This document shows, piece after piece, positions 1 to 64,000 of a stretch of DNA of 64,000 bases. The notes beneath the pieces are model-generated. The model was not told where the DNA came from. It was given only the letters and a program-made list of their open reading frames with translations, and searched no databases. Within the stretch, counting starts at the first letter, position 1; each line of letters starts with the position of its first letter. Made by a program: the position numbers and the translations under genes. The DNA is from Bacteroidales bacterium (lineage in GTDB: Bacteria > Bacteroidota > Bacteroidia > Bacteroidales > WCHB1-69). The stretch spans positions 113,468 to 177,467 of the forward strand of contig JAKSMI010000001.1 of assembly GCA_024400635.1 (NCBI GenBank). The letters are read 5' to 3'.

Positions 1-1167
1 GTTGTAAGGATAAATCTGAATATGTAATTTCTTCACTTCCTCGTAAAGTACTTTTTTCAGTTCTTCAATATTTTCCTTTTCGGTAGCAGAAATGAAAATG
101 GTTTTGTTTTTGGTTTTCGCCATCCAGGTAGCTTTCAATTCCTCCAGAGTAATATTCGATTTATCTTTGGGTGTAAGATCATCGGGCTCTTTTTCAACCC
201 AATGATAATTATCAATCTTATTGAAAATCATAATCATAGGTTTATCGCCAGCTTTCAATTCCTCTAGAGTTTGATTCACAACGGCAATTTGTTCTTCAAA
301 TTCAGGATGACTTATATCCACAACATGCAAAAGCAAATCCGTTTCTCGAATTTCATCAAGAGTAGATTTGAAGGATTCCACCAGTGTATGGGGAAGTTTG
401 CGAATAAAACCGACAGTATCAGAGAGCAGAAATGGAAGATTTTCGATGACGACCTTTCGAACCGTTGTATCAAGCGTTGCGAAAAGTTTATTTTCAGCAA
501 ACACCTCCGACTTGGAAATCAGATTCATCAAAGTGGACTTTCCGACATTAGTATAGCCAACGAGAGCCACGCGGACAAATTGTCCGCGGTTGCCACGCTG
601 TGTAAATTTCTGACGATCAATATCTTTCAGTTTTTCTTTCAGCAAAGAAATTCTATCTCTGATAATTCGACGGTCGGTTTCGATTTCCTTTTCACCGGGG
701 CCTCTCATGCCGATACCGCCACGTTGTTTTTCCAAGTGAGTCCACAAGCCCGTCAAGCGAGGAAGAAGATACTGATACTGAGCCAATTCAACCTGAACTT
801 TCGCATGGGCCGTCTGTGCTCGTTTAGCAAATATATCAAGAATCAAATGGGTACGGTCCATGATTTTGCAGCCCAGAACCTTTTCAATATTCCGATTTTG
901 CGACGGCGTCAATTCGTCATCAAAAACAGCAAGATCTATATGGTTTTCAGACACATAATCTCGAACTTCATTCAATTTTCCGGAGCCAAGGTAGGTTTTC
1001 GGATCAGGATAAGGCAAATTCTGCGTAAAATGCTTATCGGGGATACCGCCAGCAGTTTCAACCAAGAAGGCAAGTTCTGTCAGATATTCCTCCAACTTTT
1101 CCGCATTAGCAGCAGGCGTACAAACTCCCACCAAAATCGCCTTTTCCAGTTTAATATCGTCGTTCAT
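1..1167 (-). CDS. hflX: GTPase HflX (3' end of the gene runs off the window start)
   Basis: My reverse-strand translation from the ATG at 1167-1165 gives MNDDIKLEKAILVGV... Motifs: G1 VALVGYTNVGKSTLMN, HflX-type LSDTVGFIRKLP, G4 IFNKID. The frame is open to nt 1, so it is missing from the ORF track. The + strand ORF 271..1185 is its antisense shadow. Confidence 0.85.
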   Translation of the reverse strand, partial: MNDDIKLEKAILVGVCTPAANAEKLEEYLTELAFLVETAGGIPDKHFTQNLPYPDPKTYLGSGKLNEVRDYVSENHIDLAVFDDELTPSQNRNIEKVLGCKIMDRTHLILDIFAKRAQTAHAKVQVELAQYQYLLPRLTGLWTHLEKQRGGIGMRGPGEKEIETDRRIIRDRISLLKEKLKDIDRQKFTQRGNRGQFVRVALVGYTNVGKSTLMNLISKSEVFAENKLFATLDTTVRKVVIENLPFLLSDTVGFIRKLPHTLVESFKSTLDEIRETDLLLHVVDISHPEFEEQIAVVNQTLEELKAGDKPMIMIFNKIDNYHWVEKEPDDLTPKDKSNITLEELKATWMAKTKNKTIFISATEKENIEELKKVLYEEVKKLHIQIYPYN

Positions 1168-1175
1168 CTGAAGAA

Positions 1176-1207
1176 GTTAAGTTGATTAATTGTTGCGTTG
1201 TTAGATT
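1176..1207. repeat. degenerate 8-bp micro-tandem array (gttaagtt gattaatt gttgcgtt gttagatt), followed by tctcaag x2 at 1231-1244
   Basis: Read directly in the hflX / nfn-like intergenic spacer. Same GTTnAnnT-type unit as the array at 33618-33700. Confidence 0.6.
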
Positions 1208-1260
1208 CGAGAAACGATATTTGTTGAAAATCTCAAGTCTCAAGAATCAAAACTTAGTTC

Positions 1261-3531
1261 TCAGTTTTTCAAGTATTCTTCAATAGCAGCGGCAGCGGTT
1301 TTGCCAGCACCCATAGCAAGGATGACGGTAGCTGAGCCAGAAGCGGCATCACCACCAGCGAAGACGCCTTTGCGAGAAGTCTGGCCTTTTTCATCCACGG
1401 CAATGCAGCTTCGTCTATTGATTTCAAGACCTGGCGTTGTAGCGGAAATCATCGGATTGGGGGATGTGCCAAGTGCCATAATCACCATATCGGTTTCAAG
1501 GATAAATTCTGATCCCTCGATTGGTACAGGACTGCGGCGACCTGAGGCATCAGGTTCACCCAATTCCATACGAATACACTTAGCGGCCTTCACCCAACCA
1601 TTTTCATCACCGACGATTTCAACAGGATTCGTAAGCAACTGAAAATCGACACCTTCTTCTTTGGCGTGATGGACTTCTTCTGCTCGGGCTGGCAATTCTT
1701 CTTCTGAGCGGCGATAAACCACATGAACTTCTGCACCAAGACGGAGAGCTGTACGAGCTGCATCCATAGCCACATTGCCACCTCCGACAACAACCACTTT
1801 CTTACCCACATAATTTGGTGTCTCATAACCTTCTTTGTAAGCAAAAAGCAGGTTGTTGCGCGTTAGGAATTCGTTGGCAGAAACCACGCCGCACAAGTTT
1901 TCACCCGGAATATTCATAAACATGGGCAGACCAGCGCCGGAGGCGATGAAAACAGCCTTGAAATTTTCTTTATCCATCAAGTCATCAATAGTGACCGTAC
2001 GACCAATGACAACATCTTTTTCAAATTTAGCGCCCAACTTCATTACATTTTCCACCTCATAGCGAACAACAGTTTCCTTTGGCAGACGGAAAGAAGGGAT
2101 TCCATAAACCAACACGCCACCAAATTCATGTAGTGCCTCGAAGACAGTTACGTCAAAGCCTTTCATTGTCAATTCTTTAGCACAAGTTATACCAGCTGGT
2201 CCACTACCTATGACTGCCACTTTGATACCATTTTTAGCAGCAGGCTGTTCAAATTGCAATTGATGATTGCGAGACCAGTCTCCGACAAAACGTTCCAATT
2301 TGCCAATAGCGAGGGCATCGCCGCGTTTGCCAAGGACGCATCGTCCTTCACATTGACGCTCTTGCGGGCAAACGCGGCCGCAGACTGCTGGCAAAGCAGA
2401 GTCACGATTGATAACGCGCGCCGCTTCGTCAAAACGGCCTTCTGCCACACAATGAACAAATTCAGGAATATTAACAGAAACCGGGCATCCCGTCATGCAC
2501 TGCGGATTCTTGCACTGGAGGCAACGCTGCGCCTCGGCTATAGCTTCTTCCGCCGTATAGCCAAGACAAACCTCACCAAAATTATGGGCACGAACTTTCG
2601 GTTCTTGTTCAGCAATGGGCACACGATGCCAGCGATCGCGAGGTTCATCTGCTATGCCTCCAATATGGCAAACGTGTCCTTCCGCCCGCTCTTCCTGCTC
2701 TAATTGTTTATGTCCTTCAACGCTATTATACATTGCCTGACGTTTCATAACCAGATCAAAATCCACTTGCAAAGCATCGAATTCCGGCCCGTCAACGCAA
2801 GTGAAGCGGGTTTTGCCTCCTACCGACACGCGGCAAGCGCCACACATACCTGTGCCATCAACCATCAACGCGTTCAAACTGACGGTACATTTAATACCCA
2901 ACTCTTTGGCTGTCAATGCGGTAAACTTCATCATAATCATCGGTCCAATGGCAACGGCTTCATCATACTGTTTATGATGTTCCTCCACCAAGCGTTTCAG
3001 CACATCACTGACCACGCCCTGCATCCCACTGGAATTATCATCAGTTGTAACATAAAGATTCCCTGCAATTTGTCTCAGCTCATTTTCATATATAATAAGA
3101 GAATGTGTACGGGCTCCAATAATCACATCTGCCTTTACGCCATGTTCACTCAACCATTTCACCTGCGGATAGATTGGGGCAATGCCCACACCACCACCAA
3201 TAAATACAAAGCGTTTCCTATGCAACTCTTCTTCGCTTAAATGAATAAATTCAGAAGGACGACCCAACGGACCAACAACATCCTCAAAACTATCGCCAAC
3301 CTCAAAGCCTTTCATCTCTATTGTAGATTTACCAATGGCCTTAAAAACAATACGAATAAGGCCTTTCTCCGCATCATGATCACTGATAGTCAATGGTATA
3401 CGTTCCGACTGCTTTCTCATCTTGATGATGATGAATTGGCCCGGCAAAGCAGATGCTGCAATACGAGGTGCCTGAACATCCATCAAACAGGTATCGCCTG
3501 GCAGATTTTCCTTATAAACAATTTTAAACAT
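1261..3531 (-). CDS. fused NfnA/NfnB-like oxidoreductase: PyrK-like FAD/NAD(P) + 2Fe-2S domain fused to a GltD-like NADPH-dependent glutamate synthase small-chain domain
   Basis: 756-aa ORF with ATG start. The N-terminal about 280 aa is ferredoxin-reductase-like (RIPLTISD, GGGVGIAP, C-terminal CGACRV Cys cluster). The C-terminal part has 4Fe-4S Cys motifs (CLQCKNPQC, CPQERQCEGRC) and two Rossmann motifs (VIGSGPAG, VVGGGNVAMD). Confidence 0.85.
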   Translation of the reverse strand: MFKIVYKENLPGDTCLMDVQAPRIAASALPGQFIIIKMRKQSERIPLTISDHDAEKGLIRIVFKAIGKSTIEMKGFEVGDSFEDVVGPLGRPSEFIHLSEEELHRKRFVFIGGGVGIAPIYPQVKWLSEHGVKADVIIGARTHSLIIYENELRQIAGNLYVTTDDNSSGMQGVVSDVLKRLVEEHHKQYDEAVAIGPMIMMKFTALTAKELGIKCTVSLNALMVDGTGMCGACRVSVGGKTRFTCVDGPEFDALQVDFDLVMKRQAMYNSVEGHKQLEQEERAEGHVCHIGGIADEPRDRWHRVPIAEQEPKVRAHNFGEVCLGYTAEEAIAEAQRCLQCKNPQCMTGCPVSVNIPEFVHCVAEGRFDEAARVINRDSALPAVCGRVCPQERQCEGRCVLGKRGDALAIGKLERFVGDWSRNHQLQFEQPAAKNGIKVAVIGSGPAGITCAKELTMKGFDVTVFEALHEFGGVLVYGIPSFRLPKETVVRYEVENVMKLGAKFEKDVVIGRTVTIDDLMDKENFKAVFIASGAGLPMFMNIPGENLCGVVSANEFLTRNNLLFAYKEGYETPNYVGKKVVVVGGGNVAMDAARTALRLGAEVHVVYRRSEEELPARAEEVHHAKEEGVDFQLLTNPVEIVGDENGWVKAAKCIRMELGEPDASGRRSPVPIEGSEFILETDMVIMALGTSPNPMISATTPGLEINRRSCIAVDEKGQTSRKGVFAGGDAASGSATVILAMGAGKTAAAAIEEYLKN

Positions 3532-3559
3532 AATGTATTGATTTTTTTATTTTAGCGAA

Positions 3560-4609
3560 TTATTCTTCAAATTCATCATACCTTCTGAAATTCAAATTTC
3601 GGGTATAACAACCCGAAACCAACGAATCCTCATTATTGTTGACAATATCAATTCCAAACGTTCTTGTAACAGAAGTTCGTGCCGCAAAGAATCCCAAGAC
3701 ATTATTACCCTGAGCAGAAAACAAGTTGGTATATTTAATTCTATCCTGAACAATAGTTGAAGATGGTTGCGAAACCTTATAATACTGATAATAAGTTTCA
3801 TCGCAAGCCCATAAGGTCAATTGGATGCATTCATAGGTATCTGGATAACGCCAAACATTGTCATTAACCGGAATATTTTTCTGGATAATCTGATATATTG
3901 AATAAGGTTCAAAAGTCACTTGATTACCATAGCAAAAACCTGGACTTAAACGGACATTGTCGATTGATTTGTGACTAACTTCCCCGGTCTGCTTATTTTT
4001 TTCGATGTATTTGAAAGTCAAATAAACATCTATGGCAGACGCATTCTCTGGAATTGTATTCGTTCTGAAACCAACAGGCCACGAATCTTGGAAATTCAAG
4101 TTAATTGTACTTTTCGAGCCAACCGATCCCAATGGAATATTGAAACACATATTTTTGATAGTGCTCAATTCTGAATAAACCGTATCATGAGAAATTTTAT
4201 TGATAACATTCAATTTATAGCGATAGCCGTCCTTAATACGATCCTTCACCCTATAGAGCACTTGGGTCGGACTGGAAAACTCCCCATAATTTTTGGCAAT
4301 AGACATCACTGTATCGAGCTTAATTGTACGAATATAACGATCTTCAATATACTCATGCAATTTCACTTCAATATCATTATAATAAGAAATATTATCCAGA
4401 TTCTGAGCCCAAACCAAAGCATTTTCCTTCGTCAAGTATCCTTTGTAAATTTTCAGATACTGATAATTGTCATTAGGATTGAGTAGTGCGTAAACCACCG
4501 TTGTTTCCTTATAATCCGAAGTTATGTTTATATCTGGTTTACAGCTTGTCATGTTCAGCGTCATCACCAATGCAAGCAACGAGACGATAATAGCATTTCT
4601 ATTTTTCAT
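3560..4609 (-). CDS. hypothetical lipoprotein
   Basis: 349-aa ORF. Signal peptide with lipobox-like LNMTSC. No catalytic motif recognised. Confidence 0.6.
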   Translation of the reverse strand: MKNRNAIIVSLLALVMTLNMTSCKPDINITSDYKETTVVYALLNPNDNYQYLKIYKGYLTKENALVWAQNLDNISYYNDIEVKLHEYIEDRYIRTIKLDTVMSIAKNYGEFSSPTQVLYRVKDRIKDGYRYKLNVINKISHDTVYSELSTIKNMCFNIPLGSVGSKSTINLNFQDSWPVGFRTNTIPENASAIDVYLTFKYIEKNKQTGEVSHKSIDNVRLSPGFCYGNQVTFEPYSIYQIIQKNIPVNDNVWRYPDTYECIQLTLWACDETYYQYYKVSQPSSTIVQDRIKYTNLFSAQGNNVLGFFAARTSVTRTFGIDIVNNNEDSLVSGCYTRNLNFRRYDEFEE

Positions 4610-4635
4610 TATGATGGATTAATTGGTAATTCAGG

Positions 4636-5415
4636 TTAATCATAAATGTTAGTTTCACGAATCCATTTCACCCCTTGACGCTCACCTCTTTTATTTTCGT
4701 GTGTGTTTTCAACATATTTTTCTTTGAAAGAATAAACCAATCGAATGGAAAACAGATTATTCTGTTGTTTTTTAAATTCAGTTGGTTGAGCCGAATTTCT
4801 GTATTCTATAGCAAAAGTACGAATAGAAGCAAGTGAATACTGGAATCTCATTTCAAGTTTCAGACCTTTGTAAAGCATGAATTTAACATCGGCAATAACG
4901 CTCCAATCATTTTTATCGTACGTATTTGAATTAAGACTGGTAGTCCGTTTGAATCCGTTGTACCATTCTTGCGCACGGACAAGTCTCCCCCAGGAGAAAC
5001 CGAGTCCAAAGGCGCAACCCGTATGCCAATCTTCGTAATGGAAGAGCACTGGAATTTCCACATAGTCAAGATCGAGACGGCATTTGTATTTCGCCGAATT
5101 TTGGAATTCCACGCTACGATCCACATCCAAGAACATAGCCGGGGCGTAGTTCGTCGTATCGAAAGCACGAGTTCCCATTGAGCGAGAGCCCTTCATGCTG
5201 TATAGCAATTCGACAGTGGCAAACCATTGCATTTTCTTGTCAAGGGCAATCATAACGCTGGCACCGCCAACAAAACCCGCTTTGCGATAGCCGCGCACAT
5301 CATCCCCTTCCACCTGCGACACATTAGCGCCTGCTATCAATGAGCCGATGAAGCGTTGCGAATAAACTCCCGTTACACATAGGCAACAGAGAATAATCAA
5401 AATCAGTTTTTTCAT
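4636..5415 (-). CDS. outer-membrane beta-barrel protein (porin/PorT-like family)
   Basis: 259-aa ORF. Signal peptide MKKLILIILCCLCVTGVYSQ, alternating hydrophobic beta-strand pattern and an aromatic C-terminal region. Confidence 0.6.
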   Translation of the reverse strand: MKKLILIILCCLCVTGVYSQRFIGSLIAGANVSQVEGDDVRGYRKAGFVGGASVMIALDKKMQWFATVELLYSMKGSRSMGTRAFDTTNYAPAMFLDVDRSVEFQNSAKYKCRLDLDYVEIPVLFHYEDWHTGCAFGLGFSWGRLVRAQEWYNGFKRTTSLNSNTYDKNDWSVIADVKFMLYKGLKLEMRFQYSLASIRTFAIEYRNSAQPTEFKKQQNNLFSIRLVYSFKEKYVENTHENKRGERQGVKWIRETNIYD

Positions 5416-5653
5416 TTTACAAAATTAATATTCTGCAAAGATACAAATTTTATTTTGTGATAATGACTTTTTATGCACGACTCTATAAAAAGTTTTAATC
5501 ATCATAAGACAAAAATTTAGCACTGAGTAAAAAAGCAATCATATCATTCTGATGATTTCAAATATGAATATTATTAAATTTTCCAATATGTAAAAAGACC
5601 TCCGCAAGAGAACATTGCACAATTTTTCAGGCAGCTGGTCTCAAGGGGCAGAT

Positions 5654-5688
5654 AAAACAAAAAAGACCTTGTCGGATGACAAGGTCTT
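5654..5688 (-). terminator. rho-independent terminator after rpsS
   Basis: Perfect 11-bp stem aagaccttgtc / gacaaggtctt with a 4-nt loop. On the minus strand a T-rich tract follows (complement of aaaacaaaaa). Confidence 0.75.
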
Positions 5689-5718
5689 AGAAATTATAGA
5701 GTAGTACAAAGTGTAATA

Positions 5719-5997
5719 TTATTTTTTACCTTTGTCCTTCTGACCAGCGTGACCGCGGAAGATACGAGTGGGAGCGAATTCGCCCAATTTGTGGCCAACC
5801 ATATTTTCGGTAACATAAACGGGGATAAATTTATTTCCGTTATGCACAGCGATAGTCAAACCTACGAAGTCGGGAGAAATCATGGAAGAACGAGACCAGG
5901 TTTTGATAGTGGTTTTCTTGCCTGATTCTTGAGCTTCGATCACTCTTTGTTCCAATTTGTAATGGATATATGGACCTTTTTTTAATGAACGACTCAT
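5719..5997 (-). CDS. rpsS: 30S ribosomal protein S19
   Basis: 92 aa: [15 protein letters not shown]...[26 protein letters not shown]. Confidence 0.97.
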
Positions 5998-6014
5998 GAT
6001 ATTCTACTTTAGGG

Positions 6015-6839
<825 letters not shown>

Positions 6840-6851
6840 TTCTTTTTGCTA

Positions 6852-7142
6852 TTAAATGTTGCTATAAATGTCGATTTTCTGATCCTTGGCGACAAAAACC
6901 ATAGCTTTTTTGAAAGTGTTTTTCTGACCTTCAATCATGCCGGCTTTTGTGTAGCGAGAGGTTGACTTACCTCTTTGAATAAGGGTATTCACCTGCAGAA
7001 CTTTGACACCATAAATGTCCTCAATCTCTTTCTTGATCTGGGGCTTGGTGGCCTTTCTGTCAACAATGAAACCATAACGGTTGTACTTTTCGCCAACCAT
7101 TGTCATCTTTTCACTGATGATGGGTTTTATAATTACGTTCAT
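6852..7142 (-). CDS. rplW: 50S ribosomal protein L23
   Basis: 96 aa. Sits between L4 and L2. IIKPIISEKMT... is L23-like. Confidence 0.93.
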   Translation of the reverse strand: MNVIIKPIISEKMTMVGEKYNRYGFIVDRKATKPQIKKEIEDIYGVKVLQVNTLIQRGKSTSRYTKAGMIEGQKNTFKKAMVFVAKDQKIDIYSNI

Positions 7143-7179
7143 TTCTCTAATTATTTCTTGATTAACGACTTAAGTTTGA

Positions 7180-7809
7180 TTACTCGCCTAACATTTTTTC
7201 AATGTCTTTCAGGCTGTTTTCGCAAATCAGCAAAGTGCCGGCATTAAGAACGTTGTACGTATTTACGTCCATAGCTCTCATTACGTTAGCACGTTGGATG
7301 TTGCGAGCTGAAAGATAAACATTCTTGTTACTTTCATTCACCAGCATCAAGGTCTTTGCACCTTCGAGGTTGAATTTCTTCAGAATGTCGATATAGGCTT
7401 TAGTTTTTGGTGCTTCGAACGAGAAATCTTCCAAAACGATGATTTTATCTTCCTTAGCTTTATATGTAAGAGCTGAGAAACGAGCCAAACGTTTGATTTT
7501 CTTATTCAATTTAAAGCGGTAATCTCTGGGGTGAGGTCCAAATACTGTAGCACCGCCACGGATTGTGGGAGATTTGATGCTACCAGCACGTGCGCCACCC
7601 GTACCTTTTTGTCTTTTCAATTTGCGCGTACTACCAGAAACTGTTGATTTTTCCAAGGTGTCGTGCGTTCCTTGTCTTTGATTGGCCAAATATTGCTTAA
7701 CATCTAACCAAATAGCGTGATCATTAGGTTCTACATTAAAGATGTTGTCGTTTAATGTAACCGTTTTTCCTGATTCGCTTCCGTCAATTTTATATACTCT
7801 TAACTCCAT
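7180..7809 (-). CDS. rplD: 50S ribosomal protein L4
   Basis: 209 aa with [33 protein letters not shown]. Its start overlaps the rplC stop by 10 nt. Confidence 0.95.
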
Positions 7810-8429
7810 CTTTCAATTGTTATATAAGAACCATTAGGTCCGGGTACGGAACCTTTTACTAAAATTAAATTCTTTTCCTTAACGATTTTGACAATCTGAA
7901 GGTTGATCATTTTAACCTTGTTGCCACCGGTACGACCAGCCATACGCATACCTTTCAACACTCTTGAAGGATATGATGATGCACCAAGTGAACCAGGAGC
8001 TCTAAGACGGTTGTGCTGACCGTGTGTGCTGTCACCAACACCACCGAAACCGTGGCGTTTTACAACGCCCTGGAATCCTTTACCTTTTGAAATGCCACTT
8101 ACATCAACGAATTCGCCTTCAACAAATACGGTAACATCAATAATTTCACCGTACTGTTTTTTGTGACCTTCTTCGAAACGGGTGAATTCCTTCAAAACCT
8201 TTTTCGGAGTGGTACCAGCCTTCGCAAAGTGCCCTTTCAACGACTTGTTCGTCCTTTTTTCTTTCTTTTCGTCGTAACCCAATTGGATTGCATCGTAACC
8301 GTCCTTTTCAACGGTCTTAACTTGCGTTACCACGCAAGGACCAGCCTCCAATACCGTGCATGGCACTATCTTGCCAGAGGCATCATAGATGCTAGTCATC
8401 CCAATTTTTTTTCCTAATAATCCAGACAT
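7800..8429 (-). CDS. rplC: 50S ribosomal protein L3
   Basis: 209 aa: [16 protein letters not shown]...[13 protein letters not shown]. Confidence 0.96.
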
Positions 8430-8560
8430 TTTTTATTGTTTTATGATGTTTTTATTTCCGGTTTTCGCAAACCGATTTTTTTGATTCATTTTTTAACTTG
8501 TTTATAATAAAGAAGTTACATGCATAGATAGCAAGCATACCTTCTCCATTTTTTGGAGTG

Positions 8561-8568
8561 CAAATATA
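8561..8568 (-). promoter_or_regulatory. candidate Bacteroidota -7 box (TAtaTTTG on the minus strand) for the rplC operon
   Basis: Forward caaatata is the reverse complement of TATATTTG, matching the TAnnTTTG consensus. It lies about 130 nt upstream of the rplC ATG. Confidence 0.4.
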
Positions 8569-8641
8569 CAACAATTTCAAATAGAAATTACGGTTCCCTG
8601 ATTTTTTTCTAAAAAAAGTCAGTTTTGGACATTTAGAGGCG

Positions 8642-10024
8642 CTATTTCAACATCTCAAGTGCCTCTTGCACAGAGATTTCCCTGTCGCCATCAAAAGCAA
8701 CAACAAAAGCATCTTTGTAATGGGCGCCCAGAGCCTGCATCAGGTCCTTCGCCTCAGCCAGGGTTGTCAAATTTCCAGACGTGTATTTCCAGATTTTTCC
8801 TTTTTTGACTTTTCTAACATCAGCGGCATATCTAAAGAATGGATCATTGACAGCCAAATCATTGGCGGAAGCGGCAATCTGTACCCTAAAACGGATACTG
8901 TGATTCACCGTTGCGGGGGAAGTCTGCATTACAGGAACGGCCGCATTAGCAGTCTGCACTGAAGTGGCATATTTTGGAGTTTCTGCCTTTTCTGACGTAT
9001 TGACAGACGGCGATTCTTGACTTACAGATTTTGCCACCTCATTGGGATTATTATCCTTATCCACCTTTAAAACGGGTTCGGTCGTCTTTTGCGTTTCCTT
9101 CATGGCATACTCGGAATTGCTCGTTATTTTTTTGAACCCTGGTTCCGCAGCCACTTCAGGATCAACAGTTTGTTTTTTTGCCGACGGGTCAGCTGCCACA
9201 TCCGGATCCATAGACATTTGAACTTTAGGCAGTTCCACACCAGGCTTATTAGTTCCGTCCAGTGCATTGCGATAATCCACAAAAGCATTATAAATGGAGG
9301 CAGCCATCATGTCCTGAGATGAACCCTTCGTCATGTATTCTTCTTCGGCAGCATTACTCAAAAATCCCAGTTCTACAAGAATACTAGGCATCGCCACCTT
9401 ATAAAGCACCCAGAATCCGGCCTGTTTGACAGCGCGGTCCATCAAATGCGTATTGTGCACCAGATTCTTTTGAACTTTATCGGCGAGTAAAATGGAATGG
9501 TTCATATAGGCAGAAGTATGGAGTGAGAAAATCACATTCGCCTCGGGTGAATTGGGGTTGAAACCCTCATAGTTATTCTCAAAATTCTTTTCCTTGAGAA
9601 TGGCAGCATTTTCCTTACGGGCAACCTCCTTGTTGGCTTCTGACTTCGCCAAACCCATCACCCAAGTCTCCACACCGTGCGCACTTCTGTTTTCCGCGGC
9701 GTTGCAATGAATGGAAATAAACAAATCCGCATGATTATTATTGGCAATGACCGCACGTTTATACACCTCTACGGTCGCATCGGTTTTTCTTGTGTAAATC
9801 ACCTGAACATCACTATAATTATCACTGATAAGTTTACCCAATTTCAATGCGACATTCAGATTTACAGTCTTTTCATTTATCTTTTTACCCAAACATCCCG
9901 GATCCTCTCCCCCGTGACCAGCATCAATAACCACCTTGAATTTTTTATCACTTTGCTGGGCAAAAGACATAGTGTTAAAAAAAGTTAAGCACAAAAGCAA
10001 TAAAAAGAATTTTTTTGTGTTCAT
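8642..10024 (-). CDS. N-acetylmuramoyl-L-alanine amidase (Amidase_3) with a C-terminal SPOR domain
   Basis: 460 aa. Signal peptide, VVIDAGHGGEDPGC and SIHCNA amidase_3 motifs, a low-complexity linker, and a C-terminal FRVQIAAS...AFVVAFDGD SPOR-like domain. Confidence 0.88.
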   Translation of the reverse strand: MNTKKFFLLLLCLTFFNTMSFAQQSDKKFKVVIDAGHGGEDPGCLGKKINEKTVNLNVALKLGKLISDNYSDVQVIYTRKTDATVEVYKRAVIANNNHADLFISIHCNAAENRSAHGVETWVMGLAKSEANKEVARKENAAILKEKNFENNYEGFNPNSPEANVIFSLHTSAYMNHSILLADKVQKNLVHNTHLMDRAVKQAGFWVLYKVAMPSILVELGFLSNAAEEEYMTKGSSQDMMAASIYNAFVDYRNALDGTNKPGVELPKVQMSMDPDVAADPSAKKQTVDPEVAAEPGFKKITSNSEYAMKETQKTTEPVLKVDKDNNPNEVAKSVSQESPSVNTSEKAETPKYATSVQTANAAVPVMQTSPATVNHSIRFRVQIAASANDLAVNDPFFRYAADVRKVKKGKIWKYTSGNLTTLAEAKDLMQALGAHYKDAFVVAFDGDREISVQEALEMLK

Positions 10025-10099
10025 AAGTAAGAATATTTATCTATTTTTGTAACTTTTTATGAAGCAAAAATATTACAAATAAATTAAACTATATAATAC

Positions 10100-12832
10100 T
10101 TGCGAAAAAACTTATACACAATCAATTTTTCATATTTATTATGTTGCTGCATTATGCTAATAGTCAACATAATAGACAATTGTGTATATGGACAGGTCGT
10201 TGACAGTATAGACATAAGGAACCAATTGGTAATTTCTTATGACACCCTCATTGATTTTTCCTCAATTTCCGCAAAAGATACAATTTCCATTGACAGTTTA
10301 TCCATTTCCGACAGTTCTCACAGCGAAAACATCCCTCAAAAAAAACGCATTTCGGAGAATGGGTTGGAGCACATCGTGACCTATAATGCAAAAGACTCCA
10401 TCCATTTCAGCATAAAGAACAAGGTTGCCTATCTTTTCAATGAAGCGATAGTCGTGTATGAGGATATGAGTTTGTATGCCAACTACATAGAAATTGACTT
10501 TGCGCACAACGAGTTATACGCAAGTGGCGTTTTGGATGAAAACGGGAACATCACGGGCAGTCCTGTATTGAAACAAGGCGATGGCACCTATCGGGCGCAG
10601 GAAATCAAGTACAATTTCGAGACCAAAAAAGGTAAAATCACGCACGTAATCACCGAAGAAGGCGAAGGGTTCATTCATGGGCAGCAAATCAAAAAGCTGG
10701 AAGACAACACCACCTATATCAAGCAGGGCAAATACACCACTTGCGAATTAGACCACCCGCATTTCGAAATTGCATTTACCAAAGCGAAAGTTTTACCCAA
10801 CGATAAAATCATCATGGGGCCGGCGTATGTCAAGTTTGCGGATGTGCCAACGCCATTAGCAGTTCCCTTCGGCTATTTTCCGCTTGAGAAGGGTCGCCAC
10901 TCTGGATTAATCATGCCCACCTTCGGCGAGACGCAAGCTTTGGGTTTCTACTTGCAAAACATTGGTTATTACTTCGGCATCAGCGACAACTTCGACCTGC
11001 TCCTTGCCGGCGACATCTACACCCGCGGCAGTTGGGCAGTCAAAGCCGAATCCAATTATGTCTTCAGATACAAATGTTCTGGTAAGATTAGAGCAGAATA
11101 CGGCCAAAAATACATTGGGGAAAAGCTCATCGACTCCACCTACTACCACACCAACGACTTCAAAATCTACTGGGACCACAAACAGGATTCCAAATCACAC
11201 CCCTACACTCGTTTTTCCGCACATATTGACATCGTGAGCAGCAACTACAACAAGTATAATCTTTCAAGTATGAATGATTACCTGTCTAACCAATACTCAT
11301 CTTCCATCAACTTTTCAACCAGTGCGAAAGGGATTTTCTACATCGACGCAGCCATTTCCTACTCTCAAAACACAAACACAAAACTTGTAGACCTGAAACT
11401 CCCGTCCTTAAACATGTCCGTCACGCAATTCTACCCATTCCGAAAGAAGAACAAAGCGGGCGCACTGAAATGGTACGACAACATCTCCATGAAATGGTCT
11501 TCGTCACTGACTTCCCAAGTGAATGCACAGGATTCAATGTTTTTCAAACCCAAGACTTGGGAAGAGATGTCTGTGGGCATCAAGCACAACATTCCCATTA
11601 CCATTCCTATCAAAATTGCCAAGTTAATCAACTGGAACACGAACATCAACTTCAACGAGATATGGTATCTGCAGCGCAATGAACAAATATTCCGCACCGA
11701 CACGGTCAACAACTATGCCGTTGGAGCGACTGAAAATGTTTTTCAACGTGGATTTTATGCGCTACATGATCTCAGCCTCAGCACTGGACTGACTACGAAA
11801 ATCTATTTCATGTATCAATTTAAGAAAGGCGGTCTGAATGCCATCCGGCACGTCATCACACCCACTTTGAATATTACTTACCGGCCCAATATCAATAAAA
11901 ACACACAAGGCACCTATTTCAACACAATTACCGGACAAGAGGTCAGCTATTCCTACTTTTCCAATTCGATGTACGGAACGCCAAGCGGGAAAACACAAGC
12001 ATTGGCCCAACTGAACTTCAACAACAACATTGAAATCAAGGTACGCTCAAGAAGAGATACGATTACTGGCATGAAGAAAATCGCGATTTTCGACAACCTT
12101 AACATTTCGATGGGCTACGATTTCGCTGCGGACTCCTTGCGTTGGCAACCCTTAAGAATTTCTGGGCGAAGCACTATTTGGAGACAACTCAATATTACTT
12201 TCAGCTTGGCTTTTGATCCTTATATTATTAACAGTAAAGGCGTAAGGGTCAATCAGACTGAATTGAAGGTAAATAAAAGACTGCTCCGTTTCTCGAATTC
12301 CAATATCAACATCGGTTTGAATCTTGTCATCAACAGAGACTTGTTCAAGGGCAAACAAAAGGAAGACAAGAGTACAACCGAGCAAGCCAAAAACAGCGAA
12401 TCCGTACTGGACCAAAACTTGCAAGGCATACCTAATACGCGACCCGACTTCGACAATCCATGGTCTCTGACCATCAACTACACCTTTGCATACACCACAA
12501 GCGATAATTACGGCTACTACATTGTCTATTCCCGTCCAGACAACAGCAAACCCTACACGCACAAATTTGTACAAACGCTGAATCTGGTCGGCGAATTCAG
12601 CATTACCAAGAAGTGGAAAGTCGGATTCACCACCGGTTACGATTTTGTACAAAAAGAGATGTCTTATACCTCCATCGACATCTACCGAGACCTGCACTGC
12701 TGGGAAATGCGGTTCAACTGGATACCATTCGGCTACCGCAAGGGCTGGAGTTTCACCATCAATATCAAAGCTTCCGTATTGCATGATGTTAAATACAAGA
12801 TGGAAAAAGACTTCCGAGATAATCTTTACTAA
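10100..12832 (+). CDS. LptD/OstA-like LPS-assembly outer-membrane protein
   Basis: 910-aa ORF of Bacteroidota LptD-like size, divergent from the amidase gene. It has an OstA-like N-terminal region and a beta-barrel-like C-terminus. The start is uncertain: TTG at 10100 or ATG at 10154. Confidence 0.7.
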   Translation: MRKNLYTINFSYLLCCCIMLIVNIIDNCVYGQVVDSIDIRNQLVISYDTLIDFSSISAKDTISIDSLSISDSSHSENIPQKKRISENGLEHIVTYNAKDSIHFSIKNKVAYLFNEAIVVYEDMSLYANYIEIDFAHNELYASGVLDENGNITGSPVLKQGDGTYRAQEIKYNFETKKGKITHVITEEGEGFIHGQQIKKLEDNTTYIKQGKYTTCELDHPHFEIAFTKAKVLPNDKIIMGPAYVKFADVPTPLAVPFGYFPLEKGRHSGLIMPTFGETQALGFYLQNIGYYFGISDNFDLLLAGDIYTRGSWAVKAESNYVFRYKCSGKIRAEYGQKYIGEKLIDSTYYHTNDFKIYWDHKQDSKSHPYTRFSAHIDIVSSNYNKYNLSSMNDYLSNQYSSSINFSTSAKGIFYIDAAISYSQNTNTKLVDLKLPSLNMSVTQFYPFRKKNKAGALKWYDNISMKWSSSLTSQVNAQDSMFFKPKTWEEMSVGIKHNIPITIPIKIAKLINWNTNINFNEIWYLQRNEQIFRTDTVNNYAVGATENVFQRGFYALHDLSLSTGLTTKIYFMYQFKKGGLNAIRHVITPTLNITYRPNINKNTQGTYFNTITGQEVSYSYFSNSMYGTPSGKTQALAQLNFNNNIEIKVRSRRDTITGMKKIAIFDNLNISMGYDFAADSLRWQPLRISGRSTIWRQLNITFSLAFDPYIINSKGVRVNQTELKVNKRLLRFSNSNINIGLNLVINRDLFKGKQKEDKSTTEQAKNSESVLDQNLQGIPNTRPDFDNPWSLTINYTFAYTTSDNYGYYIVYSRPDNSKPYTHKFVQTLNLVGEFSITKKWKVGFTTGYDFVQKEMSYTSIDIYRDLHCWEMRFNWIPFGYRKGWSFTINIKASVLHDVKYKMEKDFRDNLY

Positions 12833-12888
12833 AAATCAAAAAAATCATTTCTGACCCAAGATTTTTATAAGGACATACGTTATAAGCA

Positions 12889-13443
12889 ATGGATAAGTTG
12901 AACGAAACAGAGGTTTTGCAGTTGATTAAAGACTGTGTGCGAGGCAGCAGAAAGGCCCAGCATAAATTGTTCAAGACCTATTACGGCAGCTTGTTCACCG
13001 TTTGCATGCGTTATGCGCCTTGTCGTGAAGATGCTGAAGACATGTTGAACGAGGGCTTTGTCAAGATCTTCGCCGCACTGGAAAGTTACCAGCCGACGGG
13101 GTCATTCGAGGCCTGGCTGAGAACCATCATGGTCAACACCGCCCTCGACTACCTTCGAAAATATCGCCACGACAACGAAATGGTCAACTATGATGATGCA
13201 AACGACAACGTTCTTAAAAATTATGACGAAAACGAGGCTCTAGAGAAGATTTCCATTGACGAATTGATGGCCTTGATACAACGGCTGCCCACTATGAGTA
13301 GAACTGTTTTCAACCTATACGTGTTCGATGACATGCCACATGCCGAAATCGCCAAGCAGTTGAACATCAAGGAAGGGACTTCGCACTGGCACCTCAATTT
13401 CGCCCGAGCAAAACTAAAAGAAGCAATAGAAAAACAAAGATAA
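12889..13443 (+). CDS. RNA polymerase ECF-type sigma-70 factor
   Basis: 184 aa. Region 2 (FKTYYGSLFTVCMRYA...EDAEDMLNEGFVKIF) and region 4 HTH (MPHAEIAKQLNIKEGTSHWHLNFARAKL). Confidence 0.9.
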   Translation: MDKLNETEVLQLIKDCVRGSRKAQHKLFKTYYGSLFTVCMRYAPCREDAEDMLNEGFVKIFAALESYQPTGSFEAWLRTIMVNTALDYLRKYRHDNEMVNYDDANDNVLKNYDENEALEKISIDELMALIQRLPTMSRTVFNLYVFDDMPHAEIAKQLNIKEGTSHWHLNFARAKLKEAIEKQR

Positions 13444-13967
13444 TGAATCAGTTTGACGAAGAATTGAAACGGAAAATGGCAGGTAAAAGCTACGAATACA
13501 CACCGAAAGCGTGGTTTTCGTTTGTGCGCCACAGTGGCATGCCCATGTTGGGTATTGGAGCAAAAATTGCCTTTATTAGCGTTGGCATTGGTCTCAGCGG
13601 ATTGATAGCATTTTTCACATTGCGACCCACGACCGAAGAAATTCCGCCCACCACTTCCGAGAACGAAGTTGTTTTTCAAGAAGATGAAATCACGCCTGTC
13701 GTGGTTGATACCATATATAATATTGTAAAAGAAAAACAAGAAACTGTTCATCCCACGCAAACAGCTGTAAATATTCCCGCCAAAGCCAAAACTGATGAGG
13801 AAAATCCTGCTGAAGAAAACAAAATTGAAGCAACAGAAACCGCACCGTTCGCGAAAAAAATTACGAAAAGAGAATATTATGGTCGTCCACTGAACATCTT
13901 GGTGGATACGATTTCATCCAATGACTTCCCCGATGAGAAGCCAAGACCAGCCGACGAAATCTGGTAG
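13443..13967 (+). CDS. putative anti-sigma factor / membrane protein
   Basis: 174 aa. Its start overlaps the sigma-factor stop (TAATG). One TM segment (IAFISVGIGLSGLIAFF). Confidence 0.55.
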   Translation: MNQFDEELKRKMAGKSYEYTPKAWFSFVRHSGMPMLGIGAKIAFISVGIGLSGLIAFFTLRPTTEEIPPTTSENEVVFQEDEITPVVVDTIYNIVKEKQETVHPTQTAVNIPAKAKTDEENPAEENKIEATETAPFAKKITKREYYGRPLNILVDTISSNDFPDEKPRPADEIW

Positions 13968-14034
13968 TTTTGCAAGCAAAACTGCCGGTTAAAAAAATTT
14001 ATTTTCCGACCGCAATTTATCTGGAAAAAAATTG

Positions 14035-14042
14035 TATTTTTG
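14035..14042 (+). promoter_or_regulatory. candidate -7 box TAttTTTG for rpsU
   Basis: Lies inside the 23-nt string aaaaaaattgtatttttgccgcc, which is shared with the tRNA-Leu promoter at about 40230-40252. Confidence 0.5.
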
Positions 14043-14094
14043 CCGCCACAAAAAAAAACAATAGTATTAACTTTAAAAGAAAGAGGTATTTTTT

Positions 14095-14292
14095 ATGATC
14101 GTTGTTCCCGTTAAAGAAGGCGAAACCATCGAAAGAGCGCTGAAGAAATTAAAAAGGAAATTTGAAAAAACCGGTGTTGTTCGTGAATTGCGTGCAAGAC
14201 AAAAATTCACCAAACCCAGTGTTATCAAAAGGGAACAAAAGCTGAAAGCTATTTACGTTCAACAACTTCAATCAAAAGAAGCCGACAAATAG
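14095..14292 (+). CDS. rpsU: 30S ribosomal protein S21
   Basis: 65 aa: MIVVPVKEGETIERALKKLKRKFEKTGVVRELRARQ. Confidence 0.95.
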   Translation: MIVVPVKEGETIERALKKLKRKFEKTGVVRELRARQKFTKPSVIKREQKLKAIYVQQLQSKEADK

Positions 14293-14319
14293 CAGTAAGC
14301 TTTCGTAAAAATCAAAAAA

Positions 14320-14346
14320 GCAGATTCGTAAGAGTCTGCTTTTTTA
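14320..14346 (+). terminator. rho-independent terminator after rpsU
   Basis: gcagattc gtaa gagtctgc hairpin (one G-U pair) followed by tttttt. Confidence 0.7.
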
Positions 14347-14375
14347 TTGATAAAAGCTCCGCTTTAGATTTCTTT

Positions 14376-16561
<2,186 letters not shown>

Positions 16562-16562
16562 A

Positions 16563-17441
16563 TTATTGGAGTCCGCCGTTTAGCAAGCCGAGCAGATAAG
16601 CTCCATAACCACTTTTTAGTAAAGGCTGCGCAATTTCCTCTAATTTGGCAGCATCAATAAAGCCCTGGCGATAAGCCACTTCTTCAATGCAACCCACTTT
16701 AAGACCTTGACGGTCTTCCACTACTTGTACAAACTGAGTAGCATCAATCAACGATTTGAAAGTTCCTGTGTCGAGCCATGCGGTTCCGCGGTCCATTTTG
16801 CAGACTTTGAGTTTCCCTGCGGCGAGGTAGTATTTGTTGACATCGGTGATTTCGTATTCGCCGCGGGCACTGGGCTTGATATTCTTAGCCACTTCCACCA
16901 CTGTATTGTCGTAGAAATAAAGCCCTGGAACAGCGTAATTAGACTTCGGCTGCTTGGGTTTTTCCTCAATGGAGACCGCAATCATATTTTCATCAAATTC
17001 GACTACGCCATAGCGTTCAGGATCTGAAACGTGATAAGCAAAAATAACACCTCCATCAGGATCATTGTTTTCGGCGAGATGTTTTTCAAAGCCACCGCCA
17101 TAAAAAATATTGTCTCCCAATACCAAGGCAGCCTTATCGCCACCAATAAAGTCGGCACCAAGGACAAATGCCTGAGCAAGACCATTAGGCACTTCCTGAA
17201 CCACATAGTTGAAGTTACAGCCCAGACGAGAACCATCGCCCAAAAGACGCTCGAAATGTGGCAAATCATGCGGTGTCGAGATGATGAGAATATCTCGAAT
17301 TCCCGCTTGCATCAAGGTTGACAGTGGATAATAAATCATCGGCTTATCATAAATCGGCATCAGCTGTTTGCTCATTGCCAATGTAATGGGGTGCAAACGC
17401 GTTCCAGAACCACCCGCCAAAATTATACCTTTCATACTCAT
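16563..17441 (-). CDS. rfbA: glucose-1-phosphate thymidylyltransferase
   Basis: 292 aa: [18 protein letters not shown]...LGDNIFYG. Confidence 0.94.
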
Positions 17442-17468
17442 CTCTTATCTTTTACTAAACATATTTTA

Positions 17469-17777
17469 TTAAAAATCCAATCCTAATTCCACCTTGGCAG
17501 CTTCGCTCATCTTGTCAAAATCCCATGGAGGATCAAATGTCAGACGCAACGATACACCTTTGACACCTTCGATAGCAGAGACTTTCGTCTTAACTTCCAC
17601 AGGCAAAGATTCAGCGACTGGACAATTAGGAGCGGTCAGTGTCATCAAAATATAGACAATACCGTCGCCATCAATCTTGATATCATAAATGAAGCCCAAC
17701 TCCCAAATGTTCACTGGAATTTCCGGATCAAAAATGGTTGAAAGCACTTCTATTACTTGTTCTCTTGTGACATTCAT
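17469..17777 (-). CDS. DUF59 / SufT-like Fe-S cluster assembly protein
   Basis: 102 aa: DPEIPVNIWELGFIYDI...LTAPNCPVAE. Confidence 0.85.
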   Translation of the reverse strand: MNVTREQVIEVLSTIFDPEIPVNIWELGFIYDIKIDGDGIVYILMTLTAPNCPVAESLPVEVKTKVSAIEGVKGVSLRLTFDPPWDFDKMSEAAKVELGLDF

Positions 17778-17806
17778 TTTTTATAAGGAGCTATTATTAG
17801 ACAATT

Positions 17807-18748
17807 TTATTTTTCAGAAAGCAAAAAATCAAAATAATCAATGGTTTTTTTGAGGCCATCTTCAAGGGCTGTAAAAGGCTGCCAATGCAAGATTTCTTGC
17901 GCCCGCTGGATTACAGGTTGTCGTTGCTGAGGATCATCCATTACCGCAGGTTGATAACAAATCTTTGATTTTGAATCCGTCAAACGAATAATAATTTCCG
18001 CCAATTGCTTGATAGTAAATTCGGTAGGATTACCTATATTTATAGGACCCGTAATTTCGTCACCCGTATTCATCATCTTGACAAGAGCATCAATCATGTC
18101 GCCGCAGAAACAGAAACTTCGGGTTTGCAAGCCATTGCCATAGATGGTGATATCATTATTTTGCAAAGCTTGAACGATAAAATTAGAAATAACACGACCA
18201 TCATCAGGAAGCATGCGAGGACCGTAGGTGTTGAAAATGCGTACCACCTTGATTTTCACCTTATTCTGCCGATGATAATCAAAAAACAAAGTTTCAGCGC
18301 AGCGTTTACCTTCGTCGTAACATGAACGCGGACCAATGGGATTGACATTGCCCCAATAGCTTTCGGGTTGAGGGTGAACATGCGGGTCGCCATAAACTTC
18401 ACTTGTTGACGCCTGCAAGATTTTAGCACCTACCTTCTGAGCCAATTCCAACATATTTACGGCTCCGACTACAGAAGTATTAATGGTTTTAATAGGATCG
18501 AACTGGTAGTGTACTGGCGAAGCAGGACATGCCAGATTATAGATTTCATCCACCTCAATATCAACAGGTTCAGTAACATCATGTCGAAGAAGTTCAAAAT
18601 ACGGGTTGTTGAGCAAATGTAAGACATTACGTTTGCTACCCGTAAAATAATTGTCAAGACAAATCACCTCGTTGCCTTCCGCCAACAAACGCTCACACAA
18701 ATGCGACCCTAAAAAACCAGCACCACCGGTAACAAGTATCTTTTTCAT
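17807..18748 (-). CDS. UDP-glucuronate decarboxylase (UDP-xylose synthase-type SDR)
   Basis: 313 aa: [21 protein letters not shown] and YDEGKR catalytic motifs. Confidence 0.88.
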
Positions 18749-19395
18749 TTTATAGTTAAATCCTGCTTAATTAATCGGTCAAAATCAGCATTTTCAGCCA
18801 AAATATAATAGGAATTGGCATAATAGAGATAAAAATGATGATCGTAGCCTACAACACTTATCTTATCAATACTCAGACCTTTAATTTTCAACAAATTATG
18901 ATTAAATTGATATGAAATATGATTTTTGATAGGCGTATCCCATTGCTGAACATTGATAGAAGCAATTTCGCCTTCAGGAACTTTTATATCTTGAAAATCA
19001 GCATCTTTGTATTGAATTTTAAGAGATTTGGTAGCCAAAACCTTTTCAGTCACCACAACATAATCATCTTCTGGATTTTCACCATCATCAGCGAGAAAGA
19101 AATCTGCTTCATCATAATCAACTTGCTGATCATCGGAAGAAAGTGTATCGAGATTTTGAACTGTCTCTGAAGATTTTGTCTTTGATTTTTTTTCATCAAC
19201 GTAAACAAACTTCACGACGGTATCAGCAGTATGTTCCGGCTGATAGATGTGACGAATAGTCTGGGTAAAGGTTTTCGACTTATCGCGAAACATTTCGCTG
19301 ATGACGGAAAATGCGGCACAAATAATAAAACCCGCAATGAGACCTATTGCGAAAAAGAGCCACTTTTTCTCTCCATGTGTTTGATTTTCAGACAT
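18745..19395 (-). CDS. hypothetical membrane-anchored protein
   Basis: The ORF track starts at a TTG (19416). An ATG at 19395 (MSENQTH...) is more likely. One N-terminal TM segment. 4-nt overlap with the downstream gene. Confidence 0.5.
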
Positions 19396-19766
19396 TTGTA
19401 TATAAATATATAACAATGTAAATATTTGGCAAACTTACGTTTTTTTTAGTAATGAAAAACAGTTTATGAAAAAAATATTTGTCGAAATTTTTCTTTCTCA
19501 TTTCATTTTCAGATCAGCAGAAGAAAGAGTCAGAAAAAAATCTACGACATGGCATGTTTTCATCACATAACGACATGTTTCAAAGTATTATTTACCGATA
19601 AAAACACCACATTTGTTGAACGGGTATCAGCTTTCATTGAAATAAGAAAAACACATTATATTCTAATACATTAAATTATGTAAATTTGCAATCTTGTAAA
19701 AAAACGTGTTGTATTAACATAATTATTTATCAATCTGCAATATAAATAATAAAAACAACTATAAAA

Positions 19767-21104
19767 ATGACAAAAAAACAAATCGAATGTGCAATCCTTT
19801 TGCTGCTGGTAGTTTTTCTACCTTTGACTTGCAATCAGGCAAAAGCCCAACAACAAAAGGATTCCGTGCACGTAAACCTAAGTAAGGCCATCGAAATCGC
19901 CCTCAGCGAAAGTCCGACAATGCGTATTGCCAACCGCGACGTAAACATCAAGCAAGAGTACAAAAAAGAACAAATCGTATCGTTATTCCCCAATGTTTCG
20001 TTAACCGGCTCGTACCAATACACTCTATTGAAGCAGACAATGGCCATGTCGATGAACGGACAAGACCTGACGATGAAGGTCGGCAAGGACCACAACTACT
20101 CAGCCGGTGCCCAGCTGACACTGCCCGTCATTGCTCCGTCACTCTGGTCCAGTCTCAAATTGTCGCAGATGGACATTGAACTGGCAATGGAATCAGCCCG
20201 ATCTTCAAAAATCGAATTGGTAAACCAAGTTAAACAGGCCTACTTCACTTACCTTTTATCACAGCAAGCATACGAAGTGCTGAAACAAAGCTACAATAAC
20301 ACCAAGGAATCCAATGAATTAGTAACCAAACAATACAACCAAGGATTGGTTTCAGACTTCGAAAAATTGCGTTCAGACGTTGCGCTGCAAAATCTGCGTC
20401 CCGACGTCACCTCCGCAGCCAAGGTTATGAATCTGGCCTATATGCGCCTAAAAATCGTCCTCGGTCTCGACATCTTCGAACCCATTATTTTCGATGGTGA
20501 GCTCCAAGACTACGAACAGGAAATCTTGAACTCAAGCGTACCTGCCCTTTCAGAAATCAATTTCGACAACAACTCCACCATCAAACAAATGGACATGGGA
20601 ATTCAGGAATTGGAACAGACGAAAAAAGTCATCAAAGGTTCGACCTGTCCGGCCCTCTCCTTTACTGGAAACATTATGTATAGCGGCATGGGCGACAGCG
20701 GCGCCAAATTCACCAACTTCAGTTCTTCCGTTATTGGCTTAGGTTTGTCAGTGCCTATCGTTTCATGGGCTGCCACATCCTTCAAGTTGAAACAGACCAA
20801 TCTGAATATCGAAAACATGCAAGACCAACGTCTAGATGTTGAACGCAACCTCCGCCTCGGTGCGCAATCTTACCTCAACGACATGCAACAAGCCGTCGAA
20901 GACCTCGCTTCCGACAAAGAAACGATGATGCAAGCTGAAAAAGCCTACGATATAGCCCATAAGCAATACGAAATCGGCATGAACACTTGGCTCGACCTTA
21001 GTACCGCAGAATTGGCACTTACCAGTACTCGACTTACCTACTGCCAATCCCTGTTCAATTACCTCTCTGCGAAATCGTCGTTAGACGCAATACTTGGGGA
21101 CTGA
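19767..21104 (+). CDS. TolC-family outer-membrane efflux protein
   Basis: 445 aa. Signal peptide and two OEP-like repeats. First gene of the efflux operon. Confidence 0.88.
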   Translation: MTKKQIECAILLLLVVFLPLTCNQAKAQQQKDSVHVNLSKAIEIALSESPTMRIANRDVNIKQEYKKEQIVSLFPNVSLTGSYQYTLLKQTMAMSMNGQDLTMKVGKDHNYSAGAQLTLPVIAPSLWSSLKLSQMDIELAMESARSSKIELVNQVKQAYFTYLLSQQAYEVLKQSYNNTKESNELVTKQYNQGLVSDFEKLRSDVALQNLRPDVTSAAKVMNLAYMRLKIVLGLDIFEPIIFDGELQDYEQEILNSSVPALSEINFDNNSTIKQMDMGIQELEQTKKVIKGSTCPALSFTGNIMYSGMGDSGAKFTNFSSSVIGLGLSVPIVSWAATSFKLKQTNLNIENMQDQRLDVERNLRLGAQSYLNDMQQAVEDLASDKETMMQAEKAYDIAHKQYEIGMNTWLDLSTAELALTSTRLTYCQSLFNYLSAKSSLDAILGD

Positions 21105-21156
21105 GAGTTGAAAATAGAGAACTAATTTAGTGAGTTGTGAACTGTGAACTGTAAGC
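21105..21156. repeat. micro-repeat block gagttgaaaatagagaactaa ... gagttg gtgaact gtgaact
   Basis: Starts immediately after the TolC stop. gagttgaaaa-t-gagaactaa recurs at 39021-39042. The gtgaact 7-mer recurs at 43971-44005. Confidence 0.6.
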
Positions 21157-21260
21157 AATGTAAAAAACAAAGGCTGAAGTAAACAACTCCCTATCTTAGC
21201 TTCCCCGTTGTCAACAATTAAACATTTCAACAATTAAACAAATAAAAAAACATCATCATA

Positions 21261-22271
21261 ATGAAGAAGAATGTATTAATCGGATTAATGGGTTTGGCGG
21301 TAGTTTTTGCTGCCTGCTCGAACAAGAATGACGCTGAAAATCAAAACAGTGAAAAGTTCAAAATCAAGGTACAACAGGTTTCGACTCAGGAAGTTGAAGA
21401 GTTGAATGAATATACCGCCATCGTTCAGGCCGAGGCCGTCAACAACATTGCACCACTGACTGGTGGCCGCATCTCCAAAATCTACGTCGAAGTCGGTGAC
21501 CGCGTCAGTAAAGGCCAGTTGCTGGTTCAGATGGACGAAGCCAACTTAAAACAGACCAAAACACAACTTGACAATCTGGAAACCAGCTTCAAGCGTATTG
21601 ATGAATTGTACAAAGTGGGTGGTGTTTCAAAATCAGACTGGGATGCCATGAATACCAACCTCGAAGTTACTCGCACCGCATACCAGAATCTACTTGAAAA
21701 CACTCAGTTACTCAGCCCAATCAACGGAGTTGTTTCCATGAGAAACTACGATAGCGGAGACTTGTACGCTGGACAACCGGTGGTTCAGATTCAGCAGATC
21801 AATCCTGTAAAAATGCTCATCAATGTTTCAGAAATGCTGTTTACCAAAGTAAAAGTTGGCATGCCCGTTGACATCAAAATCGATGCTTTCGAAGGCGAAG
21901 AATTCCACGGAAAGATCAGCCTGATTTATCCTACCGTTGATGGTGTCACCCACACTTTCCCCGTGGAAGTTGAGTTGCAGAATGGCAACAGCAAAGTTCG
22001 TCCGGGTATGTACGCCCGCGTCACTGTAAACTTCGGCATGAACGACCACATTGTTGTTCCCGACGAAGCCATCTTCCGCCAGCAGGGATCTGGCAACCGC
22101 TATGTTTATGTTTATGACAATGGCCGTGTTTATTTCAAACAAGTTTTCTTGGGTCGCCACCTTGACAACAAATACGAATTGTTGAACACGGACATTCCTA
22201 ATGGAGCATTCCTTGCCACCACTGGTCTAACTCGTCTGAAAGACAGTCTCGAAGTTGAAATCGAAAAATAA
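21261..22271 (+). CDS. efflux RND periplasmic adaptor (MFP) subunit
   Basis: 336 aa. Lipoprotein signal (VFAACS) and biotinyl-lipoyl-like/hairpin regions. Confidence 0.88.
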   Translation: MKKNVLIGLMGLAVVFAACSNKNDAENQNSEKFKIKVQQVSTQEVEELNEYTAIVQAEAVNNIAPLTGGRISKIYVEVGDRVSKGQLLVQMDEANLKQTKTQLDNLETSFKRIDELYKVGGVSKSDWDAMNTNLEVTRTAYQNLLENTQLLSPINGVVSMRNYDSGDLYAGQPVVQIQQINPVKMLINVSEMLFTKVKVGMPVDIKIDAFEGEEFHGKISLIYPTVDGVTHTFPVEVELQNGNSKVRPGMYARVTVNFGMNDHIVVPDEAIFRQQGSGNRYVYVYDNGRVYFKQVFLGRHLDNKYELLNTDIPNGAFLATTGLTRLKDSLEVEIEK

Positions 22272-22301
22272 ATTATTCCGTAGCAGAAAAATAAGATAAT
22301 C

Positions 22302-25300
22302 ATGAGTTTATATCAAAAATCTGTAAACCGTCCGATTATGACCGGCTTGATTTATGTTGCCGTAGTCATCATCGGTATTTTTTCGCTGACCAAACTACCT
22401 ATCGACTTGTTTCCTCACATGGAAGGCAACACCATCATGGTGTTCACCGTTTATGGCGGTGCAAGTGCTGAAGATATTGAAGACAACGTGTCGAAGCCAT
22501 TGGAAAACGTGCTGAACACATTGAGCGACTTAAAACATATCACTTCTAACTCAAAAGAAAATTACTCTATTATTTACCTTGAATTTGAATACGGTGTTGA
22601 TATTGAGCAGAAGACCAACGACGTACGCGACAAACTGGATATGGTGACATCACAACTTCCCGATGGTGCCAACCAGCCCTACCTTTTCAAATTCAGTGCC
22701 GACGACCTTCCCATCGTGATGTTGTCCGTCGAATCGGAACAGAGCACACAAGCTTTGTACAAGATTTTGGACGATAAAGTCGCATCCCCATTGAGCCGTA
22801 TCAGCGGTGTTGGTGCCGTTTCCATTTCTGGTGCACCTCAACGCGAAATTCAGGTTTATTGCGATCCCTACAAGCTCGAAGCCTACAACCTGACCATCGA
22901 AGGCATCGCCAACATTCTGGGTGCCGAAAACAGAAACATCTCACTTGGCATCATGGATATTGGGTCCAAAACCTACAATCTTCGCGTGGATGGTGAGTTT
23001 GACGATGCCTACGAAATGGAAAATATCATCGTTGGCAGCTATTCCAACAAAGACATCTTCTTGAAAGATGTAGCCACGGTAAAAGACACTCTGCAAGAAC
23101 GTATGCAGGAAGTTTACACCAATGGCACCCGTGGCGCAATGGTCATCATCCAGAAGCAGACCGATGCCAACACGGTTGATATTGCCAACAAGGTACGAGC
23201 CGAATTGCCATCCATCAAAAAGAGCCTTCCCGCTGACGTAAAACTCGACATCCTGGTTGACAACTCTGAAAACGTCACCAACACCATCAGCAGTTTGGAA
23301 GAAACCATTCTCATCATCTTGCTCTTGGTAGTATTCGTCGTTCTATTCTTCCTCGGCAGATGGAGGGCAACCATCATCATCGCCGTGGTGGTGCCCGTCT
23401 CCCTAATTGGTGCGTTCATCTATCTGTTGGTAACTGGCAACACATTGAATATCATATCATTATCATCATTAAGTATTGCTATTGGCATGGTTGTTGACGA
23501 CTCCATCGTTGTATTGGAAAACATCACCACCCACATCGAACGCGGTTCCAAACCCAAACCGGCATCTATTTTTGCCACCAGTGAAGTTTCATTGTCAATT
23601 GTTGCTTCCACCTTGGTAATCATCGCCGTATTCCTTCCCTTGACCTTCATCACCGGCATGTCTGGCGTGCTGTTCAAGCAGTTGGGTTGGATTGTCACCA
23701 TCGTTATTGCCATCTCCCTGATGGCGGCTATGACGCTGACCCCAATGCTTTGCTCTTTGATGCTAAAACGCAATCCTAAAAAAAGCAAATGGTTTGCGTA
23801 CATTTATGCTCCTATTGAAAGATTTCTGGCTTGGTTGGACAACGCCTACGCTCGTTTACTGGGCTGGTGCGTCGGACATAGGAAAACCGTTTTACTCATC
23901 GCATTGGTCATCTTCGGATCCAGCTTACTACTGGTCAAAATCATCCCAACCGAATTCTTCCCGACACAGGATAACGCCCGTTTGAGTGCCACCGTCAAAC
24001 TGCCACAGGGCACGCGTGTCGAGACCAGCAAAGAATTGGCACGGGAACTGGTTCAGGAGATGTGGGAAAAATATCCTAACGAAATCAAACGTATCAACTA
24101 CTCCGTAGGCCAGCCCGACGAAGACAACACCTGGAGTTTGATGCAGGATAACGGCACACACCTTTTGTCTTTCAACATCCGTTTGGTTAAGAAGACTGAA
24201 CGTAACAAATCCATCACCGAACTTTCCGATGGCATCCGTGACATCATGCGCAAACACATCGAAATCAACACCTATTCGGTAAAGACTGGTCAGGGCGGTA
24301 TGGGTGGCAACTCCACCGTTGATATTGAATTATACTGTTACGATTTCAACACGACCGATGCCTTCGCTGCCGAAGTCGCTGCCAGAATGCGCGAAGTTCC
24401 CGGCTGTTCCGAAGTCGTTATCAGCCGTGACGAATATACGCCGGAATTGGAAGTAGTACTCGACCGCACCAAACTGGCCGAAAACGGTCTAAACTCGACC
24501 ACCGCCGCCAGCTACATCCGCAACCGCTTCAATGGCTACACCGCTTCATTCTATCGTGAAGACGGTGACGAATACAACATCCGCGTCCGCTATGCACCCG
24601 AATTCCGCAACGACATCAATGCCATTGAAAACATTCTGATGTACAACACACAGGGCAAAGGCATTCGCATCGGCGATATCGGCCATGTGGAAGAGACCTT
24701 CACGCCACCAACCATTGTCCGTAAGGACCGTGAGCGTATGGTAAGTGTATCCTGCGTTGTAGGCAAGGATGCTGTCTTGAGTGAAATTGTCGATGCCGCC
24801 CAAAAAACCTTGGACGGAATGGACATACCGAATACCTTGGACTATAAAATTGCTGGCACCTGGGAAGATCAACAAGATGCATTCAGCGATATTATCACCT
24901 TGATGATTCTTATTGTAATATTGGTATATGTCGTTATGGCCGCACAGTTTGAGTCATTCTCCTATCCGTTTGTCATCATGTTCTCCATCCCATTTGCCTT
25001 CACTGGTGTATTCATCGGCTTGGCAGTCACTCACACCGCCTTGGGCATCATGGCCTTGATTGGCGCAATGATGTTGATTGGTATTGTTGTAAAGAACGGT
25101 ATCGTGCTGGTGGACTACATCAGCTTGTGCCGTGAACGTGGCATGACGGTAAGGGAAGCCGTTGTTACTGGCGGTCGTTCCCGTCTTCGTCCTATCTTGA
25201 TGACCACCTTGACCACCGTTTTAGGTATGGTACCATTGGCCATAGACAAAGGCGAAGGTGCGGAAATGTGGAACTCCATGGGTATGACCGTGGCTTGGGG

Positions 25301-25466
25301 TTTGACGGTTTCAACCTTGGTAACCTTAATTCTGATTCCTATTTTGTACAGCTTATTCGCTGACTTCGGCGTACGCAGAAAAGACAAGAAAGCGCAGCGT
25401 ATTCTATCAGAACAGAAAGAAGAAGAAAATGCAGCTGAAGAAGGAACTGAACCTGTTATGGCATAA
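22302..25466 (+). CDS. RND efflux permease (AcrB/HAE1-like)
   Basis: 1054 aa with 12-TM architecture and two large periplasmic loops. Confidence 0.92.
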   Translation: MSLYQKSVNRPIMTGLIYVAVVIIGIFSLTKLPIDLFPHMEGNTIMVFTVYGGASAEDIEDNVSKPLENVLNTLSDLKHITSNSKENYSIIYLEFEYGVDIEQKTNDVRDKLDMVTSQLPDGANQPYLFKFSADDLPIVMLSVESEQSTQALYKILDDKVASPLSRISGVGAVSISGAPQREIQVYCDPYKLEAYNLTIEGIANILGAENRNISLGIMDIGSKTYNLRVDGEFDDAYEMENIIVGSYSNKDIFLKDVATVKDTLQERMQEVYTNGTRGAMVIIQKQTDANTVDIANKVRAELPSIKKSLPADVKLDILVDNSENVTNTISSLEETILIILLLVVFVVLFFLGRWRATIIIAVVVPVSLIGAFIYLLVTGNTLNIISLSSLSIAIGMVVDDSIVVLENITTHIERGSKPKPASIFATSEVSLSIVASTLVIIAVFLPLTFITGMSGVLFKQLGWIVTIVIAISLMAAMTLTPMLCSLMLKRNPKKSKWFAYIYAPIERFLAWLDNAYARLLGWCVGHRKTVLLIALVIFGSSLLLVKIIPTEFFPTQDNARLSATVKLPQGTRVETSKELARELVQEMWEKYPNEIKRINYSVGQPDEDNTWSLMQDNGTHLLSFNIRLVKKTERNKSITELSDGIRDIMRKHIEINTYSVKTGQGGMGGNSTVDIELYCYDFNTTDAFAAEVAARMREVPGCSEVVISRDEYTPELEVVLDRTKLAENGLNSTTAASYIRNRFNGYTASFYREDGDEYNIRVRYAPEFRNDINAIENILMYNTQGKGIRIGDIGHVEETFTPPTIVRKDRERMVSVSCVVGKDAVLSEIVDAAQKTLDGMDIPNTLDYKIAGTWEDQQDAFSDIITLMILIVILVYVVMAAQFESFSYPFVIMFSIPFAFTGVFIGLAVTHTALGIMALIGAMMLIGIVVKNGIVLVDYISLCRERGMTVREAVVTGGRSRLRPILMTTLTTVLGMVPLAIDKGEGAEMWNSMGMTVAWGLTVSTLVTLILIPILYSLFADFGVRRKDKKAQRILSEQKEEENAAEEGTEPVMA

Positions 25467-25500
25467 ACAATTATCATTAAGATTATTAAAAGCAGAAATA

Positions 25501-25788
25501 ATGAAAGCAGTATTCATATCATTTTATCAAGCGTTTTATGATGAAGTAATTGAAGTACTCGACCGATTAGAGATCCGCGGTTTCACCTTCTGGCAGGAGG
25601 TTCAGGGCCGCGGATCCGAGACTGGCGAACCTCACTATGGGACGCACGCCTGGCCGACCTTAAACTCGGCGATGCTGATCTTCATGCCCGGCGAGAAAGT
25701 GCCTGCCCTGCTGGCTGAAATCGACAAGTTAGACAAGAGTGCCGAGCAGCAGGGAATTCACGCGTTTGTAATGCCCGTAGAAAACTAA
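25501..25788 (+). CDS. PG0541-family transporter-associated protein (PII-like fold)
   Basis: MKAVFISFYQAFYDEVIEVLDRLEIRGFTFWQEVQGRG... directly after the RND gene. The ATG at 25501 is preferred over the track start at 25429, which overlaps the RND C-terminus. Confidence 0.75.
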   Translation: MKAVFISFYQAFYDEVIEVLDRLEIRGFTFWQEVQGRGSETGEPHYGTHAWPTLNSAMLIFMPGEKVPALLAEIDKLDKSAEQQGIHAFVMPVEN

Positions 25789-25863
25789 GAGTTGCCGAAC
25801 GAGGAGTCAGAAAAAGAAAAAATCAGCATCGTCAGTCATAGACCCTCCCATTTAACACTCGCA

Positions 25864-25945
25864 AATTAACTATTAATTGTTAATATATGGGGTTAAAATG
25901 GGAGAATTTAGGATTCCGTAGAGACGCGGCACGCCACGCTGCCGC
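25864..25945. repeat. dispersed element copy A (AT-rich near-palindrome + gggttaaaatgggagaatttagg + gtagagacgcggc...)
   Basis: Matches 26758-26849 by eye. The 23-nt core aattaactattaattgttaatat is the exact reverse complement of 26758-26780. Confidence 0.65.
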
Positions 25946-25962
25946 AATAGCTGTTTTACCTT

Positions 25963-26018
25963 CTCTTAGTTCCTTAGTTTCTTAATTTCTTCGTTTCTTA
26001 TGGTCTAATGCTCTAATC
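25963..26018. repeat. degenerate 8-bp micro-tandem array x7 (ctcttagt tccttagt ttcttaat ttcttcgt ttcttatg gtctaatg ctctaatc)
   Basis: Read directly. It abuts and overlaps the stop codon of the 26017..26625 gene. Confidence 0.65.
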
Positions 26019-26625
26019 AGAACCGTTTCAGTTTTTCCCGGTCGATGGGCTCGACGGTGAACACGTCGTCGCTGACGTGGATGAGGATGATCCCCTTCTC
26101 GCGGGCATAGTCCTCCGCCTCCTTCGTGTAATTCAGGGCCGCCATCGCCACATAGACATCCATATCCGCAAACCGCGGGTACAACAGCTTGAAATTCCGC
26201 ATCTGCTTCAGAAAGTGGTTGATCTTCGCCTTGGTGCAGTGGGTCTTGACCTCCACCGCAATGGCCTCCATGGTGTCCGCGTAGAGCAGGTCTATTTCCA
26301 TGTTCAGGCCCAACTCGTTGTTCGAGCCGGTCATCCCCTTGAAGCTCTGCTCCACCCTGAAGCCTGCCTTTTGCAGCACGCGCAAGGCCGAGCGCTGCGT
26401 TAGTCCTTCCAATATGTGGCCGGTCTGCGAGACGAACTGGTCGCCCAGGGCCCTAAGCTTCCGGTCGGTCTCTATTCGAGATGCTTCAATACGTTTGTCG
26501 GTTTCCTTCATTTGTCGATTGGTTTCCTGCATCTGGACTGAGATGGCCGAAATGTATTCTTTCAGCTCCGCCCACGACATCTGGTGGGGATCTTGATTCA
26601 ATATCGGGTTAACTCTGGGTTCCAT
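26017..26625 (-). CDS. hypothetical protein: N-terminal coiled coil + PD-(D/E)XK-like C-terminal domain
   Basis: 202 aa, GC-rich. The heptad-like region is aa about 20-60. A D..(n)..E.K pattern (EIDLLYADTMEAIAVEVKT) resembles a restriction-endonuclease-like fold. Confidence 0.55.
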   Translation of the reverse strand: MEPRVNPILNQDPHQMSWAELKEYISAISVQMQETNRQMKETDKRIEASRIETDRKLRALGDQFVSQTGHILEGLTQRSALRVLQKAGFRVEQSFKGMTGSNNELGLNMEIDLLYADTMEAIAVEVKTHCTKAKINHFLKQMRNFKLLYPRFADMDVYVAMAALNYTKEAEDYAREKGIILIHVSDDVFTVEPIDREKLKRF

Positions 26626-26757
26626 TCTTCAATTTAGTTTTGTAATAGTCAACGTTTTAATTCGGATGCAAAGATAGTATAATTTTTTATCAATCTGCAC
26701 AAACAGCAAAAAAATTATTTCTATCGACATCAATTCGTTACAAAATTATAATTTTAT

Positions 26758-26849
26758 ATATTAACAATTAATAGTTAATTTACGGGTTGAAAATGGGAGA
26801 ATTTAGGGTTGATGGGGCAGACATTAGTAGAGACGCGGCGCGGCTCTAC
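26758..26849. repeat. dispersed element copy B
   Basis: atattaacaattaatagttaatt + gggttgaaaatgggagaatttaggg + gtagagacgcggcgcggctctac. See copy A. Confidence 0.65.
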
Positions 26850-26901
26850 TGCTTTGGGTTTAGGAGATAGCCGACATAACCAGCCCGGCATGACCCTTGC
26901 C

Positions 26902-26964
26902 CCCTAACCCCTTAACCCTAATCTCTGATCTCTGATCTCTAAACCCTAAACCCTGAACCCTAAA
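26902..26964. repeat. degenerate 7-bp micro-tandem array x9 (ccctaac cccttaa ccctaat ctctgat ctctgat ctctaaa ccctaaa ccctgaa ccctaaa)
   Basis: Read directly. It lies just beyond the terminator of the giant gene. Confidence 0.7.
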
Positions 26965-26998
26965 AAAAGGGCTTCGCACGAAACCGCACAAAGCCCCT
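26962..26998 (-). terminator. rho-independent terminator of the giant FISUMP gene
   Basis: Minus-strand RNA gggcuuugugcg-guuu-cgugcgaagccc forms a 12-bp stem (three G-U pairs) followed by uuuuuuu. Confidence 0.65.
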
Positions 26999-27050
26999 GT
27001 ATGAATCTATTGTATATATGTTGAAAGCAGTTCTAACCCCTCAACCCAAC

Positions 27051-30000
27051 TTAGTTACGGAGGCAACGAACACCAAATCCGAAATCAATGGGGTTGTAGT
27101 TTCTAATCACGCTTTCGGAGTTGTAGTACAAGAGGCGGATGTAGGCGGAGTTCGAATCGTTGAAGTTCAAGGTAGTTGACCAAAAGTAGGCACTGTTGGC
27201 GAAAAGAGCGTAGTCGCCGGAGTAGTCGCCCGAAGGAACACCTGAAAAGTCCGTGGCGTTGTTGAGGAATTGATAGTTGCCAATAGCACAAGCGAAATCG
27301 TCCCGTCTCCAACCTGAAGTGGCGGCCAATGACTTGGATATGAAGGAAGCATTACCATTGCAGCGGTATTGGCTTTGGCTGCTCACATAATCGGTCAGTT
27401 GCGTCCATTCCGCATCGCTCGGCAAGTGCCAGCCCGTGGGGCAGATGCCCTGCACCCCGCTGGGATTGTTCTCTGAAGAGGAGGAGTAGCGCATCGCCGC
27501 CCTCCAGTTGTACAGGTAACCGTATGTGCTCACAGTATTGCTGTCATTGTTGGGATAGTAGCGGTAGGCCGTAGAGGTGCTCTTGCTGTTGCCCAAGGAG
27601 ATGGGGGTACCGTCGGCGTATTTCGTCGTTCTCAGGTTTTCCTTCATCCAGCACTGGTCGCCGATTTGAACAGTGTTGTACACATTGTTGTCAACATCGG
27701 TAACGGTAGGCATATTTGGACAGGGATTGATGGAGAGCGTTTTGAAATTCATCACTTCGCCATACACCGTGTCGGTGCCGTTGGCGGCGAAAGCCTTATA
27801 ATAATATTGTGTATTGGCGGTAAGACCGGTAATGCCGAAGCTGAACATACCTGGTGCGGTCGTTGAAACTCCGTCAGAAACGATGGAGGTGAGGGCGCTT
27901 TCGCTTGTGCCGTACTTGAAGCCGGCATTCACTTCAGACTTTCCTCCCATATCTGTTACGTTGCCATATAACGTAGCACTGTTCTTGGTAATGGTGTTGG
28001 CACTGTCGGTGGTAACGGACATAGCTGCGGGTACTTCCGCATCGCGGAGGCAACGGATGGAAAAGCCGGAGCTGTGTGCTTCGCCAGAGCCATACAAGAT
28101 GGCGCCATAAGAATAGTAAATGTGCAAATAATAGTCATCCTCACTGCTTGTCCAGAAGTAAGCCGACTCGCCCACGTTTTCAATCTTGCCATCATAATAG
28201 CAGCTGGCGGGGCGGGCGGAGAAGCCAGTGGAATCTCGGTAAATGTAGTTGTAGCAGCCGGGTGAGGTTCTCCAGGTGGAGGTTATCCAGTCGGTGCCGC
28301 CGGTGAGCTTGCCCAATCCGTCGGTGAATTCGGTAGTGCCAGGCACGTACAAATGATCAGGCACGCCGGCAGTGGCAGCCAACAGATCCCAATCGTCCTT
28401 GGTGGGCACGTGCCAGCCTTCGGGGCAGATGCCGCGGTGTGGATATGTGAAGTGGTTGTCATCGCTGCTTGTGTTCATTGCGGCGGGGAAGTTGTATAGG
28501 TAACCATATCTGGCCACATAGCCGCTATCCGTGCTGTAAATTCTCGGTTCTGTGAGTGAGGCATCGGTATTGAGTGCGATGTGGGTTGAAGAACCAGGTT
28601 CGGTGGTGGCGCGCATATTCTCCGCCAGCCAGCACTGGTTACCGATTTGCACCACTTTGTACCAGTTGTCCTCGTGGTCTTTCACGGAGTCGATTTGCTT
28701 GCCCGTTCCGCGTTCGTTTCCGCGGATGGATGCCACTGAACACGGATTGGTCAGCGTGGTGAAAGTTAAGGTGTCGGAGGCCCAAGCGGTGTCGGTAGCG
28801 GTAGCCGCGTATGACTGGAAGTAGTAGGTTGTATTGGGAGATATGTTCGTCAGTTCAGCGTTGAAGGAGCCAGTGGAAGAAACGGTCCTTTCCGTTCTGA
28901 AAGTCATATAGTCGGGGTGCTGGCCATAGCGAAAGCCGGCGTTCACTTCGGCAAATCCACCCATATTGGTAACGTTGCCGTACAATTTAGCACTGTTCTT
29001 GGTAATGGTGTTGGCAGAGTCGGTGGTAACGGTCAGCGGATCACGGAGGCAGCGGACACTGAATCCGTAGTACTCCTCGTAGTTGTACTTGTGCACGTCT
29101 GCGTAGTTGTAGTCCACGTAGCGGGAGTAGGCGTAGCTATTATAGTATTGGGTAGCCGACCAAAAGTGCGCGTCGTCGCCGAAACTGCCGTAGCCGCCGC
29201 TGTAGTAGCCCGCAGGAACAGCAGAAAAGCCCGTGGCGTTGTTGTCTGACGGATTGTTGCCTGGGACACAAGTGTTTGAGCTGCTGTTCCACCCCGTGGT
29301 TGAGGCTAACGCCTTGGCGTTGTATGTGTTGATACTTTCGCACACGTACTCGCTCTGACTGCTTACGTAGTTGGTCAGCTGTGTCCACTCCGTATCGCTC
29401 GGCACGTGCCAGCCTTTAGGACAGATGCCCTGCACTCCGCTGGGGTTAGTTTCACTGCTGGTGGAGTTGCCCATCACCGCCTTCCAATTGTACAGATAAC
29501 CGTACTTGCTCACGTTGCTACTGCTGCCGGTGGGATAGTAGTGATAAGCTGTTTCTGTGCTCGTGGTGCTGCCCAAGGAAATGGAGGTGCCGTCGGCATA
29601 TTTCGTCGTCCTCAGGTTCTGGGCCATCCAGCACTGGTCGCCGATTTGGACAACGTTGTATTTATTGTTGTCAATGTCTTTCACGGAGTCGATGCGGGAG
29701 GTGCCGAACTCATTCACGGAAGTTTTCGGGATTCCCGTGCACCAGGTGTGCCACTGTGCGTAAAGGGTTAGGTTGCCGCTGGTGGTGATGCTGGCATGGT
29801 CGGCGTACTGCGTGCCGGAGCCGTCGGCTGCGGTGTTCCAGCCGGTGAACTGCCAGTTGCCGCCGTGGGTGTAGGTATTGGCATTAAGGACCGTGTCGCC
29901 GCGGGTCACGAACATTGTATCCATTGTGCCTATGCCGCCGTTGGCGAAGAAGACGATGGTGTCGGTAACGATATCCGCAGCCGTGGTAAAGTTCTTCACT

Positions 30001-33000
30001 TCGCCATACACCGTGTCGGTGCCGTTGGCGGCGTACGCACGAACATAGTAGGTGGTACTGCCAGAAAGCCCCGTTATGCTGCTGTTAAAGCTGCCCGTGC
30101 CGCTGCCGTCGGTGGTGTGGCCGTCGGCTGTGGTCGGGTTCTGGCTCGTGCTCCAACACACGCCGCGTGCGGTAACCGCGGAGCCGCCGTCCGCTAAGAC
30201 ATTGCCGCCGCAGATGGCGGAATTAGCGGTTATGGAGGAAACGGCGGTGGTAACCACGGTCAGCGGGTCGCGGAGACAACGGACGGAATAGCCGTTATCG
30301 CGAAAGTGGTCGTCGCAAGTCACGTACTCATCGGAGTAGTTGATGCTCCGGTAGTACGCGTAAATGCGTATACTAGTAGCACTCCAGAAGTAGGCGTTGC
30401 CGCCGACACCATCGAAGCCGCTGCGGCTGCCGTTGTAGGAGCCCGCGGGAACAGCCGAAAATCCCGTGGCGTTGTTGGCAGAAGGGTCGTTGCCAACGTC
30501 ACAATAGTCCGGGCTGCTCATCCACCCCGTGGTGGAGGCCAGCGCCTTGGCTATGTTGTCTGGGCTTACGTTGCACTTGTACCCGCGGCTTTTCACGTAT
30601 GCGGTCAGCTGCGTCCACTCCGCATCGCTCGGCACGTGCCAGCCGTCGGGGCAGATGCCCTGAACACCGCTGGGGTTGGCTTTGCTGCTGGTAGAGGTGC
30701 CCATCACCGCCTTCCAGTTGTAAAGATGACCGTAGGTGGCCACATTATTAGTATCACCTCCGGGGAAGTAGCGGTAGGCCGTGGTGATGCTCGGAGTGGT
30801 GCCGCCGTTGGCAATAGCCGTGCCGTTGGCGTATTTGGTCGTTCTCAGGTTCTCCGCCATCCAGCACTGGTTGCCGATTTGAACAGTGTTGTACACATTG
30901 TTGTCAACATCGGTAACGGTAGCAGCATTGGGACAGGGATTGATGGAGAGCGTTTTGAAGTTCTTCACTTCGCCATACACCGTGTCGGTGCCGTTGGCGG
31001 AGAAGGCCTTGTAATAATATTTTGTATTGGCGGTAAGACCGGTAATGCCGTAACTGAATTGGCCGGCAGCCATCATTGCAACTTCGTCAGAAACGATGTT
31101 GGTCATGGTGCTGGCGCTTGTGCCGTAGCGGAAGCCGGCTTGCGCCGTAGTGTATTTGCCTAATGACTTCACGTTGCCGTAAAGGGTGGCGCCGTTCTTG
31201 GTAACGGTGTTGGCAGAGTCGGTGGTAACGGTCAGCGGGTCGCGGAGGCAACGGACACTAAACCCGAAGTTCTTAGATTTGTTGTACTTGATCACGGAGG
31301 CGCCGCCGTAGCCCAAGAAGCGGCTCCGGGCGATGGTATCGATCTGGGTAGCCGACCAGAAGGTCGCGTAGCTGCCGAAATCGCTGTAGCTGCCGCTGTA
31401 GAAGCCCGCAGGAACAGCGGAAAAGCCCGCGGCGTTGTTGGGAGACAGATTGTTGCCAACGGAGCAATTGTACGAGCTGCTCTTCCACCCCGTGGCGGAG
31501 GCCAGCGCCTTAGCGATGTTTTTGTCAGTTCCGCCGCACTTGTACCCGCTCTGGCTGTTCACGTAGTCGGTCAGCTGCGTCCACTCCGCATCAGAAGGCA
31601 CGTGCCAGCCGTCGGGGCAGATGCCCTGCACCCCGCTGGGGATGTTGTTGCTGCTGGTAGAGCTGCCCATCACCGCCTTCCAGTTGTAAAGATGACCGTA
31701 TGTGGCCACATTATTAGTATCACCATCGGGGAAGTAGCGGTAGGCCGTGCTCGTGCTCGTGTCAAAGCCCAGGGAAACGGGGGTGGTGCCGTCGGCGTAT
31801 TGGGTCGTTCTCAGGTTCTGTGCCATCCAGCACTGGCTGCCGATTTGGACGGTGGCATAGCTGTTGCCTTCAACGTCGCGCACGGAGTCGATGCTGCCGA
31901 GTTCGGTTGCGTGTTCGTTGGTTCTCACTGCGCCCGGGCAGGGAACCGTCAGGGTCGTGAAGGTCAGCGTGTCGGCTGCCCAGGCGGTGTCGGTGCCGTG
32001 GATTGCCAATGCCTGGAAGTAGTAGGTGGTGTTGGGTAACAAGCCGCTGATGTCGTTGTTGAAATCGCCCGTACCGTCCATGGTCGAGCCTCCCGAATAG
32101 AGGTTGAGCATGTCCTCGCACTGTCCGTACCTGAAGACAACACCGCAGATGTTATCGCTATATCCCTTGAGGGCGGTGAGCGTGCCGTTCAGCGTTGCGC
32201 CGCTGTTGGTCACGTCGGTGGCGGCGGCGGTTTCCACTTCCATATGGGTGGTGGTGAAATCGAGGGTGTCGCCATATACGGTTTGCCGGCCGTTGGTCAG
32301 GTAGGCGCAGTAGTAGTACTTGGTGTCGGACAGGAGTCCGTTCAGCACGCAGTCGTAGTTGCCCATGGCGGTAATGGCTTCTTCGCGTTGGGCCGTGTCG
32401 GTCAGTGCGTTAGGTTCGGTGCCGTACAGGAAGCTGGCGTTCAGCGACTCGTAATTGCCCATGTCGGTGACGGCGCCGTTGGCCTTGGCCGTGTGCATGG
32501 TGATGTCGTTAATTGGGAGGGTTTGCACTTTCATAACAGTCGTGGTGAATTCCATCCATTCGCCATACGCGGTGTCGAAGGCGTTGACCACGTAGGCCCT
32601 GAAGTGATACGTGGTGTTTTCGGCGAGGTCATAGGCGGTAAGGGTGTATTCTTCCTCCTCTGACTGTCCGGACTCGGACACATAGCCGTCGGGGTTGTCC
32701 CTGTCGGTGCCGTAGATGAAGCCGCGGGTGTAGTTCTCGTCAAGGCCGGCGGAAATTACCTCGCCGGTCAGGTCGGCCGAGTTGGCCTTGACGTTATCGG
32801 CCTCTTTGGTTGCCACCTGGGCCTGGTAGATTCCAAGGACGCAGCGCACGGACACGCCGTTGTTGGGCGCCGTCCTGTCGATGAGGAAGTGGTCGCAGTG
32901 GCAGTCCGACCACACGATGGAGGGGCTGGACTCGTCCAAGCTCTGGGCCGTCCACATGTAGCTGCTGCCGCAGAGGTCTTCGCTGCGGTTCCTGTTGGCG

Positions 33001-33464
33001 TTGTAGTAGCCGCCGGGACGCATGGTGTAGTTGGTGGTGTTGGTACCGGGAACCAGCCAGTAGTGCACATCGTGGAGACTGGGGACCGAATAGGTCGCCA
33101 ACTGCGTTATCTCGGCGTCGGTGGGGAGGTGCCAGCCCTCGGGACAGATACCCTGTATGAAATTGTGCTCGCCAACGACAGGGATTTGACCCGGCTGGAT
33201 GTTCATCGCCGCGTACCAGCTGTAAAGGCGTCCATAGACAGCAAGGTTGTCGCTGGTGTCGGGATACTTATCTGCCCAGTAGATTGAGCTGCCGGGGACC
33301 CTGGTCTTCAGGTTGGACTGCATCCAGCAGTGAGGACCAATCTTCAGCGGAGTGTAGGAATTGCCGTCCGCGTCGGTGACTGACAGGTTGCTTCCGCACT
33401 GTCCCATCACCGCGAGTGGGAGCAGGAACAATGCTAAAAGCAAAGGCAATAAAATCTTTTTCAT
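27051..33464 (-). CDS. giant secreted multidomain protein: 6 FISUMP (Fibrobacter succinogenes major paralogous, TIGR02145-type) domains + 7 Ig/Fn3-like modules + 1 Listeria-Bacteroides (Flg_new) repeat
   Basis: 2137 aa. Signal peptide MKKILLPLLLALFLLPLAVMGQC. The FISUMP signature is D.(D/E)GN.Y..V.IG.QCWM.ENL ... YG.LYNW ... GICP.GWH(V/L)P(S/T)..EW..L ... GFSA.P.G ... FWS ... GFSVRCLRD. The QCW Trp falls at aa 47, 546, 868, 1279, 1612 and 1939. Spacer modules look like TTDSANT.TKN.A.LYGNV...Y(Y/F).A...GTDT.YGE..NF.T. The Flg_new repeat is FFANGGIGTMD...FTGWNTAADGSGTQY...LTLYAQW. Confidence 0.85.
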   Translation of the reverse strand: MKKILLPLLLALFLLPLAVMGQCGSNLSVTDADGNSYTPLKIGPHCWMQSNLKTRVPGSSIYWADKYPDTSDNLAVYGRLYSWYAAMNIQPGQIPVVGEHNFIQGICPEGWHLPTDAEITQLATYSVPSLHDVHYWLVPGTNTTNYTMRPGGYYNANRNRSEDLCGSSYMWTAQSLDESSPSIVWSDCHCDHFLIDRTAPNNGVSVRCVLGIYQAQVATKEADNVKANSADLTGEVISAGLDENYTRGFIYGTDRDNPDGYVSESGQSEEEEYTLTAYDLAENTTYHFRAYVVNAFDTAYGEWMEFTTTVMKVQTLPINDITMHTAKANGAVTDMGNYESLNASFLYGTEPNALTDTAQREEAITAMGNYDCVLNGLLSDTKYYYCAYLTNGRQTVYGDTLDFTTTHMEVETAAATDVTNSGATLNGTLTALKGYSDNICGVVFRYGQCEDMLNLYSGGSTMDGTGDFNNDISGLLPNTTYYFQALAIHGTDTAWAADTLTFTTLTVPCPGAVRTNEHATELGSIDSVRDVEGNSYATVQIGSQCWMAQNLRTTQYADGTTPVSLGFDTSTSTAYRYFPDGDTNNVATYGHLYNWKAVMGSSTSSNNIPSGVQGICPDGWHVPSDAEWTQLTDYVNSQSGYKCGGTDKNIAKALASATGWKSSSYNCSVGNNLSPNNAAGFSAVPAGFYSGSYSDFGSYATFWSATQIDTIARSRFLGYGGASVIKYNKSKNFGFSVRCLRDPLTVTTDSANTVTKNGATLYGNVKSLGKYTTAQAGFRYGTSASTMTNIVSDEVAMMAAGQFSYGITGLTANTKYYYKAFSANGTDTVYGEVKNFKTLSINPCPNAATVTDVDNNVYNTVQIGNQCWMAENLRTTKYANGTAIANGGTTPSITTAYRYFPGGDTNNVATYGHLYNWKAVMGTSTSSKANPSGVQGICPDGWHVPSDAEWTQLTAYVKSRGYKCNVSPDNIAKALASTTGWMSSPDYCDVGNDPSANNATGFSAVPAGSYNGSRSGFDGVGGNAYFWSATSIRIYAYYRSINYSDEYVTCDDHFRDNGYSVRCLRDPLTVVTTAVSSITANSAICGGNVLADGGSAVTARGVCWSTSQNPTTADGHTTDGSGTGSFNSSITGLSGSTTYYVRAYAANGTDTVYGEVKNFTTAADIVTDTIVFFANGGIGTMDTMFVTRGDTVLNANTYTHGGNWQFTGWNTAADGSGTQYADHASITTSGNLTLYAQWHTWCTGIPKTSVNEFGTSRIDSVKDIDNNKYNVVQIGDQCWMAQNLRTTKYADGTSISLGSTTSTETAYHYYPTGSSSNVSKYGYLYNWKAVMGNSTSSETNPSGVQGICPKGWHVPSDTEWTQLTNYVSSQSEYVCESINTYNAKALASTTGWNSSSNTCVPGNNPSDNNATGFSAVPAGYYSGGYGSFGDDAHFWSATQYYNSYAYSRYVDYNYADVHKYNYEEYYGFSVRCLRDPLTVTTDSANTITKNSAKLYGNVTNMGGFAEVNAGFRYGQHPDYMTFRTERTVSSTGSFNAELTNISPNTTYYFQSYAATATDTAWASDTLTFTTLTNPCSVASIRGNERGTGKQIDSVKDHEDNWYKVVQIGNQCWLAENMRATTEPGSSTHIALNTDASLTEPRIYSTDSGYVARYGYLYNFPAAMNTSSDDNHFTYPHRGICPEGWHVPTKDDWDLLAATAGVPDHLYVPGTTEFTDGLGKLTGGTDWITSTWRTSPGCYNYIYRDSTGFSARPASCYYDGKIENVGESAYFWTSSEDDYYLHIYYSYGAILYGSGEAHSSGFSIRCLRDAEVPAAMSVTTDSANTITKNSATLYGNVTDMGGKSEVNAGFKYGTSESALTSIVSDGVSTTAPGMFSFGITGLTANTQYYYKAFAANGTDTVYGEVMNFKTLSINPCPNMPTVTDVDNNVYNTVQIGDQCWMKENLRTTKYADGTPISLGNSKSTSTAYRYYPNNDSNTVSTYGYLYNWRAAMRYSSSSENNPSGVQGICPTGWHLPSDAEWTQLTDYVSSQSQYRCNGNASFISKSLAATSGWRRDDFACAIGNYQFLNNATDFSGVPSGDYSGDYALFANSAYFWSTTLNFNDSNSAYIRLLYYNSESVIRNYNPIDFGFGVRCLRN

Positions 33465-33523
33465 TTTAATTTGTTGATTTATAATTAGTTATTATTTAAA
33501 ATTCCTATAATACATTTAGCGTT

Positions 33524-33531
33524 CAAATATA
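33524..33531 (-). promoter_or_regulatory. candidate -7 box TAtaTTTG for the giant gene
   Basis: Forward caaatata, about 60 nt upstream of the ATG at 33464. Confidence 0.4.
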
Positions 33532-33617
33532 ATCAAAATTACCTTAAATAAAACAAGTTTTTTTCTAAATTTCCTAATTCCATGAATTAAAAAAACAGTT
33601 TGTGTGTCTGAAAGGCT

Positions 33618-33700
33618 GTTGAGTTGTTGAACTGTTGAGTTGTTGAGATGTTGAAATGTTGAGATGTTGAAATGTTTAGTTGTTTAGACGTTTAGATGTT
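33618..33700. repeat. degenerate 8-bp micro-tandem array, about 10.4 copies (gttgagtt gttgaact gttgagtt gttgagat gttgaaat gttgagat gttgaaat gtttagtt gtttagac gtttagat gtt)
   Basis: Read directly. This is the largest array in the window and lies about 90-170 nt upstream of the giant-gene -7 box. Confidence 0.8.
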
Positions 33701-33788
33701 CTGTCTGAAAGACAGTATTTGAGTAAGCGGGGACGAAGTCCTCGGTGGGGAATGGCGTTGTTGGAATCTGTTGCCTGAAAGGCAATAC

Positions 33789-33888
33789 CATTTCCTGATA
33801 CTTTCTTTGAGACCCAAAGAAAGTATCACAAAGAAAGGTTTCCCGCTGAACAAGCCTTTGCTACAAATCGGGCAGTTACAGGCAAAAC
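33789..33888 (+). repeat. dispersed about 100-nt element, copy 2 (12-bp hairpin gatactttcttt..aaagaaagtatc + cccgctgaacaagc + acaaatcgggcag)
   Basis: Aligns with 14376-14462. Additional ctgaaag-loop hairpins lie at about 33701-33715 and 33769-33785. Confidence 0.6.
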
Positions 33889-33922
33889 GCAATTTCCATT
33901 TGCATCATTTAAAATATTATCG

Positions 33923-33930
33923 TACTTTTG
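33923..33930 (+). promoter_or_regulatory. candidate -7 box TActTTTG for the 33984 gene
   Basis: cgtacttttgtactc has the same gtaYYtttgtact context as the ligA promoter. Confidence 0.45.
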
Positions 33931-33983
33931 TACTCTAATTCTAAATTAGAATAATTGTAAACTGTCTTTGAAATATCAGCACT

Positions 33984-35393
33984 ATGAAAAATATAAAAAT
34001 CCTTCTCGCTTTAATCTCCATCTTATTGATATTCACAACTTTGAAAAGTAATGCCCAAGGCTATGAAATCAAAGTCAAGCTGCAGGACAAACAGACTTAC
34101 GACACTTTGAAACTTCGTACTTTCGATGGCAAAAGCGAACTTATTGATAAACAAACCGCTCCTTATGCAGCAAATTTCACCTTCAAAAGCAAGAAACCTC
34201 TGCCCGCGGGCATCTATTACATCAATGGCGATAGCACTATTCTTTGTGAATTTCTGATTTCAAACGATAAGGAACAGAAATTCTCCATCAACATCCTCGA
34301 AGATTCAGTGATTTTCACTGGCAGTATTGAGAATGCTGCCAACATGCAATACAGGAGCGAATTAGAAAATTTCAGTAAGCAGCTGAAGCAGCTTGACGTG
34401 GAATTCAACGAGATGAAACAGAACAACTTACCCCAGTATATGCTACAGCCTTTTGTTGAAAAGTTGATGGAGCGCGCTGAAAAAATCAGTACAGACAAAG
34501 CGACCTACCAGCGCCAAAAAGCTGACGAATACAAGGATTACCTATTGGGTTCCATCATTTTATCAACGATGGAACTGCCTAATCCGCCACAAGAAATTTA
34601 TGGCAATCGACTACTGTTGGAGAAATACATGGCAGAACACATGTACGATAATTACGCATGGCATGATGAGCGCATGATTTCGACGCCCATTGCTGTGAAC
34701 AAGCACAAACAATTCGCCACCACACTTTATTATTTGGATGTTAAAGACGGAAATACCGCTTTGTCCAACGCTTTGAAAGGCGCCCATGCCAATCCGAAAG
34801 TCTATTTCAGCTTTTTCGACCAATTGGAAAAAGTTCTTGGCGAAGTCAAATCACCTTACCGCGTTGAAGGCCTATACATTCAGATGCTTAAAGATGCTTT
34901 GGCTTACGACCAAACCAACAAGACGCGTCGCACACGTTATGAGGCTGAACTCAAACACATTGATAAGAACCTTGATGGATCCATACTTCCCAACTTCAAC
35001 ATTCTTATGGCTAACGGCGACACCACCACGCTTTACGACGTTCAAAGTCCGTACATGCTGCTGTACTTCCAGCACCCGGAATGTCCGACCTGCCGCCAAG
35101 CCCGTAATCAAATGAAGGATTATCCTTTCCTAAACCAGGCAATCGCCGACAAAAAAATCGTTGTACTGACCGTCTATTTTGAAAAGGACAAAAAGGTTTT
35201 CGATGATTTCCTCGTCAATGAAGCCAATCCAAACTGGCTCAACAGCTGGAACTACGACAATCAAATTGAGAAAGAAGAACTTTTCTACCTGGTTACCATC
35301 CCGTACATGTTCCTCGTTGATAAAGACAAACGCGTTATCAAAAAGGACATTCTCATCAACGAAATCGAAGATTATGTCAAGAATCTAAAATAA
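33984..35393 (+). CDS. thioredoxin-fold (TlpA/AhpC-like) protein with an N-terminal extension
   Basis: 469 aa. Signal peptide and a C-terminal thioredoxin-like region with the CxxC motif (FQHPECPTCRQ). Confidence 0.7.
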   Translation: MKNIKILLALISILLIFTTLKSNAQGYEIKVKLQDKQTYDTLKLRTFDGKSELIDKQTAPYAANFTFKSKKPLPAGIYYINGDSTILCEFLISNDKEQKFSINILEDSVIFTGSIENAANMQYRSELENFSKQLKQLDVEFNEMKQNNLPQYMLQPFVEKLMERAEKISTDKATYQRQKADEYKDYLLGSIILSTMELPNPPQEIYGNRLLLEKYMAEHMYDNYAWHDERMISTPIAVNKHKQFATTLYYLDVKDGNTALSNALKGAHANPKVYFSFFDQLEKVLGEVKSPYRVEGLYIQMLKDALAYDQTNKTRRTRYEAELKHIDKNLDGSILPNFNILMANGDTTTLYDVQSPYMLLYFQHPECPTCRQARNQMKDYPFLNQAIADKKIVVLTVYFEKDKKVFDDFLVNEANPNWLNSWNYDNQIEKEELFYLVTIPYMFLVDKDKRVIKKDILINEIEDYVKNLK

Positions 35394-35472
35394 AATTCTT
35401 ATGACATTCATCGGACCAACCATATCGAAAAAATCGTAATTTTGCATTTTCAACACATAAAAAACAAGAATT

Positions 35473-36528
35473 ATGACGGATAAAAAGAAGAAAATCATCA
35501 TTGGCGTAAGTGGCATCGTGCTTGTATTATTGTTGTTGATTGGTCCCATTTGCCACATCATCCGGAATCACCCTTACGAATACGTATATTTCAATGAGTT
35601 GGTCGGTGGTGTTGAAAAAGCATACGGCAATTATGAGCTCGACTATTACTACCACTCCACCCGCGAAGCATCGGAATGGGTCATTGCCAACGCAGAAGCC
35701 AATCCTGACGGTTCAAAAATCCGCGTAGCCACGTGGCACCTTGCTTCCGTCAACTATTTCTTCCGTAATGACACCGACCGTTTCGTGCCAACGTTCTGCC
35801 GCTGGTATGAAAAAGGCAACAATGACTGGGATTACGCCATTTTCACCGTTACGGGCATTTCTCCCGAACAGATTACCAATCCTGACGCATTTCCCCCGAA
35901 AGATTGCGTTCACACCATTGATGTCGATGGCAAGCCCATCTGCATCATTCTGAAAAGACAAACCAAAGATGATTTCAAAGGGAATCAATACAAGTCTAAA
36001 AATCAGATTGACAGTGCCCTTATGTGCTTTAACAATGCGCTGGCAGTTAATCCCTATAATGAAGCGGCCCTCAACAATATCATTGAATGTTATTTGATGA
36101 TTGGTCAACTGGACAGCGCAAAGAAATATATAGACCATGAACTCAGCTTTCTGCCAAAATACGAAACCGCCAACTATTTCTTAGCCCATTATTATATGAC
36201 GAAAGGCGAAATGGATAACGCCATCAAGGTTTGCAATAACATTATCGAATTTAATTTCAAGTTCTCTGGTGCTTACCATTTGTTATGCAACATCTATCTT
36301 CGTCAGAATGATGTTAAAAATGCGGAAAAAACCCTTTTAAAACTTATTGACGTTGACCAGTTGGACAATGCCGGTGTCCAGCAACTGATACAGATTTACA
36401 AGGCAGAAGGCCTTGATGACCGCGGCGCCTACCGCAAATTATACAAGAAGATGGCTACGAGCCTTGACAAGCGCGGCAAGAAAGAAGAAGCCCAAACCTA
36501 TTGGGATCTTTATAAACAAATGAGATAA
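35473..36528 (+). CDS. TPR-repeat protein resembling the C-terminal (non-catalytic) part of PMT_2/ArnT-like glycosyltransferases
   Basis: 351 aa. Single N-terminal TM, then HPYEYVYFNELVGGVEKAYGNYELDYYYHSTREASEWV, then TPR-like repeats (NNALAVNPYNEAALNNI...). Confidence 0.55.
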   Translation: MTDKKKKIIIGVSGIVLVLLLLIGPICHIIRNHPYEYVYFNELVGGVEKAYGNYELDYYYHSTREASEWVIANAEANPDGSKIRVATWHLASVNYFFRNDTDRFVPTFCRWYEKGNNDWDYAIFTVTGISPEQITNPDAFPPKDCVHTIDVDGKPICIILKRQTKDDFKGNQYKSKNQIDSALMCFNNALAVNPYNEAALNNIIECYLMIGQLDSAKKYIDHELSFLPKYETANYFLAHYYMTKGEMDNAIKVCNNIIEFNFKFSGAYHLLCNIYLRQNDVKNAEKTLLKLIDVDQLDNAGVQQLIQIYKAEGLDDRGAYRKLYKKMATSLDKRGKKEEAQTYWDLYKQMR

Positions 36529-36557
36529 ATTGAAGTCGTTTCCTTAATAATAAAACT

Positions 36558-39011
36558 ATGATTAAAAAATTCACCCTCGTTATTTTTTCTATCTTGTTGG
36601 TATTCGGCAACATAAGTTTTGCCCAGGTAGAAAACCCCTATACAGAATTCAATCCCGAAAAGCTGAAGGAGAAAAAGGAATATACCCGTAATTTCAATCC
36701 CGGCAACTTTAAAACCGATGTTTTGTACAATTGTATGGTTGACATGATTAATCTTGCCCGCGCAGAATATGTATTTCTGGAACCTTTGAAAACGGACAAG
36801 GATATGAACGACTGTGCCCAAATGCAGGCCGACTATCAAGCATTGAAAGACGAAAAGGGCGTTCTGAATGAACCTCCTTACCGTACAACATTTTTCAGAT
36901 TGAAAAAATATGGTCTGACCTATCATGCCATCGAATTGGTATCAAAGGCCAAAGCCACCTTGGGAACTCAGGAATACTCTTACTACGACCTTTGCTTCGA
37001 ATTAATCAAACCCATTCTAAAAAACATCAAAACGGCAAAACAACTACTTGACAAACAGTATACTTACATCGGCTTCGGCTTTGAAACGGACGAGTATATG
37101 CGCAGTATGTACATTTCCATTATTTTGGGTAACGATTTAACCTTCAACCCTGACAAACCTGACATTATGGATAAGGATGTGCCTTTCACCAAGGGCAAAT
37201 CAGGAATGACCTACTACGATGAGAAAGTGTGTGCCAAATGTGCCGCTGACAAGAATCTGGAAGTTCTTTCCACTTTCATTCAAGTAAAAGATAACGAAGT
37301 ATTTATGAACTGCGGCGACCACAAAGCCTTGAAAAAACTCATTGGCAAGGAAGGCGATGCCATCGTTTTGGACTTCGTACAGCACAGCCAATACGATTGC
37401 GAGGGCAATACCATTGACAACGACCGCATCAACCGAGGTTTCACCACCAAACCCATTCTTTTCGAAAAGATACTGGAAGCCAATACCATCAAAGACAAAA
37501 AATCAACGAAACTGAATGCCAAAATTGCCAACGTTCCTGAAACAATTGATGAAGACGCCGCTTTCGACATCAATATCATTGTTTTGAAAGAAGAAAAATA
37601 CGCTTGCCGCACCATCATCAAAAAAGCTGTTGAATGCAAGAAAGCCGACTTCCAGGAAAAAATCAATTTCAAGCCAGATTATGCTTCGATGAAAAGCAAA
37701 GGCGAATGGGTAGCTTCTGCTGAAGAAGGCACCCACGAATGTGTCATTCCCATAGACTTAAAAAAGACGACCTACACTTGGGCCGACCTTGACTCTGTTG
37801 TCAATGCCATCGATGCTCCCGCATACCACGTTACCAGCATCGACATTATCGCACAGACATCTCTCAATTACAGTGTTGACGCCAACCAGATGAAGAACCA
37901 GAAAAAGCGTACCGAAAGCGTTCAGAAAGTACTGCAACAGCAATTCCCCGGTGTTCCTTCCACCATCACATACAATGACGGTTGGGAAGATTTCAAACGC
38001 GATGTCAACAATCACGACAACTACTACGACCTAACCATCATTCCGAAGACCGAAGCGATTAAAGCACTGAAAGCCAACAACGGCCAGGCGGCCAAGGAAC
38101 TCGAAGCCGATTTCCTGTCAAAGCATCGTTATTTCACCTTGGTTTTTCATGTAAACTATGAAATTGCAGGTCCACAAGAAGAGACTTTCACTGCCTGGAA
38201 ATTCAACCAGTCGATGAAGAAGAAGAACTACAGTCAAGCCGTTGCCATTCAGAATTATATGATCAAGAAAGTTGAAGAAAAAGCATATTCATTGAATACT
38301 GTCAAAGAACTGCAGATTCCTGCCAACGCAAAATTCCAACAGCTGCTTAACAATAAATTATACATGGAATATTTCCTATCGCCGAAATTGGATGCCAAGA
38401 CAGTTGACGAGATGGCAAAAGTTGCCGCTTACGATCCTGCCAACCCAATAGAAATGTACAACATGGCTGTTTGCAAAGTATTTGGCACCGAGTTAACCTC
38501 ATTGACTGACATCACCAAGGTTCAAGCTGAAATCGACAAGTTGTATTCACAAGCCAGCCTGTCAAAAGAAGACATCAACAACCTGAATCTGGAATTTCAA
38601 TTCAAGATCATCGACTATATCAATTCCGTTCCTCAGACTTCAGAAGGCCAGGTGGTATATAACGCCACTTTCGACAAAATCAAGACCATCACCAACAAGA
38701 AACTGACGAGTTGGCAAAACGCATACAAACTGGCTTCCTATTTTGCCAAAAGCTATGATTACGCATACGCCATGGGCATTATGGAGCCCTTCCTTAGCGA
38801 TCCAAGCATCTCCAATGATTTCTTGTTCTCCTACATCAGCATTGCGGCTCATAGAGAAGAAGCATACCTCAGCAGTTTCTTCACAACAGCTGTCAAGATG
38901 GCCAATGACCGCGATGGTGCCCGTTTGTGCGGACTCTTCGACAAACTGCCCATCTGTGTTTTCGACAATGTGGAAGTGAAAAAGCTGATCTGCAAAAGCT
39001 GCGGAAGATAA
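36558..39011 (+). CDS. hypothetical secreted protein
   Basis: 817 aa. Signal peptide MIKKFTLVIFSILLVFGNISFAQ. No motif recognised. C-terminal CKSCGR. Confidence 0.55.
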   Translation: MIKKFTLVIFSILLVFGNISFAQVENPYTEFNPEKLKEKKEYTRNFNPGNFKTDVLYNCMVDMINLARAEYVFLEPLKTDKDMNDCAQMQADYQALKDEKGVLNEPPYRTTFFRLKKYGLTYHAIELVSKAKATLGTQEYSYYDLCFELIKPILKNIKTAKQLLDKQYTYIGFGFETDEYMRSMYISIILGNDLTFNPDKPDIMDKDVPFTKGKSGMTYYDEKVCAKCAADKNLEVLSTFIQVKDNEVFMNCGDHKALKKLIGKEGDAIVLDFVQHSQYDCEGNTIDNDRINRGFTTKPILFEKILEANTIKDKKSTKLNAKIANVPETIDEDAAFDINIIVLKEEKYACRTIIKKAVECKKADFQEKINFKPDYASMKSKGEWVASAEEGTHECVIPIDLKKTTYTWADLDSVVNAIDAPAYHVTSIDIIAQTSLNYSVDANQMKNQKKRTESVQKVLQQQFPGVPSTITYNDGWEDFKRDVNNHDNYYDLTIIPKTEAIKALKANNGQAAKELEADFLSKHRYFTLVFHVNYEIAGPQEETFTAWKFNQSMKKKNYSQAVAIQNYMIKKVEEKAYSLNTVKELQIPANAKFQQLLNNKLYMEYFLSPKLDAKTVDEMAKVAAYDPANPIEMYNMAVCKVFGTELTSLTDITKVQAEIDKLYSQASLSKEDINNLNLEFQFKIIDYINSVPQTSEGQVVYNATFDKIKTITNKKLTSWQNAYKLASYFAKSYDYAYAMGIMEPFLSDPSISNDFLFSYISIAAHREEAYLSSFFTTAVKMANDRDGARLCGLFDKLPICVFDNVEVKKLICKSCGR

Positions 39012-39042
39012 TTAAACCAAGAGTTGAAAACTGAGAACTAAA

Positions 39043-39081
39043 GTAGAGACACGGAAATGCCGTGTCTCTACAAATTTTTTT
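39043..39081 (+). terminator. rho-independent terminator
   Basis: gtagagacacgg aaatg ccgtgtctctac forms a 12-bp perfect stem, followed by aaattttttt. Confidence 0.8.
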
Positions 39082-39094
39082 ATCACAAAAATTT

Positions 39095-40159
39095 ATGGAA
39101 GAAGATATTCGGTTTCAGGAAGAAGAAAAGGAAGAAAAAGACGAATTATACGAACATTTCAGGTTCAATGTTGAGAAGGGTACTGAGATGATTCGTATCG
39201 ACAAGTATCTGATGAACTTGATTCCGAACACATCGAGAAACAAGATTCAGCAGGCGGCGAAAGCCAACTGCATTGTCGTCAACGGCAAGCCCGAAAAGCA
39301 GAACTACCGTGTACATCCTTTGGATGTGATTTCCATTCTGATGCCTCAGCCCGTCCGCGACATCGAAATCATTCCCGAAGATATTCCTTTGGAAGTTCCT
39401 TACGAAGATGATGACCTCATCATCATCAACAAGCAAGCCGGATTAGTAGTTCATCCCGCCTACGGAAACTACACAGGAACGCTTGTCAACGCTCTGACAT
39501 ACAGATTTTTGAATAAGAAAGACAAAGAAGGAAACGATTTAAAACCACTGTTAGTACACCGAATTGACAAGAACACTTCCGGCATTATGATTGTTGCGAA
39601 AAGCGAGTTAGCGCAGTTGTCATTAGCAAAACGCTTTTTCAATCACGATTTGGAGCGGAAATACTGGGCTTTAGTTTGGGGTGATTTCAAGGAAGATTCC
39701 GGCACGATTGTCGGGAATGTTGGCCGCAACCCTAAAGACCGCTTGGTAATGACTGTCTTTCCCGAGGGCAGCGACCAAGGCAAGCATGCGGTAACGCATT
39801 GGAAAGTGGTGGAACGTTTTGGCTACGTAACTTTGGTGGAATGTCAGCTTGAGACTGGCCGCACACACCAGATACGAGTGCATTTCAAATCGATTGGACA
39901 TCCTCTTTTCAACGACGAGACATACGGCGGTGATCAGATTCTAAAAGGTACGACTTTCAGCAAATACAAACAATTTATACAAAATTGCTTCGAATTAATG
40001 CCAAGACAGGCTCTTCATGCCAAGTCATTAGGCATCGAACACCCGAGCTCAGGGAAGTATATGCTCTTTGATTCGGAGTTGCCAGAAGACTTTTCCGCGG
40101 TTCTTGAAAAATGGCGTAACTATGTCAAACACAAAGCTTTAGAAGACGAAGATTTATAA
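39095..40159 (+). CDS. rluD: RluA-family 23S rRNA pseudouridine synthase (RluD-like)
   Basis: S4 domain (RIDKYLMNLIPNTSRNKIQQ) and catalytic HRIDKNTSGIMIVAK. The ATG at 39095 is preferred, because the track GTG at 39062 lies inside the upstream terminator hairpin. Confidence 0.9.
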   Translation: MEEDIRFQEEEKEEKDELYEHFRFNVEKGTEMIRIDKYLMNLIPNTSRNKIQQAAKANCIVVNGKPEKQNYRVHPLDVISILMPQPVRDIEIIPEDIPLEVPYEDDDLIIINKQAGLVVHPAYGNYTGTLVNALTYRFLNKKDKEGNDLKPLLVHRIDKNTSGIMIVAKSELAQLSLAKRFFNHDLERKYWALVWGDFKEDSGTIVGNVGRNPKDRLVMTVFPEGSDQGKHAVTHWKVVERFGYVTLVECQLETGRTHQIRVHFKSIGHPLFNDETYGGDQILKGTTFSKYKQFIQNCFELMPRQALHAKSLGIEHPSSGKYMLFDSELPEDFSAVLEKWRNYVKHKALEDEDL

Positions 40160-40239
40160 ATTTCATCAACGATGAAATTTTATTGAAATAAAAAAGGGAA
40201 AAAATAAATTTTAGTAATTGGCAAATCAAAAAAAAATTG

Positions 40240-40247
40240 TATTTTTG
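40240..40247 (+). promoter_or_regulatory. candidate -7 box TAttTTTG for tRNA-Leu
   Basis: 13 nt upstream of the tRNA 5' end. Shares the 23-nt string with the rpsU promoter. Confidence 0.5.
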
Positions 40248-40260
40248 CCGCCGCAAACAA

Positions 40261-40344
40261 GCCCAGGTGGTGGAATTGGTAGACACGCTACTTTGAGGGG
40301 GTAGTGGGAGTTATCCCGTGCAAGTTCGACTCTTGTCCTGGGCA
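40261..40344 (+). tRNA. tRNA-Leu (anticodon GAG)
   Basis: Hand-folded. The 7-bp acceptor GCCCAGG/CCTGGGC has discriminator A. D-arm with GG. Anticodon stem CTACT/GGTAG with loop TTGAGGG. Long variable arm GGGA-GTTA-TCCC. T-arm GCAAG-TTCGACT-CTTGT. Confidence 0.93.
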
Positions 40345-40352
40345 CAAAAAAA

Positions 40353-40385
40353 AACTCGAAAGCATCGCTTCCGAGTTTTTTTTTT
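40353..40385 (+). terminator. terminator after tRNA-Leu
   Basis: aactcgaaagc atc gcttccgagtt (one mismatch) followed by a T-run of about 9. Confidence 0.65.
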
Positions 40386-40556
40386 CGTAAGTTTGCATTT
40401 TTAATGTAGAAACAAACATGCTGCTGGAATATCACATACGGAGAAAATCCGCCGCTGCCACCCTGACGAAATCCACGGCAGCTGCAAACTTAGCGGCGAC
40501 GTCAGCAATCTAAACGAAATAAGCAAACTGTTATCCATAAGCAAACCCTATTAACA

Positions 40557-43184
40557 ATGAAAAAAACAGTCCTGTTTTTCTGTCTGATTCTTCTGCTAAC
40601 GGCCTGCGAGAAGCACTTCATCACAGATGCAAACTACCGCAAGCAAGTCCACAACGACTTTTTAGAGCGTCAAATACTGGCACAAGGTCGCGCCGATGCG
40701 CTTTTCAGCATTTTCGATCAAGATTTGACATTGGAAGAACGCGAAGCCCTCGAATTTCTTTACGCCTATATGCCGCTAAGCGACTTGGCAGATTACGACG
40801 GTGAATTTTTCCTGAGGCAAGTCAAGACGGCCTTTGCCGCCAGAGAACACTTTGCCTGGGGCGACAGTATCCCCGAAGACATATTCCGGCATTTCGTACT
40901 GGTCTATCGGGTCAACAACGAGAATTTGGATAGTGCCAGAATGGTGTTTTTCAACGAATTGAAGCCCCGTTTGGAAGGGCTATCGATGTACGATGCAGCC
41001 TTGGAAGTGAACCATTGGTGCCACGAACACGTCGCATACCGTCCCTCCGACATCCGTACATCTTCACCACTGGCCACAATGCGTACCGGTTTAGGACGTT
41101 GCGGAGAAGAATCAACATTCACTGTAACGGCATTGCGTTCTGTAGGCATACCGGCACGTCAATGTTACACGCCACGTTGGGCACACTGTGACGACAACCA
41201 CGCCTGGGTGGAAGTGTGGGTGAACGGCCGCTGGTATTTTCTCGGAGCCTGCGAGCCCGACCCCGAACTCAATATGGGCTGGTTTGCCATCCCCTCGACA
41301 CGCACCATGATGGTTCACTCCAACGCCTTTGGCCGCTACAACGGCGATGAGGAAGTGACTTTAGCCACCCCACTCTACTCCAAAATCAATATGCTGTCCA
41401 ACTATGCAGAACATAAAACCATCGTCATCAACGTGGTTGACAAGGATGGCAAAGCAGTTGAAAATGCCGAAGTGAAATTCAAGTTGTACAACTATTCTGA
41501 ATATTACCCAATTGCAACACAAAATACCAATAAAGAAGGCATTGCAAAACTAACAACAGGTTTAGGAACGCTGATGATTTGGGCCAACAAAGAGCAAAAA
41601 TACGGCTATGAAATCATGGACATCCGCAAGACAGACAAACTGACAATTGTTCTGGATCACGAGGCGGGCAGCGAGTACGTAGAATCACTGACAATTGTTC
41701 CGCCCGCCGGGAACTGCGACATCGTCACCGCAACACCAGAAAAAGTTGCTGCCAACAGCCGCCGTCTACAATATGAAGATTCCATTCGCAATGCATACCT
41801 CTCCACCTTCAAAACAGAGGCTGACACTGACTTAATTGTCAATCCAAACATCGACAAAAACGATGTTGGCATTTTACTGAAGAAAAGCGAAGGCAATTAC
41901 GATGAGCTGATTTCATTTATCAATAATCATTCAAAAAAGAATGACAAGCTTTACCTCAAAGATTTTCTTTTTTCACTATCAGACAAAGACTTGCGAGATT
42001 TTTCATCTGCCACTTTAGAAGACCACATCACCTATTATCATCCTGAAAACTATCACAATCCTGACAATTTATCTGTTTCCTACCCCTTCGATGTTTATTT
42101 GAAAGGCATCATTTCGCCACGCATTGCCAACGAAGGATTGCGGCCATGGAGAGGTTTTCTGAAAACACAATTCCTGAATATTTTCAAAGATGAAAAAAAC
42201 ATCAGTGTTGACAATGTCAAAGAATGGATTGCGCAAAACATCCGTATCGACAACGATGAGAATTATTACAACTGCCCGATTAGTCCTCGCGGTGTTTTCG
42301 AGCTGGGTATCGCCGACGAATACTCTCGTGACATCTTTTTCGTTGCCGTCTGCCGCGCCATTGACATTCCTGCTTATATGGACAATGCCACGGGACAACT
42401 TTTCTATTTCGAAAATCAAGAATGGAAAATATTAAGTTTCAACGAATTGAAAGAAGAAATTCATACTGGGACATTAGTTTTGGAATACACACAAGACAAA
42501 CCTGAGCGACCTGTCTATTGGACGAATTTCACCCTTGCGAAATATGAAAACGGTGATTTTGTCAGCTTCGACTTCGAAAACGATCCCCGCGTTGAAAAAT
42601 TCCCCATCACGCTTGAACTTGAGACTGGTTACTACCTCATTTCCTCAGGGAATCGCTACACCGACGGCACTGCTCTTTCGAGACTCGAATTCTTTAATAT
42701 TAAAGAAGGAGAAACGCTTACAAAGGATTTGGTAATCAGAAATTTGGAAGAAAAACCTGAAGATTACGGCACCATAGATTTTCAAGCCTATCATTTCAAA
42801 GATAAGGACGGGAATGCGTTGAAAAATGGTCCGTGGGTGTTGTGTTTTATCGATCCAACCCGAGAGCCAACGAAGCATTTGCTGAAGGAAATTTCCACTG
42901 CCGCAATTGAATTTGAGCAATGGAACCGCCCTCTCATTTTCGTCGTTCCATCCGACAAAAATGCTGCCGACTTTAACTTTGAGGACTGGCATTTACCCCA
43001 AAACAGCATTCTCTGTGTTGATGAAGACAATAACATTCTCAAAAACACACTCAGCCACATCAAATCCACCTTCAGCGACAATTTTCCACTGGTACTTTAC
43101 GTTGATAAAGACGGAAATATCAAATATTTAAGCGAGGGATACCATATCGGCACCGCAAAATTACTGTTAGACAAAAAGAAATAA
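40557..43184 (+). CDS. transglutaminase-like domain lipoprotein
   Basis: 875 aa. Lipobox LLLTAC. Transglutaminase core GRCGEESTFTVTALRSVGIPAR...HAWVEVW. Confidence 0.85.
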   Translation: MKKTVLFFCLILLLTACEKHFITDANYRKQVHNDFLERQILAQGRADALFSIFDQDLTLEEREALEFLYAYMPLSDLADYDGEFFLRQVKTAFAAREHFAWGDSIPEDIFRHFVLVYRVNNENLDSARMVFFNELKPRLEGLSMYDAALEVNHWCHEHVAYRPSDIRTSSPLATMRTGLGRCGEESTFTVTALRSVGIPARQCYTPRWAHCDDNHAWVEVWVNGRWYFLGACEPDPELNMGWFAIPSTRTMMVHSNAFGRYNGDEEVTLATPLYSKINMLSNYAEHKTIVINVVDKDGKAVENAEVKFKLYNYSEYYPIATQNTNKEGIAKLTTGLGTLMIWANKEQKYGYEIMDIRKTDKLTIVLDHEAGSEYVESLTIVPPAGNCDIVTATPEKVAANSRRLQYEDSIRNAYLSTFKTEADTDLIVNPNIDKNDVGILLKKSEGNYDELISFINNHSKKNDKLYLKDFLFSLSDKDLRDFSSATLEDHITYYHPENYHNPDNLSVSYPFDVYLKGIISPRIANEGLRPWRGFLKTQFLNIFKDEKNISVDNVKEWIAQNIRIDNDENYYNCPISPRGVFELGIADEYSRDIFFVAVCRAIDIPAYMDNATGQLFYFENQEWKILSFNELKEEIHTGTLVLEYTQDKPERPVYWTNFTLAKYENGDFVSFDFENDPRVEKFPITLELETGYYLISSGNRYTDGTALSRLEFFNIKEGETLTKDLVIRNLEEKPEDYGTIDFQAYHFKDKDGNALKNGPWVLCFIDPTREPTKHLLKEISTAAIEFEQWNRPLIFVVPSDKNAADFNFEDWHLPQNSILCVDEDNNILKNTLSHIKSTFSDNFPLVLYVDKDGNIKYLSEGYHIGTAKLLLDKKK

Positions 43185-43202
43185 CATATATCCTTCTTCA
43201 TA

Positions 43203-43988
43203 ATGAAAAGAACAATCTTTTTTATAATATTGATAATCATTTCATTGTCAACATTTGCACAAGACAAAGTCATCATAGATAAGGTTGTGCATTATATGGC
43301 CGTTGACCCGCAAGGCAATTTGTATCTGGTGGATGACAACACGCTGTACAAATACAACTTAAAAGGCGAAATGTTAGCAAGTTACACCAACAAAATGTTA
43401 GGGCAAATTTATTCCATAGATGTTGACAACCCCTTTAAAATCATGCTTTTCTACCATGACGAAGGTAAAATTTTATTTCTGAATGGACAATTGGCACCCA
43501 TTGGAGATGAACTTGATTTGTTTTCCAAAGGATTGATAACCATTAATTTGGTGACCCATTCTTCCAACAACAATCTTTATTTATATGATATTTCCAAGAC
43601 AGAAATGATCATTACGGATTTGCATCTCAATATCAAAGAAAGAATGAATTACAATTTACAGCTTTTTATGCCTTCAGAAATCTACGACCAGGGGGAAAAG
43701 ATGATTGTGATGCACGATCCTTTTCACGGAGTGTATTTTTTTGACCAATTTGGCACTTTTGAAAAGAACATTGAGTTGATTACCAATCGCAAAATCCAAG
43801 TGATAAATTCCAAAATATTTTTCATAGACAACAGATCCTTAAAATGTTATGACACGGAACATCTTTCCATGGCCGATTTAATTCCGGTCTCCAACGAGTG
43901 CGAGCAAGTTCTGTTATTTGGCGACAAGATTATCCGGATTGAAGGGGATGTGGTGACAATAGAAATGAGAGTGAACTGTGAACGGTGA
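43203..43988 (+). CDS. hypothetical secreted protein
   Basis: 261 aa with a signal peptide. The last codons (RVNCER) are encoded by the 7-mer array. Confidence 0.5.
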   Translation: MKRTIFFIILIIISLSTFAQDKVIIDKVVHYMAVDPQGNLYLVDDNTLYKYNLKGEMLASYTNKMLGQIYSIDVDNPFKIMLFYHDEGKILFLNGQLAPIGDELDLFSKGLITINLVTHSSNNNLYLYDISKTEMIITDLHLNIKERMNYNLQLFMPSEIYDQGEKMIVMHDPFHGVYFFDQFGTFEKNIELITNRKIQVINSKIFFIDNRSLKCYDTEHLSMADLIPVSNECEQVLLFGDKIIRIEGDVVTIEMRVNCER

Positions 43989-44005
43989 ACGGTGGACAGT
44001 GAACA
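43971..44005. repeat. 7-bp micro-tandem array x5 (gtgaact gtgaacg gtgaacg gtggaca gtgaaca)
   Basis: Read directly. It spans the stop codon of the 43203 gene. Confidence 0.7.
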
Positions 44006-44029
44006 GTAGTCAAAGTAATATGAATAATT

Positions 44030-44061
44030 TTCTCAATCTCCAAATTCCTTAATTTCTTAAT
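44030..44061. repeat. 8-bp micro-tandem array x4 (ttctcaat ctccaaat tccttaat ttcttaat)
   Basis: Read directly. Same unit type as 25963-26018. Confidence 0.65.
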
Positions 44062-44108
44062 CCAAAAATTTGTATCTTTGCAGTTTGTAAATTAAAAATT
44101 CATAGACG

Positions 44109-46160
44109 ATGAAGAAATTTGTCATTGGGGCTTTTGCCGCCATTATTTTACTGACCACCAGTTTATTTGCGCAGGAAAATCCTGTTACCTGGAACTTTAA
44201 AACCGTAAAAGTCAACGATTCGATTGCAGAGCTTCAGTTTCAAGCACAAATACAAGAGAATTGGCATCTCTATTCACAGTATCATAACAATGGGATGGAG
44301 CGTCCCATCGAATTCTCTTTCAAACCCGCAAAGGGATATAAACGCATCGGGAAAGTCACGGAACCTCAGGCCACCGTACATTACGATCCTGTTTTCAACG
44401 ATACATCCCTCTATTTTCTAAAGAGTGTCACTTTTAAACAAAAAGTGCAAATTCTGCAGAATGAAGATTTCACAATCAAGGGCAATATCTCGGGTCAAGC
44501 ATGCATAGAAGGACGTTGCGTAGCACTCGAGAACAAATTCACTTTCGATATCAAAAATTTTCATCCAACAACCGAAGTTGACAACACCAATGAAGTTGCA
44601 GGAGCAGAAAACACGCAAGATACTGTTATTCAAAATATTGAGAACACAGCCGAAAACGCTGTAGTTGGCACCGAAGAATCTGAAGAATCTGAATCGCTCT
44701 GGTCATTTTTCCTTGTAGCCTTTTTTGGCGGCCTGGTTGGCTTGTTGATGCCCTGCGTCTTCCCAATGATTCCAATGACAGTTTCATACTTTATGAAGCA
44801 GGGGAAGAAAGCAAAACTCAATGCATTGCTTTACGGTTTGAGCATTGTCATCATCTACGTCATTTTCGGCATTATCCTATCACTCATATTTGGGCCTGAC
44901 TTTGCCAACATTCTGAGTACACACTGGATTCCGAATCTGTTATTTGCCGTGATTTTCATTATTTTCGCATTGTCATTTTTCGGTTATTTTGAAATCACAT
45001 TACCCAGCAGTTGGGTCAACAAGTCGGCCAAAATGGAAAGCGCTGGCGGTTTCATTGGCATTTTCTTTATGGCATTGACATTGGTGCTGGTTTCATTCTC
45101 CTGCACTTTGCCCATTGCCGGCGCCGTCGCCTTGAATTCCGTTGGCGGTTCATTGTTAAAGCCCATCATCGGCATGCTCGGTTTCTCATTAGGCATCGCC
45201 ATTCCATTCACCCTTTTCGCATTCTTCCCTGGTTTGCTGAAGAAAATGCCGAAATCCGGCGGCTGGATGAATACTTTGAAAGTTGTTTTGGCTTTCGTTG
45301 AATTGGCTTTCGCCCTCAAATTCATCAATGTTCCAGATCAAACTTACCATTGGGGCATTCTCGACCGCGAAGTTTATCTGGCATTATGGATTGTCTTATT
45401 CTCCTTACTTGGCTTCTACCTCATTGGAAAAATCAAATTTCCCAACGATGATGACATGCCCGTACAGGATAGCCCCTTCCGATTCACTATCGCCATTCTG
45501 ACCTTTGCCTTCGTTGTCTATATGATTCCCGGCATGTTCGGGGCTCCTTTGAAAGCCATCTCCGGCTGGTTGCCGCCAATGACAACCCAAGATTTCGATG
45601 TCAACCAGATCGTAAGACAAGAATCTGGTACTGGCACTGGCTCTTCCACTACTTTCAATCTGAATGAAACACCACTTTATGAGGATCAGCTTGACCTGCC
45701 ACACGGCATCAAGGGCTACTTTGATTACGACCAGGCTTTGCGCATTGCCAAAGAGCAAAACAAACCCGTTTTCATTGACTTCACTGGACACGGCTGCGTC
45801 AACTGCCGAAACGTTGAAAATGCCGTTTGGATTGACCCGCAAGTGCGTAAGCTTTTCGCTGAAGAGTTTGTTGTGGTAGCTTTATATGTCGACGACAAGA
45901 ATATTCAACTCCCTGAGGATCAAGTATTCAATGACGCCGATGGTGATCCTGTAACCACTTTAGGTGGCAAAAATATGTATATTCAAAATACTATTTACAA
46001 AGAAAATTCACAGCCCTGCTATTTTGTTATCGATCCTGATGGTACAGTATTAGCAGGTCCAACCTACTACGAAAAAGACGTTAACACCTATATGGATTTC
46101 CTAAAATCTGGCATTCAAGCTTACAAGGAAAGACATGACAATAGCGTGCCTGAAGAATAA
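44109..46160 (+). CDS. dsbD: thiol:disulfide interchange protein DsbD
   Basis: 683 aa. N-terminal periplasmic domain, a central multi-TM DsbD core and a C-terminal thioredoxin domain (FTGHGCVNCR). Confidence 0.88.
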   Translation: MKKFVIGAFAAIILLTTSLFAQENPVTWNFKTVKVNDSIAELQFQAQIQENWHLYSQYHNNGMERPIEFSFKPAKGYKRIGKVTEPQATVHYDPVFNDTSLYFLKSVTFKQKVQILQNEDFTIKGNISGQACIEGRCVALENKFTFDIKNFHPTTEVDNTNEVAGAENTQDTVIQNIENTAENAVVGTEESEESESLWSFFLVAFFGGLVGLLMPCVFPMIPMTVSYFMKQGKKAKLNALLYGLSIVIIYVIFGIILSLIFGPDFANILSTHWIPNLLFAVIFIIFALSFFGYFEITLPSSWVNKSAKMESAGGFIGIFFMALTLVLVSFSCTLPIAGAVALNSVGGSLLKPIIGMLGFSLGIAIPFTLFAFFPGLLKKMPKSGGWMNTLKVVLAFVELAFALKFINVPDQTYHWGILDREVYLALWIVLFSLLGFYLIGKIKFPNDDDMPVQDSPFRFTIAILTFAFVVYMIPGMFGAPLKAISGWLPPMTTQDFDVNQIVRQESGTGTGSSTTFNLNETPLYEDQLDLPHGIKGYFDYDQALRIAKEQNKPVFIDFTGHGCVNCRNVENAVWIDPQVRKLFAEEFVVVALYVDDKNIQLPEDQVFNDADGDPVTTLGGKNMYIQNTIYKENSQPCYFVIDPDGTVLAGPTYYEKDVNTYMDFLKSGIQAYKERHDNSVPEE

Positions 46161-46174
46161 TTTTCCGAATCATC

Positions 46175-47857
46175 ATGAAAAAGATTAAAGGTCAGAAACT
46201 ATTTTTAGCTATTATATCTGGATTACTCCTTTGGTTGTCTTGGAATCCAAGCGGTCTTCCCTTCCTTATTTTCTTTGCCTTCATGCCATTGTTCGTCATC
46301 AGTGACCTGCTGGTTGGTGACGAAAAGCGCAACCAGTTTGGGCGTAGTTTTGGTTATGCGCTCATCGCTTTATTCATTTGGAATCTCGGCACGACATGGT
46401 GGGTTTGGAATAGTACCGGCCCCGGCGCAGTTGCCATGCTTCTGCTTAACAGCAGTTTTATGGCCATCGTCATTGCCACATGGCATTGCTGCCGTCGCCA
46501 TGGCCTTCCTGGTTGGCTGCAACCGATTGCATTCATCGCCTTTTGGATGTCCTTCGAATATTTACACTTACATTGGGACCTCACCTGGCCTTGGCTCAAC
46601 ATCGGCAATGTATTCGACAGTTGTCCGCAATTCGTCCAATGGTACGAATTCACAGGAACATTCGGTGGCACTCTTTGGGTTCTGCTCGCCAACTTCCTAA
46701 TTTATTATGTCATCAGATTTTTTCGAAGCAACAGAAAAAAATCCATCATTTTTTCCATTGCTTTCCTGCTTTGGATTATCATTCCCATTGTGCTATCTTC
46801 CGCAATGTATCACCATTATAAAAACAACCTAAAACATGATAATCCAGTAGAAACCATTATCATTCAGCATAATACCGAAGCATATGAAGAGCAATACATG
46901 ATGTCCAACATCGAACACACTGTTCGTTTATTGCAGTTGGCATTGCCGATGGTAAGTGACAGTACTCAATTGGTTGTCACCGCCGAATCGTCAATTTCGC
47001 ACACCATCTCGGCCAACGCTTTATTGGACAAGTCTTATCCAACTGACTCATACCTCTACGCTGGATTTACACTTTTGGATTCAGTAATTGCCCACTATCC
47101 GAATTTGAATTTTATACTTGGTCTATCCACTTTTGAAACTTTCACAGAAGAACCCAGCATTGTTCACATTCAACGTGAAGATGGCATTTATCAAGCGGTA
47201 CACAACTCAGCGACTTGCTACAACAAGTACGGGGTCACCGATTTGTACCACAAGAGCCGTCTGGTTCCTGGTGTTGAAAAAATGCCTTTCCCAAAGCTCT
47301 TCGGATTTTTGGAAGACCTTGTCATCAATTTGGGTGGTCCGCGCTGCTCTTTGAGTCCAGATACTGCACAACACGCTTTTCACACCACCATCAATAACGG
47401 CACAGTGAAAGTCGGCACCGTCATTTGCTATGAATCAGCTTATGGTGAAGTATTTGCCGGATTTGTCAAAGACGGCGCCCAGCTCATGGCAGTCATCACC
47501 AACGATGCATGGTGGGGAGACACTCCTGGCTACAAGCAACACTTCCTCTTCTCTCGCTTGCGTGCCATCGAATCACGCCGCACCGTATTGCGCTCGTCCA
47601 ACCCCGGCATCTGCGCCTTCATCGATGAATGTGGTGACGTTCACCAGGCAACACAATACAACAAACGATTAGCCATTAAGCAGTTGGTGTACCCCAACGA
47701 CCAAATGACCTTCTATGTAAAACATGGTGATTACCTTGCTCGTATTGCCTTGGTTATAGCTGCCATTTGCTTAATCTGGTCCATCGTAGTGGGAATTGTA
47801 AACGCTGTTGAAAATTTCTCAATAAAAAAATGCAACAATAACAAAAAATCAATATAG
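46175..47857 (+). CDS. lnt: apolipoprotein N-acyltransferase
   Basis: 560 aa. Multi-TM N-terminus and a CN-hydrolase domain with CYESAYGE. Confidence 0.88.
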   Translation: MKKIKGQKLFLAIISGLLLWLSWNPSGLPFLIFFAFMPLFVISDLLVGDEKRNQFGRSFGYALIALFIWNLGTTWWVWNSTGPGAVAMLLLNSSFMAIVIATWHCCRRHGLPGWLQPIAFIAFWMSFEYLHLHWDLTWPWLNIGNVFDSCPQFVQWYEFTGTFGGTLWVLLANFLIYYVIRFFRSNRKKSIIFSIAFLLWIIIPIVLSSAMYHHYKNNLKHDNPVETIIIQHNTEAYEEQYMMSNIEHTVRLLQLALPMVSDSTQLVVTAESSISHTISANALLDKSYPTDSYLYAGFTLLDSVIAHYPNLNFILGLSTFETFTEEPSIVHIQREDGIYQAVHNSATCYNKYGVTDLYHKSRLVPGVEKMPFPKLFGFLEDLVINLGGPRCSLSPDTAQHAFHTTINNGTVKVGTVICYESAYGEVFAGFVKDGAQLMAVITNDAWWGDTPGYKQHFLFSRLRAIESRRTVLRSSNPGICAFIDECGDVHQATQYNKRLAIKQLVYPNDQMTFYVKHGDYLARIALVIAAICLIWSIVVGIVNAVENFSIKKCNNNKKSI

Positions 47858-47859
47858 CT

Positions 47860-49356
47860 ATGAGTAAACATAAGATTTCATCGAAACAGATTACTTTAGA
47901 CATTATCAAAAAAATCTTAGACAAGAACGCCAAATTGGAATTATCTGAAGAAGCGACCTCTGCCATTGAAAAATGCCGTCAATACTTGGATGACAAAATG
48001 GCAAAGAGCAAAGTTCCAGTTTATGGTGTCACCACTGGTTTCGGCTCTCTCTGCAACAAAAATATTTCATTGCAGGATCTGTCCACTCTACAACGCAACT
48101 TAGTAGTTTCTCACGCTTGCGGCTTTGGCGAAGAAGTTCCCCAGGAAATCGTCAGAATCATGTTGCTGCTGAAAGTTCAGTCGTTGTCATACGGACATTC
48201 CGGAGCACAATTGGCAACCATACAACGCTTGATCGACTTCTTCAACAAAGGCGTATACCCTGTTGTTTATCAGCAGGGCTCACTCGGCGCTTCCGGTGAC
48301 TTGGCCCCATTGGCACATCTCTCTCTCCCTTTAATTGGCATGGGTGAAGTTTACTATCGTGGCAAGAAATATCCTGCAGAAGAAATCAATAAGAAATTCG
48401 GTTGGGAACCTATCACTTTGAAATCCAAGGAAGGGCTGGCACTGCTCAATGGCACTCAGTTTATGAGCAGCTACGCTGTTTGGTTGTTGCTGAAGTCTGA
48501 AAAACTGTCGTTATTGGCTGATGTTATCGGAACAGTTTCTCTCGAAGCTTTCGACGGCCGTATAGAACCTTTCCACCAGAGTGTTCATCTGGTTCGTCCT
48601 CACATGGGCCAACTCGTTACCGCCATGCACGTCACCCGCATGCTCGAAGGTTCTGAAATCATCAAACGCGAGAAAAAACACGTTCAAGACCCCTACTCTT
48701 TCCGCTGCATGCCCCAAGTTCACGGTGCCACCAAAGATTCTATCGACCACGTCAAATATGTCGTTGAAACCGAAATCAATTCTGTTACCGACAACCCAAC
48801 CGTCTTCCCCGATGAAGATATGATTATCTCAGCTGGTAATTTCCATGGACAGCCTTTGGCATTGGTTTTGGACTTCCTGACAATGGCCATGGCTGAATTG
48901 GGCAACATTTCAGAACGTCGTATTTACCAACTCATTTCTGGCAAACGCGAACTGCCTTCGTTCCTCGTTAAAAATCCCGGTTTGAACTCTGGTTTTATGA
49001 TTCCACAATATACGGCAGCTTCTATTGTCAACCAGAATAAAGCATTCACCATGCCTTGCTCAACCGACTCCGTTGAATCATCACAGGGACAGGAAGACCA
49101 TGTTAGTATGGGTGCAAATGCCGCTACCAAATGCTTCTTAGTGGTCAATAATGTAGAAAAGATTTTGGCCATAGAATTGTTCAATGCCGCACAGGCATTC
49201 GAATTCCGCCGTCCTCTCAAATCTTCCCCATTCATCGAAGAATTCGTGGCATCATTCCGCCAAGTCGTTCCATTCGTTGAAAACGACCGTTACATGCACG
49301 AACTAATGGTGAAATCTCAGGAATTCCTCCAGAATTTGGATGTTGACTTTCAATAA
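47860..49356 (+). CDS. hutH: histidine ammonia-lyase (aromatic amino-acid lyase family)
   Basis: 498 aa. MIO-forming GSLGASGDLAPLAH motif. Confidence 0.9.
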   Translation: MSKHKISSKQITLDIIKKILDKNAKLELSEEATSAIEKCRQYLDDKMAKSKVPVYGVTTGFGSLCNKNISLQDLSTLQRNLVVSHACGFGEEVPQEIVRIMLLLKVQSLSYGHSGAQLATIQRLIDFFNKGVYPVVYQQGSLGASGDLAPLAHLSLPLIGMGEVYYRGKKYPAEEINKKFGWEPITLKSKEGLALLNGTQFMSSYAVWLLLKSEKLSLLADVIGTVSLEAFDGRIEPFHQSVHLVRPHMGQLVTAMHVTRMLEGSEIIKREKKHVQDPYSFRCMPQVHGATKDSIDHVKYVVETEINSVTDNPTVFPDEDMIISAGNFHGQPLALVLDFLTMAMAELGNISERRIYQLISGKRELPSFLVKNPGLNSGFMIPQYTAASIVNQNKAFTMPCSTDSVESSQGQEDHVSMGANAATKCFLVVNNVEKILAIELFNAAQAFEFRRPLKSSPFIEEFVASFRQVVPFVENDRYMHELMVKSQEFLQNLDVDFQ

Positions 49357-49365
49357 GTCCGAGTT

Positions 49366-50076
49366 ATGACAGAAAAAGGCAAATTATATTTAATCCCCTC
49401 GCCCCTGGGCGAGCGGGATTTTTCTTGTGTCTTCCCGAACTTCAACTGCGAAATCATCAATGCAATAGACACATACATCGTTGAGGATTTGCGCACCGGT
49501 CGTCGTTTCCTAAAAAAAATGGGCATCAAAAAAGCCATTGACGAGTTGGAGTTTTTCTTGTTGAATGAACACACCCAAGGTGTGGATTTGAACGAATACT
49601 TGAAGTGCTGTGAGGAAGGCAAAAACGTCGGTCTGATGTCCGACGCCGGTACACCTTGCATTGCCGATCCGGGCAATGTCGTCGTTGCCAAAGCCCACCA
49701 ACTGGGCATCGAAGTGGTGCCATTGGTTGGCCCCAACTCCATCGTTTTGGCTTTGATGGCTTCCGGCTTCAACGGACAAAGTTTTGCTTTCAATGGATAT
49801 CTTCCCGTGGAGCAAGACCGCCGCGAAGAGCAACTTAAAGTTCTGGAATCCAGAATCATAAAGCATAATCAGACTCAGTTATTCATCGAAACGCCTTACC
49901 GCAACAACCATCTTTTCCAATCCATTTTGCGCGTTTGCCAGCCCAACACGCGTCTGTGCATCGCTTGCAACATGACGACGGAAGAGCAGTATGTGAAATC
50001 ACAATCCGTTGCCCGCTGGCGTAAAGAAAATATCGACTTGCACAAGAAACCCGTGGTGTTTGTGCTGGGAAGATAA
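49366..50076 (+). CDS. SAM-dependent methyltransferase, tetrapyrrole-methylase (RsmI-like) family
   Basis: 236 aa: LYLIPSPLG...GLMSDAGTPCIADPG...VPLVGPNS. Confidence 0.8.
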   Translation: MTEKGKLYLIPSPLGERDFSCVFPNFNCEIINAIDTYIVEDLRTGRRFLKKMGIKKAIDELEFFLLNEHTQGVDLNEYLKCCEEGKNVGLMSDAGTPCIADPGNVVVAKAHQLGIEVVPLVGPNSIVLALMASGFNGQSFAFNGYLPVEQDRREEQLKVLESRIIKHNQTQLFIETPYRNNHLFQSILRVCQPNTRLCIACNMTTEEQYVKSQSVARWRKENIDLHKKPVVFVLGR

Positions 50077-50133
50077 TACCTTAACCTTTCGCTCACTTTG
50101 CTCGCTGACGTTAACCTTGACTACATTTTATTG

Positions 50134-50172
50134 GTTAAGGTCAAAGTTAAGGTCAAGGTTAAGGTCAAGGTT
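50134..50172. repeat. 12-bp tandem array x3.2 (gttaaggtcaaR), with an inverted partner gttaaccttgac at 50110-50121
   Basis: Read directly between the convergent genes 49366..50076 and 50175..51239. Confidence 0.7.
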
Positions 50173-50174
50173 TT

Positions 50175-51239
50175 TTACGGCAAAACGACAATTTTGGATG
50201 GATTGAGGCCAGCTTCGAATTTAAACTTCATTTTACCATCAGAGCCAAAGCAATAGACATCACCGTTTGAAGTGTATTGGTAGGCATCGGAAATGTAAAC
50301 ATCGCCATTGGCTGGATTGACTGCAATTCCATAGGGCGTGACAATCTGCGTTCCATCGCTGATAAAATTCTCATTGACAATAGTTTCGCTTGCTACATTC
50401 AACACTTTAATCTGCGATTGCATTGTATTATAATTATAGGAATAGATGTATGCTAAATCGTTGCAAAGTGTAAAATTTGATATGGGAAAATCAAATATTT
50501 GAACCACCTCATCATTTGAAGAATTAATGCGCTGCAATACAGAAAGGACATCTGCATAATTGCCATTAGAAAGGACATATACATCGCCATAATCATCAGC
50601 AAGAATGTGGGAAGGGTTGAGGGCAACTTCAATTTCTTTCAAAACCGCCAATGATGAAGGATCCATCACAGATACAGTATGACCATAATCGGGATAATTG
50701 AGGCCACCGGAATTGGAGACATAGAGTTTGCCATTAGCAACACAAATACCATCCGGATTGCTTCCAGCTTGTCCTATGCCCGTGATTTCCAATGAAGTGG
50801 TGTCGATTTTAATGATTGAACCGTCGTAGCAACAAACAAAGGCATTGCCTTGGTAAAAAGCGATGCGGCGTGGCTGACGACTCGCCAGAGAAATCTGGCG
50901 AATAGAACGAGCGTCAAGCGACATGATTTCTATACTTTCTGAAATATTAACCACACAATACATCTTAGAGCCGTATACCTTTAAATCCGAGCCGGTATCT
51001 CCCAAACCACGATTATTGACAGCACTGAATATGTCTTCCGTAATTCTTCCTGAAACGAAATCATAGTAAGACAGCGTGGTGTTATTCATTTGCCACAAGC
51101 CTTCGTTGAGGACATAAACACCTGATGCCTGCGCCGTATTTTGGTCCGGAGCGTCAGGAGTTACCGGTTGTGGTTTTTTACAGGCATTAATACCTAATAA
51201 TAATGCTGCCAAAAGAATCAGTAAATTGCGATTTTTCAT
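50175..51239 (-). CDS. YncE/DUF5074-type beta-propeller surface lipoprotein (BtuG-like)
   Basis: 354 aa. Lipobox LLGINAC. GVYVLNEGLWQMNNTTLSYYD plus repeated blade-like segments. Second gene of a B12-riboswitch operon. Confidence 0.7.
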   Translation of the reverse strand: MKNRNLLILLAALLLGINACKKPQPVTPDAPDQNTAQASGVYVLNEGLWQMNNTTLSYYDFVSGRITEDIFSAVNNRGLGDTGSDLKVYGSKMYCVVNISESIEIMSLDARSIRQISLASRQPRRIAFYQGNAFVCCYDGSIIKIDTTSLEITGIGQAGSNPDGICVANGKLYVSNSGGLNYPDYGHTVSVMDPSSLAVLKEIEVALNPSHILADDYGDVYVLSNGNYADVLSVLQRINSSNDEVVQIFDFPISNFTLCNDLAYIYSYNYNTMQSQIKVLNVASETIVNENFISDGTQIVTPYGIAVNPANGDVYISDAYQYTSNGDVYCFGSDGKMKFKFEAGLNPSKIVVLP

Positions 51240-51275
51240 TGGTATTACTATTAAAGATACCCATAAGATGAATAT

Positions 51276-53165
51276 CTATTTTTTTATAACTTTCTGATAG
51301 CCAACACTACCATCAGAATATTCAATTCTAAATGTATATAGTCCTGAATTCCAAGCTGATGTATTTATTTGTTGTTTTTGTGATGCAATAGATTCTCTAT
51401 GAATCAACTTTCCACTAACATCAAAAACGGCAAGTTCTTGAATTTCTTTTTGTTCGCAATGAAGCGTACACTGATATTCACATGGATTAGGCCAAATGTT
51501 AGCGGTATTTTGAAACAAATATTCATCAACACTATTGGGTGTCCAGCCATTCATGACAGCAACACCATTAAGGTCAAAGCCGCCGCTTGCAAAATTGGTA
51601 GGATATGGATCATTGATAATATGGCCATTTTTGTCGATAGTTCCATACTGAGTATCTATACTGCCCACTACATCCACAATACGAACATGAGAAATATTGT
51701 TGATGTCCAAATTACTATAACCTTGCAATTCATCCAAATCAAATGGTGTTCCCCAGCCTGCACAATATTTTCCCGCCAAGTTGTATAGATTGCTAGCATC
51801 TACACTTCCTGCATTACCGATTTGTTCATCAATAGCAGTATTTGAAACAGATGGAAAACGGTAGAAATGAACTCCATCGGAGCTGACTTCCACAAAAGCG
51901 AGTTCAAGGAAAACATCATTCAAAGAATTCTCAAAAACGGCAAAATCATAACCAGGGCCATTGGCTATGGGTTGGCTGAAGGTGAGGACAGCAGAACCTC
52001 CATCACCTAAACTAACGGCATCCGTGCTGACAGCGCTGGCTGGGCCCACGCCTGCACTTTCATCTCCAAAAGAGGCAAGAACCGTTCCTTCTGCGATATC
52101 TTGAAAACCACGGGTAATAGAACAGGTTGAAGCCCAGCCAAGAATAGCGTTGTTATCGCTACTAATAGCTTGACAATTAACACTTCCAACAACACCGTCA
52201 AAAGGTGTCAAGTTAGGAGTTGGCAACGAAACAGGTTGAATATCTGTTGTCCATATATAATTATAGTTTTCATCCGATATTCCACAACTTTCATTCCCCC
52301 ACTTAATAAGATCTCTGTCGTGTACATATTGGTCTTGAAAACCATTCATAGCACTATGCCCATTGATGTTATACATCCACCAACCACCAACCAATGAAAG
52401 ATTGTAGTTGTCATCTTGAAATGTAATATCATTCAGCATAGACCCTACGAACGTATAATTAAAACGACTATCATAAATTGCAATAGTGCGCATGACGTCA
52501 GCTACCAAAGCGCTATCTCCATCGAAATGAACACCCCAAGCAAATGCCGTAGCCGGATTGCACCAATTGACCACCAAAATAGCACTGCTAGCGCCATTGC
52601 CCACCCAATAGGTTACATTGTCAATACTAATTACCACATCTTCTTCTTGTGTTGAAGAACCATTGGGATCTACAGGAAAATAAACGTTATCATTAGGAAG
52701 GTCACAGTCTCCCCATTCCGCCATTTCAAACAAATCACCATTATGAAGTTCATCAGTTAATCCACCTGCCCAAACACCATTGATGGTATACGTCAACATT
52801 CCATATCCGACATTATAATTGATGACGCCATTGTTGTAACTGTAATCGTCAATCAGACTGCCACTATAATTAATGTTGAAATTGGGATCAGCATTATTTA
52901 TTTCATCTAACATATCTTGAATAGTGACAGAACCATTAAAACGATAACCATATGCCCAGCCACCAGCAGCTGTAGGACCACAGGCATAAAAACTCACAAT
53001 AATTTCATCATTACCTTGACCTATCCAAAATTGAATACCATTGGGGGAAATGACATTTGTGTTTCTCGTTGAAACAGATTGCCGCATTTGTTGTCTACAT
53101 TCTGCGTTTTGAGCATGAAGACTGAGAGTTGCAAAAACTAGCAATAAACACATTAATTTTTTCAT
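51276..53165 (-). CDS. T9SS-sorted surface protein with two tandem DUF4430-like (transcobalamin-like) N-terminal repeats
   Basis: The track ORF starts at a TTG (53195). An ATG at 53165 gives MKKLMCLLLVFATLSLHAQ. The tandem repeats end ...LTYTINGVWAGG..GDLFEMAEWG and ...WMYNINGHSAMNG..RDLIKWG. The C-terminal Por_Secre_tail-like segment is IWPNP...LAVFDVSGKLI...GLYTFRIEY...QKVIKK. Confidence 0.75.
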   Translation of the reverse strand: MKKLMCLLLVFATLSLHAQNAECRQQMRQSVSTRNTNVISPNGIQFWIGQGNDEIIVSFYACGPTAAGGWAYGYRFNGSVTIQDMLDEINNADPNFNINYSGSLIDDYSYNNGVINYNVGYGMLTYTINGVWAGGLTDELHNGDLFEMAEWGDCDLPNDNVYFPVDPNGSSTQEEDVVISIDNVTYWVGNGASSAILVVNWCNPATAFAWGVHFDGDSALVADVMRTIAIYDSRFNYTFVGSMLNDITFQDDNYNLSLVGGWWMYNINGHSAMNGFQDQYVHDRDLIKWGNESCGISDENYNYIWTTDIQPVSLPTPNLTPFDGVVGSVNCQAISSDNNAILGWASTCSITRGFQDIAEGTVLASFGDESAGVGPASAVSTDAVSLGDGGSAVLTFSQPIANGPGYDFAVFENSLNDVFLELAFVEVSSDGVHFYRFPSVSNTAIDEQIGNAGSVDASNLYNLAGKYCAGWGTPFDLDELQGYSNLDINNISHVRIVDVVGSIDTQYGTIDKNGHIINDPYPTNFASGGFDLNGVAVMNGWTPNSVDEYLFQNTANIWPNPCEYQCTLHCEQKEIQELAVFDVSGKLIHRESIASQKQQINTSAWNSGLYTFRIEYSDGSVGYQKVIKK

Positions 53166-53284
53166 CGTTTTGAAATTTAATAAGTTAAACAACAATTCGT
53201 GTCATTGCTTAGGGAAAGAAACATGTAGAATCTGAAAGATCATCTTCCGTGTTAGCCTATATCCCGAAGCTGTTCACTAAAAAT

Positions 53285-53440
53285 AATTTTTGGCAGGTTT
53301 TCTGACTTATCCCATCCGCGAGCGCCTTCCCACCTTGCGGCAGTGACGTATGCTCGTGGCATCAAAAGGACTTACAGCAGCGGGTACTGTGCAGGAATTA
53401 CACCTGCTTCCCTCTCGGGGCTCACACCCCTCACCAAAAG
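53285..53440 (-). promoter_or_regulatory. cobalamin (B12) riboswitch
   Basis: The minus strand reads GGUGAGGGGUGUGAGCCCCGAGAGGGAAGCAGGUGUAAUUCCUGCACAGUACCCGCUGCUGUAAG ... CACUGCCGCAAGGUGGGAAGGCG ... B12 box AAGUCAGAAAACCUGCC (forward 53292-53307). A -7 box TAttTTTG lies at 53447-53454. Confidence 0.9.
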
Positions 53441-53776
53441 TCAATGCAAAAATAAGAAAAAATTTAATGCGACGAAATATTTTTTTGATTGAAGATTGCA
53501 GATTCAACTATCAAGAGCAAAAATAACACAAACGGAGATAAAAACACGAACGGGTGTTGAAAAAATCTTGAGTCTCAGAAACTGCGCCTACAGGATAATA
53601 AAACAGGCGGCTTGAAGGCCGACTGGGGAAATAAATATTATTTAATTTCTTTCTCATATCGAAATTGGCATACAAAGCTGTACTCTTTTGGGGCACACCC
53701 TTGTGCTATTTTTGCACAGGATAATTCAGATAGTATTGTTTAATGTTGTATTTTTGGAAAATAAATAACGATTGAG

Positions 53777-54274
53777 ATGAATGATTTTGCGGCTATTGAT
53801 TTTGAGACTGCCAATTTTGCGCCGAGCAGCGTGTGCAGTGTAGGCGTGGTGGTAGTGCGTGACGGTGCGGTGGTGGATAGTTTTTATAGTCTAATCAAGC
53901 CGGCTCCCAATTTCTACAACTACTATTGTCAGCGGGTGCATGGCTTGTCGAATGAAGACACGGACACGGCTCCGATTTTTCCGAAAGTATGGGCTCAGTT
54001 GGCCCCCAAGATAAAGGGTTTGCCGTTGGTGGCGCATAACAGCCAATTTGACGAGGGCTGTCTGAAGGCGGCCTTTCTGCTATATCAGATGGATTACCCC
54101 GGTTATCAGTTCCGTTGCACTTATCGAGCGGCCAAAAAGCATTTTGGCAAGACGTTGGAGAACCTGCAGTTGCATACGGTCTCGGCGGCTTGTGGCTACC
54201 ACCTGGAGCATCATCACCACGCTTTGGCGGATGCGGAGGCGTGTGCTGCCATCGCATTGCGGATTTTGGGATAG
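53777..54274 (+). CDS. DEDDh 3'-5' exonuclease (DnaQ/epsilon-like)
   Basis: 165 aa, GC-rich. ExoI AIDFETAN, ExoII VAHNSQFDEGCL, ExoIII HHALADAEAC. Confidence 0.85.
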   Translation: MNDFAAIDFETANFAPSSVCSVGVVVVRDGAVVDSFYSLIKPAPNFYNYYCQRVHGLSNEDTDTAPIFPKVWAQLAPKIKGLPLVAHNSQFDEGCLKAAFLLYQMDYPGYQFRCTYRAAKKHFGKTLENLQLHTVSAACGYHLEHHHHALADAEACAAIALRILG

Positions 54275-54372
54275 GAAGTCGGAATTGAATCTGAAGATAC
54301 CGCGACATTTTTAGAATTGTGGTTTTTTGTTGCCGCACTACAAATCAAGTATTAATCTTATAAGAATATCTC

Positions 54373-54897
54373 ATGACATTTGAAGAAAAAATACACAAGG
54401 ATTTATATCAGCATCTGCTGTCTCTAAAGGAAATTGACGCGCATTTCCCGGATGCCATCGACATTGAAGAGAAGTGGACTGCCATTGGTCAGTCGTATAT
54501 GGCGGATGGTATTCGCGAATTTAGGGATTATCCCTCGGTAAGTCTCGGATGGATGATGTATGTGGGTATGGCGGTGGCACAGTACTGGGATGAGGACTGG
54601 GAGGTATATGGTCATTTGGAAGATTTGTACCTTTATTTGCGCGACAAAGAAGGGTTCGATACCATGGATGAATACATTCGGCGGGAGGTGCTGCGACTGT
54701 ATGCGCCCGAGTACGACGCGACCGAAGTGCTGGTGCAGGGCTGTGCCGAAAGGACGCTTTCCGCCTTGCGGCGCGAAAATATCGAACCGGCCACGAAAGA
54801 GGCTTTTGATTCCTATGTGGCCTGTCTCCACCAATTGTACCTAATGGGTGCGGCGGTACAGCTTCACCGAATGGGGTATCACATGCAGGCATTATAA
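54373..54897 (+). CDS. hypothetical protein
   Basis: 174-aa GC-rich ORF. No motif recognised. Confidence 0.5.
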   Translation: MTFEEKIHKDLYQHLLSLKEIDAHFPDAIDIEEKWTAIGQSYMADGIREFRDYPSVSLGWMMYVGMAVAQYWDEDWEVYGHLEDLYLYLRDKEGFDTMDEYIRREVLRLYAPEYDATEVLVQGCAERTLSALRRENIEPATKEAFDSYVACLHQLYLMGAAVQLHRMGYHMQAL

Positions 54898-54914
54898 TGA
54901 GCATTAAAGCAGTT

Positions 54915-54961
54915 GAGTTTTACCCAAGTCGGTAAAAAAAACGTCAATCTGGGTAAAACTC
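54915..54961. repeat. 12-bp perfect inverted repeat gagttttaccca (23 nt) tgggtaaaactc at the GC-rich/AT-rich junction
   Basis: Read directly between the convergent genes 54373..54897 and 55108..56163. Confidence 0.6.
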
Positions 54962-55107
54962 GAGAAAATGTTGCACTTGGACAGCATATCGACAAAATGT
55001 TATAAAACGACTTTCGGTTTTGCTCCAAGCGTTTACAATGAAACCGTGCCGGTGAAGTTGGGGATGGACTGCCTGTTTGGATAGCTATAATCAGCGAAAG
55101 CGGATTT

Positions 55108-56163
55108 CTATTCTATGATGCTTTCACTGTCATCATTGTGCTTGAATTTGTTCTTTAGGACCAATTCTTTAGAGGTATTGGCATAGCAATACACACACAA
55201 GTGTCGGCAAGTGTTATACATCCCAATATCCTTGCTAATCATGCAACCACACACCTTGCGTTGTCCTTTGTCTTTAAGTTTTTGTTCAGACAATGGTGGT
55301 TGTGAGAAATCCAATCCAAAGAGCGAATCCGTCTCTGGCATTTTCCCGTAATAAAGGTAATACAATAATTCTTGGTCATCGGACCATAACCGTTTCATCA
55401 ATTCTGAATCAATACAACGATTATGTTCAATATGGTATTTTTCAAGGTCAATTTGTTCACCGCATGTGGCTAGTGAAAGGTTCCAACCTTCTGAAGCCCA
55501 TCTTTCACGACACTTTACGAGACCATCAGCAATTTCGTTCATTTGTTCAACATTGAATTCCCAATTGCCAACCGTTTCCTTGTCGAAAAAAGGCGTTTCT
55601 TTCACCAAATTATTCTGAACCTTTCGATAACCGTTGATGTCGATAAAACTAAAAACCAATTTGTCGGTAAAGCCTTTTAGTTGATTTCCGACATTCCAAA
55701 TTTTGACCAGCAAGTCGCGAGGCGATAACTGCGGCGTAACAACCAACGGATCGAAACGCCAAATGACTCTTTCTTTGCCGATTTTAGAAGACAAATCTTT
55801 GAATGTCGCGATACGTTGTTGGATTTTCGGCACATTGGGTTCGAAGCCCTCCTTTTCATAATCATTCAATGTGAATTGAAAGTAGTAATGAATGCCTCTT
55901 TCATCCAATTCGTGCAAAAGCGGGATGATGGGAGCCGGATTTTTGGTCCAAAAAACCACCACTTTGCAATTCTTGAACGACACGTAAGTTTTCTGCCGAT
56001 TGAACGGATTATACCAAACGCAGTAACCTGCCTTTAACCTTTTGATGAACCAATCGGCATAAAAAGCCGGAATATCTGTGCTTCGCGAAGCCGAAATGAT
56101 AACGGGGGCAAGGGCTTCAACAGTTTCACCGGATTTAGTTATAATTTTTATTTTTTCATTCAT
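55108..56163 (-). CDS. DUF1848-family protein (C-terminal Cys cluster, putative Fe-S)
   Basis: 351 aa: ISASRSTDIPAFYADWFIKRLKAGY...VVFWTKNP...WRFDPL and CGCMISKDIGMYNTCRHLCVYCYAN. Confidence 0.75.
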   Translation of the reverse strand: MNEKIKIITKSGETVEALAPVIISASRSTDIPAFYADWFIKRLKAGYCVWYNPFNRQKTYVSFKNCKVVVFWTKNPAPIIPLLHELDERGIHYYFQFTLNDYEKEGFEPNVPKIQQRIATFKDLSSKIGKERVIWRFDPLVVTPQLSPRDLLVKIWNVGNQLKGFTDKLVFSFIDINGYRKVQNNLVKETPFFDKETVGNWEFNVEQMNEIADGLVKCRERWASEGWNLSLATCGEQIDLEKYHIEHNRCIDSELMKRLWSDDQELLYYLYYGKMPETDSLFGLDFSQPPLSEQKLKDKGQRKVCGCMISKDIGMYNTCRHLCVYCYANTSKELVLKNKFKHNDDSESIIE

Positions 56164-56164
56164 T

Positions 56165-56491
56165 TTAAAAACTCATACTTTGTGACGCGACATCTTTAAC
56201 GTAAAAAGCCGTGATTTTGTATTTGCCGAAATTTAAAAAAATGATGCCGTCACATTCGGCTGGTAAATCATCGGGGATTACAATCGGAGCGACATTATCA
56301 ACATCTATCACAATCGGCCTACGAATATTGAGAAAATACACGGTATCGTTTTCCGAAAGCGGAGTACTACAGAACAATCCGCTGTTGGGACGATAGTATG
56401 TCGGCATTGGTTCGCCATTCTCGGTCATCACGTATGAAAGACCTTTGTCGGGAAGAACTTTGTATTTTTTCTTATTTTTATTCCAAAACAT
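56165..56491 (-). CDS. hypothetical protein (108 aa)
   Basis: ORF with ATG start, 1 nt from the DUF1848 start. No motif recognised. Confidence 0.5.
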   Translation of the reverse strand: MFWNKNKKKYKVLPDKGLSYVMTENGEPMPTYYRPNSGLFCSTPLSENDTVYFLNIRRPIVIDVDNVAPIVIPDDLPAECDGIIFLNFGKYKITAFYVKDVASQSMSF

Positions 56492-56502
56492 AATGATTAG
56501 TT

Positions 56503-56850
56503 TTAAAAGAAAGCCGGAGCTGTCATATTTATCATCTTCACTTTATTATTTTCGTCAAAATCCACAACAAAGCCACATCCGCCTACAGGATTGTCACGAG
56601 AAGCGAGTAGTGCATTTTTATGCATTCTTCCAGGAACTATTTCAAAGTCAAACACAGCGTGATGGGCTTTCATTGTTGCTAATTTTCCCTTCAAATAATC
56701 TATATATTCTGATTTGGATGTCAATTCTTGAAACACCCACATTGAGGCATAATGCACATCATCTGCCAAAAAAGGTTCAATAATTGAAGCATCGTAGTCT
56801 GTATATGCTTCGGCTAATTTGGTTAAAACCTTTAATTCTTGATTTTCCAT
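56503..56850 (-). CDS. small NTF2/SnoaL-like fold protein (tentative)
   Basis: 115 aa. The pattern LAEAYTDYDASIIEPFLADDVHYAS...EYIDYLKGKL resembles NTF2-like domains. Confidence 0.45.
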   Translation of the reverse strand: MENQELKVLTKLAEAYTDYDASIIEPFLADDVHYASMWVFQELTSKSEYIDYLKGKLATMKAHHAVFDFEIVPGRMHKNALLASRDNPVGGCGFVVDFDENNKVKMINMTAPAFF

Positions 56851-56856
56851 TCTTTA

Positions 56857-58977
56857 TTATTTTACGTGATATAATTCTTTTAGCTTTTTACAGACATCTG
56901 TCAATAGCGGTTCTTCAATCTTATTTTTGTTGTTGTAATAAAAATGTTTTATAACGGACTCATTGTCTATTTCCTTGCATTCCGTAAAAGTACCGTCTTT
57001 TAAGAAATACCCTCCTTTTTGATGTACTTCTTGAATCCACTCGATTTCTTTTTTCACCTTTTCTTTTCTGGAATCTGGTACAACAATAGGCTCAATGTGA
57101 ATCCACACATTATTATCATTGTAAAAATATTCTCCAATAGGATATTCTTGCTTCGGGTCAAAAAGGGTTCCTTGTTGTTGTGATTGGGCAGATCTTTTTC
57201 TTGGTTTTGTGGCTTCTAATGATTTTATACAGTCTTTCCATTTACCCCATCCTTTCTTACCTTTCGCCATAGGATCGGATTGTAATTTTTTCAGCTTAGA
57301 GATAAGCACCTCTGTGTTTTGTCCAAATTTTGGCCACAAATCTAACGTCTTTTCTCTATACCAGTCTTGTGCTTCTGACTTCATTTTTTTGAAAGCATCT
57401 GAATTAAAAACGGGTTGGAGACATTCTGGAATTTCTTTCGTTTGTTTATCTGAATTATTTACGGAGGATGTTTCAATTTCTGGATGTTTCTCAACAAACT
57501 GAATGTTTTCTTTTTTTAATTCGGGTAATGAAATGTGATGTAATTGTCCATAAAATTCTTTATATACATTCCAAACATATCCTTTATCAGAATAATCATA
57601 CAATATGTCTGTAAAATCCCGAGTTAAGTTGGCATAACCATTTAATATTCCGTAGAAAGCAAATGCCATTTTATAATTTGTTAGTTCTTTACTTTGCATG
57701 AAAGAAAGTAAATTTTCCCAGTTTTCACCTTTCAAAATAACTGCAGAGATTGATGATAATAGTCCGTCTTGCCATTTTTGGTTGAATGCATCTCCTGCAA
57801 TATGATGACGCAACTCATTCAAATATTTGCGTACAGGATGCTTTTCCCAATCTTCTTCTCCTATTATTTCTTTCGCTTTTAATGTAATTTGTTTTGCAAA
57901 TTCATCTCGAAAAGTGTTAATCTTACCATCTACTTCTTTTCTGGAAAAATTATCATTCACCCATGCGAATAATAATTTTTTTCCCAATTCATCATTTGTG
58001 AAGCAGCATTTTTCTAAACGATTATCAACAATGACGATTTCTTCGCTAAAAACATCAAGAGGATTAGCAGAAACTTTCATCTTACTTTGCTGTTTTTCTA
58101 TCTCGTTTTTTATCCAAGAAATAGCAGGATTTTCTGTTTCTTCTTTTATTTCAGAATATAATAATGATAAATAATAATCTTTATTAGAATTTTGTGGCGT
58201 ATTGTATTTCTTATCCCAATTAACGATAGTATTAAATAATTGTTCATTATTTAGCAATAATGCTAATTCCTGGTATTTTGGCTGTCGTAAATCAAATAGA
58301 TTCTCCAGTTGTTCATTTTGTTGTATAGTTGGTGTTCTATTGAAACTTGAAAGGATGGCGGCGAAAATATTATGGATTTCTTTGAGCGTATTCAATTGTT
58401 TGACATCTTTTTTGTTTGCAGACAATAAAGCGCCAATATAGTATCCATATAACAACCCTTTCATTTTATTAGTATGCCAATCTTTGTCGAGTTCGGTCAC
58501 ATTTAATAGACAAGGTTCTTTATTCGTTTCCAATGACGAATAAACATCATTAGGTCTGTTGATTGAGAGTATCTGACGATTATAGAGTTTGATAACTTTT
58601 GATTCCAAACTACTATCTGACATAGACAAAGTTGTTATTTTATCTTTTTCTTTGAAAAACAAAAAACTTGTAGTGGTTGGAGATAAATAAATCGTATGGT
58701 CACAATAAAAAGATCCGTTGTTCAGTGCTTTCACTTCCTGCTCTTCCACACTAATTTTAATCAATAGAGCATGGTCTTCCAAATCACTCTGAGGCCGTTC
58801 GAAATATCGCATAGAGTCATATAAGATAATGGCATTTTCAAATGGATTTTCTGGTATAGAGGTCCAACGAGAGTAACCAAAACTACGTTTGGAATAAAAT
58901 GCTTTGGGCGAAATACTATCGCTTGACATTATATTATTGAAATTCAATGTTGATGTGGGTATGTAGAATGTTTTCAT
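56857..58977 (-). CDS. large hypothetical protein (706 aa), no recognisable domain
   Basis: Uninterrupted AT-rich ORF, 1 nt downstream of the helicase stop. No Walker, HEPN, PLD or nuclease motif found by eye. Confidence 0.6.
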   Translation of the reverse strand: MKTFYIPTSTLNFNNIMSSDSISPKAFYSKRSFGYSRWTSIPENPFENAIILYDSMRYFERPQSDLEDHALLIKISVEEQEVKALNNGSFYCDHTIYLSPTTTSFLFFKEKDKITTLSMSDSSLESKVIKLYNRQILSINRPNDVYSSLETNKEPCLLNVTELDKDWHTNKMKGLLYGYYIGALLSANKKDVKQLNTLKEIHNIFAAILSSFNRTPTIQQNEQLENLFDLRQPKYQELALLLNNEQLFNTIVNWDKKYNTPQNSNKDYYLSLLYSEIKEETENPAISWIKNEIEKQQSKMKVSANPLDVFSEEIVIVDNRLEKCCFTNDELGKKLLFAWVNDNFSRKEVDGKINTFRDEFAKQITLKAKEIIGEEDWEKHPVRKYLNELRHHIAGDAFNQKWQDGLLSSISAVILKGENWENLLSFMQSKELTNYKMAFAFYGILNGYANLTRDFTDILYDYSDKGYVWNVYKEFYGQLHHISLPELKKENIQFVEKHPEIETSSVNNSDKQTKEIPECLQPVFNSDAFKKMKSEAQDWYREKTLDLWPKFGQNTEVLISKLKKLQSDPMAKGKKGWGKWKDCIKSLEATKPRKRSAQSQQQGTLFDPKQEYPIGEYFYNDNNVWIHIEPIVVPDSRKEKVKKEIEWIQEVHQKGGYFLKDGTFTECKEIDNESVIKHFYYNNKNKIEEPLLTDVCKKLKELYHVK

Positions 58978-58978
58978 A

Positions 58979-60028
58979 TTATATATCCTCCACTTCGGTT
59001 TTTTCTGTTGTTAAATACAAATCTCGAGGTACGTTTGATAAAGGGAATGGCAAATTACCACTATACATTACAAACAAATTTCTATATGTTCTTGTCATAG
59101 CGACATATAATGCCTTTCTATCAGAATCACTTTCACATGATTCGACAGCAGGGAGAAATACGGTGCCAAATTGAAGGCCTTTAGCACTATGATATGTCAT
59201 TACCTTGGGATTTTCTGTCGTGAAATCAAGATTATTAATGCTATTTCGCCAATTATCCTTGTCTTCATATTTCAATTCATGGTTATTGCGATTTGTATTT
59301 AATATGTCTGATACTTTTTTGACATCCTCATTATGAGGCAATAAAATTCCAACATCAGAAACATTTCCATTACTAATCATTCTAGTAATTGCTTTGATTT
59401 GTGAAGATAAAGAATCATATTGAATAAAGTGGGGTGTTGCTGTTTCTTTTGATTTATAGGTATCAATATCAAATCCATCTAAGTCAACACCTACATATTG
59501 AACTATTTTTGCAACAGGTCTTGGCAAACGATAATTTCTATATAAAGAAAAAGGTTTTGCATTAGCATGAAAAGTGTAATTGATATTTTCTACAGGCAAT
59601 GTGTCTTTTAATCCTTCATAAATTGATTGTGCCGTATCACCAAAGAAAAAGAAGTTTTTGTTCGTGGAATTAATAAAATCTGTTATTTCATCTTCAGTAA
59701 AATCCTGTATTTCATCAACTATAACATAATCGGCAGATGGACATCCAAGGCGATTTTTCCAATGCCAGTGATAGTAAAAATCTTTATTTAATCCTAAACT
59801 TTTTCTTCCAGCATTCATATAGTTACACAAAGCTTTGGTAAAGACAATAATTTGGTAATTATTACCCTTTTCTTTTTGGATTCGTTGTGCTTTTATTAAG
59901 GCCAAAACGGATTTGCCGCTTCCTGCACATCCAGATACAATAATTGATTTATCATTTGTCGCATTTAGTACTTTAATTTGGTCATCGTCCAATTCGGATT
60001 CAATTACCATCCAATCTTTTTTCGCCAT
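58979..60028 (-). CDS. minimal UvrD-like superfamily-1 helicase/ATPase
   Basis: 349 aa. Walker A GCAGSGKS, Walker B VIVDEIQD, motif III GDTAQSIY, motif V YHSAKGLQF, motif VI LYVAMTRT. Confidence 0.8.
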   Translation of the reverse strand: MAKKDWMVIESELDDDQIKVLNATNDKSIIVSGCAGSGKSVLALIKAQRIQKEKGNNYQIIVFTKALCNYMNAGRKSLGLNKDFYYHWHWKNRLGCPSADYVIVDEIQDFTEDEITDFINSTNKNFFFFGDTAQSIYEGLKDTLPVENINYTFHANAKPFSLYRNYRLPRPVAKIVQYVGVDLDGFDIDTYKSKETATPHFIQYDSLSSQIKAITRMISNGNVSDVGILLPHNEDVKKVSDILNTNRNNHELKYEDKDNWRNSINNLDFTTENPKVMTYHSAKGLQFGTVFLPAVESCESDSDRKALYVAMTRTYRNLFVMYSGNLPFPLSNVPRDLYLTTEKTEVEDI

Positions 60029-60032
60029 AACT

Positions 60033-60827
60033 TTATCGTTTTATCATCCTCCAAGCCACCTTGCTTTTGTCATTTGACTTATGAGAATGGGTTATTAAAT
60101 ACATTTGATTATACCCTTCATTTCTTTCTATTTCTTTGCAGGTTGTCTTATTCAAGCCTCTATCCATCATTACCGGTAACCATTCATCAGAAATGCAGTT
60201 TTTAGTTGTGATGTCTTCAATCAAAATAATGCCCTCGCTTTTTAGTTTTGGCAGCATAAAATTCACAATATGTTCGTATGGATTTTTCTGCTCAAATTGT
60301 TGTTCGGTCACAAATTCACAAATGGCCTTGAATGACATAACAATGTCGAAATTTTCATCCATCACAGCATCAAGAATATTTAAGTCGTAAAAATCATCAA
60401 TGTAGATTGCTGCGGGATGATTTTCTATTTGACAATGAAATTGAATGGTTTCTTGCATTATTTTCATTATCTTCTCATATCTCAATAGCGCATTCTGGTT
60501 GCCATCCAAAGCAACAATTTTTACTTTCTTTAGATTATTGAATTTATTATTCAAAACAGTCAGTAATCCAACAATTTCGCCGCCTGTACCGCAGCCAAAA
60601 TCAAAGATTGAAATTTCTTCGCGATTCTGCCATTCGGAAAAATGATTGCCGAAATAATCAGAAAAAATAGAATACGCCTCTGCGTAACTTCTGGGAAAAT
60701 ATGTTCCAAGATACTTCAATGTAGCGTCTCTATCATCGTGGATATTGGTCATATCCGCATAGGACGGACAATATTGTGCCCCTAATTCTTCGAAAATAAG
60801 ATTGTCAAGCCAGGTCGGTAGAGTCAT
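60033..60827 (-). CDS. class-I SAM-dependent methyltransferase (not a classical DNA MTase by motifs)
   Basis: Motif I IFDFGCGTGGE and post-I KIVALDGN. No (D/N/S)PP(Y/F/W) and no PCQ/ENV motif. The track start is a TTG at 60851. The ATG at 60827 (MTLPTWLDN...) is more likely. Confidence 0.75.
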   Translation of the reverse strand: MTLPTWLDNLIFEELGAQYCPSYADMTNIHDDRDATLKYLGTYFPRSYAEAYSIFSDYFGNHFSEWQNREEISIFDFGCGTGGEIVGLLTVLNNKFNNLKKVKIVALDGNQNALLRYEKIMKIMQETIQFHCQIENHPAAIYIDDFYDLNILDAVMDENFDIVMSFKAICEFVTEQQFEQKNPYEHIVNFMLPKLKSEGIILIEDITTKNCISDEWLPVMMDRGLNKTTCKEIERNEGYNQMYLITHSHKSNDKSKVAWRMIKR

Positions 60828-61119
60828 TATATTGGACTTTGTGGGCTCCAATGCTCTTTTCTCTCCCCAACTAAAAAAAGGCGTTCGCCGTTTCTTAGTC
60901 GCTTATTTCACTCCGTGGGCCAACCAAAGCCTTGTAGGTAAATAAGCACGAAACGGTTCACGCCTAAGACGTGAACCTTCCGCTATCTCATTCTCACCTA
61001 CTGAATAAATTGGTCGTTTACGGAGTAGAGAACAAGAGCGTAAAGCTCAGATTATTACGAAGTTATTCTATTTTTCTATATACTGTTTTTATATTTAACA
61101 ATGAATTCTTTATATTCTG

Positions 61120-61127
61120 CAAAAATA
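61120..61127 (-). promoter_or_regulatory. candidate -7 box TAttTTTG for the six-gene operon
   Basis: Forward caaaaata. This would give a leader of about 280 nt before the MTase ATG. Confidence 0.3.
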
Positions 61128-61295
61128 CACATTTTTCCCAAAATTCACTTATTTGTGAAATCTTGATTTTTTTTTGGTGTGCTAAACATAGAAGAATGGA
61201 AAAATCCACTTATTTATATCCTCCGCCTTCTAAGCGGATTGCGTGACAAATCGAGGCAGGTCATAAAGAAAGTACCGGAAAAGAAAAGCATTCTC

Positions 61296-61348
61296 AAAAA
61301 ACAATCTTTCAAAGTCTTTTTTTTATCAATTTTCAATCTTGAAAGATT
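61296..61348 (+). repeat. 53-bp direct repeat, copy 1
   Basis: aaaaaacaatctttcaaagtcttttttttAtcaattttcaatcttgaaagatt matches 62615-62667 at 52 of 53 positions. Confidence 0.85.
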
Positions 61349-61390
61349 TATTTTTGTATTTTTGCAGATTGAAAAATACAAGTCATAATT

Positions 61391-62599
61391 ATGGAAGGCA
61401 CATCAATTGAAAGTTTGTATAGAACATCCGACCGTTTAGTGCATGCGGTGTCAATGAATTTTCATCGCTACTTATACGATAAGATAAGGTGGAATGCTCG
61501 GCTGATTGCGATAAAAGGGGCGAGAGGGGTTGGCAAGACGACCTTGCTGTTGCAGCATATTAAGGAGAATTTTGGCGAAAATTCGCAATTGGCTTTATAT
61601 GTATCGCTGGATAATATGTGGTTCGCGACGCATACTTTGAGCGAAGTGGTGGAATACCATTACACCCACGGAGGAACGCATTTGTTTATAGATGAAGTAC
61701 ATAAATACAAGGATTGGCAAACCGTCATTAAAAATATCAATGACGAGTATCCTGATATGCACGTGGTCTATACCAGTTCGTCAATGCTGAAGATGGAGAG
61801 TGAAAAGGGCGACCTTTCCCGGCGGCAAATTATGTATCAGTTAAATGGACTATCCTTTCGAGAGTATATGGCGTTTGAAGGTGCGGTGGCGACCGAATCC
61901 GTGTCGTTGCAGGATTTACTAAGAAGGCATACGAAAATTGCCCTTCAAATTACGAGTCAATGTAAGGTTTTGCCTTTGTTTGAACGTTACCTGAAAGTTG
62001 GTTTTTATCCGTTTTACAAAAGAGATTCAGAAGAGTTTGAACAGCGTTTGCAGTCCGTAATCAGAACTATCTTGTACGAGGATTTGCCTGCTGTGGAAGA
62101 TGTGTCGTATCCAACTGTTCAAAAAGTACAAAGAATGTTGATGATTTTGGCGGCCAAGGTTCCCCAAACACCAAATATGAGCGAATTATACGGCCTTTTG
62201 GAAACAAATAGGGAACAGGGTATGAAAATGCTTGATTTGTTAGAGAAAGGTTCTTTGCTAAATCTTTTGTCGTCAGAAAAAAAGAGTTTTCGCTATTTGT
62301 CCAAACCTGATAAAATATACCTGAATAATACCAATTTAATGTATGCCCTTACACCGATGGCCAATGTGGGAACCCCCCGCGAGACGTTCTTCCTCAACCA
62401 GCTTAAGGCAGTGGCAAAAGTGTGTTACCCACCCCAAGGAGACTTTTTCGTTGATAATAAATATTTGTTTGAAGTGGGAGGTGGAAGTAAAAGCTTTGAA
62501 CAGATTAAAGACCTGCAGGATAGTTATTTGGCTGTCGCAGGAATCGAAATTGGATATGGTCATCGCATTCCTCTCTGGATGTTTGGCTTACTGTATTAG
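61391..62599 (+). CDS. AAA-family ATPase (AAA_14 + DUF4143 type)
   Basis: 402 aa. Walker A GARGVGKTTLLLQ and Walker B HLFIDEVHKY. Confidence 0.85.
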   Translation: MEGTSIESLYRTSDRLVHAVSMNFHRYLYDKIRWNARLIAIKGARGVGKTTLLLQHIKENFGENSQLALYVSLDNMWFATHTLSEVVEYHYTHGGTHLFIDEVHKYKDWQTVIKNINDEYPDMHVVYTSSSMLKMESEKGDLSRRQIMYQLNGLSFREYMAFEGAVATESVSLQDLLRRHTKIALQITSQCKVLPLFERYLKVGFYPFYKRDSEEFEQRLQSVIRTILYEDLPAVEDVSYPTVQKVQRMLMILAAKVPQTPNMSELYGLLETNREQGMKMLDLLEKGSLLNLLSSEKKSFRYLSKPDKIYLNNTNLMYALTPMANVGTPRETFFLNQLKAVAKVCYPPQGDFFVDNKYLFEVGGGSKSFEQIKDLQDSYLAVAGIEIGYGHRIPLWMFGLLY

Positions 62600-62614
62600 A
62601 ATTCGCTTGAGATT

Positions 62615-62667
62615 AAAAAACAATCTTTCAAAGTCTTTTTTTTGTCAATTTTCAATCTTGAAAGATT
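62615..62667 (+). repeat. 53-bp direct repeat, copy 2
   Basis: See copy 1. It starts 16 nt after the ATPase stop. Confidence 0.85.
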
Positions 62668-62702
62668 GAATTTTTAAGTACAATCACTAATGGTTTTGAT
62701 GC

Positions 62703-62864
62703 CTATATCTCCATCATCATTTTTCGGTAGCTTTCGCCAAAGGCGTTGATGTCGTGGCTGTGACGGAAGCCCAACGATTCATAGAGGCGTTAGGCGGCAG
62801 GACTAAATGTCCAAGCCACAAAGGGCACATCTTGAAGGGTAGCGGGTCTTAACAAAATGGACAT
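62703..62864 (-). pseudogene. GNAT acetyltransferase remnant (N-terminal about 24 codons, in-frame stop, C-terminal about 28 codons)
   Basis: Minus-strand translation: MSILLRPATLQDVPFVAWTFSPAA*RLYESLGFRHSHDINAFGESYRKMMMEI*. It has a GNAT-like start and the (R)LYE.LGF C-terminal motif, but the about 100-aa core is missing. Confidence 0.4.
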
Positions 62865-62888
62865 CGTTCTTTTTTTGCAAAAATACAA

Positions 62889-63461
62889 CTATAGATTCAA
62901 CTTACTAAGCAGCCACCAAAAAAAGAATGCCCAAAACAAACCCACGCACCAACCGACCAAAATGTCTCCAAGATAATGAACTCCCAGATAGATTCTACTG
63001 TAACTCAATAACAATGACCAAGTTAACATCAGAATTACAAACCATTTTCTTCTGTCTGAAAGATAAAAAATGACAAAAAGGGCCAATGCCAAAGAGTTAG
63101 CGGCATGAGACGATGGGAAACCATAAGGGCCACCCGTATACAACGTTCCATCAGGCTTCGCCACCAGATGAACCTGTCCAGACAACGCCAATTCGTGACT
63201 CGGTCGCGGCCGCTCCACACTTTTTTTGATGACATTGCAAGTCTGGTCTGTCAACGTGACACACAAAATCAAAGCCACCAAAATAGGAATCACTCTTTTC
63301 TTCCATTTTTTAATCAAAAAAAACACCAATATTATATATAGTGGTATCCAAATGAATCTATCTGAAATCCAATAAAAGAGAAAATCCGCAGCAGAATTAT
63401 GCAAACTGTTGAGAAACAAGAAAATAGACTGATCTAACGAAATGAAAAAATCTGCTGTCAT
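62889..63461 (-). CDS. PAP2-family phosphatase
   Basis: 190 aa. KxxxxxxRP (KKSVERPRPSH), PSSH and SRIYLGVHYLGD motifs. Multi-TM. Confidence 0.88.
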   Translation of the reverse strand: MTADFFISLDQSIFLFLNSLHNSAADFLFYWISDRFIWIPLYIILVFFLIKKWKKRVIPILVALILCVTLTDQTCNVIKKSVERPRPSHELALSGQVHLVAKPDGTLYTGGPYGFPSSHAANSLALALFVIFYLSDRRKWFVILMLTWSLLLSYSRIYLGVHYLGDILVGWCVGLFWAFFFWWLLSKLNL

Positions 63462-64000
63462 TCAAAATCAGGATAAAGTAAATATTTACTTCGTGTTTGC
63501 TTAAAATCATCAAGTTTGGGCTGCCAGGATGCTCTAATTTCGCTTTCGCTTTTGCCTGCCATGATATCTTTGCGCAATTGATTGGTACCTGCCAACTTAT
63601 CAAAAAACATATTGGCATTGAAAAATTTGTTTTTCTCTGGGAAATGCGTATATGCATTTATCAAATAACTAATATCAAAGCAATTACGTTTTTCAAGATT
63701 TGATTTTGCATATTCGGTCAAATTAATACCACGGCATGAAAGGCCATTCTGCGGTGGATTTTCAGATACCCCTTTGATAGGTTTTGGCGTGAAATAATAG
63801 TTGCCAACCGTTAGTGACGGGTGACCGTAAACTTGGAATGGAATCGGCGTGCCTCTGCCAATGCTGATAGGCGTGCCTTCGAAAAGACAAAGCGACGGAT
63901 AAAGATAAATGGCTTCATCGGTTTGCAAGTTGGGAGATGGTGCGACGGGCAGACTATAGCGCATGGTGTGATCGTAATTGTCCATTGTAACCACTTGTAA
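63458..64000 (-). CDS. DUF1343 / NamZ-like exo-muramidase (N-terminus beyond the window end)
   Basis: YLYPSLCLFEGTPISIGRGTPIPFQVYGHP. The frame stays open upstream of the track GTG to nt 64000. The stop overlaps the PAP2 start (ATGA). Confidence 0.8.
   Translation of the reverse strand, partial: LQVVTMDNYDHTMRYSLPVAPSPNLQTDEAIYLYPSLCLFEGTPISIGRGTPIPFQVYGHPSLTVGNYYFTPKPIKGVSENPPQNGLSCRGINLTEYAKSNLEKRNCFDISYLINAYTHFPEKNKFFNANMFFDKLAGTNQLRKDIMAGKSESEIRASWQPKLDDFKQTRSKYLLYPDFE

What the first reader, a model, noticed from the sequence alone, without database searches (positions are those of the whole stretch)
55108..60851. AT-rich six-gene operon (class-I MTase, minimal UvrD-like helicase, 706-aa orphan, NTF2-like, 108-aa orphan, DUF1848 Fe-S protein): candidate undescribed defence or nucleic-acid-modification system
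Seen in the sequence:
- Six minus-strand ORFs are separated by only 4, 1, 6, 11 and 1 nt, so they are almost certainly one translationally coupled transcript.
- Composition is very AT-rich. A hand count of line 58201-58260 gives about 12/60 G+C. A housekeeping line (15001-15060) gives about 24/60, and the adjacent 53.7-54.9 kb block is visibly GC-rich.
- The MTase has motif I IFDFGCGTGGE but no (D/N/S)PP(Y/F/W) and no PCQ/ENV. It therefore does not look like a classical DNA amino- or C5-methyltransferase.
- The helicase carries Walker A, Walker B and motifs III, V and VI in only 349 aa, which leaves no room for 1B/2B accessory domains.
- The DUF1848 protein has a C-terminal Cys cluster.
- Two proteins (706 aa and 108 aa) have no motif I can recognise.

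Established knowledge: operons combining a methyltransferase, a helicase and unknown large proteins are typical of phage-defence islands. So is a location in compositionally foreign DNA next to DUF4143-type ATPases and decayed genes.

Inference: from domain content this combination does not match BREX, DISARM, Dnd/Dpd, Gabija, Hachiman, Zorya or Druantia. It may be a new system. Alternatively the DUF1848/NTF2-like/108-aa trio may be a separate module from the MTase/helicase/706-aa trio.
Basis: partly seen in the sequence, partly recalled or inferred. Interest (0 to 1): 0.82.

Follow-up and report, generated by a model that had tools for sequence, protein, structure and literature searches.

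The report
Unnamed four-gene defence-like cassette with leader RNA
The six genes are real, but the conserved unit is a four-gene cassette (methyltransferase, small helicase, an unannotated 700-residue protein and an iron-sulfur enzyme), often preceded by a structured RNA switch, that recurs in many gut Bacteroidota and looks like an undescribed anti-invader system whose function is untested.

Summary
In detail: there are six tightly packed minus-strand ORFs at 34.5% GC against 44.0% for the rest of the window.

The interpretation needs correcting.
- The conserved unit is four genes, not six: MTase, SF1 helicase, the 706-aa protein ("P706") and DUF1848. All four are present in 61 of 80 related loci, and 57 share this exact order.
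- The 115-aa and 108-aa genes are local inserts in a variable slot between P706 and DUF1848.
- P706 is not an orphan. It defines a family of 671 clusters at 50% identity with no annotation.
- The P706 model is confident. Its N-terminal domain weakly resembles ADP-ribosyltransferases (DarT, TreTu).
- DUF1848 is a barrel-like protein with seven invariant cysteines, including a CX3CX2C motif.

Three of the four components match proteins or domains of the uncharacterised UG25/UG35 reverse-transcriptase systems, but no reverse transcriptase is present.

Several features favour a defence role. The flanks vary between genomes. In some variants the MTase is fused to PIN, NERD or HEPN-like nuclease domains, and SIR2-like genes are inserted.

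A structured leader RNA with strong covariation and a terminator/antiterminator design precedes the MTase gene in 18 loci. The window has a structured leader in the same place, but its homology to those RNAs was not shown.

Neither function nor mechanism has been tested.

The parts
61120..61127 (-). Bacteroidota-type -7 promoter box TATTTTTG, the likely operon promoter
   Evidence: Regex TAnnTTTG on the minus strand, 293 nt upstream of ATG 60827. A TAnnTTTG box was found upstream of the conserved leader in 17 of the 23 related loci checked. Consensus match only; no transcript data.
60873..61112 (-). Structured 5' leader RNA ending in an A-tract/hairpin/U7 terminator-like element just before the MTase gene
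   Evidence: Window 60828-61112 folds at -89.1 kcal/mol against -61.2 +/- 4.7 for dinucleotide shuffles, z = -5.9. No Rfam match. A MAFFT alignment with type-B leaders shows a long-range helix with 3 compensatory pairs. A profile and a covariance model built without the window do not retrieve it, so homology is not shown.
60033..60851 (-). Class-I SAM methyltransferase-fold protein (272 aa from TTG; 264 aa from ATG 60827)
   Evidence: Pfam CheR 2.3e-6 and Methyltransf_31 1e-4. PADLOC RT_UG35 profile positions 47-154 of 938, E = 1e-8. Motif I GCGTGGE, no DNA-MTase motif IV. Present in 69 of 80 related loci.
58979..60028 (-). Compact SF1 (UvrD-like) helicase/ATPase, 349 aa
   Evidence: Viral_helicase1 1.6e-14 and UvrD_C_2 5e-11. 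GajB 9e-17, RTasHel 4e-16. Motifs I, II, III, V and VI present. Adjacent to P706 in 79 of 80 loci. Median 59.6% identity across 55 loci.
56857..58977 (-). P706: family-defining 706-aa protein. N-terminal alpha/beta domain (~1-140, ADP-ribosyltransferase-like fold), helical middle (~160-480), disordered linkers, small C-terminal domain (~620-706)
   Evidence: No Pfam, NCBIfam, PADLOC or PDB sequence match. More than 1000 homologues and 671 clusters at 50% identity. AF2 pLDDT 88.5, pTM 0.71. Foldseek: DarT prob 0.94 and 0.85, TreTu 0.5-0.6, ARH3/DraG up to 0.77, all with E > 0.2. Pfam 2CompART E = 0.045-0.19 in 3 of 80 members.
56503..56850 (-). 115-aa accessory protein (possibly SnoaL/NTF2-like); not part of the conserved core
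   Evidence: 64% identical homologue in L001 and a weaker relative in L029 only. TIGR02096 E = 0.11. No PDB match. It lies in the variable slot between P706 and DUF1848.
56165..56491 (-). 108-aa accessory protein of unknown fold; not part of the conserved core
   Evidence: No match in any library. One homologue (L059, 78% identity), in the same slot.
55108..56163 (-). DUF1848 Fe-S protein, 351 aa; the most conserved component
   Evidence: PF08902 7e-92. RTasDUF1848 2.5e-39. Seven invariant Cys: 234, 250, 305, 307, 319, 323 and 326, the last three forming CX3CX2C. AF2 pLDDT 92.9, pTM 0.91. Foldseek gives only weak TIM-barrel-type matches. Median 66.8% identity across loci.

Best explanation
The window carries one copy of a widespread, unnamed conflict (most likely anti-phage or anti-mobile-element) cassette. 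Its conserved core is four co-transcribed genes: MTase, SF1 helicase, P706 and DUF1848.

Inferred mechanism, with each step marked:
1. (Shown in relatives, inferred here.) Transcription starts at a Bacteroidota promoter and first makes a long structured leader. The leader can fold as a terminator or as an antiterminator. Expression of the four genes is therefore gated by an unknown signal.
2. (Inferred.) The helicase and P706 work as one unit. The ATP-driven SF1 motor engages foreign nucleic acid and brings in P706. The conserved N-terminal ADP-ribosyltransferase-like domain of P706 is the best candidate for the effector or modifying activity. The substrate (DNA, RNA or protein) is unknown.
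3. (Inferred.) The MTase and DUF1848 form a second unit that carries out SAM-dependent chemistry. DUF1848 has a CX3CX2C motif plus four more invariant cysteines, consistent with two Fe-S clusters. This unit would act on nucleic acid either to mark self or to make or repair a modification.
4. (Shown.) Lineages add extra effectors: PIN, NERD or HEPN-like domains fused to the MTase, and SIR2-like, zinc-ribbon, SnoaL-like, GNAT and other small genes between P706 and DUF1848. The window's 115-aa and 108-aa genes are such add-ons.

The cassette shares its MTase, helicase and DUF1848 parts with UG25/UG35 reverse-transcriptase systems. P706 stands where the reverse transcriptase would be.
For: Conservation:
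- 80 loci were recovered from one genome per species. All four genes are present in 61 of them, and 57 are colinear MT-HEL-P706-DUF1848. At least 8 of the remaining loci are cut by contig ends.
- Gene boundaries overlap or nearly touch.

Mobility:
- Of 604 flanking ORFs, 439 are singletons among 503 clusters.
- The hosts are mostly Bacteroidota, but also Desulfovibrio, Geobacter, Planctomycetes, Kiritimatiellia, Chloroherpeton and Helicobacteraceae.
- The island is 34.5% GC against 44.0% for the rest of the window.

Defence-type context and modularity:
- Recurrent neighbours are Schlafen/AlbA_2 proteins, AAA_14/DUF4143 ATPases, YhcG PD-(D/E)xK nucleases and WYL proteins.
- Flank proteins hit PADLOC models for Ago-associated SIR2 proteins, pAgo, PDC-S02 and PD-DExK.
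- The MTase is fused to PIN_4 (5e-19), to NERD, or to a weak HEPN_Swt1 match.
- SIR2_2-like genes are inserted in L056 and L059.

Component homology:
- RT_UG35 N-terminal region 1e-8, RTasHel 4e-16, RTasDUF1848 2.5e-39. The UG25/UG35 architectures are described in PMC9226505.
- An MT-like/DUF1848 pair also occurs on its own. hhalign of the MTase against the 292-aa partner gives E = 1e-4, probability 58%.

Structures.

Leader RNA:
- 18 loci carry a conserved roughly 290-nt element upstream of the MTase gene.
- 93.2% of cells pair, against 77.0% in shuffles (0 of 500 reach it) and 33-40% when the partners are slid. There are 129 double-change cells against 43 in shuffles.
- The alternative terminator fold pairs in 90% of cells, against 36-54% when slid.
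- The three competing segments covary in L001 and L058.
- The window's own leader has z = -5.9.
Against: - No experiment links any component to defence. The source paper rated UG25 and UG35 'inconclusive' for defence.
- The ADP-ribosyltransferase assignment is weak. All Foldseek E-values exceed 0.2 and TM-scores are about 0.4. hhalign against a 7-sequence DarT profile gives 0.15% probability. The NAD-contacting His of the DarT N-terminal motif is replaced by an invariant Ile-Pro. No conserved Glu was identified at the expected position.
- The ARH-like reading of the middle domain has no sequence support and poor superposition (rmsd about 19 A).
- DUF1848 does not match Pfam Radical_SAM. Its nearest solved folds are generic TIM barrels (TM 0.28), and its CX3CX2C motif is C-terminal, unlike canonical radical SAM enzymes.
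- DUF1848 also occurs alone at ordinary chromosomal loci, once next to a pseudouridine synthase.
- P706 is absent from 72,556 plasmids.
- Riboswitch-like leaders are more typical of metabolic operons than of defence systems.
- The window's leader is not retrieved by profiles or a covariance model built from the other leaders.
Confidence: 0.6

Rival explanations
1. This is not immunity. It is an accessory nucleic-acid (probably RNA) modification or repair pathway under riboswitch-like control. The MTase and DUF1848 would install or remove a modification, with the helicase and P706 as remodelling or targeting factors.
For: - The terminator/antiterminator leader with strong covariation is typical of metabolite-controlled operons.
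- DUF1848 and the helicase are highly conserved (medians of 67% and 60% identity).
- DUF1848 occurs alone at ordinary loci and once 9 nt downstream of an RluA-type pseudouridine synthase.
- The helicase's best Pfam match is an RNA-helicase core, and the MTase lacks DNA-MTase motifs.
- P706 has no hit in plasmids.
Against: - Distribution across phyla is patchy, and nearly all flanks are different.
- Base composition is atypical.
- The MTase is fused to PIN, NERD or HEPN-like nuclease domains, and SIR2-like genes are inserted.
- Some copies are decayed, with split ORFs in L052, L062, L067, L069 and L070. That fits a dispensable, frequently lost function.
Confidence: 0.22
2. The six genes are two or more unrelated modules that are merely adjacent here. 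This is the reader's alternative of a DUF1848/NTF2-like/108-aa trio and an MTase/helicase/706-aa trio.
For: - An MT-like/DUF1848 pair exists without helicase and P706 in Desulfuromonadales.
- Helicase and P706 exist without DUF1848 nearby in L058, L061, L069, L073 and L076.
- GC3 differs between the two halves of the island.
Against: - 57 of 80 loci from different species keep the same four genes in the same order with overlapping boundaries.
- The 115-aa and 108-aa genes do not travel with DUF1848. They occur in 1-2 loci each.
Confidence: 0.04
3. The cassette is a selfish addiction or anti-defence module of an integrative mobile element rather than host immunity. For example, it could be a toxin (the ART-like domain) with a built-in or partner antidote.
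For: - Variable insertion sites and foreign composition.
- One copy lies on an unverified metagenomic 'Bacteriophage sp.' scaffold.
- The ART-plus-hydrolase pairing hinted by Foldseek resembles toxin/immunity pairs.
Against: - Integrases, transposases and conjugation genes are not among the recurrent neighbours.
- It is absent from the plasmid collection.
- The phage label of the single record is unverified.
Confidence: 0.08

Closest known systems
UG35 and UG25 class-1 UG/Abi reverse-transcriptase systems (Mestre et al. 2022, NAR, PMC9226505)
   Same: The window MTase matches the N-terminal MTase region of the RT_UG35 profile (1e-8). The helicase matches the RT-associated helicase model (4e-16). 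DUF1848 matches the RT-associated DUF1848 model (2.5e-39). The paper describes UG35 as an MTase-RT fusion plus a UvrD-like helicase, and UG25 as an MTase-RT fusion plus a DUF1848 protein.
   Different: No reverse-transcriptase domain is present anywhere in the six proteins. The MTase is a separate gene. Helicase and DUF1848 occur together rather than in alternative systems. P706 has no counterpart in those systems. UG25 and UG35 are themselves untested, and their defence prediction was inconclusive.
DarT/DarTG; also, from my own knowledge and not tested here, other ADP-ribosyltransferase defence effectors such as CmdT
   Same: In a Foldseek search with the whole P706 model, DarT is the hit with the highest probability (0.94 and 0.85, TM 0.38-0.41). 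I attribute that match to the N-terminal alpha/beta domain, because the tool gives no query ranges. The N-terminal strand-helix motif has the same pattern: P706 FYIPTSTLNFNNIL against DarT IYHITHIDNLKGIL and LFHFTHSDNLTSIL.
   Different: There is no detectable sequence-profile similarity. The DarT His residues are replaced. There is no macrodomain antitoxin. P706 is 3-4 times larger and is always paired with a helicase.
GajB (Gabija), Nhi and AbiO type SF1 helicases of defence systems
   Same: The helicase core matches these models (GajB 9e-17, Nhi 1e-11, AbiO 1e-10).
   Different: There is no GajA or OLD-family partner and no fused nuclease. The protein is only 349 aa, without 1B/2B inserts. 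The matches cover core motifs only.
Radical-SAM enzymes in defence: prokaryotic viperins (own knowledge) and Ophion OpnA (bioRxiv 10.1101/2025.09.30.679545)
   Same: DUF1848 has a CX3CX2C motif in a barrel-like fold and sits in a multigene candidate defence cassette.
   Different: Ophion is a radical SAM enzyme plus a PHP phosphatase plus a PRTase, so the partners differ. DUF1848 does not match Pfam Radical_SAM, its motif is C-terminal, and it has four extra invariant Cys.
Transcription-attenuating riboswitches and leader RNAs
   Same: The type-A leader has nested long-range helices with abundant covariation. One segment can pair either upstream or downstream to complete a U-tailed terminator.
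   Different: It matches no Rfam 15 family. The ligand or trigger is unknown. At about 290-350 nt it is long for a riboswitch, and it could instead be a separate ncRNA component.

Membership tests
UG25/UG35 defence-associated reverse-transcriptase systems | A reverse-transcriptase (RVT) domain protein | tested here: not met
   No RVT family matched any of the six proteins at E <= 1. The RT_UG35 match covers only profile positions 47-154 of 938, the MTase part.
UG25/UG35 defence-associated reverse-transcriptase systems | N-terminal MTase domain, associated UvrD-like helicase (UG35), or associated DUF1848 protein (UG25) | tested here: met
   RT_UG35 1e-8, RTasHel 4.3e-16, RTasDUF1848 2.5e-39. 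Architectures as described in PMC9226505.
Gabija | GajA (OLD-family ATPase/TOPRIM nuclease) next to GajB | tested here: not met
   Only GajB-type helicase models matched. No GajA match in the six proteins.
DarT (DUF4433) ADP-ribosyltransferases / DarTG | Sequence membership in DUF4433, with the conserved [YF]H[FI]TH N-terminal motif | tested here: not met
   No Pfam match. hhalign against a 7-sequence DarT alignment gives probability 0.15%. The His positions are Ile6 and Ser9 in P706.
DarT (DUF4433) ADP-ribosyltransferases / DarTG | ADP-ribosyltransferase fold | tested here: inconclusive
   Foldseek: 7omx prob 0.94, E 0.34, TM 0.41; 7omv prob 0.85; TreTu prob 0.54-0.63, TM 0.41-0.47. Pfam 2CompART E = 0.045-0.19 in 3 of 80 members, spanning residues 3-113.
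DarT (DUF4433) ADP-ribosyltransferases / DarTG | Macrodomain antitoxin (DarG) | tested here: not met
   No Macro domain in any of the six proteins.
Radical SAM superfamily (for DUF1848) | CX3CX2C cluster motif | tested here: met
   C319-x3-C323-x2-C326 is invariant in 31 and in 93 sequences. There is a weak local match to the PA0069 radical SAM model at residues 310-333 (E = 0.014).
Radical SAM superfamily (for DUF1848) | Match to the Radical_SAM profile, or a partial (beta/alpha)6 barrel with the motif after strand 1 | tested here: inconclusive
   No PF04055 match. The motif is C-terminal. Foldseek gives only generic TIM barrels (E = 3e-3, TM 0.28); one radical SAM enzyme (7tom) ranks 47th.
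Radical SAM superfamily (for DUF1848) | Reductive cleavage of SAM to 5'-deoxyadenosine | not testable with these tools
   Needs a biochemical assay.
BREX, DISARM, Druantia, Dnd, Dpd, Zorya, Hachiman | Signature proteins (PglZ/BrxC, DrmA/B, DruE, DndA-E, DpdA/B, ZorA/B, HamA) | tested here: not met
   The PADLOC 2.0.0 scan of all six proteins returned none of these. Systems named after 2023 are not covered.
SF1 helicases | Walker A, Walker B (DExx), and motifs III, V and VI | tested here: met
   GSGKS (K39), DEIQD 105, GDTAQ 130, HSAKGLQF 280, YVAMTR 308. Pfam families.
DNA amino- or C5-methyltransferases | Motif IV (D/N/S)PP(Y/F/W), or PCQ plus ENV | tested here: not met
   Regex search found none. 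Only generic class-I and CheR matches.
Conserved leader RNA of this cassette (types A and B, defined here) | Retrieved by a profile or covariance model built from other members | tested here: not met
   For the window, nhmmer without the window sequence finds nothing. CM R1 gives 4.3 bits, E about 5, at 60903-61028. What the window does share is position, strong structure (z = -5.9) and short motifs.

The most novel reading that the evidence does not exclude
This is a new class of immune system in which a dedicated, riboswitch-like or ncRNA leader controls or partners a helicase-guided ADP-ribosyltransferase-like effector and a non-canonical (C-terminal motif, two-cluster) radical-SAM/MTase pair. 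It would be an RT-less sister of the UG25/UG35 systems. It would bring both a new regulatory RNA class and new nucleic-acid chemistry in abundant human- and animal-gut Bacteroidota.
Probability: 0.3. Interest if true: 0.9.

Novelty: new variant of a known kind. Interest (0 to 1): 0.74.

Why it matters
Gut Bacteroidota are under-sampled for defence systems, because most discovery work uses E. coli, Bacillus and Pseudomonas.

- **A large unannotated system.** The cassette is common (671 P706 clusters at 50% identity), yet no tool or paper consulted here names it.
- **Two families with predicted structures but no known function.** P706 and DUF1848 both give confident models, so both are ready for biochemistry.
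- **A link to orphan systems.** The cassette shares parts with the orphan UG25/UG35 reverse-transcriptase systems. That suggests the MTase/DUF1848 and MTase/helicase partnerships are reusable modules.
- **A new structured RNA.** The covariation-supported leader RNA is absent from Rfam. If it senses a ligand or an infection cue, it would be a rare case of RNA-level gating of an immune operon.
- **Cultured carriers exist.** These include Prevotella jejuni DSM 26989, Parabacteroides acidifaciens 426-9, Phocaeicola coprophilus An818, Mediterranea massiliensis and Bacteroides sp. 224. Tests are therefore feasible.

Tried and rejected
- **PDB sequence searches.** Searches for DUF1848, P706 (single sequence and profiles), the MTase, the 115-aa and the 108-aa proteins found nothing useful.
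- **Foldseek of P706 against viral structures (BFVD).** Only noise.
- **P706 as a divergent RT/alpha-repeat protein replacing the UG35 RT.** Rejected. There is no YxDD motif, no PADLOC RT match, and the fold hits are unrelated.
- **ARH-like middle domain.** No ADP_ribosyl_GH signal in 71 members. I keep it only as a weak fold hint.
- **DarT homology by profile-profile comparison.** Negative. Scans for more DarT sequences gave none in viral contigs and 8 loci in metagenomes.
- **DUF1848 as a spore-photoproduct-lyase-like enzyme.** Not supported by Foldseek, although JGI names some members 'DNA repair photolyase'.
- **Ophion (a radical SAM defence system).** Different composition.
- **Literature searches.** Searches for DUF1848, UG25/UG35 and component combinations found no named system. 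One search term ('2CompART') returned only irrelevant papers.
- **Pairing of the 5'-most leader segment with the terminator's 5' strand.** My test did not discriminate from shuffles, so I make no claim.
- **Similarity between the window leader and other loci.** blastn, nhmmer and the covariance model were all negative.
- **First z-score script.** It timed out and was rerun with mononucleotide shuffles.

Full report
**1. Observation**

The six minus-strand ORFs are at the stated coordinates, with gaps of 4, 1, 6, 11 and 1 nt. The block is 34.5% GC against 44.0% for the rest of the window. The composition is not uniform. Helicase, P706 and the 115-aa gene have GC3 of 23-29%. The 108-aa gene and DUF1848 have GC3 of 42-44%.

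The domain statements hold.
- The MTase has a class-I fold with motif I GCGTGGE and no DNA-MTase motif IV.
- The helicase is a 349-aa SF1 protein with all core motifs.
- DUF1848 matches its Pfam family at 7e-92.
- The 706-aa, 115-aa and 108-aa proteins match nothing in Pfam, NCBIfam, PADLOC or PHROGs at meaningful E-values.

The public gene call for P706 starts at Met17 (690 aa). The family consensus MKKFYIPTSTLNF shows that the ATG at 58977 is the true start.

**2. The conserved unit**

P706 is not an orphan. It has more than 1000 homologues at 90% clustering. An exhaustive profile search with its N-terminal domain finds 671 clusters at 50% identity. In the 150 best matches the domain lies at the N-terminus, and most of those proteins are about 650-800 aa.

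A scan of one genome per species returned 80 loci. I searched their six-frame ORFs with the six window proteins.
- All four of MTase, helicase, P706 and DUF1848 are present in 61 loci, and 57 have exactly that order on one strand.
- Helicase and P706 are adjacent in 79 of 80 loci.
- At least 8 of the incomplete loci are cut by contig ends.
- The 115-aa gene recurs in L001, with a weaker relative in L029. The 108-aa gene recurs only in L059.

The space between P706 and DUF1848 is a variable slot. In other loci it holds:
- SIR2_2-like genes (L056, L059);
- zinc-ribbon proteins (L027, L059);
- SnoaL-domain proteins (L026);
- a GNAT acetyltransferase (L001);
- a second SF1 helicase (L008).

Median identity to the window proteins across 55 loci is 66.8% for DUF1848, 59.6% for the helicase, 49.6% for the MTase and 38.4% for P706.

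**3. Two sub-modules**

In Desulfuromonadota-type loci the MTase is replaced by a 292-aa protein placed directly upstream of DUF1848 (L075; L077 and L078 are cut by contig ends). The same 292-aa/DUF1848 pair occurs without helicase and P706, next to a HicA toxin-family gene (L097, L098). Profile-profile comparison links the 292-aa protein to the cassette MTase. The match covers the YLxxYFP and G-x-G-x-x-x-E region, with E = 1e-4 and probability 58%.

DUF1848 also occurs alone, and once 9 nt after a pseudouridine synthase gene. The cassette is therefore best read as [helicase + P706] plus [MTase + DUF1848].

**4. Relatives**

PADLOC matches the following:
- the MTase to the N-terminal part of RT_UG35 (1e-8);
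- the helicase to GajB-type models and to RTasHel (4e-16);
- DUF1848 to RTasDUF1848 (2.5e-39).

Mestre et al. 2022 (PMC9226505) describe UG35 as an MTase-RT fusion with a UvrD-like helicase. They describe UG25 as an MTase-RT fusion with a DUF1848 protein. Both have an inconclusive defence prediction.

No reverse-transcriptase domain exists here. Full-text searches found no later work on UG25, UG35 or DUF1848, and no named system with this composition. The radical-SAM system Ophion has different partners.

**5. Evidence for a conflict or defence role**

All of this evidence is indirect.
- The flanks are almost all different: 439 singletons among 503 clusters of 604 flanking ORFs.
- Recurrent neighbours are Schlafen/AlbA_2-HATPase proteins, AAA_14/DUF4143 ATPases (as in the window), YhcG PD-(D/E)xK nucleases, WYL and HTH proteins.
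- Among 148 flank proteins, PADLOC models for Ago-associated SIR2 proteins, pAgo, PDC-S02 and PD-DExK recur.
- In divergent members the MTase carries a C-terminal PIN_4 domain (5e-19), an N-terminal NERD domain like that of PDC-M16A, or a weak HEPN_Swt1 match.
- Several copies are decayed, with split ORFs.

Some evidence points away from a mobile or defence reading.
- P706 is absent from 72,556 plasmid records.
- Its only hit among phage records is an unverified metagenomic scaffold that carries all four genes.

**6. Structures**

P706 models with pLDDT 88.5 and pTM 0.71. It has:
- an alpha/beta N-terminal domain (about 1-140);
- a helical region (about 160-480);
- two disordered linkers;
- a small C-terminal domain.

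No PDB match reaches E < 0.2. The highest-probability hits are ADP-ribosyltransferases: DarT at 0.94 and 0.85, and the toxin TreTu at 0.54-0.63. Many ADP-ribosylhydrolases (ARH3, DraG) follow, with poor superposition.

Pfam gives a weak 2CompART (ADP-ribosyltransferase) match spanning residues 3-113 in 3 of 80 members. The N-terminal motif FYIPTSTLNFNNIL parallels the DarT motifs seen in PDB entries (IYHITHIDNLKGIL, LFHFTHSDNLTSIL), but the His residues are replaced.

Further tests were negative. A DarT profile built from 7 sequences shows no similarity to the N-terminal domain. The middle domain shows no ADP_ribosyl_GH signal. I therefore treat 'ART-like fold' as probable, and catalytic activity as open. 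The invariant N-domain residues, which are candidates for mutagenesis, include R31, G34, E67, D68, S123 and K127.

DUF1848 models with pLDDT 92.9 and pTM 0.91. It resembles only generic TIM barrels (E = 3e-3, TM 0.28). It has seven invariant cysteines. The last three form CX3CX2C near the C-terminus. This fits a non-canonical radical-SAM-like enzyme with an auxiliary cluster, but it does not prove one.

**7. A leader RNA**

In the window, a Bacteroidota -7 box (TATTTTTG, 61127-61120) lies 293 nt upstream of the MTase ATG. The intervening leader folds far better than shuffles (z = -5.9). It ends in an A-tract/hairpin/U7 element and matches no Rfam family.

The 250 nt upstream of the MTase gene was folded in 45 related loci.

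| Region (250 nt) | Median z | z < -3 | z < -5 |
|---|---|---|---|
| Upstream of the MTase gene | -2.2 | 19 of 45 | 11 of 45 |
| Downstream of DUF1848 (control) | -1.27 | 8 of 45 | 1 of 45 |

Two sequence families emerge.
- **Type A** is about 290 nt and occurs in 18 loci directly upstream of the MTase gene. There is also one orphan copy in L013.
- **Type B** occurs in L018, L034 and L045-L049.

The type-A alignment of 19 sequences supports 41 pairs, of which 25 show compensatory changes.

| Measure | Observed | Shuffled | Partners slid |
|---|---|---|---|
| Cells paired | 93.2% | 77.0% (0 of 500 reach it) | 33-40% |
| Double-change cells | 129 | 43 | – |
| Covariation score | 0.50 | 0.21 | – |

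The conserved segment CGTTGCTCG can pair with an upstream AGCAACG. Alternatively it can pair with a downstream CGAGTGAC/CGGGCAAC, which completes a U-tailed terminator. That terminator fold pairs in 90% of cells, against 36-54% when slid. All three segments change together in L001 and L058. This is the design of a transcription attenuator. None of the six type-A loci scanned matched any Rfam family at the leader.

The window's leader aligns by eye and by MAFFT with type B, including three compensatory pairs in the long-range helix. However, a profile without the window and a covariance model built from five type-B cores do not retrieve it. Its homology is therefore not shown.

**8. Verdict**

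The finding is real and more interesting than an ordinary operon, but it needs re-description. It is a four-gene, Bacteroidota-centred cassette with lineage-specific add-ons. It shares parts with the UG25/UG35 systems, lacks a reverse transcriptase, and in many genomes is preceded by a new structured RNA switch.

Defence is the best-supported role (about 0.6). The main rival is an RNA- or DNA-modification pathway under riboswitch-like control. The mechanism given above is inference except where it is marked as shown.

Noticed in passing
window 53275-53453 (-): A cobalamin riboswitch (RF00174, 92.5 bits, E = 1e-21) lies upstream of the 639-aa gene at 51276-53195. That gene has a T9SS C-terminal sorting domain and a weak DUF4430 match.
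   Followed up: partly
window 61296-61355 and 62615-62674: Two 60-bp direct repeats (95% identical) flank the AAA_14/DUF4143-type ATPase gene (61391-62599). This suggests that the gene was inserted or the intergenic region duplicated. The same ATPase family recurs next to the cassette in 4 other loci.
   Followed up: partly
window 27051-33464 (-): A 2137-aa ORF in a 54-59% GC stretch, far above the 43% window mean, encodes six Fib_succ_major repeats plus fn3-like regions. It is probably a large surface protein.
   Followed up: partly
window 58930-58977 and 60828-60851: Gene-start issues. The public call for P706 (690 aa) starts at Met17 and removes the conserved first strand (MKxFYIPTSTLNF). 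The MTase may start at ATG 60827 (264 aa, as called publicly) rather than at TTG 60851.
   Followed up: partly
window 54915-54961: A 12-13-bp inverted repeat (GAGTTTTACCCA ... TGGGTAAAACTC) with a T-rich loop lies between the convergent DUF1848 gene and the 174-aa gene. It may be a shared terminator. This was read from the sequence, and the terminator scan did not list it.
   Followed up: no
L013 20281-20542 (-): Prevotella jejuni DSM 26989 has an orphan copy of the type-A leader RNA about 7 kb from its cassette. It has no U-run and no downstream gene on that strand. The region upstream of that cassette's own MTase gene is unstructured (z = -0.6).
   Followed up: partly
L097 6119-7972; L098; L096 6279-7945; L094: In Desulfuromonadota-type genomes DUF1848 occurs outside the cassette in three settings: with a 292-aa MTase-like partner next to a HicA toxin-family gene, directly after an RluA-type pseudouridine synthase gene, or alone among housekeeping genes.
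   Followed up: partly
L099 (MT835661.1) 4689-10482: A 28.7-kb 'UNVERIFIED: Bacteriophage sp.' scaffold from human faeces carries the full MT-HEL-P706-DUF1848 cassette. Whether it is really viral was not checked.
   Followed up: partly
window 53777-54897 (+): The GC-richer block next to the island encodes an RNase_T/DnaQ-like 3'-5' exonuclease (165 aa) and a 174-aa protein with no Pfam match.
   Followed up: no
L005, L008, L028, L001: Some loci carry a second DUF1848 copy or a fragment. L005 has one upstream of the MTase, L028 has one between the MTase and the helicase, and L008 and L001 have short fragments. This points to repeated rearrangement around this gene.
   Followed up: no
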